Origin: Podarcis filfolensis
Lineage: Eukaryota
Length of the DNA stretch: 64,000 bases
NCBI GenBank assembly: GCA_964270895.1
Contig: OZ185452.1
Strand: one strand, 5' to 3'
The stretch's first letter is position 1, and every line of letters starts with the position of its first letter. Made by a program: the position numbers and the translations under genes. Positions 1 through 64,000 of the stretch are shown piece by piece. A model generated the notes under the pieces. The model did no database searches. It was not told the DNA's origin and was given only the letters and a program-made list of their open reading frames with translations.

Positions 1-989
1 CTTCTGATAGGAAATGCTATTGTGGGAGGACGAAAATGAGAGGGGGAAATCAAGGAGGGTCAGTTGTGTGGGGGAGTGAAATGTCCCTATTTTCACCAGA
101 GGAATGTTGGAAGGTATCTGAGATCCTGGCAAATTAATACGTGAGCAAAGTAGGGAATTTGGGCAAATGCCACTGATCAAGTATGGGATGAAAGAGTTCT
201 TCCCTTTTTGCTTAAAAACCCTTTTACACAATGTGAAAAGCACGGGGGCCCTGCCTTCCTTACCAGAAGCAATAATAAAGTTTCATTTTTGCTTGTCGGC
301 CCATTTTACATATCAGGAGGAAGCAGCGGTCTAACCAAAAGCAAAAGCTGTTGACCGCAGTGAGCAACATGTAACTCACTCAAAAGACTTCAGGGACAGA
401 AGATAACAGTCATAGTTGCCTCCTGCCGCCCTGCTATCAAAACTTGAAATAGGTTTGAAGTTTAAGGAAGTGGCTTGCAGATGTTTTAACCTCTTTTGGT
501 GTTTTTCCCGGCAAAGCCCCATCAAGGTGCTGCTTCTGCTTGAATCTATGCTACCTGGTTGCTTAGGGAAATTTGAAATATTTGTGAAGGAAGGTGTGAG
601 GTTTCTGTGAAGTATTGCAGGAAAGGCATGTGTTCATAGGGGGAAGGTGACCGCAAAAGAGTTCCCCTTATTCACCAGTTTCCTGAAAAACCCTGCAGAA
701 GTCATTAACTTGCATCACACAGAATCTTTCGAAGAGGTCATGCTTATTGCCCACTGAAATTTTCATGCTGGTGGCAGATCAAAAGGATGTTATGCGACTT
801 TCTGGATTACTCACACTTTTACCAACATGTGTGTTATACAGCTTCTTGTCTTTTGTCCAAAGGGGAATAAACATGCCTCCCTATAATATGTAAATGTGTT
901 AGTTGGTTGTTTGTTTGGTTGGTTGGTTAAGGGGCTTTTAAAAAACAACAACAGGTAAGCAACTTCGACCTCATCTTATCTTAGAATTA

Positions 990-1248
990 CCGTATTTTTC
1001 ACTCTATAAGACGCACCAGACCACAAGACGCACCTAGTTTTTGGAGGAAGAAAACAAGAAAAAAAATATTCTGAATCTCAGAAGCCAGAACAGCAAGAGG
1101 GATCACTACGCAGTGAAAGCAGCAATCCCTCTTGCTGTTCTGGCTTCTGGGATAGCTGTGCAGCATGCATTCACTCCATAAGACGCACACACATTTCCCC
1201 TTACTTTTTAGGAGGGAAAAAGTGAGTCTTATAGAGCAAAAAATATGG
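990..1248. mobile_element. Tc1/mariner-type MITE (CCGTATTTTTC family)
   Basis: TIRs ccgtatttttc / aaaaatatgg, TA TSDs, central hairpin. Confidence 0.8.
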
Positions 1249-1294
1249 TATTTTATAAGCTTCTGCCAATTTATGTACTGTATGTGTGTTTATA

Positions 1295-1665
1295 GCTAAG
1301 GATGGGTGGCTACTGTAGAGTTGTGGAAGAGCAACCAAAATTATAAAGATAGAACAACTCCCCTCTGAGGAAAGGTTGCAGCATTTGGGATCGAATGTTG
1401 GACTATAAAAGGACTTTTCAATGCAGTACTTAGTTAAACTATGGAACTTGCTCTCTCAGGAAGCAGTGATGGCCACCAACTTGGATGGCTTCAAAATAAG
1501 ATTAGAGGAATTCATGGAGCATAAGGCTATTAGTGGCTGTTAACCATGATGGCTATGCTTTGTCTCCACAGTCGGAGGCAGTATGCTTCTGAATACCAGT
1601 TGCTGGAAACCATAGGGGAGTGCTCTCATGCTCAGGTCCTGCTTGCAGGCTTTCCACAGGCATCA
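1295..1665 (+). mobile_element. CR1-type LINE 3' fragment
   Basis: gtgatggccaccaacttggatggctt...ttcatggag...catgatggctatg, typical squamate CR1 3' end as recalled; related copies at about 39300-39570 and 58350-58620. Confidence 0.6.
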
Positions 1666-1895
1666 TGTGAAGAAATACAGTTAATGCCAATTAACTGACT
1701 CCGCATTTGTGTGTAATGAGAGTGAGTGGAACATCACCATTCATCAGTGTATAAGCTTCTATCATGTTCCTCCTTCAGTGTCAAATGACAGAGGATTTTT
1801 GGAGATGTTAAACCTTTTCCCTTCAGTCGTTTTGCCACTTAAAGTACTGACAAGATAAAAGTATTCTGTGCCATGTTTAGTTTGGCCCAACATTT

Positions 1896-1980
1896 GGAGG
1901 GAAACCATAGCTCAGTGGTAGAGTACATGCTTTGCACGCAGAAGATTCCTGGTTCAGTCCCTGGCATCTCCACAGAGGAC
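1896..1980 (+). mobile_element. tRNA-derived SINE head (Squam3-like); further copies at 23645-23830 (+), 38225-38385 (-), 45230-45550 (-), 37085-37170 (+)
   Basis: tagctcagtggtagag A-box and ggttcagtccc B-box followed by the SINE body rather than a tRNA acceptor stem. Confidence 0.65.
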
Positions 1981-4665
1981 TAGAAAAAGGCTAATTGTGG
2001 AATGCCACTTTGCGTCTGCTGCTAGTGCTCTACAGAGTTCGGATTTCATGAATTCATTAGCTGCTGGGGGTTGATGGATTATATTTTGTGCCCCACAAAG
2101 GGGCCTCCTACAGCCTCCTACAAATTCCCCAAACCACCCACGCATTCCAGCTTCCTTTGTGAGCTTTTCTGGACTGCCGGATTACACAACCTGAAGTGTG
2201 GCCATATAAAAAGCTACATAAAAACACTGCTTGTTTCTGGAACCAACGAGGCAGATGATTTTGGGGAATAACAAATCAGTTGTGACGCCACCCTCAGAAC
2301 ATGTGCATAATTAGCCTCACTCTACATTTCACTTGAGTTATAAAGGAGAGATCTTCTTGCAATATGATTACTTCCAGGAAACATACTTTGTCTGCATCTG
2401 GTATGCGTTACAGATTTCATAAGGGCTGGTCCTCATATTTACCTTCTACTGTACCATGTGGCTTGACTCCCTTGCTTCAGTCACCCTGTAGGATCCTCAG
2501 TGGGGCATGTCTTAAGGTGCCTCCAGACAGGAAGCTCCTAGTGCTAGACAATCATTGCTCTTCTGCTGTAAGGAAATGCAACTGAGGTCTCATCCACACT
2601 TCTAGGCACAGGTCTGAGAGGATTTTCTTTTGTCCTGCTGCTTTCCCGGGAAAATCTGCTGTTTACCACTGAATTAGAACAAAGTCAATCCACAAAAAAA
2701 CTTGATTGATGTTTGCTCTGATTCAGTGGTATACGGCTGGTTTTCCCAGGGAAAGAAGCAGAACAAAAACAAACAAACAAACCTAGAAGTCATGGACCAA
2801 ACAAAAGTGTAGATGAACCCTGACTTCCCATATTTCAGGGATATAGTGGCTTTTTTGTGGTTTATTCATCCTGCTGTTTTTCATCCACAGGATGGATAGA
2901 GGTGTGTATGTAGGACAGGCACAATTCACGTGAACAGCCATTTCCCCCACTTTTAAAATCTAGCCTTTTCATCAATGATTTAATTTGCATTAAAGCACAT
3001 GTTTATTCAAGTACAATTGTGCTATTACTTTCAGAGCTAGTAAAAAATGTTTTGAAATGGAAAGTTCTCTCAAACTATGTAAAGGAATGCAAAATGACAT
3101 GACACCAAACACAAGTATTGTTTATGATAACACTGGCCAGAATCTTGTAAAGAACACATTGGAAGATGTTGAAAACCTAATTAAATGGGCCTTCTAAGGA
3201 AACTCTTGGAACAACCAAATACTGTAAAACTAACAGCTGTGCTTAAGGAGAAAAAGAGAGGAAGTTATTAATGGTTGGAGTTTGGTAGCTAAGAAGGAAT
3301 TGGGGAACTTGGGACAAGAAATAAACAAGTTAGTTACATTTTGAAACTGCCAATTATTTATTTATTTATCTATTTACAATACATTCATTTTCTTTCTAAT
3401 ATTAGTATAGAAATCATTTATATGCACGCACACACACACAGTTTCATGCTGCATTATATTTAGCATATATAGATTAATATAGTTGGGGTATAAAGAATAT
3501 TCAAAAAGGAAGGAATTAATATAAATGTTTTTAAATATTATGAAGTGTTTTAGGATGACTGGAAAAAATTAAGAAGTGCTAAAATTAATGGTGAAGAAAA
3601 ATGATTATTTTTTTTAATCAGTTTTATAATCACCCCTATAACTGTATTTCAGTTAAGCACTATTGTATGCATATGTTCATTTTAAAAAGAAATATAGATG
3701 GAAAAGAATTCTAGCACTAAATAGAATACAAATTTAAATGGTGTAAAGTGGCAATAGATTCCCCGGCACATATCATAACTAGAACTGTTAAACTGACAGA
3801 AGTGCTAAAGTAGTCTATACTTGCAGGGACGGCATTGCTCTTCAATTCTTTTAAAAAGCATCAGATATTCTGCGGTCTGATGTAGATTCCCCATAAAATA
3901 TGAACCAAGTGTTGCAATTCTACACTATGAGCTTTGTGATGAAGCACTTTGGGGCAGTGTCACTTAATGGAGAGGAAATGGGGCTGTTGTCTGAAGAGCC
4001 CTGCTCTCTGGGAAAAGGTGTAGTATGTGACAATTTGGCCTGGGGTGAGCCACGGAATGAGAGATGAGACTTTTTATGTGGACAGAAGGCAGATAAATAC
4101 CTGAATATTTGTAAATTAACAGACTATGGAGTGTGAGTGCAAATTTCCAGTACTCTCATCTACAAAGAATAAATAGGATCTTATGGTGACTGTCCCCAAA
4201 ACCTTCAACTGCTTGGGGAAGTGGAAGCAGACAATGAAGCAACTACTGTATATCCTGCTAGCTTGAGCTACAACTTGCATTTTCAGAGTGTAGCATCTTA
4301 AATGATAATTAATAACCAAGTGACAGATACAAGCTCAATAGAAATGACTGGAAAGGAAAGAATGGGGGATGTTTCTATCAGTGTGGCAAAAACAACAACT
4401 CCAAACACCCCCAAACTGTATAGAATCTATGTAGGTTCATTCTAGCTTAGCTATACAGCATCAAAGTAACTACACCCTATACATTTATATATGCAGGTCT
4501 ATTCCACACAGGGTTTAAAACAGGAAACTAGATATAGCCTCTTCAAAATATAGATATGTTCTGTGCATGGAGAGTTCACTAAAGCAGGTAAAAGATTAGA
4601 AGACACAGTAAACAGGAAGGATGCCTACTAGCACATTATAGTCAAAGCAAAGCAGTCCATGGCAG

Positions 4666-4773
4666 TCATAGATGCTGAGCTGCAAGAATGGAGTTGACTG
4701 GCATGCTGACCTTCCTCTTCTTCCCTGGGCCACTTGCTTCCTCCTGGCTAAAAGCACTGTCCAGTCTCAATTT
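4666..4773 (-). CDS. HORMAD2: HORMAD2 last coding exon [35 protein letters not shown]
   Basis: Strong acceptor tcttcttttcccattactcttgcag, phase 0; C-terminal closure-motif-like KKRKVS-x-P; TGA at 4668-4666. Confidence 0.85.
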   Translation of the reverse strand, partial: KLRLDSAFSQEEASGPGKKRKVSMPVNSILAAQHL

Positions 4774-7700
4774 CTGCAAGAGTAATGGGAAAGAAGATTG
4801 GTTCTTCAGTATATCTTGTAATTCTAGGCACATCTGCCTCTCTAGAGGTATTCTAGACAGTATTTCAAACTGTGTATTATTCACTAAACTTTCCATCAAC
4901 TTAAACTTTTCCCCATCAACTTGTCTGCTAAGGAATACTTGCAAGACGATTGATGGAACTGTAACATATTGCAGAATATTCCATAGCATGTTTTAGGGAA
5001 TGAGTTCCCAAATTGTAATCCACGGACCATCAGCAAGCTTCATTCAGTTGGTCTGCAGCGTATCTGCATCAACTATTAATATTGATTTTAAAATGTATTT
5101 TCATTCCTCCTGTCATTTCTTATGGTGTTACAGACTGAATTCTATGCAGTGCAAATTGTAATACAATAAAATACAATATAAGAAATATAAGAAGCAAGAG
5201 AAATACAATTAAAAATCATACAGGACATTACAATTGCTGCAACAGGAGAGAGAAAAACCATTAAGCGGTCTGTCTAGCTAGGTCTTGGTTGAGACTGTGA
5301 CCTGGAAGAACATACTCAGCATCCACCTGCAACTGTACATTGAAGGGGAAGATATCTAGTGGAAGCGAGAAGCAAGCCTACTTCTCATGGAATCTTGTCA
5401 GACATTATGCATCTTTTCTTTGTGCTTGAGGAGAAATTCGATTCAGTTTGCTTTTAAAAGGAAGCTTACCTAATTTGCACTATCAGAAACAATACAGCAA
5501 CTGAAACAAACCACCCTTTGAAATTTGTATGTCTTTGAATTTTGCAGTGCAGCTCTCCGGCCAAGCAATGTGTACAAAAATCCATATATTGGGAGAAAGT
5601 GTGCATATAAATGAATATTAGTGGAAATAACAAATACAAATCTACATGCTGGGAAATTGCTTTGCAAAATTGTGTATATTGGGAAAAATTGTGTATAAAA
5701 TGTGTTTATTAGGAGCAATTTGCACTAAATTGCTGATTAATGTTCATGAGGATTAAAACAAAAATCACAAACTGATGTAGAAATATGGAGAACCAAATTT
5801 AAGAATGGAAAAATGAGGAATTGGGAGAAACCAAAATTGTCATATTCACCCGCAGTATACAGTTTGAGTGCCACAGCTTTAGAAGACTGTAGCCTTTTGA
5901 ATGTGCTGCAATATCAAACAATGGCAAGTACACACAGTCACATCCAACTACCCTAATCAACATTCATGGCCCAAGGCCAACAGTCCATTTTCTGAATCTT
6001 CTTTAATTGTATTCATACATCAGATTGTGCCACAAAATATCCTTGTGTCCCAGGCTTAGCTTATTTGTTTTCAGTGAAAAAGCATTTTGTTACAGGTCTT
6101 TTAATTGTATCTAGGTAGTGGGAAGGTTCAGAGCAGAGGGACTAGAGCATCCTTCATCAACCTAGTGCCGTCCAGATGTTATGGTTTTACAGCTTTCATC
6201 CTTGTTCCATCATGAGGCCATGTTCTATGTTCTACTACCAAGCGAATGCTGTAACCATGGCTTCTAAGTGACACAACAGCATAGGAGCCAAGTCCTAGGG
6301 GCTGAGGGTTCTTTGCCCCCCAATAAAATATTTGACACCCCCCCCCAAGTTGATGGGCATTGCCATGCAAATAGTGTGTGTGTCGTGTCATGTGATCGAT
6401 TATGCAGGATGGGGCTTACCAGTCCCCGCAACATTTTATTCAACTTGGCACCCCTGCACCACAGCACTATTTCATTGCAATTGGCTGCCCTTCCATTTTT
6501 CTGACCCTGAGGAAAGTTCCCTTCTCCACAGAATTACTTAACGATGGTGATGATTAATCATAATCATAAATGTAAAAACAAACATTTACGGTAATCTGTA
6601 TAAATTATTTTTGGGCACAGAATAGCGATAGAGAAACTGTGACGCTTAAGTTGCTGTTTGTTTTCAACTCTCATCAGCCCCAGACAGCATGGCCAATGTA
6701 TAGGGGTTGTGGAAGTTGTAATCTAACAACAACTAATGGGCCAGAGGTTCCATGTTCCATGCATGGAAATGCAGAAATTTCATTGACTATTTTTTAGACA
6801 TCCACAGATTGCACACAGCTCAAGGTACAGTATATAAAACTTTACACAGCCAGATCTCACAGTGCACCTCTTTACCCTGTACATAGTGGCAGAATTGCAA
6901 CCACAAGGATCGCGTTTCCTTTGCAGAAATGCTGCTTTTGAGGGCTCAAATGCTTTCTTCTAGCTGGTCTATAAATATTATTCTACCTTAAACAAAAATA
7001 AACTATTTTTATAGAAGGGAGGAAACCTCAAATTGTTAGAAAGCAACCATTTCCAACCTAGGCTTAAGAGTAAATGCAGGAGTTGCTAGATAGAAGAACT
7101 TTTCCCACAGTTTTCTGTTACTTCTGTTAATGCAGTGATCTCCTCATCCCCACATCATCAAAAAGGATAAGTCCAGCCTTTGCACAGGGGACTGTCTTCA
7201 TTGAAGACTGGAGAAGTTAAGTACACAGGATTAAGCTGACTTCCCCACCACAGCCACTATCAAATGGCTGGGAATTTAAAATGCATGAGTAGGGACTTCC
7301 GCTGTGCCTCATGCAGGGCTGGCCTGAGACCAAGACATTTTGATGCCTAAGGCAAAAACAGCTACATTCCCCTACCCCATGCACAGACACTAATTGAAGT
7401 AGCTGACAGCACAAGTAAGTTCAAATGTAGAAGTTCTATTGAAGTGAATGGGAGAGACATTGGTACAAACATGCCTTGTTGCAAAACTGAAGACATGTTT
7501 TGGGGCACAGATAAGTCAGTTTTTAAAGAAAAATCATTGTCTTGTGAATTAAGGTTTAATTTTAAGCTCTTCCTATGCAAAGGATTTAGTTCAAATTAGA
7601 AATGGTCTGATGCTGGGATAGCTCAGTCGGAAGAGCATGAGACTATTAATCTCGGAGCTGTGGGTTCAAGCCCCACATTAAGCAAAAAGATTCCTACATT

Positions 7701-10700
7701 GGAGGCGATTGGACTAGATGACCTTGTTGTACATTCCAACTCTACACTTCTATGATTCTAGGAACATTTCGGCTCAAGTTCTTTTGGTGATTTGGGAAGG
7801 GGTGGGGAGGAGAACTCCCCTGAAGTTTTGGGGGTGGGAAATGTTTATAAGAATTTGGAAAGGGACTGGTTTGCCTTCATTTATCAGGAAAGGTGGCTAA
7901 GTGGAGTAGGGAGTTTTTCTCTAAAAAAAACAAAAAAAAAACCCCCAAATTTTATGACAACTGTAAGTCACATGAGTGCTCTTTGCATCTTCCCTGCTGC
8001 ATTTCCAGGTCCAACTGGAACAACAATGTGTAGTTCCCAACTCAACCTCACAACTTGAAAATTCTTATTTTCATTACCACAACCTCCTCAAATTATGAAG
8101 TCTCTCCCCCCCCCCAAAAAAAACCTAGGCAATATTAACAAGAATCCAGTTCAGCTCTCAGGTGGATGCTCATAAGCAAACGGGGCTCTCAGGCCTATCG
8201 CAGCTGCCTCCCCAGTCTCAGCTTCATCAGAATATCACTCTTCTCTTCTTGGCCTGTCTCCCATCCCATGATGGTACAGGTGGTTGAAGGATGGAGTAAA
8301 CCTAAGGCTTTTCCATGCCTTTTAGTTAGGTGGTAAGTAATCCAACTGATTCCTAATTTGCTCCCTCTAGTTCTTCTCCCATTACAGATTGCCTCAAAGG
8401 TCACTGCAACTGAGGAGAGGGTGTGGCAAGGAGTGAGGCTAGAGGCTGAACTTCAAGATTAGATGATGTAAGGGATGAATGTGGTTGGTGGATATTTGGA
8501 TATATATATCGTTTTATTTATTGTATCCTTCTTTTGTATTAATATGTTGTTCACTGTTGTGGAAGCCTTTGGGCCAAAAAGCAGTACAGTATATAAATAA
8601 ACCGTAGCAAATAAATCATAATGTTGGGAGAATGCCCATTTAATTAGGCCCCATAATTTAATCAGGAGCACCAAATATAAACAAACAGCCAGGTTAACTA
8701 ATTGACTAGCACAAGAGTCCAAACTAGTAATAATTCCTGCCTCTCCTACAACTTCTCAAATTCATACTCCTCCATCATCTCCCAAGACCGATGGATGCCA
8801 ACAACAAGATGAGGGAAAAGGAAACAGGGTTATGCCAGGGGAAACTTATGGTAGACATGAATCTATTCATTCAAATATGTCATTTTTTGTAATGTTTGAG
8901 GCCCAAGACCAGGATCTTCCATAGTTTTTTTTTAAAAAGCCTATATATACCTCTAGTTTTTACCAAATATGGTAAGGGAAACTATGAAAAGCAAGTGAAT
9001 ACTAAAGCCACCCCTTTCTGTGAAATTCTTTCCATACTAGTATTTCCACTGTCATTTGAATGTGTGTGTATATCATTAGAAAAGTGACTTTGCAAGAAAG
9101 GCATTTTCATCTTTTTTAAGATCTGTTCCCTAGATAGCCCCTGTCTCAGGCAAACATCCTTTCTGCCCTTCCCTGGAATCACAACAGTGGAAAAGTTTCT
9201 GCTCCACCCTGTTGCTTCTTTGGAGCTTTCTTTGTCCTAGGAAAAGCAGTCCTTCTTCTGCAATGTTAAGGATGGAGGTATGTCTGAGAGTTCCTGCCGA
9301 AGGGGAGAGAGCTGCTTTTAGGGAAAGTCTGTCTGCCCCAATACTTCTTTAGTCACACTTTTAACATGCTGTGTGGAGAATGGATGGCTAGATGGGGAAG
9401 AACCAGTTGGTGGCTGGAGGGGGTGTGGGTTGGAACTGCCACATTTTCCTAGCAACAGCACTTGTTTGAGTGATCAGCAAAAGTGATACCACTACAATGG
9501 GTGTGCCAGCTGGATGGCAGACACTATAAGAGCCAGGCTAAATGGAAGAGATTTAGAAATAAAATACATTTAGGTCACCCAGAGCAACTTAATAATCCAT
9601 TCCATTCTAACAATTTTCATAGGGGTAGTCTGTTACTAGATCTACTCATGTATCTGTACACGCATATGTGAAACCGTGGGGCTCGTTACTGGAGATGCTT
9701 GTATGCCACAGATGTTATTGAAATGGACACTATTATTTTAAAAATACCGGCTGAAATCCTGCTTATTTAAGGGAGTTAGCGAAGACCAACGAATGTAAGA
9801 AAAGGTCCTGCTTACAAGCATCTGGCTGGGCACTATGAGAACAGAATTCTAGGTTAGATGGGCCATTAGCCAGCTCCAGCAGACAGTCTCTTTTTATGTT
9901 CTTAATCTAAATGAATATGTGTTTATTTACAAAAAAATGGCAGACATAAGTAAAATGGCTTTGCAGCTAAAAGTGACAAAACATAAAGATAAAATAGCAG
10001 GGAGGTTAGTGAATACAATCTACTGAGGTTACCCAAATCTATATTGCCTGGATCATTAGCTTAAAAGTTCTTATTAGAAATAGAGAGATACAATAAGATA
10101 TGCCATTATGGAATATGAGTAGGTATTCAGAAACCCAGACAAGCTATTGGGAAACTGAAATCCACCAGGAAGGGGGAAATTTCACATGCAAATGATGTGG
10201 GTTCAGATCTGACATGAACTGATCTGTGTCTGAACTGAGGGAGATCAGTGGAATAAAAGAAGGTAGAGAGAAGTGAGAGGGTACATGCAATAGTTTTAAT
10301 GGAATTGACAAGCTGCATTACAGCTAATGTGTGCAACAGCATCCCAGCCCCTTTCTGGAATGAGTGTTTAGAGCAGAGAACTGGCAAAGGTGGGTGGGTT
10401 GATTAACATTTTCTTTGTTCACCATTTCATAATTCCTCCCTCAAAGCTCCTTTCCTTAGCATAGGGTTCCAAACACACATTATCCTTGCAAATGCACACT
10501 TTGAATCTCATAGGAGAGGAAGTTATTTGGGCAGGAAATGGGTGAGATTTAGAGTAAAGAAATGGTGGACACAGAAAGGATTAAGCAGCCTTCCCTTCTA
10601 TTTCTAAATTTCCCCTTTGGAACGGACTTTAACTTTTTAAAAGTTAAACACACTTACATCCCACTTACATCCCACAGGGATGGGAAATCTGTGGCTCTCC

Positions 10701-13700
10701 TGTTGTCTCCCATCTGCTCCAGCCAAAGTTGCCAATATATAGGAATAGTCTGAGATGGTGCGATCAACACATGGAGGACCACAGGTTCCCATCTCTCTAT
10801 TGGTTAGCTCTTGAGCCAAGTAAAGATAAAGGTAAAGGGACCCCTGACCATTAGGTCCAGTCGTAGCCGACTCTGGGGTTGCGGCACTCATCTCACTTTA
10901 TTGGCCGAAGGAGCCGGTGTACAGAAGAAGAAGAAGAAGAGTTTGGATTTGATATCCCGCCTTTCACTCCCCTTCAGGAGTCTCAAAGCGGCTAACATTC
11001 TCCTTTCCTTTCCTCCCCCACAACAAACACTCTGTGACGTGAGTGGGGCTGAGAGACTTTAAAGAAGTGTGACTGGCCCAAGGTCACCCAGCAGCTGCAT
11101 GTGGAGGAGCGGAGACGTAAACCCGGTTCCCCAGATTACGAGACTACCGCTCTTAACCACTACACCACACTGGCTCTCAAGTGCAGCTTCCGGGTCATGT
11201 GGCCAGCATGACTAAGCCGCTTCTGGCGAACCAGAGCAGTGCACGGAAACACCGTTTACCTTCCCGCCGGAGCTTACTTGCACTTTGACGTGCTTTCAAA
11301 CTGCTAGGTTGGCAGGAGCAGGCACCGAGCAACAGGAGCTCACCCCATCGTGGGAATTCGAACCGCCGACCTTCTGATCAGCAAGCCCTAGGCTCTGTGG
11401 TTTGTCCCACAGCGCCACCAGCGTCCCTCTTGAGCCAAGTACTTCAGCTTAATTTGGCTGTATTCCGGGGTGCAAGTAAAGAAGAGTCAGCTACAAAATG
11501 AGATCACCCTAATACATTCTTTGATCTCTCTTGCCTACATTTTACTGCACTTTCTTACCACAATGTTATATTCAAATTTTTGTAGTCTGGTTTTCTTTGT
11601 GAGCCCGATTCCACTAAAGTATGTGCTAATCATTTATTTGGCTTGCCTACTTCCTAGTGAGACAATGGGAAGGGAAAGTCCCTGTGGTATGTGGAACAGA
11701 ATGAATGAATCATTCACAAAGTAATGGCATTTTGAGATCAGCGTACTGCTTTTGTCTAGCAACCTGGTGTTCTTTTCCCCTGAAGTAGTCCACATGATCT
11801 TGCCTGTAGTCAGGAGAGTCTCTGAAAAATGGGAGTCCATTTTCCCATTGATAAAATTGCCAATGAAAATGGTTATTTATTTATGCTAGAAATTAATTAC
11901 TGTGGTGACAAAAAGTAGAGGGAAGAATGTGCCCACATCTATTCCTTGACAGTAGAGTGCCCAGTACTAACGTGTTCTACTTTAATACAAGCCATCAAAT
12001 TTAAATCTGCAGCATGCATGAATCATGCCATTTTAATGAGGGCCACTATCCACAGTGTGTGTTCAATGAGTCAGCACTTTCAGACTGCTGAGTAAAGGAA
12101 GTGCAAAACTGTATCCTTCCTATTTTTTCATACAAGAGACAAGGGCTGACGTGAACAAGCCCTAAACTTACTCAATGATTACTTCAGACAAAATGTCATG
12201 TCATCATTTCAAAATATACCACATACACTGAGTCAGTAGCCTCATGGGTCAAAGTTTGGACACCATTACAGGGCACCAAACTTTCAGTTATTTAATATAT
12301 TACAGTATGTATATTTTTGTCCTGTGCTGCCACTGAGACTTTCTGCCTCAAGCACTGAAATGTTTTGGGCTGACACAGGGTTAACGAGCATTTTTTACTC
12401 TATGAAGCCAAACCCTCTAGCAGTACCCTTGTCCTCCTCAGCTTTCTTTTTAAAAACATTGCAAGATGTTCATAGAAGCACTGAAGTATATTTTCCCTTA
12501 CATAGGTTTCTATTATCACCTTCATCTGGCTATGCATTACTGTGTGTTGTACATTGCAAACAGTTAAAATAATTTTAAAAGAAACCTTTTAATGGATTGC
12601 AAAATCATTGGCTTAATAATTTATATAGCACTTTTGTGGTGTTCAAAGTCTGCACACACTTATTTCAGAAATCTTTTCCTGTAAGACAGGCCAGTCTTAC
12701 CACTCTAATCTTGCAGGCAGGCGGCTGAGGCTGCAATCCTAAGAGGTGTGTGTGTGTGCAAAATCCAAAGACAGTTCTACAGTCATTTGATTTCATCAAC
12801 CATTATCAAGAAGTTCCAAAACCATGGCACATTTGTAATCCAGAGATTACGAATTCCCCCCTCCTCAATCTAACTTGAATACTAAAGGATTTTACATCTT
12901 GACAGAACCAACACAACTACTGCTGTTTTAAGGAAAGTCAGCATTGATTCCAAGCATCCCCTAAAAGCTGAAAACAAGCATTAAGTTCTCATCTAATGTT
13001 GGCACCATCATGTGGCACTAGGGATTGGTTAGAGGTGTGGCCTAATGCTAGAAGATCTAGCTGTTTCAGATAAATCACAATTTGGGGTTTTTGCTTTTTA
13101 GGTGGTATTGCGTTGTGCACTATTGCAAAATATTTTCCAGACTTCCGGGACTCCTACTGGAAATGCAGATACATTGGCTTTAGGTGGTGTCAGCGAAGAC
13201 AGTAAGCCACATTCTCCAGCTTCAGGTGTCACTTCAGGGTGCAGGGATAGTTGAAGGGAAAAATTGATTTCACATGGTGCATGAAGACTTATTGAAGTGT
13301 TGGTCCAAGCTAGGGGTAGAGGAACATTTGCATACCACTTCAGGCAGAAAAATGCTTTGAACTGGCACTGGTAGTCAGAGAAGCAGCTATTGTTAATCAT
13401 GTTTACAATGTAGTGATGCTCACCTGATGAGATGCTTTTTCTGCCCCTTTTACACCAGTCTTTCTAGATGTTTCTGAAATATAAACATTATGCTGTTTCA
13501 GGTAGATATCTTTTAAAAAATACTCTATTATTTAAATATATACCTTTTAAAAAAGATTTTGATAAACACAAATTTATAATACAGACAAATCACTGAATAC
13601 AAAGGAGCTAAATCAGGAAAATTAAAATGCATCTCTTTTAATGTAAAATATTAGTTGGACACCAGATCAGTCATAAGAACATAATCCCTACTGCATAAGA

Positions 13701-16700
13701 CCAAAGGCCTATCTCTATCTATGTGTCCTACAGTAGCTAAATAAGTATCTATGGGAAGTCCCCGAGAAGTATTCTCCCACTATTCTTCCTAGTGATTGGT
13801 ATTTAGATCCATGGTACTTCTGATCCTGTAGTATAGCTATCACAACCAGAAGCCACTGGTAGTCTTAACCTCCAGCAGTATAATCCTAATAGAGGCAAAC
13901 ACTGGGACAGGCATAAAATTGTAATGCAACAGACGCACAACTTATGAGGGGGTTACGTTCCAGGGATACCGCATTAAGTTAAAATCCCATATACAGTGGT
14001 ACCTCGGGTTACATACGCTTCAGGTTACATACGCTTCAGGTTACAGACTCCACTAACCCAGAAATATTACCTCTGGTTAAGAACTTTGCTTTAGGATGAG
14101 AACAGAAATTGGGCTCCGGCAGCGCAGCAGCAGCAGGAGGCCCCATTAGCTAAAGTGGTGCTTCAGGTTAAGAACAGTTTCAGGTTAAGAATGGACCTCT
14201 GGAACGAATTAAGTACTTAACCCGAGGTACCACTGTAGTCAAAACACATTGAGTGCAACTGCGGGTGAGACTGCCAAAGTCGTTTTCCCCAGACGCTCTC
14301 CCCCTTTCTTCCAACTTTTTTTTGCTTATGAACTCACTGCCACCAGATAAGGGGGCAGGGAGATTATTTCTACAAGGTTACCCCATTATTATTCAGCCTG
14401 GATAACCTCCCTGGTGTCTCCTTGAAGCCTTTCAAGGTACTGTAGGCTAAGGCTTCCAGGTATGAGGGTGTTTAACATAAGCTAAGACCACACAGGGAAG
14501 CGGGTGGCGCTATGGGTTAAACCACAGAGCCTAGGGCTTGCCGATCAGAAGGTCAGCGGTTCGAATCCCTGCGATGGGGTGAGCTCCCGTTGCTTGGTCC
14601 CTGCTCCAGCCAACCTAGCAGTTCGAAAGCACATCAAAGTGCAAGTAGATAAATAGGTACCGCTCTGGCAGCAAGGTAAACAGTGTTTCCGTGCACTGCT
14701 CTGGTTCGCCATGCTGGCTACATGACCCGGAAGCTGTACGCCGGCTCCCTCGACCAATAAAGCGAGATGAGCACCACAACCCCAGAGTTGTCCGCGACTG
14801 GACCTAATGGGCAGGGGTCCCTTTACCTTTAAGACCACACAAGCTAATGAAACAAGTGAGGAGTTTAAAATAGATAAATAGATAAAAATGCCACCCACTT
14901 TCCCTAGACTTAACCAGTTTTCACCTCAGCAGACTCTCAAGAGGAATCTTTATCTTGAGTAGCAGCCCTTTCTTATTTGCTTGCCTTTGTCCCAGACTTT
15001 GACAGTTTCTCATTGCACTGAGTTCCATCTTAAACTAAACAGCTCCTAGCTAGCTACCTGCAGAGATAGACTCCCGGCTATCACAAGCCCCAGAAAGAAC
15101 CCTTGGTAATACCAGAAAGCACTATTTCAAGGGGGGGGCACTTCACTTGGCAAGCATCAGACTGGGCCTTTCTGCGGTGGCCCCATCCCTATGAAATGCT
15201 CTTCTCTGTGACATACGCCTAGTTCATTGCTGACTATAAACAGGCCTTAAGTGCCTGGCTATTTCTGATGTTTATAATTGCTATTAACTGATTGCTGGTC
15301 TCATATTTGATAGTTAACATTTTAACCATTACTAGTATTTTTATTTTTGTTTATTTTTTATAGCTTTATATTCTATAAATTACTTTGAGAAGGTTATCAC
15401 TGTTAAAGGTGGCACAAAAATATTTCAAATGAATAAAGAAATACCTGCTCCCTTTTGATTAAAAAAAACACTGTTTTTGCCTTCTGAATCTGCATTCCCT
15501 TCATGCATCCTGTTTTTCTCCATGCCATCAACTTGCAGGTTCTGTAATACAATTTACAAGCACAGGGATTCTTTTTCATTCAGTTCAGTACAGGGAAGAG
15601 TTATCTGCATGTTCATGACTAACTCTGCTAATTAGTTAATTATTTCGCAAACAATATGTGATTTTGAGTTATTATTCCACTGATTAAATTTGGAACTTCC
15701 TATGTTCCTTTCTATACAACCCTGGTGGTTTGTTGTTGCTGGGGGGTTTGGGGGTTTTTTAAAACCATATCAAACATCTGGATGTGCCCTTAGAAATAAC
15801 TTCTTGAGCATAAGGACTGTTCAGCAGTCTACCATCCTGCCTGTGAAACAACCTGCCCTGAAGAAAGACTGAACAGATATTGTGCAGTGGATGCTTTAAT
15901 AATAGGATGCTTTCTTTCAGCAGCATGGTCAAACACAACCACCATTCAATCCCTTTTAAATCTAGAATTTTAAGTAGTAGTAATAGTAATAGTAATAATA
16001 ATTTTATTATTTATACTCCACCCATCTGGCTGGGTTTCCCCAGCAACTCTGGGCAGCTTACAGCACATAAAAAATTGTAAAACATCAGACATTAAAAATT
16101 TCCCAATACAGGGCTGCCCCCCTACTACAACACATACACACAATGGATTCAGGAAAATGATATTGTATATAACCTCTTCCTTTACTTTAGTGCTGCCTTC
16201 CTCTTCTTCCTCATCACAGTCTAGCCCCTGATGGGAGATCTCAGTGGAACCATTCTCCTCAACCAGATTGCTCTCCAGCAACCCCATCCGTTTGCTATCT
16301 GTTGTTACTCTCACTTTCATAATGTGGAACCCAGTGGAGACTGACCCGACTTTGAGGTTCACTGGTTCACCATCAAAAAGCAGGCAATCAGAGATGTTGC
16401 CTTCCTTAAAGCCAGGGGGTTGGTAATCATTGGGTGTGACTGCAAAGGAAAGACATATGAAATCCTGTGCTGCACAGCCTGAAGCAAAAGGCAAATGCAG
16501 GCCCCAGAGCAAGAAGCTAGGCTAGGCAGCTGAAGAAAATCGAAAAAACAACAACCATGGTTAGTTCATTAGCTATTGTGCTCCATGTTATTTTGTGCAT
16601 CTCTTGTTTATTTATTATTTATGTCAAAGAATTAAATACCACTTGATTTTTTTAAAAAAGCCCTGTAAAGTGGTTTATGAAGAGAATAAAACAATGAAAT

Positions 16701-19700
16701 TATCAAAATTAATTATTTGTTCCAACATTTATTTATTTATAGCATTTTAACACCGCTTTTCAGTCAAAAGAAGTTCCCAGAATGGCTTCCATAAGAATCA
16801 GAGAATTGTTAACTTGGAATGAACTCAAAGGGTCACCTAGTGAGTCCAACTTCTTACTATGCTGGAATCTCAATTAAAGCATCCCATCCAACCTCTGCTT
16901 TAAAACCTTCAAGGAAGGAGAGCCCACTACCTCCTGAGGGAGGTGAACAGCTCTTACTGTCAGAAAGTTATTCCTGATGTTTAGTTGGAATCTCCTTTCT
17001 TGTAACTTGAACCCGTTAGTTCAGGTCCTAGCCTCCAGAGCAGGAGAAAACAAGCTTGCTTCCTCTTCCATGTGACAGCATTTTAGATATTTGAAACCAG
17101 CCATTTGAACCCATTTGGTTTTGTCACCTACCTCGTAGCAAACTGTCACAACTTTGTAGGGTTAGGCAGTTAGGCATTGGAGTATTAGGTTGAAGGTGAG
17201 GAGAGGTAGTGGCCATCACCTACCCCTCCTAATTCAAGGGTATTCCGTTAAAGAAATCCGAGGTGCGTGGTCTCTGTCCAGCGCCTCAGATGGGGGTCTA
17301 GGGCCATGGCACGACCCCTAGCGGTGACCCCGGGGGAGTACCTAGTTGATGTGCATCAGCAGGGCTTCCCCCAACTGGTGGTTAACCCTTCCAAGACTTC
17401 CTGCAGATGGGCAGGAGTCAGATATAGTCATTTCGTTTCCAATGCCTAAGCCAATACCACTCACATTCTGTAACCAATAAAGTTGTGGCCTTTTTTGCCC
17501 ATTAATCTAAAATACTGGTTTCATGTGTCTTTATTCCAACATCCCGGAAGGTATTGGGACCTTGCCACACAATCTCCTTTTTTTCTCATTTGAACCTGTT
17601 GGTTCAGGCCCTAGCCTCCAGAGCAGGAGAAAACAAGCTTGCTTCCTCTTCCATGTGACAGCATTTTTTATATTTGAAGATGGCTATCATATTTCCTCTC
17701 AGTCTCCTCTTATCCAGGCCAAACATAGCGACTCCCTCAACTGTTCCTCATAAGGCTCTGCTTCCAGACCTTTTATCATCTTAGTAGTCCTCCACTGCAC
17801 GTGTTCCATCATGTCAGTATTTTTTCTTAAATTGTGGTTCTCTAGAGGTGCTCTGACCAAGACAGAATAGAGCAGGACTATTACTTCTCTTAATTGGGAT
17901 ACTATACTCTGTTGATGCAGCCTAGAATAGCATTAGGTTTCTTTGCAGCTGCATAACACTGTTGACTCAGGTTTGTTGTCTACGAAGACCACTAGATCTT
18001 TTTCACATGTACTACTGTCAAGCCAGGGACGCGGGTGGCACTGTGGGTTAAACCACAGAACCTTGGACTTGCCGATCAGAAGGTCGGCATTTCAAATCCC
18101 TGCGACGGGGTGAGCTCCCGTTGCTCGGTCCCTGCTCCTGCCAACCTAGCAGTTCGAAAGCACGTTCGCCAGAAGCGGCTTAGTCATGCTGGCCACATGA
18201 CCCAGAAGCTGTACGCTGGCTCCCTCGACCAATAAAGCGAGATGAGCGCCGTAACCCCAGAGTCGGCCACGACTGGACCCAATGGTCAGGGGTCCCTTTA
18301 CCTTTACCGTCAAGCCAGGTGTCTCCCATCTTATGTCTGTGCAGCTGTTTGTTCAACCTAAAACCTTACATTTGTCATTATTGAAATTCATTTTATTAGT
18401 TCTGGCCCACTTCTCCAATCTGTTAAGGTCATCTTGAATCCTGATTCTGTCTTCTGAGGTATTGGCTACCCTTCCCAGTTTGTTTGGATGAGCATAACCA
18501 CAATACCTTCATCCAAGTCACTCATAAAGATCTTAAACAAGAACAGAACCCTGTGGACAGAACCCTGTGGTCCCCCACTTGTCACATTTTTCTATGATGA
18601 CAAGGAACCACTTAGGTATGTAGCTGTTCTCACACGATCCCTCCATTCCTTCCCACTGCCCACCTTGACAACCAATTTGCCTCCAAGCTGCAAACTCTGA
18701 CATACATTTTGATAGCAGTTCCCCAATTTCCTTGTTTGTGTGCTAGTCCTGGGAATTAAATTAAGGGAAGCAAAGAAAGGTGGAATCTCATCACCTACCG
18801 TCATTGTAGTAGAACAGTTTCATGGTCAATGTAATGTCATTAGGCAGCGGTCCAAGATTCTGCATTAAGACATACAGTTTGCGGATCAACAAGATGCTGG
18901 CTTGCTTAATTTCCTCACTGGTCCCTCCATTTGTAAAGTTCCCTTGAGTGTCACCACTGAAACAATAAAGAAGTCAAAGTCTGCTCCAAATCATATGGCT
19001 CAACATTAAGGCATAAAACAAACTTTAAAAGTAGATACACTCAACAGGTACCAAGAAACAGTTTACTGAATCAAGGAGCTGAAGTTCAATATAATCCTAT
19101 AAAACAAGCTACTGGACCAGAAAATAGATGTGCAGGATCAGATGCAAGGCACACTACTTTCTATGCAATACCAGCGCAATGCATAGCTGTGTACTGACAA
19201 CATGGGAAGCTGACATGTGCTATGTCAAACTACTGATCCCATTGGCAGGAGTCTTTCCCAAACCTTTGGGTCTTTTGCATGGAAAGCATGTGCTCTGCTA
19301 CTGAACTTTGGTCCTTCCCCCAACCTATGAGCCAACCCTAGGAGTTTGAACCCACAGGAGCATGAGTCAGTCACAAGATGATGTGCCATTGACAGTCATG
19401 GACAGTTCTGCTCTCATGAATAACTGCTCGTGTGAACACTAGTTGCATGAGCAGTGTGACATGAAAGCCTTTAACACACACAAGATTGCAAATCTGATTG
19501 CATCTGTTGGAATTTTTTTAACAATGTGTCTGTTTCATGGAATCAGAGCAATGATCTTACATGAGTTCACAGTACTGTAATCATATAATTTCACGTGATA
19601 AATTATTTGTGGGAGCGAGCAACCTATGGAACATTAGAACTGACTCAGAAGTGTTCTTTGTCATTATACCTTCCCTAAATGAGTGGAAGACACATGGAAA

Positions 19701-22700
19701 GAGGGCCAAGGACAGAACAAGAGGTATGTGCCATCTGAAGACACTTCAGCTATCACAGATCTACTTACAACAAAGCAACCTGAAACATGTGCAGTGATAT
19801 GCTGCTGCAGCCTCTTCTGCTAAGATTGCAGATTCAGTTGCCAGACTTAGGATAACATTGTATACACCAACGCAAGCCAGTGTGTATGTGTTGGCTATAG
19901 CATCTAACCATTCTACAGGATTTGAACATCAATCTCACAGCGCCAGTAGAAGCCAAAATAGCAAAATTATTTTCAGTCACAAAAGCAACCACTGATGCCC
20001 CACTGGCAAATATAGAACACCTACTGACACATTTTACAGTAAGGATATAAAAGGGCTGCAGAGTCTTTTCACCACTATAATCAAGATAAATAGGAAAGAC
20101 AGATTTGCAGTGGGCTACTGCCTAGAATTACAAAATTTGTCATTAACACATGAATTGACACTATGACTGTGGAAAGGGCACAGCTCCAAAATTAAAAATG
20201 GTTATGAATACTCATTTGTTCAGCATTTGTATCTACGAATCCTATCTAAGAAATAAGGAAGCAATTTCAGAAACCATCAGATTGCCACTGGAGAGTATGT
20301 GCTCATCCTTCTAAGAAAGATTTAATTAAAGCAAGCTGAACAGGTTTATTTCAGCACCTCTAAATCTGTAACCCAGATCTTGACATCTAGCTCCAGTTCA
20401 CACAGCGAGAAGACTAGGTGCAAAGTGAGTGGTGAGATATTCAAGAGGATAATTGAAAGTGCCAAATCACATTAACATTTTTTTTTCACCATGGAGGTAT
20501 ATCATGAGTACCTTGTGAAGCGGCTTATCAAAGAAAATCTGAATTCTAAGTTGTACAGGGTATTTTAACTAGATGGTATATGATGTTGTGGAACTGTTTA
20601 CAAACTACAGTTCCACATGATTTGTGCCACCTGCTGGCAGTGGTGGGGAAAGCACCATCTGACAGGAAAGTGTGCAATTTGGAGTCCAATTACCGTAATA
20701 CATCTCAGTTCATCTGTCAAATCAGAAGATGGCCTGAGGGCCTGAGGCCACTCACTATTGTCTCTGTCTGATACTGATCTTGCCCTGAAGCAAGTCCAAC
20801 TGTATTTAATATGATTTATTCCTTAGGAGGTAGAAACATGATTGCACCCTTAGTACTGTAAAGAGAAATCTTATAGTTATCTAATTCACAGGCTTGTTGT
20901 AGGAGACATGCAAAGTAGTTTGCATGTGAAAAGGCACTACACAGTAAATAAATAAATAAAACAAAAGTCTGTCTGCATAAGAGCAGTTTTCTCAAATTAA
21001 ACACTTCAAGGCAGGGATAGGGAACCAAATGCAGCCCTCCAGGCCTCTGTCCAGCCCTCAGGACTCTCCTCAGACTATCCCCTTCACTGCCCCTCCTCTA
21101 GAGCTTTTGCCTGGTTCTGATGTGTCCTTGAATAATACCTCTTGCTTACCTGGATAGAGGATGGAGAGAAGTGTAGAAACCTCTGACTGCTGGATAGCCT
21201 TCTGTAAAAAAACATAGACCCTGCTCCTTTTAGGTTCTGGCACTAACTATGCCTCAGGGCTGGCATGTGGCCCCTGGAAGGTTTCCCATGAAGGAGTGTT
21301 GCTCACAAACTGAAAAGGGTTTCCCATCCCAGTTTTAAGGCAAGCATCTCTCTCAAGGTATTTGCCCGAGAAATTAAATGATGAAGTGTTTACCTATCGA
21401 AGTCCATCTGAGGTCCATTCCTTGAATACTTGAACTTAAACCGGTAGAATTCTGTCATGTGCTGGAGATTGAAAAGCAAAGAGCAAGACCGATTGTAACT
21501 TGCTACTGTAACAAATAGACTTCTGACCATCATGGGATGTTCTAGCCATATAATAATTCCCACATGAGATCTCAGAAAGTGTTTTCCATCTCCTTAGATC
21601 AGGGGTCTGCAACCTTTAAGACAAAAAGAGCCACTTGGACCCGTTTCCGAAGAAAAAAAAACTGGGAGCCGCAAAACTCGTCATTATAAAAATAATTTTT
21701 TTGTCACTTTTTTATTATTTCTTTGTTTGACCCCTCAGAATTACTCCTCATAGAAATAAACGTTAAATTAACAAGTTACCTTTTTGTGTGTGTGTGTTCT
21801 TCACTCCCCTTCAAAACAGTGACCAGCGTACATGCCCCTTACAATGTAGCGGGCGGGCGGGCGGGAAGGCGACGTCAGGACAGTGCGTGACTAACGCACG
21901 CACCGCCCCCATGCGACGTCACAGCCAGTACAGCGCCCGCCACAGTGGGGAGTGTCGGGGCGCACAATGCGCCTCCTCCCCTTGCTAGTATCCGCCCCGG
22001 AGCCGCGGCAAAGGTGTAAAAGAGCCACATGCGGCTCCGGAGCCGCGGGTTGCCGACCCCTGCCTTAGATTAAAGCACATGAGCTATCTGTTGACATTTT
22101 ATTCCCTTCTTCAAGTTGATTGCTTTGTCCTTAGATATCATTACTGTGTTGTATTAAGGACAGTCCCACACTTGATGCCATTACACAGAAAACTTTATGT
22201 TGGTCCTATAAAATGTTATTTTATCCATACATAGACCATTTATTACATTACTTTGGCTCTAATTAGCTGGAACATTTAGTACTCCATGTACAATGGTGCC
22301 AGCCTAACTCATCTGTCATGCTAAGAAAAAATGTGTATGGAAAAAATAAACAGCTGAAGGAGGGCAAAAAAAAATAATGAAATGGTTTGCTTGTTCTGAA
22401 ATACAGTGGTACCTCGGGTTGCAGACTCTTCAGGTTACAGATGCTTCAGGTTACAGACTCCACTAACCCAGAAATAGTACCTCGGGTTAAGAACTTTGCT
22501 TCAGGATGAGAAGAAGAAATCATGCTCCGGCGGTGCGGTGGCAGCTGGAGGCCCCATTAGCTAAAGTGGTACCTCAGGTTAAGAACAGTTTCAGGTTAAG
22601 AACGGACCTCCAGAAACGAATTAAGTTCTTAAGTAGAGGTAACACTGTAAGCATAAATGAGTTCACTAACTCAGAGTGGGAGATGCTGTGATTATACTCA

Positions 22701-25700
22701 AATGAAAAGAAGGTAAAGGGACCCCTGATCATTAGGTTCAGTCGTGGACTCTGGGGTTGTGGCGCTTATCTCGCTTTACTGGCTGAGGGAGCCGGTGTAC
22801 AGCTTCCGGGTCATGTGGCCAGCATGACAAAGCCACTTCTGGCAAACCAGAGCAGCGCACGGAAACGCCGTTTACCTTCCCGCCGGAGCAGTACCTATTT
22901 ATCTGCTTGCACTGTGTGCTTTTGAACTGCTAGGTTGGCAGGAGCAGGGACCGAGCAACTGGAGCTCACCCCGTTGCGGGAATTTGAAACGCCGACCTTC
23001 CGATCGGCAAGCCATAGGCTCTGTGGTTTAACCCACAGCGCCACCTGCGTCCCTACTCAAATGTGTATTAATTAAATTCACATCCTGCCTTCTCATTAGG
23101 ATGATCAAGACAGCTAACAAAATTGCACAAAGCAATTACAATGAACAAAAATGATACCAAAAAAATCAAATAAAAAATCATAATAATTCAGGATAAAAAC
23201 TGCAAGCTGGTTTTGACACCTCCCTCTTCTGCTGACTGTATGTTCTAAAGCCAACCATAATGGCAAAAGGAGGGCTTGTTGCCAGACACTTCCTTCAGCT
23301 GCTGACAGCAGTGGCGTAGCGTGGGTTGTCAGCACCCGGGGCAAGGCAAGTAATTTGCGCCCCCTAATCCATGGATTTGCGCCCCCTAACCCGTGGATTT
23401 GCGCCCCCTAACCCGTGGATTTGCCCTAACCCCAGATGTTGCGCCCGGTGCGGCCGGCCCCCCCCCTGCACCCCCCACGCTACGCCACTGGCTGACAGAT
23501 CCTATGGGCAATTGGAAACTGAAGTAAGACACATGGCTTCAGCTTAGTCCTGGTGATGATTGTAGATCTTATAAATGATTGTCTAGGAGTGCCTTTGGTG
23601 GTTTTCTTTTTTAAAATAAAGCTGTGTCCTCTCTCTATTTAGCAAAGGAAAGAGCTTTAGCTCACCAGCTTTGCATGCAAAAGGTCCCAGGTTCAATCTT
23701 CAGCATCTCAAAGAAGGTCTGGGTATATCCCTGTCTGGAACCCTAGAGAGCAGCTGCCAGTCATTGTAGATAAAGCTGAGCTGGCTGGACCAATGGCCTG
23801 ACTCAGTATAACACAGCTTCCTATGTTCCAAGCATGCATGTGTTGGTGGTGGAAGCTGAGATTCTGGTTAACTTGAACATAAAGCATAATTTCTGCCTAC
23901 TTGATTTTTGACTTTCTCTTACCTCAGGTTCTTTAGGGTTGGTATAGATCTGTTTTAAGAAAGCATTGAATTTTCATAGTAAAAATGAAGCAAGTACAAT
24001 TCTGTTTGATCACAGGTGGACTATAAATCTCACTGCAGGAATTTTTTTTACTCATCCTTCCTGGATCTGTAACTAGTCATACAAACTGTGAAACTGTGAG
24101 ATGTGTATATAAATATCTGTCTTGCAAAACTTTCCATAACCCCAGCTCTCATTCAGGGAATTAATAAAGCAGCAGCACCCACATAGATTTCTATAGTCAG
24201 TTTACCAAACCACCCAATATTCAAGACTTCTAATTTTAATAGATTTTAATAAAGCCAACAGATTTTAATACACATTTCCCTGCGGAAATGTCAATCATAA
24301 TATCTCAGTGTAGCAACTACAGAAACATGGGACCTCTCCTGACATAATTTTTAGTGCACATTCATGATTACTTGTTCTCTTGATGCTATTGGGGCAGTCA
24401 CACATGATCCCACTTTCAATACTGTTTGTGCCTGCAAAATTTTTGGGGCTGACACACTGCTTTACTTCCAATCAGTGCAAAATCCCATAACTTGCTATAT
24501 TTTTTATACATACAAATGTTCTGGTTTATTTTTGTTCTGCCTTTTGTTGCACTGTCCCTCCAGACAGAAATAATATGGTAGCATTGGGGAAGTATCTCAG
24601 AATAAACTAAACCAGAATAAATCCACCACTAATGCACTATTATTGTGTTAAGAACATGATGCAGAATGCACCTGCCATAAAACACTTGTCTGGAGAGGTC
24701 CATTAGGGCAATGAGACTGGTTTTACTTCGAGTGTAACAGCCACAATAGTCTACCATGCAAAGTGAAAAACTGCCCTCTCCTGGCCACTACTTAACGGGG
24801 ACAGTCAAAACTAAATGAACAACAGACTGCAAGAAGAATAAGCTTTTATAACCAATCATTCCAGCTATTTGCAAAGGGTGGTGTGTGAAGCTTGCTGTTC
24901 AGGGGGTGGGGGACTGTCAGCCCCCTAGACCTTTCTATCCAGCCCACAAGCAATCTCCAGGCCACACTCCTCTCTGCATCTTCTTGGAGTTTTTCTGCAT
25001 GGCTGGAATGTGTCTTTGAACTCTGATAATGCTCCCTGCTTGTCTGGATGGAGAGATGTGTGGTGTGTGTGTATAAAGCTGACTTTTGCGTGAACAGAAT
25101 GTAACCTACAGTACAAAAGTAAGAGTCCTATTAATTTCTCTGCCCACATTGCCACTGATCCCCACCCACCACTGCCATGCAGCCCCCAGGAGATTGTCCA
25201 TGAAGGAATGTGGCCCTTAGGTTGATAAGGGCTTCTTATCCTTTGCAACATGGGGGAGAGTAGAGTAAAAACAAGGGTGGTGAAAAAGACCCTCTTCATC
25301 CCTCCAAACTCCAACAGCAAATCTATTATGTTTGTTTGTTTGTTTGTTTAGTTGTTGTTAGCAACAAAATCTACAATAAACTCAGTATCTGTGATTAAAC
25401 ATTAGTCTGCTTTTGTTTACTGTGTCAATAGAAAATAAAGAAATCCTACATTTAACAAACTTATTGTCTGTGATTTATCAGCTGTACCAGGGCTGCTGCC
25501 CCTCCTGCATGAGGCAAGGTGAGGTGACCGCCTCAGGTGGCAGGATCCACAGGAGCAGCAGATCCAGCCTCCATGGAACACATCACCTGCTGCTGCGTTT
25601 GGAGGTCAGATCATCTGCTTCCCCAGTGCTGCCTCTGTAGAGGTTGTAGAGCAGGCATAGGCAAACTCGACCCTCCAGATGTTTTGGGACTACAACTCCC

Positions 25701-27193
25701 ATCATCCCTGACCACTGGTCCTGTGAGCTAGGGATGATGGGAGTTGTAGTCCCAAAACTTCTGGAGTCCCAAAACTGCTGGAGGGCCGAGTTTACCTATG
25801 CCTGCTATAGAGGCTTTTGACCCATAGGAGGCTCTCCTGATCTTCTCCCACCCTTGTTCCCAGTGTAGATCTTCACTCAACCCTTCTTCCCTGGCTAAGG
25901 GTGGGGGACATACTATTTTGTGGTTCGCCTCAGGTGCCAAAATGTATTGGGCTGGCCCAGAGCTGTACAGTGAACTTTAGTTTAATGAAATAACTTAAAA
26001 CTTCTAATAAAGAATTTTCCGCACTTTCACCAAACTACAATACCCAGAGGCTTGGGGTGGGTGGAGACTGGTGCAAACTGAACTGGTATTAAACCTTATA
26101 AAAAGATGTAGGTGTGTAAAGATGGCACTTGTAAACATATTCAAACAAGTTAGAGATTGCGGAGTGTACATCACAGTGGGAAGTAAAACTTGAGCAAAGT
26201 GTTCAGATATTGAGGTAAAATATATTGTTGAAATATCTTAATCTTTGCCCAAGGCAGGTGAGGCCAAGTTAGTATTTGTTCTTTCCAAACAGAGGAAGAG
26301 GAAATCCTCTGTGAATTGATTTCATGTACTACTTACTGTTAAAACAGCCATATGTAGCTGGAAAACAAAAACAAAAACAAAAGAAGGATCAAAAATCAGC
26401 ATTTCATTTCATTTCATTTCATTTATTTCATTTTAAATGTCCCCATCGTTTCTTCCCTTCAACTGCTACTATTTCCAATAGCTCAGGGCGGAGGGGGCGG
26501 GGGAACCAGCTTCTTTTTACTTGGATGTGCTGTGGTATCTTGGCGACTGAACAATGCAACTTTTCAAGTCTAAATTGTTTACTCAAAGAAATATCTCAGA
26601 TGCCATTTTACATGTGATTTAACATTGCAAAAATTTTCTTTACTGTAAATAGCAGTTGCTGGGAAGGACTTATCAGAAATGAGACTACAGCATATGGTGT
26701 GTGTGTTAAACTTTCCCTCCTGAGCTGTGGTCCTGATGTAAATCTCAATCCCAAAGGATGGGAGAGAGAGACCCCTCACTGGTGCCAATATAGTCTTTTT
26801 CCCACTTAGAGTGGTAGATGGAACTGCAAGAAACATCACTGACATCTTGTGGCTAATTGGATTAATTACACATAAAAGGGTAGCTTTAGGTTTACCGGTA
26901 TATTTCTTTTCTTAGTTGCACCCACCTGTATAAATCTTATAAAATCAGTTTCTGTACCGCATGCAACTGAAAAAGGCAGTCTTAACCCAGTGTTTGGTAT
27001 ATCTCAACTACTTTCATAGGGCCAAATTAGATCTGCCGACTTCTTTTTACCTTTGAAGTGGTTGTGGGGGATTTTAGTTTTTATGAATGCAGGTGCAGGG
27101 TAATGTGCTAAATCACACACACTTCTTTTCGGTGCCCAGAGGAAGAGGGAAATGGGTACTTGTATTGTGCCTGATCCCCAACCCCTACACACG

Positions 27194-27227
<34 letters not shown>

Positions 27228-29707
27228 TTAATAGCAGCTTCAGGGGCAGCACGGTGGAAAAGGACTAAAAATGTGCTGTCTCTGTATGTACACCAAATAA
27301 GGAGGCAAATGAGGGTGAGTCAGGTCATGATTTTACATTCTCAACATAATTTCATCTACTTATGTGAAAAGGAAAATGTGTTGTAGTTATTTTTAGATTC
27401 TCTATTATAGTCAACAGGGATGAAACAGATTTTCAGATTTAACATCAGACCTGGACCTGAATAATAAATCAAAACAGAATGACACAGAACAGATCCAAAA
27501 GAGACTGGGTTGCTTCTAAATGCTACAAATATAAATACAAATAGAACCTTGTAATTGCTGTGCACCCCTCTTTAATATTTTCCCCGCACCTCTGCTCTGA
27601 TCAAAACCAGAACTTATTGTGAATGCTTTAAGCTTAAAAAAAATGTCAGGAGATCCTGCGGAGTGTTTGGCCTGGCCTCGATATATAGCAAAAGAACTAG
27701 CATTATAACTTAAAAAAATAAGCAACCAAAGTAACAAGCACTAAGCAAAGAAAAGTACCTAGGACAGGTATCTTTTTCTTTAAATGATGATTTGACAACT
27801 GTTTTTGCAAATGTGATTTTCCTGTCAGTGAATCTCCATCTTTAGAGAAAAATTTCATCTGTTCAATATCTGCATATCAAGCAGCACTTTTGGACTGAGA
27901 TATGGTCATCTAATTTTTTTATTATCATAATATATATATTACAAGTCTGGTTCAAACTTACTTATTGAATTACTATCAGGCACAACATGCAGCAGAATAG
28001 TCTGCAAATTGATTTGATTCATGGACATCTCCATATTTACTCCAGTTGCAGACATGGCATAGGCAAACCTTACATCTCTAGAGGAACAGTTTTCTTTGGT
28101 CAAGACAATTCATTCAAGGCAAGAGGTGAAGAGCAGACAATTTTGCAGTGAGGTTCCCCTGCCTTCTGTAACCTTGTGGTGAAATCTCATGATACTTAAA
28201 ACAAGGTTTAATATAAATGAAATCAAAACTTACATAGTTCTTTTCCAGCGCATCAAAGCACCCTTGAATCCTGCTGGAGCAGATATATTAATGAATGAAC
28301 ATTCATCCAAATATATATAGTGATAACATTCTTAGTTGCCAAATGGAGTTTAGAGCTCATAGCAAACAAAATGAAGGAATGCTCTGGAATGTAAAACCTG
28401 TGCCCAGTTAATCAATAGTAAGGATTATATAAATCTCTGGTTTTTGTACCATCCTTGGTTGGGGGTGTATGTAGAGAGTTTGTGCAGAGCCAGGCATCTG
28501 CTACAATCAATATCCACTATGGTATCTTCTTGATCATTTGGGATTTCTGTTTCTTACCACTTGACTATCTGGAGTGAACCCTGGCAGCTTTTATCTTCTC
28601 GAAGAATTTTTAGGCACATGTCTGGAGGAAGAAGAGAAGAAGAAGAGTTTGGATTTGATATCCCGCCTTTCACTCCCCTTCAGGAGTCTCAAAGCGGCTA
28701 ACAATCTCCTTTCCCTTCCTCCCCCACAACAAACACTCTGTGAGGTGAGTGGGGCTGAGAGACTTCAAAGAAGTGTGACTGGCCCAAGGTCACCCAGCAG
28801 CTGCATGTGGAGGAGCGGAGACGCGAACCCGGTTCCCCAGATTATGTGACTACCGCTCTTAACCACTACACCACACTGCAGTTAACAATGCAGTTAACTG
28901 GTGTTTGCCAAGTTGATTTCCAGCTACCAAATATTGGCTGCTTCCGGACAAGTGGCTTCAAGTTCAACCTAACTGCTCTTCCGTTGGAACTCAGAAGTAT
29001 TGTGCTTTTTCTATGTGTACATCTCACTATACTTGCAAACAGAGAGACAGAGACAAAGACAGAGAGAACAGCTTCAAATCCACATTAAGCTTCAATGTAA
29101 GGTAAAGGTAAAGGACCCCTGGACGGTTAAGTCCAGTCGAAGGCAACTGTGGGGTTGTGGCGCTCATCTCGCTTTCAGGCCAAGGGAGCTGGCGTTTGTC
29201 CACAGACAGCTTTCCAGGTCATGTGGCCAGCATGACTAAACTGCTTCTGGCACAACGGGACACCATGATGGAAACCAGAGCACACGGAAACAACGTTTAC
29301 CTTCCCACCACAGGGGTACCTATTTATCTACTTGCACCGGTGTGCTTTCAAACTGCTAGGTTGGCAGGAACTGGGACAGAGCAACAGGAGCTCACCCCAT
29401 CATGCAGATTCCAACTGCCCACCTTCTGATCAGCAAGCCCAAGAGGCTCAGTGGTTTAGACCACAGCGCCACCAGCATCCCTAAACTTCAATGTGGATAA
29501 GCCTGACATGTAATAACTGAAGAGTTCAATGAAACAGAAAAGGCAAAGGCAGCAAACGTTACCATCTAAATAGCAGGTTCCATAAGAGCTTTCTGGGAAG
29601 AGCCCTCGGAGGTAAGTTATGCAGGAGATTGAAACTGCTAGCAGCCTTTTCACCAAAACCATAGACTGCTGCTCAGTGGCAACTCTGTTTGGAAACAGAG
29701 ACGTTTC
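4666..29707 (-). CDS. HORMAD2: HORMA domain-containing protein 2, multi-exon gene span (first coding exon not resolved)
   Basis: Nine exons join in phase to [43 protein letters not shown]...[19 protein letters not shown] (882 nt). Motifs recalled from human HORMAD2 ([54 protein letters not shown]) match HORMAD2 better than HORMAD1. Confidence 0.93.
7611..7760 (+). mobile_element. tRNA-Lys-like SINE with CR1 3' tail
   Basis: gatagctcagtcggaagagcatgagact...gggttcaagcccc joined to gattcctacattg...ctatgattcta. Confidence 0.65.
10823..11426 (-). mobile_element. Sauria SINE interrupted by a nested CORE-type SINE (10925-11177)
   Basis: 15-bp TSD ctcttgagccaagta (10808, 11427); Sauria head/tail; nested element with (TTC)n tail. 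Confidence 0.9.
13994..14235. mobile_element. Tigger/pogo-like MITE
   Basis: TIRs cagtggtacctcggg / cccgaggtaccactg, TA TSD. Confidence 0.88.
14495..14829 (+). mobile_element. Sauria SINE
   Basis: 12-bp TSD taagaccacaca; tRNA head, ctttacc tail. Confidence 0.9.
16186..16439 (-). CDS. HORMAD2: HORMAD2 exon (254 nt) (V)[13 protein letters not shown]...[16 protein letters not shown]
   Basis: Acceptor cctttgcag; donor AAA|gtaaag (an alternative in-phase donor GAG|gttata would end the exon at 16174); TP-x-DYQPPGF safety-belt motif. Confidence 0.92.
16797..18600 (-). mobile_element. CR1 fragments interrupted by an LTR-like insert (17096-17589) and a Sauria SINE (18026-18308, +)
   Basis: CR1 3' motifs in reverse; SINE TSD gtcaagccag; LTR-like part has tgtaggg..., AATAAA near 17477 and ...ttccaaca. 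Confidence 0.7.
18799..18956 (-). CDS. HORMAD2: HORMAD2 exon (158 nt) ...[37 protein letters not shown]
   Basis: Acceptor ttgtttcag, donor gtaggt; HORMA core motif. Confidence 0.95.
21394..21461 (-). CDS. HORMAD2: HORMAD2 exon (68 nt) [22 protein letters not shown](S)
   Basis: Acceptor caatctccag, donor gtaaac; E-x-Y-x-FKFKY motif. Confidence 0.93.
21600..22062. mobile_element. hAT MITE
   Basis: TIRs caggggtc / gacccctg; perfect 8-bp TSD ccttagat. Confidence 0.9.
22404..22647. mobile_element. Tigger/pogo-like MITE
   Basis: TIRs cagtggtacctc / gaggtaacactg, TA TSD. Confidence 0.85.
22705..23053 (-). mobile_element. Sauria SINE
   Basis: 10-bp TSD tactcaaatg. Confidence 0.9.
23309..23490. 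mobile_element. hAT MITE with an internal 22-bp tandem repeat
   Basis: 17-bp TIRs cagtggcgtagcgtggg; 8-bp TSD gctgacag. Confidence 0.88.
23923..23949 (-). CDS. HORMAD2: HORMAD2 micro-exon (27 nt) IYTNPKEPE
   Basis: Acceptor ttcttaaaacag, donor gtaaga; matches the (V/L)YT(N/D)P motif. Confidence 0.88.
25652..25804. mobile_element. Palindromic hAT-type MITE (related copy 54871-55005 with TSD ctgtagat)
   Basis: caggcataggcaaactc / gagtttacctatgcctg; inner gactacaactcccatca palindrome. Confidence 0.8.
26337..26357 (-). CDS. HORMAD2: HORMAD2 micro-exon (21 nt) LHMAVLT
   Basis: Strong acceptor ttttgttttccag, donor gtaagt; matches LRMAVLT of mammalian HORMAD2 as recalled. Confidence 0.9.
28234..28270 (-). 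CDS. HORMAD2: HORMAD2 exon (37 nt) (W)[12 protein letters not shown]
   Basis: Acceptor ctccagcag, donor gtaagt; invariant GCFDALEK motif. Confidence 0.93.
28558..28621 (-). CDS. HORMAD2: HORMAD2 exon (64 nt) (D)[20 protein letters not shown](W)
   Basis: Acceptor ttcctccag, donor gtaaga; phase 1 in, phase 2 out. Confidence 0.93.
28626..28878 (-). mobile_element. tRNA-derived CORE-type SINE (Squam2-like)
   Basis: Minus strand cagtgtggtgtagtggttaagagc...ctgggtgaccttgggccagtcac...(TTC)n tail; same family as 10925-11177. Confidence 0.85.
29097..29480 (-). mobile_element. Sauria SINE (older subfamily)
   Basis: aaggtaaaggacccc...ccacagcgccaccagcatccc. Confidence 0.85.
29563..29707 (-). CDS. HORMAD2: HORMAD2 exon (145 nt) ETSLFPNRV...SYGTCYLD
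   Basis: Acceptor tcattttcag, donor gtaacg; HORMA N-terminal motif [14 protein letters not shown]. Confidence 0.95.
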
Positions 29708-30078
29708 CTGAAAATGATGAAAACATATTTCCTATTTGCTTTAGAAAACAAATAAATAATTGGAGGTCTACATTTTCTTCTTAAAATAATACTACAGGTT
29801 TGCTTTGTACCTTCAAAGTTTTGGGCTTCTGCCCAATATGCAAGAGTTGAGCAGTAGCCATATTCGTTCAGTTAACTGTTTTCCAAGGAGTATTGGACCT
29901 ACAGGAAGACAGATATGCTTGTGATAAGAAAGAGTTACTTCTAGGCAACCAGGGATTTCAGCTGCTCCCTGGCTGCCCCAGTTTTAGACTCCAAATGATT
30001 ACCATAAATATGGCAGGCTAGCAAAAGTTTTTGAAGACCATTAAGCTTTGGAGGCTGATTTTCAAGACTGACCTACGC

Positions 30079-32195
30079 CAAGGGTCAGCAAACTTTTTCA
30101 ACAGGGGGCCGGTCCACAGTCCCTCAGACCTTGTGGGGGGCCGGACTATATTTTTTTGGGGAAAGAAAAGAACAAATTCCTATGCCCCACAAATAACCCA
30201 GAGATGCATTTTAAATAAAAGCACACATTCTACTCATGTAGAAACACGCTGATTCCAGTACTCGTCCATGGGCCAGATTTATAAGGCAATTGGGCCGGAT
30301 CCGGCCCCCGGGCCTTAGTTTGCCTACTTATGCACTATTCAACAGCTATGGCTTACCTGAGTGTGTGTAATAGTTTTAGCTGCCTTTTATTCACATGCCA
30401 TTGATTAGAATAATTGTATTTTAATTTGGTGACAACAGTCACGAAATTAAAAGACACCTGCTCCTTGGGAGAAAGGCGATGACCTAGACCTAGAGAAACC
30501 TAGACAGCATCTTAAAAAGCAGAGACATCACCTTGCCAACAAAGGTCCGTATAGTTAAAGCCATGGTTTTCCCAGTAGTGATGTATGGAAGTGACAGCTG
30601 GACCATAAAGAAGGCTGATCGCCAAAGAATTGATGCTTTTGAATTATGGTGCTGGAGGAAACTCTTGAGAGTCCCATGGAATGCAAGAAGATCAAACGCA
30701 TCCATTCTTAAGGAAATTAGCCCTGAGTGCTCACTGGAAGGACAGATCGTGAAGCTGAGGCTCCAATACTTTGGCCACCTCATGAGAAGAGAAGACTCCC
30801 TGGAAAAGACCCTGATGTTGGGAAAGATGGAGGGCACAAGGAGAAGGGGATGACAGAGGACGAGATGGTTGGACAGTGTTCTCGAAGCTACAAACGTGAG
30901 TCTGACCAAACTGCGGGAGGCAGTGGAAGACAGAAGTGCCTGGCGTGCTCTGGTCCATGGGGTCACGAAGAGTCGGACACGACTAAACGACTAAACAACA
31001 ACATTTATAATTTAGTCGGCACCTTTCATCCATGTTACTCAAGGCAATGAACAATGTTATTTCCCTCTTCTCCTACCTCATTCCCAGTTACAAACATACT
31101 TGAAATAAAAAGCACTCAGATAGCAGGCTAGAAAAAAGCCTTTGCCTTAAACTAGGACAGAGGAAGGGAGACTAATGGTCTATGTGACTCAGTATATGTA
31201 CTGTACAAAGTTAATGAGTGTGACACGCAGGGATAAAGCATAAAGCTTCACTTCTTACTGAGAATCACATTTTCTGAGTATTAGAAATTGGTTCAGTTAC
31301 TGCTTTGAACCATAATAATATTATAAAGAATTGTATAGTCTTCCAGGTTTAAGCCCCAGGTTGAGCAAAAAGATTCCTGCATTGCAGGGGGTTGGACTAG
31401 ATTACCATTGGGATCCCTTCCAACTCTCCAGTTCTCCAGTTCTATGCCTGGGGGACCATACAGCTGTTAGCACCCAGATCATTCAGTTCCTGACAGAAGT
31501 TAGATGAATGCTGTTCTTGAAAGATATTACACAAGCAATTTTTTTATGTTCACAGCAAGAACCTCTGACCACTCGTGATAAAACACTCAGCCATGTCAGA
31601 AGTTCAGGTCTCATATTTTTTGCCCCTTCAACACCATGGCTTAAACATGGGCAGTTGCCCACTTAGCCGTGAACTATGACAGGGTCTTCTTGGTGGTGGC
31701 TCCCCATTGATGGAATGCCCTCCATGGGTGTAGCCAGGATTGTTTTTGAGGAGCAGGCTTTTGTTAGGGGAGGCAAATTTTTTTAGCGGGGGATAGAACC
31801 TCATATTTGTATTGATTTGTAGTGATTTTTTTGAGGGGGAAACAGCTGCCCCCCTGGCTATGCCCATGATGCCCTCCCTAGTGAGGTGCGTTTGTCTGCA
31901 ACCTTTAGGAGTAATTCAAAACTTTCCTGTTTATCCAGTGCATGGGTAGGCAAACTAAGGCCCCGGGCCGGATCGGGAGCCGGCCCAATCACCTTCTAAA
32001 TCCGGCCTGCGGACGGTCTAGGAATCAGCATGTTTTTATATGAATAGAATGTGTGCTTTTATTTAAAATGCATCTGCGGGTTATTTGTGGGGCATAGGAA
32101 CTCGTTCATTTCCCCCCCAAAATGTAGTCCGGCCCCCCACAAGGCCTGAGGGACAGTGGACTGGCCCCCTGCTGAAAAAGTTTGCTGACCCCTGA
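30079..32195. mobile_element. Three hAT-type MITEs: 30079-30330, 31723-31868 (TSD atgccctc), 31940-32195; all repeated in duplication unit 2
   Basis: cagcaaactttt...tttgccta termini in both orientations; TIR catgggtgtagcc / ggctatgcccatg. Confidence 0.75.
30436..31005 (+). mobile_element. BovB (RTE) LINE 3' fragment (duplicate at about 34448-35010)
   Basis: RT C-terminus KAMVFPVVMYGSDSWTIKKADRQRIDAFELWCWR...SLEK; tail gtcggacacgactaaac(aac)n. Confidence 0.93.
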
Positions 32196-32639
32196 TCCAG
32201 TGCATTTGAAGGCCGACAGATACTGTCCCTGGCAATTTTGGGTTGCACCAATGCTAGTCCTACTCAGAGCAGACCCACAGAGGGTAATTTATTTTTAATA
32301 AATGTGTATATACTTATAACAATATCCAAGTGGTTTCCAACAATTATACATACACTGTATGTACCATACAATAAGTTAGTGGGTGTGACTCATTTAAATC
32401 AATTAAGTTCCACAGGTTTACCCTGAGCAGGACTTAAGTTGGACACAATCCCTGAAATGTTTAGCTGTGAGGTGAATTTCTCCCCAGAGGTTTTTTAACT
32501 GCTCTTTTTTTGTTTGTTTAGTCGTTAATTGTATTGTTTTATTACAGAAGTGTTTGCCTCCCTGGGCTCATTTGCAATGAAGGGCGAAATTATAAATTTA
32601 AGAAATGAATACTAAGCGACCCCTGGAACGCGTGAAGGG

Positions 32640-33370
32640 CAGCTGAAGTGTCCCTGAGGAAGTGCAGAGCGCGTTTCCCTTGAGGATCAGATCAAAGGAG
32701 GGCTATTTTCAAACTGAGAAGAAACTGAGCCTCTCCAGACCTCTAATTAGGCTGTGGGCTATCTCGAAGTTGGGGCAAGCACTGGGGACGTTTGTTTCCT
32801 TCTTTCCCTATATATTTGGGGGGTTTTGCAACGGCGGGAGGGAAAGCCGCAATTTCCCTCAGACGGAGCTTCCCTTCAGGTCGAATAGAATCCTGCCCGC
32901 TTCCCGCCTAAATTCAACGGTCGACTCTGACGCTCCCTCAGGCGGGCGCTGAATTTAGGCGGGAAACGGGCAGGATTCTGTTCGACCCGAGGGGAAAAAA
33001 ACCTGAGGGAAAACCTCTGGTCTCGATGGACCAAGGGGCAGCTTCCTATTGTCTTGCAAATAAAGTTGGCTCGGGTGGAGGGAGGGAATCTGCTTCGCCA
33101 GCTCCGCTGCTTCCTCCTCCTCCTCCTCCAGTCTCTCCCCGAAACCATCAAAGAGATGCCAGCCCCTTCCAAGGTCCCGTTCAGGCTCGTCCTGCCGGCT
33201 ACTTGCGCAAGGGAAAGGGCGTCCTTTGTTTTGTTACAAGCCCCAGTTCCCGCCTGTTGGAAGGGGGAGGTGGCTCAAGGCGAAACAAACGCGCCCGCTA
33301 GGTTCTTTCTTCGGCCGCTATTGGTTTGCTTTTTGGCTTTTGGTTTGTTCCTTTATTTTGGCAAGTTGGC
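32640..33370. promoter_or_regulatory. CpG-rich bidirectional promoter candidate for HORMAD2 (-) and the AidB-like ACAD (+), copy 1 (copy 2 at about 36640-37490)
   Basis: Local CpG enrichment between two divergently oriented genes; GGCGGGA/TTCCCGCC (E2F-type) and CAACGG (MYB-type) motifs. TSS not determinable. Confidence 0.65.
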
Positions 33371-33503
33371 CATGTGAACGCCTTGCAAGCCGAAGCTGTC
33401 AAACTGCGAAGTTTGGTTGCAAAACTTAGGGCAAGCAGGGAATCAAAAGTGCAAAGCTTGGGGCAAGAGGCGAATCGCGTTTCCCAAAGGCTGGAATCAG
33501 CAA

Positions 33504-33662
33504 ATGGAGGCCATGGATCAAAAATGCTCCTCACAACACCCAAGAGAGCTTTTTGCCAGGAAAGAAATTGGGGTCTTTTGTCAAGAACAGCCTAGGATTG
33601 GAAATCCATATCTGGAAGATGCTTTTCTTCAGGATTACTTGAAATCACAGCTACCAGCTGAG
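33504..33662 (+). CDS. Duplicated AidB-like ACAD exon 1 (copy 1), intact, potential alternative first exon
   Basis: Same peptide as 37620-37778, intact donor gtctgt; followed by the duplication junction at 33892. Confidence 0.7.
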
Positions 33663-36600
33663 GTCTGTATTTTATATATGTCATATTATATACATAGACA
33701 CACAGATATATATTTAATGCGCGCGCACACACACACACACAAAAAGGTTCTGTTCTCTCACCTGTTTTATTTGACCTTAAATAGGAAGGTACCTTCCACT
33801 GAATCAAACCAATTGGCCTATCTAGCTCAGTATATTTGACTGGCAACAGCTCTCCAGGGGTTTGGACAGGGAACCTTTCCCAGCCCTACCTAGCCCTGTA
33901 GGTATTGGACCTACAGGAAGACAGATATGCCTGTGATAAGAAAGAGTTACTTCTAGGCAACCAGGGATTTCAGCTGCTCCCTGGCTGCCCCAGTTTTAGA
34001 CTCCAAATGATTACCATAAATATGGCAGGCTAGCAAAAGTTTTTGAAGACCATTAAGCTTTGGAGGCTGATTTTCAAGACTGACCTACGCCAAGGGTCAG
34101 CAAACTTTTTCAACAGGGGGCCAGTCCACAGTCCCTCAGACCTTGTGGGGGGCCGGACTATTTTTGGGGGGGGAAAGAAAAGAACAAATTCCTATGCCCC
34201 ACAAATAACCCAGAGATGCATTTTAAATAAAAGCACACATTCTACTCATGTAGAAACACGCTGATTCCAGTACTCGTCCATGGGCCAGAATTATAAGGCA
34301 ATTGGGTCGGATCCGGCCCCCGGGCCTTAGTTTGCCTACTTATGCACTATTCAACAGCTATTGCTTACCTGAGTGTGTGTAATAGTTTTAGCTGCCTTTT
34401 ATTCACATGCCATTGATTAGAATAATTGTATTTTAATTTGGTGACAACAGTCACGAAATTAAAAGACACCTGCTCCTTGGGAGAAAGGCGATGACCTAGA
34501 CCTAGAGAAACCTAGACAGCATCTTAAAAAGCAGAGACATCACCTTGCCAACAAAGGTCTGTATAGTTAAAGCCATGGTTTTCCCAGTAGTGATGTATGG
34601 AAGTGACAGCTGGACCATAAAGAAGGCTGATCGCCAAAGAATTGATGCTTTTGAATTATGGTGCTGGAGGAAACTCTTGAGAGTCCCATGGAATGCAAGA
34701 AGATCAAACGCATCCATTTTTAAGGAAATTAGCCCTGAGTGCTCACTGGAAGGACAGATCGTGAAGCTGAGGCTCCAATACTTTGGCCACCTCATGAGAA
34801 GAGAAGACTCCCTGGAAAAGACCCTGATGTTGGGAAAGATTGAGGGCACAAGGAGAAGGGGACGACAGAGGACGAGATGGTTGGACAGTGTTCTTGAAGC
34901 TACAAACGTGAGTCTGACCAAACTGCGGGAGGCAGTGGAAGACAGAAGTGCCTGGCGTGCTCTGGTCCATGGGGTCACGAAGAGTGGGACACGACTAAAC
35001 AACAACATTTATAAGTTAGTCGGCACCTTTCATCCATGTTACTCAAGGCAATGAACAATGTTATTTCCCTCTTCTCCTACCTCATTCCCAGTTACAAACA
35101 TACTTGAAATAAAAAGCACTCAGATAGCAGGCTAGAAAAAAGCCTTTGCCTTAAACTAGGACAGAGGAAGGGAGACTAATGGTCTATGTGACTCAGTATA
35201 TGTACTGTACAAAGTTAATGAGTGTGACACGCAGGGATAAAGCATAAAGCTTCACTTCTTACTGAGAATCACATTTTCTGAGTATTAGAAATTGGTTCAG
35301 TTACTGCTTTGAACCATAATAATATTATAAAGAATTGTATAGTCTTCCAGGTTTGAGCCCCAGGTTGAGCAAAAAGATTCCTGCATTGCAGGGGGTTGGA
35401 CTAGATTACCATTGGGATCCCTTCCAACTCTCCAGTTCTCCAGTTCTATGCCTGGGGGACCATACAGCTATTAGCACCCAGATCATTCAGTTCCTGACAG
35501 AAGTTAGATGAATGCTGTTCTTGAAAGATATTACACAAGCAATTTTTTTATGTTCACAGCAAGAACCTCTGACCACTCGTGATAAAACACTCAGCCATGT
35601 CAGAAGTTCAGGTCTCATATTTTTTGCCCCTTCAACACCATGGCTTAAACATGGGCAGTTGCCCACTTAGCCGTGAACTATGACAGGGTCTTCTTGGTGG
35701 TGGCTCCCCATTGATGGAATGCCCTCCATGGGTGTAGCCAGGATTGTTTTTGAGGAGCAGGCTTTTGTTAGGGGAGGCAAATTTTTGTTAGTGGGGGATA
35801 GAACCTCATATTTGTATTGATTTGTACTGATTTTTTTGAGGGGGAAACAGCTGCCCCGCTGGCTATGCCCATGATGCCCTCCCTAGTGAGGTGCGTTTGT
35901 CTGCAACCTTTAGGAGTAATTCAAAACTTTCCTGTTTATCCAGTGCATGGGTAGGCAAACTAAGGCCCCGGGCCGGATCGGGAGCCGGCCCAATCGCCTT
36001 CTAAATCCGGCCTGCGGACGGTCTGGGAATCAGCATGTTTTTATATGAATAGAATGTGTGCTTTTATTTAAAATGCATCTGTGGGTTATTTGTGGGGCAT
36101 AGGAACTCGTTCATTTCCCCCCCCAAAATGTAGTCCGGCCCCCCACAAGGCCTGAGGGACAGTGGACTGGCCCCCTGCTGAAAAAGTTTGCTGACCCCTG
36201 ATCCAGTGCATTTGAAGGCCGACATACTGTCCCTGGCAATTTTGGGTTGCACCAATGCTAGTCCTACTCAGAGCAGACCCACAGAGGGTTATTTATTTTT
36301 AATAAATGTGTATATACTTATAACAATATCCAAGTGGTTTCCAACAATTATACATACACTGTATGTACCATACAATAAGTTAGTGGGTGTGACTCATTTA
36401 AATCAATTAAGTTCCACAGGTTTACCCTGAGCAGGACTTAAGTTGGACACAATCCCTGAAATGTGAGGTGAATTTCTCCCCAGAGGTTTTTTAACTGCTC
36501 TTTTTTTGTTTGTTTAGTCGTTAATTGTATTGTTTTATTACAGAAGTGTTTGCCTCCCTGGGCTCATTTGCAATGAAGGGCGAAATTATAAATTTAAGAA

Positions 36601-37619
36601 ATGAATACTAAGCGACCCCTGGAACGCGTGAAGGGCAGCTGAAGTGTCCCTGAGCAAGTGCAGAGTGCGTTTCCCTTGAGGATCAGATCAAAGGAGGGCT
36701 ATTTTCAAACTGAGAAGAAACTGAGCCTCTCCAGACCTCTAATTAGGCTGTGGGCTATCTCGAAGTTGGGGCAAGCACTGGGGACGTTTGTTTCCTTCTT
36801 TCCCTATATATTTGGGGGGTTTTGCAACGGCGGGAGGGAAAGCCGCAATTTCCCTCAGACGGAGCTTCCCTTCAGGTCGAATAGAATCCTGCCCGCTTCC
36901 CGCCTAAATTCAACGGTCGACTCTGACGCTCTCCTCAGGTGGGCGCTGAATTTAGGCGGGAAACGGGCAGGATTCTGTTCGACCCGAGGGGGGAAATCTC
37001 TGGCCGTTTATTTTTTTATTAAATCATTAATCCGGGTTCAGTGCCTCAAAGCATCTATCTCCAAAAGCTGGGCTGGGAGAAACTCGCTGCCTGAAAACCT
37101 GGAGAGCGATTGCTGCCAGGGTTTGTGGACAATACTGAGCTCGATGGACCAAGGGGCAGCTTCCTATTTTCTTGCAAGTAAAGTTGGCTCGGGTGGAGGG
37201 AGGGAATCTGCTTCGCCAGCTCCGCTGCTTCCTCCTCCTCCTCCTCCAGTCTCCCCGAAACCATCAAAGAGATGCCAGCCCCTTCCAAGGTCCCGTTCAG
37301 GCTCGTCCTGCCGGCTACTTGCGCAAGGGAAAGGGCGTCCTTTGTTTTGTTACAAGCCCCAGTACCCGCCTGTTGGAAGGGAGAGGTGGCTCAAGGCGAA
37401 ACAAACGCGCCCGCTAGGTTCTTTCTTCGGCCGCTATTGGTTTGCTTTTTGGCTTTTGATTTGTTCATTTATTTTGGCAAGTTGGCCATGTGAACGCCTT
37501 GCAAGCCGAAGCTGTCAAACTGCGAAGTTTGGTTGCAAAGCTTAGGGCAAGCAGGGAATCAAAAGTGCAAAGCTTGGGGCAAGAGGCGAATCGCGTTTTC
37601 CAAAGGCTGGAATCAGCAA

Positions 37620-37778
37620 ATGGAGGCCATGGATCAAAAATGCTCCTCACAACACCCAAGGGAGCTTTTTGCCAGGAAAGAAATTGGGGTCTTTTGTCAA
37701 GAGCAGCCTAGGATTGGAAATCCATACCTGGAAGATGCTTTTCTTCAGGATTACTTGAAATCACAGCTACCCGCTGAG
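37620..37778 (+). CDS. AidB-like ACAD exon 1 (copy 2, contiguous with the rest of the gene) MEAMDQK...YLKSQLPAE
   Basis: [15 protein letters not shown] motif; donor gtctgt; start codon uncertain (37620 or 37629). Confidence 0.85.
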
Positions 37779-40700
37779 GTCTGTATTTTATATATCATCA
37801 TATATACATAGACACACAGATATATATTTAATGCATGCACACACACACACAAAATGTTCTGTGACATCTAGAGACTCCTAGAATTGTAGAATTAGAAGGG
37901 ACTCCAAGGGTAATCTCATCCAACCCCCTACAATGCAAGAATCTCAGCTCGTTTGCACAGACAATTTACATGGATTTGACTACTTCCTCTGATTTTTAAA
38001 AAAGCAAGACTGAGACTCTTAGGACAGCACCCCATGCATCCAAATGTAGCAGCCTACACTGAATTCCAAAGTTGTCCTTGAGTACCATCCAATATTTCAC
38101 AAATGGAAATAGAGACAGGTTAGTAAAATTCCTATTCCTATACCAAGGACCGCTGCACAAGCCACCACTATCTTTTGCACATTGCTAAAGGTTCTGTTCT
38201 CTCACCTGTGTTAATTGACCCTACATAGGAAGGTACCTTCCACTGAATCAAACCAATTGGCCTATCTAGCTCAGTATATTTGACTGGCAACAGCTCTCCA
38301 GGGGTTTGGACAGGGAACCTTTCCCAGCCCTACCTGGAGCCACCATTGGGGACTGAACTAGGGACCTTTTGTCTGCAAAGCCGATGCTCTTCCCCTGTGT
38401 TACAGCAAAGTATTTTGCCCTCCACTGATTTAAAAGTCAAATGGGTGTTTGCTCTTTGCTTAAAAGTTATGCAAAAAGCCAGCAGTTTGCGCTGTTCCCA
38501 AGCTGCTGTCCACAGTTAAAAACAAACCTCACTAGTTGAAGCAGGTGAAAAGTGAACTATGTATGGGTCATTATGTATGTGCAGTTATTAAGTAGTAACT
38601 TTTATAAGTGCAAGACAGTCTCCCAAGCCATGTTTTGGAGGAAAGTCCAAAAGTTCAGGCAGCGGGGTTGATTCTTTATAACATAAGCGCATTTCAAATA
38701 GCAGCAGTACATAATACTCAGTTTAAAAGGATCAGTATAGGAGACAGGTGAGGTCAAACAGGGAGCCCAATACTTTGTTTTATGTTCTGCTTGCTGTGAT
38801 GTTTTTATTTTATTTTATTATTTTATTTTACTTTTTATTTATACATAGATACATACATACCGGTATGTACTTGTCCATCCGCCCACATTCTTTTACTTTG
38901 CAGGTGTTTGCTGACGTAAGTTTGGACCTTGAACAGTTTGGGGCTCGAGTGAAGGATGAAATTGATCTCCTGGGACGCAAGTGTGAGTTAAACCCTCCAC
39001 AACTTAAGCAGTTCGATGCCTGGGGGCGGCGTGTGGATGAAATTATCACCTGCCCAGCCTGGAAGAGGATGAAGGAGATCTCGGCTGAGGAGGGGCTGAT
39101 TGCTGAGGCTTATGAGAGGAGATACTCTAACTGGAGGTACAAATTTAGTTGACACTTTCAGACTCAGTTGGCCACACTTCAGGGCAGCGAACATGTCCAT
39201 ATACCTCCAGTGCCATTCAAAATGAAATGTCCCTACAGTGGGGATAGTGACACTTTCCTAGACGAAAGCACTCCCACGGTAGAACTCCCACAGCAATAAT
39301 GATTGGCCACCGATTTGGATGGCTTTACAAGACAGCAAGGTCAATGCATGTAAGGCTACTATCAATGGCTAGTAGCTATGATGGCTATGTTCTGCCTCCA
39401 CTGTTGAAGGCAGTATGCCTCTGAACTCCATTTGCTGGGAATTGGAAGTGGGAAGACTGTTGTTGTACTCATGTCCTGCTTGTGAGCTTCTCATTGAGGC
39501 ATCTGGTTGGCCACTGTGAGAACAGAGTGCTGAGCCTGATAGGCCTTTAGCCAAGCTCTTCTTGTGTTCTTGTGTAGCTATAATCCAGCTGAGATCTCCC
39601 TATAGCAAATATATTTTTCCCTTGGCATTTCTAAATTCAGCAAGGCTTTGTTTCTCCTTCACAGCCGCGTTCATCAGATTGCAAAACTGTACCTTTTCGC
39701 ACTTTCTTCTGGTGCTTTTTCAGCTCCTCTGGGCATGACTGATGGAGCAGCAAAAGTAATAGAGGTGAGATCACAAGTCAGTGCTCAGCAGGTAGATCAC
39801 TATATTGCATTACTCTGAATTAGACTAAGTTGGAGGTTCATTTCTGGAATGCTGCTACCAAAGTAAAACACCCTCCCCATAAGTTCCCCTTACCAAAAAA
39901 CAAAACCTCTATCCACAACACTATTATTTAGAAACTTTAGAGAGCTGCTAGACTAATACTGAGGTAGGCTAATGGTCTGACTCTATATAAGACATATTCC
40001 TCAGTTCCCCAAGGCCTTCCCTAATAAGGCCAGATTGGGAGTTAGCAAAACTGGTGCATACGTGGCATCCTGGCTCTGCTTAGATCCAAAGTGAAGCATA
40101 TCAGCCAGCTGTGCTGAAAAACCTTTTGGCCATTATCTCAGAGGCAGATCTTTGGCAGCACAACTGGTTCTACCACACTGGGCTCTGAGCCTACAGGGCA
40201 CCATAGTGAGTTGTTGTGTAAGACCTCTGTGGGAAAGCTCCCTTGTCTGACTTTGCAGCTCACCCAGCCCTAGCCAGACTGTCATGGACTGGTTGGATGC
40301 AGAGGAGTGGTGGGAGGCACCAGCAAGGGAACCACCAGGCAAAGAAGGCTCAGAACCAGGGCATTTGTGGTAGGACAATGATGCAGGATCAGAGGAAAGT
40401 GTTGAAAGCTGAATAAGCAACAGGGTTTAGTGAGCAGGAAGAGGCTGTGGTGGAGGGCAGCCGAGCCTCAGAGGTGTCAGAGGAATGGGGCCAGGAGACA
40501 GAAATGAGGGAGGCTGCTGAAGAATTCAGGGAGTCTCCCCCTCCTGCTGGGACCAGCTCTCCTCCCACCTGGTCTCCCAAAGCATGCAGTGGAATAAAGA
40601 GGGAGGAGCAACAAATGACAGGACAAAGGAGCTTTGGGCTGCTGTGGAAGGAACCAGGAGAGGAAATCCTGTTTGTTTTTTTTCTCCCGTCTGTTTCCTG

Positions 40701-43700
40701 CAACTCCCAACAGTCCTTGGGTATCCCCAAACCCCTCAAAGAAGTTTTTATCCACTTGACATCACGTGACCCTGCCAAATTCTGGACTTCTGGCCAGTGG
40801 ATGACTGAACGCAGAGGGGGCTCTGATGTTGGTAAGTGTACCCCAAAGTGGGAAGTCTGACACAGAGTGCAATACAAAATGCCTTAAGAAATGAGTAGTG
40901 GTGCAGCTAGATAATGTTATATACCATCAGCCTAATGGTCTGTTGAGGCATGGAGAGAGGTCATTTAGATGGCCATGTGTATAACGTCTGTTGAGAAATG
41001 CACAAATAACATTTCTCCCACCACCCCAACACCTCTTCCATTCCATGGTTTTAACTGCTTCCACATTTCTAATGGAAAAGAAAAATGAACAAATGAAAGA
41101 CAGTTTACCAACCTGGTAATAAAAGAAAGATAATACTCTAAGCATGTGCAGTCTCACAGTTTAAAAATTCAGTTAACTCACAGCACCACCATGACTATAT
41201 GAATAAAATAGGATAGTTTCTAATGCTTTCTCATGTGATTCTGTTAAAGTTGAACTCAGATCTATCCGCAGGCTTCTGGGGAAACCCAGCCAGATGGGCG
41301 GGGTATAAATAATAAATTATTATTATGTCACATAAGCCAGGACCATAGTAATCACCATGGCAACATTCCTGGTGGACAGGTAATATATAACCAATCCTAT
41401 GGATTGCAAACATTGTAGCTGCTTAAGTTTTCCTATTGCTTAAGTTTCACCTTAGGAACATAGGAAGCTGTCTTATACAGAGTCAGTATTATCTACACAG
41501 ACTGGCACCTTTTCCCAAAGTTACTGAGGTGCCAGCTTCTTTTTTCACTACACTGCTGAATGATAATGTTGCTTTTTCTTCAGCTTGAAGCCAGTGCTGG
41601 TTATTTGTGAAGATCAGCAGCAGCTAAGACTGGGTGTTCTTTTCTTGCAGCTCGTGGCACAGAGACAGTAGCCCTGGAACTCCCTGATGGCAGCTACAGT
41701 CTCCATGGCTTGAAATGGTTTACTTCGGCCACCGATTCAGATATAACTTTGACACTGGCAAGGACCATGACTGCTGATGGACAAATACAGCAGGTCAGAT
41801 TCCTTACTGGGGAAACTGAAGGACCAGCTCACAAGCAGTAATCAGTAATGTGGAAGTGGGGTGAGAAACAGGGTCCTTCACTGGCCATTTTGACAGGCGT
41901 TGGAGCCACTTACCTGCCACTCACCTGCCATCACATGATCCATTGGGCCTTGCTGTGTTAATCAGCTGATCAGCGCTTATAGCAAGATGCACTTTGGGCA
42001 GGAATCAGCTGCACTAAGAAGCTCTGAGAACTCTGTAGCACAGCCAATCCCTGCAGGGCTTGTATTATCACCGAACAGCTGATCAGCACTGACAGCAAAC
42101 CTTGTTTGCCAAGAAACTATCCAGCATAGTACACTTTAAGGATCCTGATTGTTCCCTTACAGCCATGTCTTTACCTGCCACATCCTCATTTCACATACAA
42201 TGTCAGGTGAGGATCAGGTGGGCTTGGTTTGCAGAAAACAGCTTCACAGACCAAAGAGAACCCTTGCCTGGCCTAATTTGGTTCACAGACTGGAGGTTTC
42301 CCATTGCTGCACTAATGTATTGCAGAATGTATTCATTCTAGCTCCATTCTCCTTGTTACCAGTCAGTGTTTCTCACCTTTGCATTCTCGGCCGCAGGGCT
42401 CCCAAGGTCTGTCTCTGTTCTACCTGAAGATGCGCGATGAGGAAGGGAAGCTGAATGGGATTGAGATACAACGGCTGAAAGACAAGCTGGGCACAAGGCA
42501 ACTGCCCACCGCAGAGCTCCTCCTAAATGGAGCCAAGTCACTCAAGGTGAGCAAAAAGAAAAAGGTGTGGAGGAAAACTTCCTCCAAAGATCACTTTCTA
42601 CTTCCCTGGTATGAGACAAATGAAAGGAAGGTGCTCTGGAGCAGGGCAGCTCTCTGTGGATTTTGCCCATGCATGGAGCTGCCATGCAGGTGCAGAAGCA
42701 GACATCTAACAGCCAAAGCAGCATGCAGGAGAATTTCCGCCTCCTTAGGAAAACCAAGTTACTAGCAAAAAAGAAACAGCATCAAACTGTTGAACAATGC
42801 CTTCTGGAGTACTATGGTACTCAGAGGAAGACTAAGAGCAGGCCAATGCACTCTGTGGCCTCTACCTTACAATCTCCTCACAGATGGGGAACCTCAGACC
42901 TGGAGGCCAAATGCGGTGCTCCAGGTCTCTCTATCTGGGGTTTAAAACTCCTCAGGCCACACATCCTACTTGCCCTACTTTATACTCCAAGGGCTTTTTT
43001 TTTCTGGCCAGGGTGGAATGTGTCCTTGAACTCCAATAATGGCCTTTGTCTGGATGGAGAATAAAGAGGTGTGTGTGTTGAAAGTAGATTATTGTCCATG
43101 ATCACTTTTGCCTTTGGTCCCATCCACCACTGGCATCCTCGAAAATTTGTTCCTTGGCCTTCATGCCCTTTCTGCTTCTGTTATGCAGATCCTTACCAAA
43201 GAATTGCATCAATCGTTTGTTAGCATGTTTCAGGTTTGTTTTGCTTTCTGAGCTGCCCCCTCACCCCATTCCTGTTGTTTTTACCCTATGAGCTGCTCTT
43301 CCCTTCCTAATGGCTAGATATGTATCTATGCAACTGTGCTGTGTGTACGTATTTCTTGACGAAGAATTTGTGCAGTGTTCCCACTGCTCTGCTTAGGAGT
43401 TACGGGCAGGCCGAAAGATTATTATAGGCTTTTATGCCCCAGGGAGAACATGAGAGAAAGCAAATAGATTCCCTTTTTACTAAATTGCAATCCAGACCAT
43501 GCTAATTAACCTTATTCTGGCTTTTTCTGCTTCATGCTTCCAGATCTCTGCAGAGGGCCGGGGTGTGGCTTCCATTGTAAACATGATGACCACCACTAGG
43601 ATCCACAATGTCATTTGTGCAGTTGCGTGCATGAGAAGGTACTGTATTTTTCGCTCTATAACACGCACCAGACCATAACACGCACATAGTTTTTAGAGGA

Positions 43701-46700
43701 GGAAAACAAGAAAAAAAATATTCTAAACGAAATAGTGATATATGATTTTTGTGGTTCATGCTGTGGCCGCAGACATGTGATCTGACAGTGAGTTTGGAGT
43801 AGCCCAATGCAAAAATCCTGAGGATCCATGTGGATCCATGCTTTGTAACCACAGAGGAGGCAAGGAAGGGGAACCATGGATCCTCTGCTCACGACTGCAG
43901 CAGATCCCCTCCGCCACCCGCAGGCATTCGCTCCATAACACGCACAGACATTTCCCCTTACTTTCTAGGAGGAAAAAAGTGAGTGTTATGGTGCAAAAAA
44001 TACGGTAATTCATGTCCTCTTCCCTAAGACCTACTGGGTCCCTGGGCTTAATTATGGCTCTTTGAATCATGCTGCTGTCTGAATAAGCATTAAAGTAAGA
44101 TGAGGTTGGCTGTGAAAATGCTGTTAAGAAACTCCTGGTTTCCAAATTGTGGTAGTAAACTACAGTTCCCAGGATTTCTTTGGGAGAAACATGTACTTGC
44201 AGTGTATGGTCAGATGGTAACTTCCATGTTACTGTCTCTCAAATAAAACCACTGCTTGTGAGCTACAATTAGCTACCTCAATCAGAAATCTACACAGAGG
44301 AAGAATGAGGAACCTGAGACACTCCAGATGTTGTTAGACTACAGCTCCCATCATTTCTGACTATTGGCCATGCTGGCTGAGGCTGGTGCAAGTTGTAATC
44401 CAGCAACACCTGGAAGGCCACAGGTTAGTCACTCCCCTCAACAGCTGTGGCCTTTGTGACCTTGGGGCATGTCTTCTCACATGTGACCTTTTTGGGGCAC
44501 TAAGGTCATCAGTAGAGGCCTTGCTCCAAATCCTGCCCCTTTCTGGAGCCAGACTGAGTGATTTCCCAATTGGCTTGCCAGCTAACAAGAATCCTCCCTG
44601 ACTTTGTGTTGTGAATAAGAGCTATCAAGCAGGTAGGTTGTTTGTAGTATGTGAGCAACAAAGTGATGCATCTAAAGCATAATTACAGCATGATATGAGA
44701 GCAAGAGTAGGAAAAATAGCCAAGTGCATTTAATTAGCTAAAAATTGCCTTCCATCTCCAGAGTGATCACCCTGGCAAGGGATTATGCCACCAAGAGGGA
44801 AGCCTTTGGGAAACCCCTGAAGGCTCACCCTTTGCACATGCAGACTTTGGCTCGAATGGAGGTGAGCATTCGGAGGTGCTGGTTTTGTTTGACCTTGACC
44901 CTTGAGGTCTTCCCCTGCCACCTATGAAGCACATGAGACTCCCCTCCACATTCACGTTCCTCTTGGTTGTGAGGTGAAGGTGATTTCTTCTTTCTCCCTT
45001 GAAAAGCCCATAGAGCCGAAGGAGGAAGTTGGAAGAGTGAGGTTCTTTCTCACAACCTCTTTCAGCTCCATGTGCTTTTCAGACCTCAGATAAATTCCGT
45101 TGGATCCAGCAGCTCCCTAAGAAAAGCAAAATGCCTGTAGTTTTTCTCTGTCTCAAGGTGGGGTGGGAGCTTACCAGTGGGAGTGCAAAAAGAAGTGACC
45201 AGAGGTGGTGGCAGTGGCTCTCCAGGATTTCAGGCAGGGAACCTGGATATATCAGGCACTGAACCAGGATTTCAAGCAGCCCTACCTGGATATGTCTGGC
45301 ATCAAACTTGAGACCTCATGCATGTTAGGCAAATGCTCTACCACTAAGCTAAAATCCTTAAGACATAGGAAGCTGCCTTAAACTGAGTAAGACATCATTT
45401 TCCATCTAGTTCATTACTGTCTACATTAACTGGCTCTGGCTTTCCAGTGTTTCAGGCAAGGAACACTTCCAGCCCTACCTGTCTATTCCAGGGATTGATC
45501 TTGGGACTTTCTGTATGCGAAGCAGGTGTCCTGCCACTCAGCTACCGCCCTTGCCCAATATGAAATCCTTGTTTCTGCTTGTTTCTGATACTTGTTGAAA
45601 GAACTTTGTGTGCTCCTCCAACCTGCCCCAATGATCCCATGCTGTCTTGCTCCTGCAGGTGCAAGCTCGAGGAGCATTCCTGCTGATGATGGAGATAGGG
45701 AAATTGCTTGGACTGGAAGAAACCAAGAAGGACACTGAACAAGACCAGCACATGCTTAGGCTGCTGACACCTGTTGCCAAACTTTACACTGGGAAACAAG
45801 TAGTGTTTCAAGGCCTAGAATTTGGTTTCATGGTTTAGTTACCGTATTTTTCGCACCATAGGACGCACTTTTTCCCCTCCAAAAATGAAGGGGAAATGTG
45901 TGTGCGTCCTATGGTGCGAATGCAGGCTTTCGCTGAAGCCTGGAGAGTGAGAGGGGTCGGTGCGCACAGACCCCCCACGCTCTCCAGGCTTCGCACACCT
46001 CTCTGCAAGCAGCGGGAGCCCAGCGCTGGGCTCCCGCTGCTTGCGGAGAGTTGCCTGCATGCGGAAGCCTGCGCGCGCTGAGATCAGCGCGCCCAGGCTT
46101 CGCGGACCTCTCCGCAAACAGCGGGAGCGGTCCCGCTGCTTGTGGAGACTTGCCTGCATGCCGAAGCCTGCGCGCGCTGAGCTCAGCGCGCCCAGGCTTC
46201 GCGGATCTCTCCGCAAGCAGCGGGAGCGGTCCCGCTGCTTGCGGAGAGTTGCCAGCATGCGGAAGCCTGCGCGCGCTGAGCTCAGCGCGCCCAGGCTTCG
46301 CGGATCTCTCCGCAAGCAGCGGGAGCGGTCCCGCTGCTTGCGGAGACTTGCCTGCATGCCGAAGCCTGCGCGCGCTGAGCTCAGCGCGCCCAGGCTTCGC
46401 GGACCTCTCCGCAAACAGCGGGAGCGGTCCCGCTGGTTGCGGAGAGTTGCCAGCATGCGGAAGCCTGCGCGCGCTGAGCTCAGCGCGCCCAGGCTTCGCG
46501 GATCTCTCCGCAAGCAGCGGGAGCGGTCCCGCTGCTTGCGGAGACTTGCCTGCATGCCGAAGCCTGCGCGCGCTGAGCTCAGCGCGCCCAGGCTTCGCGG
46601 ATCTCTCCGCAAGCAGCGGGAGCGGTCCCGCTGCTTGCGGAGAGTTGCCTGCATGCCGAAGCCTGCGCGCGCTGAGCTCAGCGCGCCCAGGCTTCGCGGA

Positions 46701-49700
46701 TCTCTCCGCAAGCAGCGGGAGCGGTCCCGCTGCTTGCGGAGACTTGCCTGCATGCCGAAGCCTGCGCGCGCTGAGCTCAGCGCGCCCAGGCTTCGCGGAC
46801 CTCTCCGCAAACAGCGGGAGCGGTCCCGCTGGTTGCGGAGAGTTGCCAGCATGCGGAAGCCTGCGCGCGCTGAGCTCAGCGCGCCCAGGCTTCGCGGATC
46901 TCTCCGCAAGCAGCGGGAGCGGTCCCGCTGCTTGCGGAGAGTTGCCTGCATGCCGAAGCCTGCGCGCGCTGAGCTCAGCGCGCCCAGGCTTCGCGGATCT
47001 CTCCGCAAGCAGCGGGAGCGGTCCCGCTGCTTGCGGAGAGTTGCCTGCATGCCGAAGCCTGCGCGCGCTGAGCTCAGCGCGCCCAGGCTTCGCGGACCTC
47101 TCCGCAAGCAGTGGGAGCGCTCCCACTGCTTGCAGAGAGCTGCCTGTTTGGGGGCTGGGGTCGGGGGAAGCTTCCCCCGCCCCAGCCCCGCGCCTGGGGG
47201 GGAAATAATTTTTCCCCTTTATTTCCCCCCCAAAAAACTGGGTGCGCCCTATGGTCCGGTGCGCCCTATGGTGCGAAAAATACGGTACATATTGGGCTCT
47301 GAAGTAAAAAGGGAGGATTCACAGAGCAGCCAGGTTCTATTTGTGGGGGAGAAAAGGAAAGGAAAGGAAGAACAAAACTTGGTAATTGTTTAATGGCCAA
47401 GTGGTTGTGAAATAGTAACACCCTGCCAGGGTAAGTGTATTCAAGAAATTGAACTATTATAAACATATTGGAATGATAGCTACTCCGATGTTTTCCTGGA
47501 TGGGCTCCTGCCCTAGGGTGGTCCCTTAGCCTTGATCCTCTTTTCAACAAGCCTTTCCCATCCTCAGATTCTAGACAGTGCAAACTGGGATAGTGCAAAT
47601 GTGCCGCATTTCACCTCCCCACATCCCAGTCTGCTGACAGGACTGTAATGCGCTTTAGGTGTATATAAAGTTGTCAGAGATGGGTGGAGACCAGGGGCAG
47701 ATCTCTGGGTGTTCAAGGTTAATGGGAATGTGCACATACCACATGTCTTTGTTGCAGGCTGTTGCGGTTACCTCAGAAGGGCTGGAGTGTTTTGGAGGGC
47801 AGGGCTACATGGAAGATACAGGCCTGGCAGGAATTTTACGGGATGTCCAGGTATTAAGCCACACCCCCACACCCTGCAATAAATGCATTTTTCTTAGCTT
47901 CTCCTTCTTTCAGCAGCCTATATCCTATAGCAATGCTGTTGAGGTAGAGCAGGGGACAAAAACTGGCTTCAGAATCTTGGTGGTGGCTCCATTATTTGGA
48001 GTCTCCAGGAGCTTAGACATTGCTTGTCACAGTGGTCTAAGCTCACACTACAATTAGTTATTTTCACTCTTCTTTCAGGTAAAAGTTCTGCAGTTCAAAA
48101 ATGTACTCTCTGCATCTGTTTCTCCAGGATTAAGAATGCACCAGCTGTTGATAGAGAGTGTCTTAGAAAGAGCAGCTTCAAACTGTGTCCCTACAGCTTG
48201 TAACTGGATTTACGCACCAAATACCAGGGGCTTCAATTTAACGGCAGGTGTTAATCATGAGTTAGATACAATCCCTTAGTGCCAATGTTATTTCTTCAAA
48301 GATGAATATTTATAGTAAGCCGATAGAAGTCTCCTGAGATGCCCCAACCCTCTGTCTGCTGTAAGAAATGAATACAGCTGGCAGATTGTGAAGGATGGAC
48401 CAGTTCTCAGCTACAAAGAGCACTATCAAGGAATAGTTATGCAAACACAAACAGGCTATATTTGGGAGGGGCATTCAAAAATATTAGTTGGAGGGCAGTG
48501 CCCACCCTGCCCTAGATCAAGCAACACCCCCAAAATGTTTGTTTACAAATTAGATATAGGCCAGGTTAAGATCAGACCACACAATACACTGCAGGCACAT
48601 GAAATGAAGTCCTGACAATCCCTTCTCTATTGCAAAGCACATCCGGGAGACTGCATTTCATCAGAGAAGAGCTGGGGGCACGTGTCACCATTCCACTCTC
48701 ACTTGTTAACAGCGGTCTTCTGTTCTTTTTTGGTGGCCGGGGGTGAGTGTGCACTGGGCGGGGGCTGGACATGCAGGGCCCAGAGAACCCACCATGCCAG
48801 GTTTCCCTCACCGCCAACACTGTTAAGTGTACATACATGGGGCATGGAGTGTTCACGGAGCCTGTGTGCTAATTCATCCCTGGCCACCAGAATCAAGCGG
48901 GGCTATGCTCCTGCCCACCCATGCAGGGAGAAGCCTGGCTGACCGACATGGTCCTTGGCTGGCAAATCCCCATCCCACCCTGACGCTGGCCAGGCAGACA
49001 TTCGGCAAGGGGGCTGGGGACACAGCGGTCAAGCCAGGCCAGGCTCCAGGGCTGAGAAACCCCAGCAGCAGGCAGGTGGGACAGGACTCCCTGTGTGGTT
49101 CACACCCCCTAAAAATCATGCACCTGCTGCTCCCCCCCCCCCATGCTATTCCCCTGCTTGTTAATATAGTTTGGATGGGAACATCACAGATGGTAGAAAG
49201 CAGCTGTCGGGAAAGAGCTCAGCATCCTCTGCTACCCATTTTCCAACTCAAAACCGTGCTGACCAGTGTATTTTGTGACCAGAAAGGGCAATTTGTTTTT
49301 CAGCTTTCTACGTTTATTTTCTTCAGGCTTTGCCAACTTGGTGCCCTGCAGTTGTTCTGGACTACAATTCTTAGCAGTCCCAGCCAGCACAGCCATAGAA
49401 TGCTGGAGCTGGTGGGAGTTGTAGTCCAAAACATTTGGCAGAGATTGAGATATTGCAGAGATTTCAGGAGCGATATTTCATCTGGAGTGACATGCAGTTC
49501 TTACTCTTCTATCCATTACTAGTCTAACATCTCAACTTTCCCTCAACGTCTTAGATTTCGGCTTCCTTCCCTTGTCATTTTGTTTGCTGTCCCACTTTTC
49601 TCTGACTCCCTGACAGGTGCTAACTATCTGGGAAGGAACAACCAATATCCTCTCTCTGGATGTTCTGCGCTCCCTAGTCAAGAGCCAAGGAAAAGTGCTG

Positions 49701-52700
49701 GATGCATTTTTCTCTACTGCCCAGGTGAGCATTCCTCAACAAGGACACATTACTGTTAATGTCACTGCTACAAATGTAATCCTAAACTATACAGTGGTAC
49801 CTCAGGTTAAGTACTTAATTCGTTCTGGAGGTTCGTACTTAACCTGAAACTGTTCTTAACCTGAAGCACCACTTTAGCTAATGGGGCCTCCTGCTGCCGC
49901 TGCGCCGCCAGAGCACGATTTCTGTTCTCATCCTGAAGCAAAGTTCTTAACCTGAAGCACTATTTCTGGGTTAGCGGAGTCTGTAACCTGAAGCGACACT
50001 TTATTGTTAATGCCACTGCTACAAATGTAATCCTAAACTATACCTACCTTCCAACCTGGTGCCTTCTAATTGTTTTGACTGCAATTCCCAACAGCCATGG
50101 CCAACAGAGTTGTGCTGGCAGGGAGTGATTGTATGTGTCTGTGTGTGGTTTTGCTAAACTTATATTCTATCCTTCCTCCCAAAGGAGCCCAGTAAACAAG
50201 CAAGCAAGCAAGCAATAAAACAATCAAACATTTTAAAAACCATTCCAGTACAGATGCAGACTGGGAAATATATCGGCTTAAAAGGCTTGTTGAAAGAGGA
50301 AGGTCTTCAGCAGGTACCAAAAAGGCAACAGAAGTGGCACATAATGTTTAAAGGGAGCAGATTCCAAAGGGCAGGTGCCAGAACCCTAAAGACCTGATTC
50401 TTACAATGTGTAGAATGAACCTCCTGCTAAGATGGCATCTGCAGAAGGCCCTCACCTCCAGAGCATAATCATTGACTGGGTATATAGAGGGTGAGATGAA
50501 CGTTCAGGTACCGTGGTCCCAAGGTCTAGAGGGTTTTATACAACAAAGCCAACACATTGAACATAGCCTAGTTTGTGGCTGAATCCATCTGGAGGGCACC
50601 ATGCTGGGGAAGGCTGCATTAAGCCACTGCTAAGATTGCAGAAGGTGGAAAGGAGTGCATAAGCCACATCCATTCCTGTGCCCTCAGCTGTGATGAAGAG
50701 ATTGCAGCAGTTTGTCTGTGCTAGAGTGGTTTTCAAAGAGACAAAGCTCAAATATCATTAATATAAAGACGAATGGTTGTTTTCTGGAGTTTGTGAATAG
50801 ACATGTGTGTAATAGGGGCCAAAGTAGTTAAGGAATCACTGTACTTTTTAACCATCATGTTGGCTGGGGCTAACAGGAGTTATAGTCCGAAAGGCAGAGG
50901 GCAACAGGTTGAGGAGAAGGCCACTATTAAGAGGTGACGAAAACATCTAGCATAGATGGCTTGATTCTTAGCCATGCTGTCAAATGGAAGGTTATACCAG
51001 CTGCACTTATACACTGCAGCCGACACACTAAAATGTCATGAAACACAGTTTGGAAAGCTCTGACTCAAGGTTTAACGTATTTGATCCCGGCTGTATTTTT
51101 GTATTTCATTCCATCTAACATCATGTGTGTTTATTCTATGACAAGGGAGGGGGACATGACCCTCCAGATGTGATTGGGAAGCTGCAACATGGGATTTGGA
51201 GTCTCCATCAGCTAGCTGGCATGGGCACTATTCAGGAATGATAGGTGTAGTCTAAAAATAGCGGGAGGTCTACAGACTCCCCCCTCCCCATTGCACTATG
51301 TGATAACGCTTATGCATGTGATAAAGCGGACTCAAGTTCTTAAAAGTTTATGTCATACTAACAACTGCAAATCCTTTAAGGTACCCCAAGCTTCTTTCTT
51401 GTTCAGATCAACATACTTGTCCAGAAAAAATTGTAAACTTTGGTTCAGATTTGCTAACAGCTGAAAAGATGGTTTAGATTGGACAGCAGTACTGGCTGTT
51501 TCGAGAAACACTGATTACCATATGATTGATTTCCTTGCAGGCCAGGTTGAAGGTGGCGCTTAGCGTCTCTGAACTGGAACTTTTTGTGCAAATGGTTCAA
51601 AATGCTCTCCACAAACTCAAACAGTTCACTCAGAAAATAAGCTTAAAGGGGGAAGCCGGGATGCAGCTGTCTGCAAGAGATTTTGCCTATGCTCTGGCAC
51701 GGATCTATGGAGGTAATGAAAAATGCTGTTAAATAATCACTTTGCCAGCTTACTACAGAATGATGTAGAATTCAGTGCAGTAGCACTGAATTCAGAGGGT
51801 AGCACCAAATCAGTGGACATCAAATAGATTTAAGTTACCAGCACAGAACTGAATTTATTGGAAAGCCAGCACATCAAGCTGGAATAGTTTATTTTTATTG
51901 AGGCAATTGTTTCTAAGAACATGTCTCGGAATTCTTCAAAGATGATGGATGCACAATCCCCTGTCTGTGTGAACTGCTGTCGTTTTAAGCAAGCAGGCTG
52001 CCAGTGATCAGTGTAGTTTCAGAGAAACCAATGGCCAGGTCACCTTTCCTTGCTGCTCCCAATCACTGCCATTATCTGTTCCACCACCTGTGACTACCTG
52101 ATCTATTGACTACTTCCTCATGCATAAACCCATCTGAAAACGTTATCTTCATTACCTTCTAGTTTAAATCCCATTTTTCAGTTTTTGCCTCTAGAATTAA
52201 ATTTGGCAAAGACAAAACACCCGGCAGGGGTGGGAAAGAGATGGCCCTAGATCTTTGGACTGCTGTTACTTTAGTGGCATTAGGTGTATACGGGGGTGGG
52301 GGGATAGTCACAGACTAGTCTGTATGCCACAAAGGCCCACCATGGGCCAGAATGACTCACGTATGACTGGCAGATCTCTGGCACAGGCATGGGGAACTTT
52401 TTTCAGTTAGAGGGTTGCATACCATTCAGGGAAATCTTTCAGGGACCACAGACCTGTGATGAGTAAGGCCAAAACCCAAAGTGGTGGAGAAATAAATGTA
52501 AATTTTACCTTTTACAATAGAGTAGCTTCTATGCACCCCTGTCCTCCAGCAAGCAGCATTATTGGAGCTCAAGGGAATACTCCAGCCAGCCTAAACAGGC
52601 AAATAGGATATGACAGAAGGGTGGTGAGGGGTGGGTCTAGGGAGACTCTTAAGGGCCAGGTTAAGTGGTGCTTGAGGGCCATATTTGACCCCTGAACCTG

Positions 52701-53707
52701 AGGTTTCCCCTCCCTGCTGTAGCAGAATAATGTTACTTAGACGATAGCTCAGTAATGTTAACCACCTATATTTGCTTTACATAGGAGTTCTCCTGCTGGA
52801 ATATGCTGCCAGGCCGAATGCATCAGCCACAGACATCTATACTGCTCAGAGGTATTAAATACGCTTAGTCCATACTCCAAAGCAATTTCTAAAATGGCAC
52901 AGACATATTCATATTTTTAACTGCTCAAGTAAGGGGGGCAGTCCTGGAATGCTGAAAGTCATTGCAGCTGTCAAGGCTGAAGAGAAACAGTTTAGATTGG
53001 ACAACCTCTCATACGGCTCTAGAGAGCCAGGCTGTATGCATGTAGGGAAGCGAGAGAGGGACATAATGAGAGGACAGAGCTGTGTGATATTGGTGGGAGG
53101 TGGTCAACTCTCACATAAGCATTTCAGAGTGGTCAGTCAAATCTATCCAGTAGGCTGCCCTGTGCTATTTGGTTTTCTAAAGGGACCACACGTGCCTTGT
53201 GATCATTAGGCTTCAGAACATAGGTGGCAGAGCAGATGGTCTCAAATCTCTTCACTAAATATAAATATTAAATGTTGATGCTTATGGCGAAAATATAGTA
53301 TATAGTTTCCAACATACATCAGGGCAGTTTCTTGCAAACCTTTAGCCAGGCGGGAAACCTATGGCCCACCATAAGTTGTTGAACTAGAACTCCCATCAGC
53401 CTTGATGATTGGCCATGCTGACTGAGGCTGATGGGAGATGTAGCTCAGCAACACCTGGAGGGCCAAGGGTTTACCACCTCTTCTTAATGAAGTTGGAGAA
53501 TCATTGATGGGTTTAAAGTTTAAAACCAGATTTCCAGTTTAAATCAGTTGTACACAAAGGGCTTTCTGCAACTCTTACAGATGGTGTCACCAAGACATGT
53601 GCCCTGTGGACAGTGAAGACAAAGCTGGGTCTTATAGCACTGGAGCAGCTTCTCTGGATACTTCCTTGGTTTATGACAAACACCCAGTTCTGAAAAGAAG
53701 ACTGTAA
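37620..53707 (+). CDS. AidB/ACDH-11-like acyl-CoA dehydrogenase, 14 exons, 601 aa (type often auto-annotated as acyl-CoA dehydrogenase family member 11-like)
   Basis: Exons 37620-37778, 38904-39136, 39665-39764, 40714-40831, 41651-41793, 42397-42546, 43544-43638, 44762-44861, 45659-45799, 47758-47850, 49617-49724, 51541-51712, 52785-52851, 53581-53707 sum to 1806 nt in phase, all GT-AG. Motifs: [68 protein letters not shown]. No APH kinase domain. Confidence 0.92.
38904..39136 (+). CDS. AidB-like ACAD exon 2 [16 protein letters not shown]...ERRYSNW
   Basis: Acceptor ttttactttgcag, donor gtacaa; [10 protein letters not shown] motif. Confidence 0.93.
39665..39764 (+). CDS. AidB-like ACAD exon 3 (S)[11 protein letters not shown]...[13 protein letters not shown]
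   Basis: Acceptor ctccttcacag, donor gtgaga. Confidence 0.92.
40280..40640 (+). mobile_element. LTR-like fragment with degraded acidic ORF
   Basis: Starts tgtcatggactgg...; purine-rich; in intron 3, not part of the ACAD reading frame. Confidence 0.45.
40714..40831 (+). CDS. AidB-like ACAD exon 4 SLGIPKPL...[16 protein letters not shown]
   Basis: FAD-binding MTE-x-x-GGSD motif; donor gtaagt. Confidence 0.93.
41651..41793 (+). CDS. AidB-like ACAD exon 5 (A)RGTETVA...[12 protein letters not shown]...GQIQQ
   Basis: G-x-KWF motif; acceptor tttcttgcag, donor gtcaga. Confidence 0.93.
42397..42546 (+). CDS. AidB-like ACAD exon 6 GSQGLSLF...[25 protein letters not shown]
   Basis: KLG-x-R motif; donor gtgagc. 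Confidence 0.93.
43544..43638 (+). CDS. AidB-like ACAD exon 7 [31 protein letters not shown](R)
   Basis: G-RGV...TRI motif; donor gtactg (altered by a MITE). Confidence 0.9.
43642..44005. mobile_element. Tc1/mariner-type MITE (CCGTATTTTTC family) inserted at the exon 7 donor
   Basis: TIRs ctgtatttttcg / caaaaaatacgg; TA at 43640-41 and 44006-07. Confidence 0.85.
44762..44861 (+). CDS. AidB-like ACAD exon 8 (R)[33 protein letters not shown]
   Basis: A-x-x-YA-x-x-R-x-AFGK motif; donor gtgagc. Confidence 0.93.
45659..45799 (+). CDS. AidB-like ACAD exon 9 VQARGAFLL...[15 protein letters not shown]
   Basis: RLLTP-x-x-K motif; donor CAA|gtagtg is weak but in phase. Confidence 0.88.
45842..47285. 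mobile_element. Tc1/mariner-type non-autonomous MITE carrying a minisatellite
   Basis: TIRs ccgtatttttcgcaccatagg / cctatggtgcgaaaaatacgg; TA duplications at 45840-41 and 47286-87. Confidence 0.88.
46040..47128. repeat. GC-rich minisatellite, 11 x 99 bp, two hairpins per unit
   Basis: Length 1089 = 11 x 99; ORF track shows a 33-aa period. Confidence 0.95.
47758..47850 (+). CDS. AidB-like ACAD exon 10 [31 protein letters not shown]
   Basis: GG-x-GY motif; donor gtatta. Confidence 0.93.
49617..49724 (+). CDS. AidB-like ACAD exon 11 [18 protein letters not shown]...FSTAQ
   Basis: IWEGT-x-N motif; donor gtgagc. Confidence 0.93.
49792..49996. mobile_element. Tigger/pogo-like MITE lacking its right TIR
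   Basis: Left TIR cagtggtacctc; reverse-orientation relative of 13994-14235. Confidence 0.85.
51541..51712 (+). CDS. AidB-like ACAD exon 12 ARLKVAL...[16 protein letters not shown]
   Basis: ARDFAY-x-LARI AidB C-terminal motif; donor gtaatg. Confidence 0.92.
52785..52851 (+). CDS. AidB-like ACAD exon 13 (G)[21 protein letters not shown](R)
   Basis: Acceptor tttgctttacatag, donor gtatta; phases 1/2 fit the neighbouring exons. Confidence 0.88.
53581..53707 (+). CDS. AidB-like ACAD last exon (R)[10 protein letters not shown]...HPVLKRRL*
   Basis: Acceptor actcttacag, in-phase TAA at 53705-53707, AATAAA at 53743 and about 53782. Confidence 0.85.
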
Positions 53708-54254
53708 GAAGGAATGCAGAAGAGATGCCATGCACTATCCTGGAATAAAGAAGTTAGTGGGGAGAGAGAAAGTTCTCATACAATAAAAAAAGGTATTGCT
53801 TACCCTGAAGTAAGCTGGCAGAGACTGAGTAAATAAAAGTAGAAATTTGAGAAACAAACAGCCTTTGTCACAAAACACTGCATTCAAGTGTGTGCATTCA
53901 ACTCTTTTCAGTTCTTCATTTTTAACAGCCATGAGGATATGGAAAGGCGTGTATGAGCCCAAGTCTGGATGCAATCCATGGCTGCAAGTCACAGTTGAAC
54001 AGATCCCCAAGTTACTCTTTGTGCCTCTACCTTAATGACATACAGGTATGTTATGACCACTCAGCATAATCAACTTCTAGCTCATTATGGAATACAAAGC
54101 AAACCTGACCTGTAAGGACAGTGGCATTGTGTCAAAAAGTTTGGAATGTGGCTCCTCCATTGGACACCTGCTTAGCTCCCAGTTACATTTCAGGTACACT
54201 TGTCAAGAAACACACAAAAAGATATTAACAGGGCTAAATGATATAGGTTACAAA

Positions 54255-54257
<3 letters not shown>

Positions 54258-54290
<33 letters not shown>
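54258..54290. repeat. (GT)n microsatellite; others: (TAA/TAG)n 15970-16003, (ATTTC)n 26398-26432, (CA)n(GA)n 27186-27226, (GT)n 59458-59492
   Basis: Read directly. Confidence 0.95.
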
Positions 54291-54293
<3 letters not shown>

Positions 54294-55409
54294 ATCCCAA
54301 CTAGTAAGTTCCGAAGGCCCTTTCTTTGCCCATATAACTGCTGCAAACCAAAAATACCCCATTTAAGCCCTAGGTACCTTTCCAATTTGCAAGCACTTAG
54401 GCTGCAACCCCAAAAGCTGTAGGTGGTTTCAGAAGAAAATCCATGGAATTAATTAGATGGAAAGCCATTTTATCCAGCCATATAGGTGTTAGCTGCTCCT
54501 AATGAACCACAAAGGAATCCAAGGAGCGGCAGCTCCAAGTAGCCTCAGCACACAGACCAAAGACTACAGGCCAAATGTTCATATCAAGTCTCACCCACTT
54601 GCAAAATGGTTTGCACAGGCACGTCTTTCCAGAGAGTGTGATGGAGCTCCCAGAGGGGATGACAGAGAAGGCTATAAACACTGAGATTCTTGCCAAAACA
54701 GATCAGATGAAAGAAAAGTGCTAGGAAGAACTCTAGTCTTATTGTGGGATACTTAGCTGGGCTGCTTACAGCGAGTAAGGAGAAAGAAATTTGTAGCAGA
54801 TTTATATGGTAAACTGGGAAATTTATATGGTTAGCTGGGAGCGCAGGAAAAGTCATTTAATGCTGTAGATCAGCGGTTCTCAAGCTGTCGGTCCCCAAAT
54901 GTTGGACTACAACTCCCATCATCCCTGAGCTCTGGCCTTGCTAGCTAGGGGTGATGGGAGTTGTAGTTCAACAACATCTGGGGACCCACAGGTTGAGAAA
55001 GGCTGCTGTAGATCTTACCTACTGCCTGCCACTGAGATAGTGAACACACCTCAAGCAGAATACCCAATTGGTGATGCAGTGTTCTCTTGTGTGAGTAATG
55101 AGGGATGTAGCTGTGTAGTACACCAGTGTCTCTCATAGCTCGTGCATTTGGTACAACACAGTGTGTACATATATATATATACATGAAAAGGTTTTGAAAG
55201 GTTTTTGACAGGAGGAGGGGCATCTCATACTAGTAAAACCCTCAAGCGGCCAACTTGCTTCCAAAGGCAAACAAGGCTGCTGCTGCCACCACCACCCTGC
55301 CCAAACCAGTGATAAGGAAAAAAGGGAAGACGTAGCAGCACATTTCTCCAGCTTACGGAAGGGTGGGGCAGTTAAAAAAGTAGGAAGTGGGTCAGCAAGT
55401 GCTCCCGTG

Positions 55410-57706
55410 CAAAACTCTAAACTTTATTCACTTTTATTTATATATTTAACAATTCTAAAGTATTTATGTCTTGCTCTTGGCAAAAGAAAATTGAAAAATA
55501 TAAAGGAGCAACTTTGCGCTCCTCTTCAGGGGAGAAGAGTATTATATATACACAGCTATCTGGCGCGAGTGTCCTGCTTTACATACAAAGAATAAAATAT
55601 TAATAAAAAAGTGCTTCATTGATCAAAAAGACTAAGAGCTGCAAGCGTTTATTCACACTGTACATCACAGACACGCTCCGCCAAAAAACCCGTATCAGAA
55701 CCTCTTGGCACCTGTCGTTATGAACTGCAGAATATTAGACCTTGTTTTCACCATCTATTTGTACCATTAAAACCACACTGCCACAGTGCGCAACACAATT
55801 ATGCTTTTCCTTCAAAAATCATCTCTCTATTCACCCACTTTAATGGATAAGTACAGATAAACTCCATTTACTCCATTGCAACTCCCACCTCTATTATAAA
55901 AAGAGTGCTATGCATTCTTGCTGCATACTCCCATAACATTTAATTTTATATTAAAAATCCAAAAGCCAAATTAGAGCCAGACTTTGTATTGCCTGTTCTC
56001 CCAGCTGGAAGAAAGGAGGAGTACAAAGTAGCTACGTACATCCCCAAGCTGCCTTAAAAGGTGCAAAGTCTCTTCCTATGCCTCTTGGAAACACTTGATT
56101 TTCATTCCCAAATGTTTCCCATGTATGACTGTGTTGTAATCAACACACACACCTTTTCACAGAGAACATGGAAAGAAAGAAAAGTTTGCTGACAGGGCTT
56201 TCTTCTATTGGGTATTCTAATACACTCGAAAACTTCACTTTAGAAGGCATTGCCCTATCTTGGCAATAGGTTACTTCTAACTTTGCAATCTCTTTTCGGA
56301 AGATTGGTTTGCTTATTACACCACTGCTGCTGGAGTCTCTTCTTCCTCCATGCTGCTCTTAATACACAGCCCCCCTTGGTATGGTTGGAGGGCTTTACTG
56401 GCAGTGCCACACATTCCCCACAGTTGCTGGCTTGGGTACAGTTGCCCACAGGGAGATCAGTGCTGCCTACGAACTTGTGCCATGAGGAAGACATCTCAAG
56501 CTGAGGCAGTTTCAAGCAGTGGCAGCCGTGTGATAAGGGAAACATGTTCAGTAGTCAAATTCTACAGGCTGGGGCAGAGGAAGATAGAGGCATGTCACTA
56601 CTCGGTGGAATATTTAGGCAGAAGCTGCTTCAGCTTCCCCTAGCAAATGAATTGCAGAAAAAAATGTATTTTCACGCCCACCAACCAAAACCTATAAGTG
56701 TTTTTTTGTTGGCAGGGTTGGGTTGGCAAGACAATATTAAAATAAAAATAGGAGGACTCAAAACTCTTCATAGCACAGCAGCAGAAAAGTGATTTTAATG
56801 TAAGGGGCACATTTTCGTTTTAGATGAGTTGTGTCTTTACATACATATCTTGGGGGGGGGCAGTTGTTAAAATGCCCTAATTTGGGGGCCTTGGCAAACC
56901 AGTTTTCACTGACTCTCCTGTGCAGAAAAAAACCCAATAAATCAAAGCCACCCTCCATTTGTTTTGGGGTTCTCCTTGTGAGAGGGGGAGCCTGGCCAAC
57001 AGTATTATTTGGCTTTGCATGCAGCCTTCCCAGTGCAGCGAAGCAGCTCTGCCTTCCGTGTAAACTATCTTTTTTTAAGAAGAAAAAAGTGGGGGCAAGG
57101 ATAGCATTTTAACAGCTAGTAATAAGCCCAAACACCAGTTCCTTCAAAACAAATTGCATGTACAAGAGTCTTACACTGAGGTGCCAGTTTAAAAGTACAA
57201 CCCTGAACAAGAATGGTCTGTCCAATCCCCCTTCCCTCTCACTTCCCTCAAACAAGCATACACTTTCTTTAGCCAAAGTGGTCCAGGCATTGCCTACCTT
57301 GAGCCACAAGTCTGCCAACATCGGCAAAGGACTGCCCAACGTGGAGATCTGCAACCCATTCCGCCGCCCCCTCCGCAGGTTGCTGTTGGGAAGCAACAGG
57401 AGTGACTGGGGAAAAAGAAAGCATAAGCACTGACGCTACAAGGTACTCACAAGGTCTCTGGACCGATTACCCTTCCTCTCACAGCAAGGTAGAATCATCC
57501 GTCTGCAGCACAGTTCTGACAGCAGGGCAACAGAAATGCCAGCGGGGAAGATTCCAGACCCTCTTCGTCGCCTTCCAGCAAAATCCACACAAAATTTACA
57601 TGAGGTGGATGAAAATGACACTGGGAGGAACAGCTGGAAGGGAGGGGTTTCTGCTCCACTAGTACAGGCCCAGCATCCTTCCATTCTGCCTTCCATTCTG
57701 CTCTGT
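55410..57706 (-). other. Orphan 3'UTR-like tract of a minus-strand gene (MTMR3 expected by synteny, not demonstrated)
   Basis: About 2.3 kb without recognisable TEs; minus-strand AATAAA at 55428-55423, 55438-55433 and 55653-55648; no coding exon recognised before the inversion breakpoint at 57707. Confidence 0.4.
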
Positions 57707-59455
57707 TCACTATGGTGCCCTGTAGGCTCAAAGCCCAGTGTGGTGGAACCAGCTGTGGTGCCATAGATCTGCCTCTGAGATAATGACCAAAAGGTTTTTC
57801 AGCACAGCTGGCTGATATGCATCACTTTGGATCTAAGCAGAGCCAGGATGCCACGTATGCACCAGTTTTGCTAACTTCCAATCTGGCCTTATTAGGGAAG
57901 GCCTTGGGGAACTGAGGAATATGTCTTATATAGAGTCAGACCATTAGCCTACCTCAGTATTAGTCTAGCAGCTCTCCAAGGTTTCTAAATAATAGTGTTG
58001 TGGATAGAGGTTTTGTTTTTTGGTAAGGGGAACATATGGGTAGGGCGTTTTACTTTGGTAGCAGCATTCCAGAAATGAACCTCCAACTTAGTCTAATTCA
58101 GAGCAATGCAATATAGTGATCTACCTGCTGAGCACTGACTTGTGATCTCACCTCTATTACTTTTGCTGCTCCATCAGTCATGGCCAGAGGAGCTGAAAAA
58201 GCACCAGAAGAAAGTGCGAAAAGGTACAGTTTTGCAATCTGATGAACGCGGCTGTGAAGGAGAAACAAAGCCTTGCTGAATTTAGAAATGCCAAGGGAAA
58301 AATATATTTGCTATAGGGAGATCTCAGCTGGATTATAGCTACACAAGAACACAAGAAGAGCTTGGCTAAAGGCCTATCAGGTTCAGCACTCTGTTCTCAC
58401 AGTGGCCAACCAGATGCCTCAATGAGAAGCTCACAAGCAGGACATGAGTACAACAACAGTCTTCCCACTTACAATTCCCACCAAATGGAGTTCAGAGGCA
58501 TACTGCCTTCAACAGTGGAGGCAGAACATAGCCATCATAGCTACTAGCCATTGATAGTAGCCTTACATGCATTGGCCTTGCTGTCTTGTAAAGCCATCCA
58601 AATCGGTGGCCAATCATTATTGCTGTGGGAGTTCTACCGTGGGAGTGCTTTCGTCTAGGAAAGTGTCACTATCCCCACTGTAGGGACATTTCATTTTGAA
58701 TGGCACTGGAGGTATATGGACATGTTCGCTGCCCTGAAGTGTGCAAAGTAAAAGAATGTGGGCAGATGGACAAGTACATACCGGTATGTATGTATGTATC
58801 TATGTATAAATAAAAAGTAAAATAAAATAATAAAATAAAATAAAAACATCACAGCAAGCAGAACATAAAACAAAGTATTGGGCTCCCTGTTTGACCTCAC
58901 CTGTCTCCTATACTGATCCTTTTAAACTGAGTATTATGTACTGCTGCTATTTGAAATGCGCTTATGTTATAAAGAATCAACCCAGCTGCCTGAACTTTTG
59001 GACTTTCCTCCAAAACATGGCTTGGGAGACTGTCTTGCACTTATAAAAGTTACTACTTAATAACTGCACATACATAATGACCCATACATAGTTCACTTTT
59101 CACCTGCTTCAACTAGTGAGGTTTGTTTTTAACTGTGGACAGCAGCTTGGGAACAGCGCAAACTGCTGGCTTTTTGCATAACTTTTAAGCAAAGAGCAAA
59201 CACCCATTTGACTTTTAAATCAGTGGAGGGCAAAATACTTTGCTGTAACACAGGGGAAGAGCATCGGCTTTGCAGACAAAAGGTCCCTAGTTCAGTCCCC
59301 AATGGTGGCTCCAGGTAGGGCTGGGAAAGGTTCCCTGTCCAAACCCCTGGAGAGCTGTTGCCAGTCAAATATACTGAGCTAGATAGGCCAATTGGTTTGA
59401 TTCAGTGGAAGGTACCTTCCTATTTAAGGTCAAATAACACAGGTGAGAGAACAGA

Positions 59456-59493
<38 letters not shown>

Positions 59494-59957
59494 ATTAAAT
59501 ATATATCTGTGTGTCTATGTATATAATATGATATATATAAAATACAGACCTCAGCTGGTAGCTGTGATTTCAAGTAATCCTGAAGAAAAGCATCTTCCAG
59601 ATATGGATTTCCAATCCTAGGCTGTTCTTGACAAAAGACCCCAATTTCTTTCCTGGCAAAAAGCTCTCTTGGGTGTTGTGAGGAGCATTTTTGATCCATG
59701 GCCTCCATTTGCTGATTCCAGCCTTTGGGAAACGTGATTGGCCTTTTGCCCCAAGCTTTGCACTTTTGATTCCCTGCTTGCCCTAAGCTTTGCAACCAAA
59801 CTTCGCAGTTTGACAGCTTCGGCTTGCAAGGCGTTCACATGGCCAACTTGCCAAAATAAATGAACAAATCAAAAGCCAAAAAGCAAACCAATAGCGGCCG
59901 AAGAAAGAACCTAGCGGGCGCGTTTGTTTCACCTTGAGCCACCTCCCCCTTCCAACA
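57707..59957 (-). pseudogene. Inverted AidB-like ACAD fragment: exon 1 (59708-59550), exon 2 deleted, exon 3 (58251-58152)
   Basis: Reverse complement matches 33255-33740, 38191-38902 and 39174-40209; exon 1 (phase 0) to exon 3 (phase 2) is out of frame. Confidence 0.9.
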
Positions 59958-60868
59958 ACACGATTCAGTAAAGGTGGAAGCCAAAACGGGGGCAATCCTG
60001 CGTGCATAAACAAGTTTAGAAAGAGACAGTTCCTCTGCAGGCCAGAAGGCCAATTGCCCCAGAGGCATGGCTGGGATTTGCATAAAAAAAGAAAAGAAAA
60101 ATGTGTCTCTTTCCCTTGCCAAGCAGCCGGCAGGATGAGGTCGGCGAGCAACGCCGAAAGGAGACTTCATAGGTACACCTTGCAAAGCACCAATCTAAAG
60201 GTTTTCCCAACTTCGGCAAAAGGAGGAGGAAAAGGAAACAGCGGAGCTGGCGGAGCAGACTCCCTCCCTCGACCCGAGCCAACTTCATTTGCAAGAAAAT
60301 AGGAATCTGCCTTCTACAACTAAGTCAGCCCATTGGTACTGTATTGTCAAAAAGCCCTGGCAGATATCGCTCTCCGGGTTTTCAGGCAGGGAGTCTCTAT
60401 AAAATACACAGTTAAATAATTAACTATCCTTTAGCCGGTTTGCTTTGCTTATGTCCTGGTTCTGATTCCTGCCTTTAAACCCGGATTGCTGAGTCTGGTT
60501 CCTGCCTTTAAAACAGGACCGCCTTGTTTTCTTTTTCATTCCTTTGGGTTTGATTAAAATTTAAATTAATACTGTGATCGTTTTACAGGTAATTACCCTT
60601 ACGCTAAGTGCATTCCTTTAAATACATTGCATTGAGGTGTGGGCTGGTATCTTGGGGCTGGTATCCAGTGCAGACAATACTGAACTACAGTGATATTGCT
60701 TGCAGCTAATTACAATTGGTTGAAGATTGTGTAGGCATTTTGGTTTTCCTTTGAACTTACCAGTGCAGACAATACTGAACTGCTGTAACATTGCTTGTAG
60801 CTTGCGCATAAAATCTGAGCTAGTTGGTGTTGATTTTACTGAACCAGGTTAATTAAGGGTATCAAACT

Positions 60869-62989
60869 ATGTCTGCTCAAGAGAACCAGCAAAATTCCGC
60901 TGTACCTGGGGTGGCACAAGGGAACCGGGGGGGGGGGTCCCAGGCCTTTGTAATGCCTACCGTATCTGGGAGCGCACAAGGGAACCAAGAGGGGCCTCAG
61001 GCCTTTGTAGTGCCTAGTAACCCTCAGGCTTTTGTAGTGCCTAGTAACCCACAGGCTTTGGCGCAGTTTTTCATGGCTTTTCAGACATTTTATAGCCAAT
61101 ACAGGCCCGCAGACCAGGTGGCAGTGGCACCTCCGGTGCTCACCCAAGATTGCATCCCGGATACGCCACTTAACAATGTGGAACGCCCCGGCACCTCCGC
61201 AACCACCGCGGCAGTGCTGAAAGCAGCCAATGATTCAACAGCCCAGCCCAAAAAGAATACGCGAACTCAGTCTGTCACCTCAGGCAAGGCAAAAGAGGGC
61301 CAGAGGGGTGGCAGGAAGGGCAAGGCTAGTACTCAAAGTTCTAGGGCTACTAACCCACAAAAGGACCCAGGTGTCCCTAGTCTTTTTCAGAACCCACCAC
61401 CGCAAGCGGCACCTGCCGAGGGCGCCTCAGGCTCCTCTTCAGATGAGGAAGCGCAAGGACTGCAAGTCGCACAGGTGCTCAGCGTGCCGGCACAAGCCAC
61501 ACCGGATGGCCATTCAGGGAAGAGAAAAGAAAAGAAAAGAGGAAGCACACATCGAAGAAGAGCAAGAGTAGGTGGTCTGAATCAGAGGATGAATCAGGTA
61601 CCTCTTCTTCATCCGACTCAGATAGCGATGCTCCTATGGAGGAGTACAGGGGCCACGGGGAGGACTGTGTGGGTCTTCCTTTATGGGTGCATGAAAGGAG
61701 GGCCAATTCCTACCGCAAGTCCTTTAACGGTTCCCTTGAATGGAAGGACGGCGCACTAGTTCCGGATGTTAAAACTTCCACTAGCCTGTCTACTGATTTC
61801 ATCCTAGGGAATAATTTATCTCAAAGAAAGAGAAATAAGATCCTTAATGGTGACTTTATAGATATATTCAGATTGTTACCACCAGCTAAGTTGACAGGTA
61901 AAGGGGAAAAGCTGCGCAGCTATGGGAAACGCAGGTACAGAACACCCAGAGCCGAACGTACTTTTGAAAATTGGCTGGATGGGTTCCAGGTGTTCATGGG
62001 TGTGGTCAGTGCGGCTTATCCAAAACGTGTGATGCATTTAATTGCTTACCTGGCCCATGTTAGGAGGGCACGAGAATTAGAGGGGGATACTGCTGCTCTA
62101 AATTATGATGAAGATTTTCGCAGAAATGCTTCGCTGTTATCTTCCATGCGCTGGGATCTGAGGGACCTGAACTATTGGTCAGAGCATGTGGGTCCCTATA
62201 TAGACAAGAAGCCCCAGGAGTCGTCAAAATCCTGGAAGACCAGTGTGAAACAGAGGCGCCTGTGCTGGGAATTCAACAAAGGGGTTTGTGTGCGGCCTAT
62301 CTGTAAGTATAGCCACAAGTGCGAGAAATGCCTCCGTAACCACCCAGCCACCGCCTGCATTAAAGGGAGGCAGCCCTTTTGGGGCGGGAGAGGCTCCTAC
62401 AACCAGGGAACCAGAGGTGGCCATGGAGGTCCATTTGGACCTCAGGGAAAGCGACAGTAATTTCAATCTAGGCCTGGCCTTTTCCCCTATCAAGTTGACC
62501 CCGTTAAAAACCCCTTTAGAGCTTTATCCCAACAGAACAGCTGCATTGTATTTATGGGAAGGTTTTAGTACCGGTTTTAGGATCCTAGTAGCTTTCCCCC
62601 CCAATTCAGGTGACCCACCAAACCAAAAATCAGTGAGGGAGATGCCTGAGGTTGCCCGAAAGAAAATTAGTAAGGAAATTAAATCAGGAAGGGTAGCTGG
62701 CCCCTTTTTAGTTCCTCCAATAGAAGGGCTTCACATATCCCCTTTAGGCATTGTCCCCCAGAAAGCGCCTGGTGAGTTTCGCATGATTCACAACCTTTCT
62801 TACCCAAAAGAAGGGTCCGTCAATGATGCGATACCGCAGGAACTTTGCTCTGTGAGAGATGCCACTTTTGACCAGGCAGTCAAACTGATTCGCAAATTTG
62901 GAAAGGGTGCGCTGCTGGCAAAATGTGACATTGAGTCTGCCTTTAGACTCCTGCCAGTACATCCGGAAGATTTCCGGTGGCTTGGTTTC
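60869..62989 (+). mobile_element. DIRS-order (Ngaro-like) tyrosine-recombinase retrotransposon, 3'-truncated: gag-like ORF1 (frameshift near 61520-61545) and overlapping RT
   Basis: ORF1 with TFENW..F, YDEDFR and a Cys/His finger (CWEFNKGVC..PICKYSHKCEKC...HPATAC); RT with ISPLGIVP-K-PGEFRMIHNLSYP..SVND and LAKCDIESAFRLLPVHP. 5' non-coding part probably from about 60420. Confidence 0.88.
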
Positions 62990-64000
62990 CACTGCTGAAT
63001 GATAATGTTGCTTTTTCTTCAGCTTGAAGCCAGTGCTGGTTATTTGTGAAGATCAGCAGCAGCTAAGACTGGGTGTTCTTTTCTTGCAGCTAGTGGCACA
63101 GAGACAGTAGCCCAGGAACTCCCTGATGGCAGCTACAGTCTCCATGGCTTGAAATGGTTTACTTCGGCCACCGATTCAGATATAATTTTGACACTGGCAA
63201 GGAGCATGACTGCTGATGGACAAATACAGCAGGTCAGATTCCTTACTGGGGAAACTGAAGGACCAGCTCACAAGCAGTAATCAGTAATGTGGAAGTGGGG
63301 TGAGAAACAGGGTCCTTCACTGGCCATTTTGACAGGCGTTGGGACCACTTACCTGCTACTCACCTGCCATCACATGATCCATTGGGCCTTGCTGTGTTAA
63401 TCAGTTGATCAGCGCTTATAGCAGGACACACTTTGGGCAGGAATCAGCTGCACTAAGAAGCTCTGAGAACTCTGTAGCACAGCCAATCCCTTACACGGAT
63501 CATCACCAAACAGCTGATCAGCACTGACAGCAAACCTTGTTTGCCAAGAAACTATCCAGCATAGTACACTTTAAGGATCCTGATTGTTCCCTTACAGCCA
63601 TGTCTTTACCTGCCACATCCTCATTTCACATACAATGTCAGGTGAGGATCAGGTGGGCTTGGTTTGCAGAAAACAGCTTCACAGGCCAAAGAGAACCCTT
63701 GCCTGGCCTAATTTGGTTCACAGACTGGAGGTTTCCCATTGCTGCACTAATGTATTGCACAATGTATTCATTCTAGCTCCATTCTCCTTGTTACCAATCA
63801 GTGTTTCTCACCTTTGCATTCTCGGCCGCAGGGCTCCCAAGGTCTGTCTCTGTTCTACCTGAAGATGCGCGATGAGGAAGGGAAGCTGAATGGGATTGAG
63901 ATACAACGGCTGAAAGACAAGCTGGGCACAAGGCAACTGCCGACCGCAGAGCTCCTCCTAAATGGAGCCAAGTCACTCAAGGTGAGCAAAAAGAAAAAGG
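62990..64000 (+). pseudogene. Direct partial copy of AidB-like ACAD: exon 5 (63090-63232) and exon 6 (63832-63981), running off the window
   Basis: Matches 41551-42570 with few differences; no exons 1-4 upstream, fused instead to a retroelement RT. Confidence 0.85.

Follow-up and report, generated by a model that had tools for sequence, protein, structure and literature searches.

Structure of the duplicated HORMAD2-ACAD interval

The stretch of DNA analysed here (the window; 64 kb from Podarcis filfolensis) contains a gene assigned to HORMAD2, an ACAD gene and, in the interval between them, a ~4 kb unit that is present twice as a head-to-tail direct repeat with a defined junction (Table 1). 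Repeat search, BLAST and MAFFT alignment all agreed on this arrangement, and the resulting boundaries matched exactly the tandem unit at 29890-38335 that had been proposed in an initial annotation of this DNA. That annotation had also placed ACAD exon 1, with an intact donor, within the unit and the downstream coding exons of both genes outside it, and both statements were borne out: exon 1 and its donor are present in both copies, and ACAD exon 2 and the HORMA-domain exon are external. Neither gene has lost its native arrangement: HORMAD2 adjoins copy 1, and ACAD exon 2 adjoins copy 2.

Table 1. Coordinates of features in and around the tandem unit (positions are those of the window)
Feature	Position	Strand	Remarks
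HORMAD2, next coding exon	29564-29704	-	Start of HORMA domain (Pfam HORMA, E=2e-10); outside unit
HORMAD2 start-codon exon, coding part	29811-29861	-	MATAQLLHIGQKPKTLK then GT donor; outside unit, 29 bp from left edge
Copy 1	29890-33891		4002 bp; left-hand unit, adjoining HORMAD coding exons
Putative acceptor of HORMAD ATG exon	29899-29912	-	Conserved polypyrimidine tract and AG; inside copy 1
LINE tail fragment	30533..31050 (copy 1), 34545-35054 (copy 2)	+	Inside unit; dispersed copies in Zootoca (L005)
CpG-rich region, copy 1	32600-33450	.	Putative promoter (moderate); without 121 bp kept in copy 2 and all relatives
Deletion specific to copy 1	33006/33007		121 bp
ACAD exon 1, coding part, copy 1	33504-33662	+	53 codons; ATG, donor GAG/GTCTGT; ACAD#1-type
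Junction filler	33892-33901	.	AGCCCTGTAG; 10 bp, templated insertion between copy 1 and copy 2
Copy 2	33902-38335		4434 bp; right-hand unit, adjoining ACAD exon 2
Duplicate acceptor	33911-33924		Inside copy 2
CpG-rich region, copy 2	36600-37550	.	Putative promoter (moderate)
121-bp segment	37004-37124		Kept in copy 2
ACAD exon 1, coding part, copy 2	37620-37778	+	ATG, identical donor; four sites in ACAD#2/3 state
Minimal non-allelic gene-conversion tract	37599-38224	.	In copy 2; ACAD#2/3-type; includes 330-bp segment
330-bp segment	37857-38186		Kept in copy 2; TSD-like ends
ACAD exon 2	38904-39137	+	AidB_N (Pfam E=3.5e-8); single copy; outside unit; putative common splice target for both exon 1 copies
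Third, partial copy of ACAD 5' end	57707-60398	-	Inverted

A HORMA domain was identified in the HORMAD2-assigned gene. Its naming as HORMAD2 and not HORMAD1 is tentative and is based on the presence of an MTMR-like neighbour, as at the human locus. The ends of the HORMA gene CDS in P. muralis (L001) and P. raffonei (L003) map to the ATG of the start-codon exon. The left breakpoint of the unit is positioned 9 nt downstream of the AG of the putative acceptor; the tract and AG are conserved from Zootoca to Podarcis, consistent with use as an acceptor. In copy 2, the duplicate acceptor leads into the junction filler and then into ACAD intron 1 in antisense orientation, and not to the ATG exon. Of the HORMAD2 5' region previously assigned to the unit, non-coding 5' sequence and the conserved acceptor were indeed located there, while the start codon was found to be external. 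The idea of a second usable HORMAD2 first exon is not supported, as the copy-2 acceptor has no ATG exon behind it and transcripts from copy 2 would meet this orphan acceptor first.

The ACAD gene is the first of several AidB/ACAD11-like genes. The near-identical P. raffonei protein P0271 carries PF18158, PF02770, PF00441 and PF22217 and, together with the AidB_N match of exon 2, places the gene among the AidB/ACDH-11-type acyl-CoA dehydrogenases (AidB_N, ACAD middle, C-terminal and ACDH-11_C domains). The 53 residues encoded by exon 1 are identical in the two copies, and the copy-1 sequence is the same as that of P. raffonei ACAD#1 and of the third copy in the window. Four copy-specific differences reported earlier for exon 1 (33545, 33587, 33611 and 33656) are real and all synonymous. 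Consequently, the proposal that each gene possesses two possible first exons holds for ACAD, with the same protein from either, and is not supported for HORMAD2.

With exon 1 intact in duplicate, an identical donor on each copy and a single exon 2 downstream, the gene has an arrangement of multiple variable first exons, comparable to the UGT1, PCDH and GCNT2 clusters, whose tandem first exons each possess an upstream region and a donor of their own and share a common second exon (PMC1885805). In contrast to those clusters, there are just two copies here, their identical peptides provide no protein diversity by encoding different protein parts, and the use of both is putative.

Pfam searches were performed with exons queried one at a time. 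No Pfam match was obtained for the LINE tail fragment, which, judging from its peptide, is presumably Bov-B/RTE-like, and ten ORFs of the window around the unit that were looked up have no exact match on record in the protein collection.

Putative promoter region

Both copies contain a region that is only moderately CpG-rich (GC 0.5-0.6, CpG o/e 0.5-1.0 over about 0.8 kb; window background 0.31). A bidirectional promoter usually consists of divergent TSSs <1 kb apart, mostly within one CpG island. HORMAD2 and ACAD are arranged head-to-head with their start codons 3.6 kb apart, and the label 'bidirectional promoter' is therefore unproven. The gene ranges retrieved from the relatives comprised CDS only, the transcript-derived Logan proteins P0173, P0202 and P0210 are not lacertid, and a search of the literature for HORMAD2 together with 'bidirectional promoter' yielded no relevant paper.

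Anatomy of the junction

All ten bases of the filler between the copies are templated from the flanks, an outcome with a probability of about 0.005 in a simulation using random 10-mers. The AGCCCT of the filler repeats 33882-33887, corresponding to direct copying of the flank, and CCTGTAGGT (33895-33903) is the reverse complement of ACCTACAGG (33909-17), corresponding to inverted copying. The copies meet at a sharp junction, and the two breakpoints share no sequence homology from which a false overlap could arise. No ORF of at least 30 aa spans it, and a word search of the protein collection using the ORF that ends 55 bp before it returned no match.

Templated insertions are described as characteristic of polymerase theta, and insertions at the junctions of tandem duplications have been reported (PMC7368036); the present filler, being identical to nearby flank, has the features of such an end-joining scar. 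As it is fully templated, true end joining is a likelier source of it than an assembly artefact. The duplication resembles polymerase-theta tandem duplications (PMC7368036, PMC8654963) in its head-to-tail, kb-scale unit, the lack of long breakpoint homology and the direct plus inverted templated insertion. It differs from them in representing a natural germline variant in a lizard, with the enzyme deduced from the scar alone and with copies that are 1.1% diverged rather than identical.

Divergence of the copies and comparison with relatives

Each of the four related assemblies (P. raffonei L003, P. muralis L001, P. lilfordi L004 and Zootoca L005) has only one copy of the unit, and outside the unit the window aligns collinearly with P. 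raffonei at about 99%. The duplication would be best explained as private to this Podarcis lineage or individual. Substitution divergence between copy 1 and copy 2 was 1.14% (3320 clean columns of the alignment), compared with 1.05% between copy 1 and P. raffonei and 1.23% between copy 2 and P. raffonei. Informative (shared-derived) sites were split 6:6:5, or 4:4:3 when two outgroups were used, and indels conflicted in the same manner. Both the divergence between the copies and the site patterns are allele-like. Since the copies are as far apart from each other as from P. raffonei, and given the 6:6:5 split, we infer that they trace back to separate allelic lineages or to a duplication that is old and polymorphic.

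The two copies also differ in length. The 121-bp segment deleted from copy 1 is present in copy 2 and in all relatives compared, and the deletion of the 330-bp segment is common to copy 1, P. raffonei ACAD#1 and the third copy. Insertion of these segments into copy 2 was ruled out, as both were found in outgroups; the greater length of copy 2 is attributed, on alignment, to ancestral segments lost from copy 1.

A third copy and gene conversion

The third copy, a partial and inverted one of the ACAD 5' end that the initial annotation had missed, contains an intact exon 1 with donor (59550-59708) and a copy of exon 3 (58152-58253), exon 2 being deleted. It continues unbroken across the right breakpoint of the tandem unit and retains part of a ~650-bp promoter segment that both tandem copies have lost. 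Segmental duplications and paralogous copies abound at this locus.

Across the minimal conversion tract, copy 2 is the same as P. raffonei ACAD#2/3, with which it shares the 330-bp segment and three states derived in ACAD#2/3, and on either side it is the same as ACAD#1. The limits of the tract fall within 37499-37599 and 38224-38348, giving a length of 0.65-0.85 kb. Non-allelic (interlocus) gene conversion occurs between tandem paralogues, and the sharply bounded tract, with its derived states and ACAD#1-type flanks, resembles such events. The conversion donor was deduced from ACAD#2/3 of P. raffonei, as the donor gene of the present species lies beyond the window. The four exon-1 differences of copy 2 and its 330-bp segment are ascribed, from these sequence matches, to the ACAD#2/3 conversion tract. 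With all four differences synonymous, selection acting on each copy of exon 1 was considered, but it was dropped because the differences represent ACAD#2/3 states; the synonymous-only pattern is explained by gene conversion from a functional paralogue.

Origin of the duplication

We favour, with a probability of roughly 0.6, a genuine ~4 kb end-joining tandem duplication that originated from allelic lineages or was long polymorphic, that was later altered by ACAD#2/3 conversion and that likely has no consequence. The HORMAD2-ACAD interval would have been duplicated head-to-tail, with 29 bp separating the end of the duplicated segment from the HORMAD2 start codon, and the break would have been sealed by alternative (polymerase-theta-type) end joining, a mechanism suggested by the scar, to leave the 10-nt templated insertion. 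The copies would not derive from one sequence after the P. raffonei split. Instead, two old allelic lineages may have been brought together by exchange between homologues, or the duplication may have been polymorphic for a long time and have recombined with single-copy haplotypes. Copy 2 would afterwards have received the 0.65-0.85 kb tract from an ACAD#2/3 paralogue. As the protein is unchanged and both genes keep their native upstream regions, the duplication would most likely have no effect, or would add no more than a redundant alternative first exon to ACAD. It appears to be a genuine structural variant that is presumably neutral.

An assembly artefact, in which two haplotypes (~1% divergent, with three indels and the conversion tract) were laid end to end as a false heterotype duplication of a truly single-copy locus, appears unlikely, albeit with appreciable weight. 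Such duplications share with the present case an allele-like divergence, absence from related assemblies and a variable, repeat-rich region, and they cluster where heterozygosity is raised, some being joined by wrongly filled, unsupported sequence rather than by a gap (Ko et al., PMC9516828). The single-copy state in all four related assemblies would be expected of an artefact; the divergence between the copies, equal to that from P. raffonei, and the 6:6:5 split would suit two alleles with deep coalescence (an ILS-like pattern), and the region is full of paralogous copies and hence hard to assemble. However, there is no N anywhere in the window, and hence none between the copies, and no gap separates them. 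The junction is biologically structured and lacks breakpoint homology, and its direct-plus-inverted templated filler is not expected from an overlap or consensus step. Furthermore, the gap-free 64-kb context and the chromosome-scale assembly (18 pieces) suggest modern long reads, and in modern long-read assemblies haplotypes stitched in tandem within one contig are not known to be common.

The age of the copies, which matches that of the species split, together with the 330-bp deletion and exon-1 states shared by copy 1 and P. raffonei ACAD#1, would also accommodate an old duplication that predated the P. raffonei split and has since disappeared from that species, either by true loss or through collapse in its assembly. 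This history is nevertheless improbable: had one copy been lost through unequal crossing-over, the remaining unit would end as copy 2 does on the right, whereas P. raffonei has a copy-1-type right end that would require a crossover within the last 150 bp. The unit occurs just once in P. lilfordi, P. muralis and Zootoca as well, and the peculiarities of copy 2, with three shared paralogue-derived states, fit ACAD#2/3 conversion better. Very improbable is a fixed or common duplication, likewise involving two allelic lineages and conversion, in which both promoter copies fire, such that ACAD#1 gains a first exon and promoter and the HORMAD2-side promoter runs antisense through it. In the model derived from the initial annotation, both copies of a truly bidirectional promoter would be active, and transcription of ACAD from copy 1 and of HORMAD2 from copy 2 would converge over ~4 kb and be mutually repressive, giving a germline/soma switch. 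The geometry permits this, provided that the CpG-rich region fires both ways; ATG and donor are intact in both ACAD exon 1 copies, and promoter switching is described for 5'-overlapping gene pairs (PMC8076222). Such an interference switch is nonetheless speculation and the least probable reading of all, given the wide spacing of the start codons, the unduplicated HORMAD2 ATG exon with its orphaned copy-2 acceptor, the absence of 121 bp of conserved upstream region from copy 1, the sufficiency of one copy in four of four relatives and an exon 1 pattern accounted for by conversion rather than selection.

Implications

The duplication opens no long-standing question. The Podarcis ACAD11-like locus represents a multi-copy array, so that neither the number of genes nor their models can be taken as robust there. 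Apparent 'purifying selection' in the duplicated exon is a gene-conversion artefact, and the exon-1 markers suggested in the initial annotation cannot distinguish copy 2 from ACAD#2/3 transcripts; sites that would separate these two are 37620 (A vs G) and 37688 (G vs T). If the duplication is real and both promoters fire, the locus would provide a natural pair of convergent promoters linking a meiotic gene with a metabolic one. If real, the duplication would represent a clean natural example of a small end-joining duplication that creates a spare promoter and first exon, the copies of which then exchange with paralogues, and P. raffonei, at a distance of ~1%, would supply the 'before' state for direct comparison.

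Structure of the tandem unit and its flanking genes

The tandem repeat placed between HORMAD2 and the AidB-like ACAD gene by the initial annotation was recovered with identical boundaries by repeat finding, BLAST and alignment. Within a window that contains no N, copy 1 and copy 2 differ at 1.14% of sites (3320 cleanly aligned columns) and are also separated by several indels, the largest of which (121 bp and 330 bp) represent sequence found in copy 2 only. Comparison of the breakpoint sequences revealed no homology between the left and right duplication breakpoints. The junction filler is wholly accounted for by copied nearby bases, AGCCCT being a direct copy and CCTGTAGGT an inverted copy (reverse complement) of ACCTACAGG, which lies five bases downstream; just 0.5% of random 10-mers reached such complete templating in a simulation. 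The right breakpoint (38335) falls within a tRNA-like SINE, and each unit holds an inverted pair of SINE-like repeats (~260 bp, 84% identical) at 30079-30336/31937-32194 and 34091-34348/35942-36200.

Features of the HORMAD2-ACAD locus in the window
Feature	Position	Strand	Remarks
HORMAD HORMA-domain exon	29564-29704	minus	
HORMAD start-codon exon	29811-29861	minus	MATAQLLHIGQKPKTLK then GT
Copy 1	29890-33891		tandem unit
CpG-rich region, copy 1	roughly 32600-33450		moderately CpG-rich
ACAD exon 1, copy 1	33504-33662	plus	159-nt coding
Junction filler	33892-33901		10 bp, between copies 1 and 2
Copy 2	33902-38335		tandem unit
CpG-rich region, copy 2	roughly 36600-37550		moderately CpG-rich
ACAD exon 1, copy 2	37620-37778	plus	159-nt coding
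ACAD exon 2, common	38904-39137	plus	acceptor ...CTTTGCAG; Pfam AidB_N match
Copy 3, inverted partial ACAD 5' end	57707-60398	minus	tblastn and self-BLAST
Copy 3, exon 3 copy	58152-58253	minus	exon 2 deleted
Copy 3, exon 1	59550-59708	minus	intact, with donor
Direct copy of ACAD exons 5-6	62990-64000		tblastn and self-BLAST

The ACAD gene encodes an AidB/ACDH-11-type dehydrogenase (NCBI name 'acyl-CoA dehydrogenase family member 11-like'), and the P. raffonei protein XP_053225329.1 perfectly matches exons 1-3 of the window, exon-edge overhangs aside. The downstream coding exons of both genes were confirmed to lie outside the unit (the HORMA-domain exon and ACAD exon 2, the latter 570 bp to its right). 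ACAD exon 1 has, as initially described, an intact donor in both copies, with ATG context, donor (GAG|GTCTGT) and 53-residue peptide all alike, and a copy-1 transcript could splice from 33663 to 38903 to encode the same protein. From its MTMR-like neighbour, as at the human HORMAD2 locus, we infer that the HORMAD gene is HORMAD2 and not HORMAD1. Its supposedly duplicated 5' region comprises upstream sequence inside the unit, but not the start-codon exon, which lies 29 bp off the left edge. A polypyrimidine-AG motif within the unit (29899-29912), a putative acceptor conserved from Zootoca to Podarcis, has the left breakpoint 9 nt beyond its AG. The copy-2 version runs into the filler and then into antisense ACAD intron 1 and is therefore an orphan acceptor, which a HORMAD2-direction transcript starting in copy 2 would meet first. 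The claim of two possible first exons per gene thus holds for ACAD, both exon 1 copies being intact, but is not supported for HORMAD2, given this orphaned acceptor.

Comparison with related lizards

The window, which comes from a Podarcis genome distinct from the P. raffonei reference assembly, is collinear with that reference (~99% identical; substitution divergence of 0.66-1.7% per segment), the duplication being the sole large structural difference in the HORMAD2-ACAD 5' region. Each of the four relatives, P. raffonei (L003), P. muralis (L001), P. lilfordi (L004) and Zootoca vivipara (L005), has only one copy of the 4-kb unit; in P. raffonei, L003 5260-12549 aligns collinearly with both flanks and a single unit between them. 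Judged by the outgroups, both the 121-bp and the 330-bp segments are ancestral, the former having been lost in copy 1 only, and the latter in copy 1, copy 3 and the first raffonei paralogue (ACAD#1). Neither tandem copy nor raffonei ACAD#1 has an ancestral ACAD upstream segment of ~650 bp (L001 9484-10135; window position 33255/37371), which is retained in the further raffonei paralogues (ACAD#2/3), the outgroups and, in part, copy 3. Because this deletion covers the start of the long P. muralis X1 CDS, which lies within the segment, ACAD#1 may have lost its ancestral TSS in the window's lineage.

Inside the unit, a 0.6-kb segment (31003-31624) is inverted in P. muralis (L001 7713-7087). Further downstream, 45843-47285 (1.44 kb, holding a 99-bp minisatellite/MITE) has no counterpart in muralis, in raffonei or in any of the raffonei paralogues, and is therefore an insertion private to the lineage of the window genome, while 5.8 kb of raffonei (L003 25556-31389) is missing at window ~54870, probably reflecting a transposon insertion or deletion.

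Three ACAD11-like genes plus fragments occur between HORMAD2 and the MTMR-like gene of P. raffonei (L003, L002 and L006; CM049765.1, 22.95-23.07 Mb); the fetched P. muralis and P. lilfordi loci hold one such gene each. Copy 3 and the array are common to the window and P. raffonei, with both ends matching and an intervening distance of ~4.3-4.4 kb in each. Being oriented toward the ACAD#1 3' end, copy 3 is a candidate that could serve as an antisense promoter toward this gene. The 5' regions of raffonei ACAD#2 and ACAD#3 gave identical BLAST statistics, so that the two either arose by very recent duplication or were duplicated in the assembly.

Gene conversion in ACAD exon 1

Across 37599-38224, copy 2 carries raffonei ACAD#2/3 states (seven of seven sites in the exon-1 tract), three of which (37772, 37799 and 37800) are derived in ACAD#2/3. 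The 330-bp segment within this tract is 98.5% identical to ACAD#2/3, and copy 2 is ACAD#1-type on both flanks (37397-37498 and from 38348 on). As read from these site states, the tract is a non-allelic gene conversion of about 0.65-0.85 kb. Because the donor was a functional exon, the four exon-1 differences are all synonymous; selection on both copies was therefore rejected as an explanation, the pattern being no evidence for it. For the same reason that copy-2 exon 1 carries ACAD#2/3 states, the copy-specific exon-1 SNPs proposed initially are unable to separate copy-2 from ACAD#2/3 transcripts.

Origin of the duplication

The divergence between the copies is close to that of either from raffonei (1.05% for copy 1 and 1.23% for copy 2). 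With P. lilfordi as outgroup, shared-derived sites united copy 1 with copy 2 (6), copy 1 with raffonei (6) and copy 2 with raffonei (5); two agreeing outgroups gave the same split as 4:4:3, mostly at non-CpG sites, and small indels showed the same conflict. Simple homoplasy was ruled out as the source of the site splits, as it cannot yield such numbers. Near-equidistance and these conflicts imply that the copies did not diverge from one sequence since the raffonei-lineage split. A true duplication between two divergent homologues fits this pattern, as do a duplication that has long been polymorphic and recombining with single-copy haplotypes, and an assembler that stitched two haplotypes together.

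We consider the duplication real with a probability of about 0.75-0.8, summed over the real scenarios. That it is a false product of assembly is unlikely, albeit in keeping with the absence of the tandem unit from all four relatives, the allele-like divergence of its copies and a neighbourhood rich in duplications. False duplications usually have gaps between their copies, although some are bridged by wrongly filled sequence (Ko et al., PMC9516828); here, no gap is present, the breakpoints share no homology and the filler is templated to an extent rarely matched by chance. Polymerase-theta end joining, of which templated insertions are a recognized hallmark, also yields tandem duplications (PMC7368036).

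Functional implications

The 'bidirectional promoter' of the initial annotation is hypothetical, because the fetched gene ranges of relatives begin at start codons (L003 6238 and 10001, corresponding to window 29862 and 33504) and so give no TSS position, and the two start codons are 3.6 kb apart. Its CpG component was found in each copy, albeit with only moderate richness. Convergent transcription would require this region to initiate in both directions in each copy. Both genes retain their native arrangement, which pairs HORMAD2 with copy 1 and copy-2 exon 1 with ACAD exon 2; copy 1 lacks 121 bp of conserved upstream sequence. A HORMAD2/ACAD 'interference switch' is very improbable.

A literature search found no paper on this duplication locus. 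The locus exemplifies known phenomena: a young segmental duplication in tandem whose junction bears an end-joining scar (PMC7368036), a duplicated alternative first exon resembling UGT1/PCDH-type clusters (PMC1885805), from which it differs in that the ACAD exon 1 copies give no protein diversity, and, in the copy-2 tract, interlocus gene conversion. As a structural variant, the duplication is most likely neutral or nearly so.
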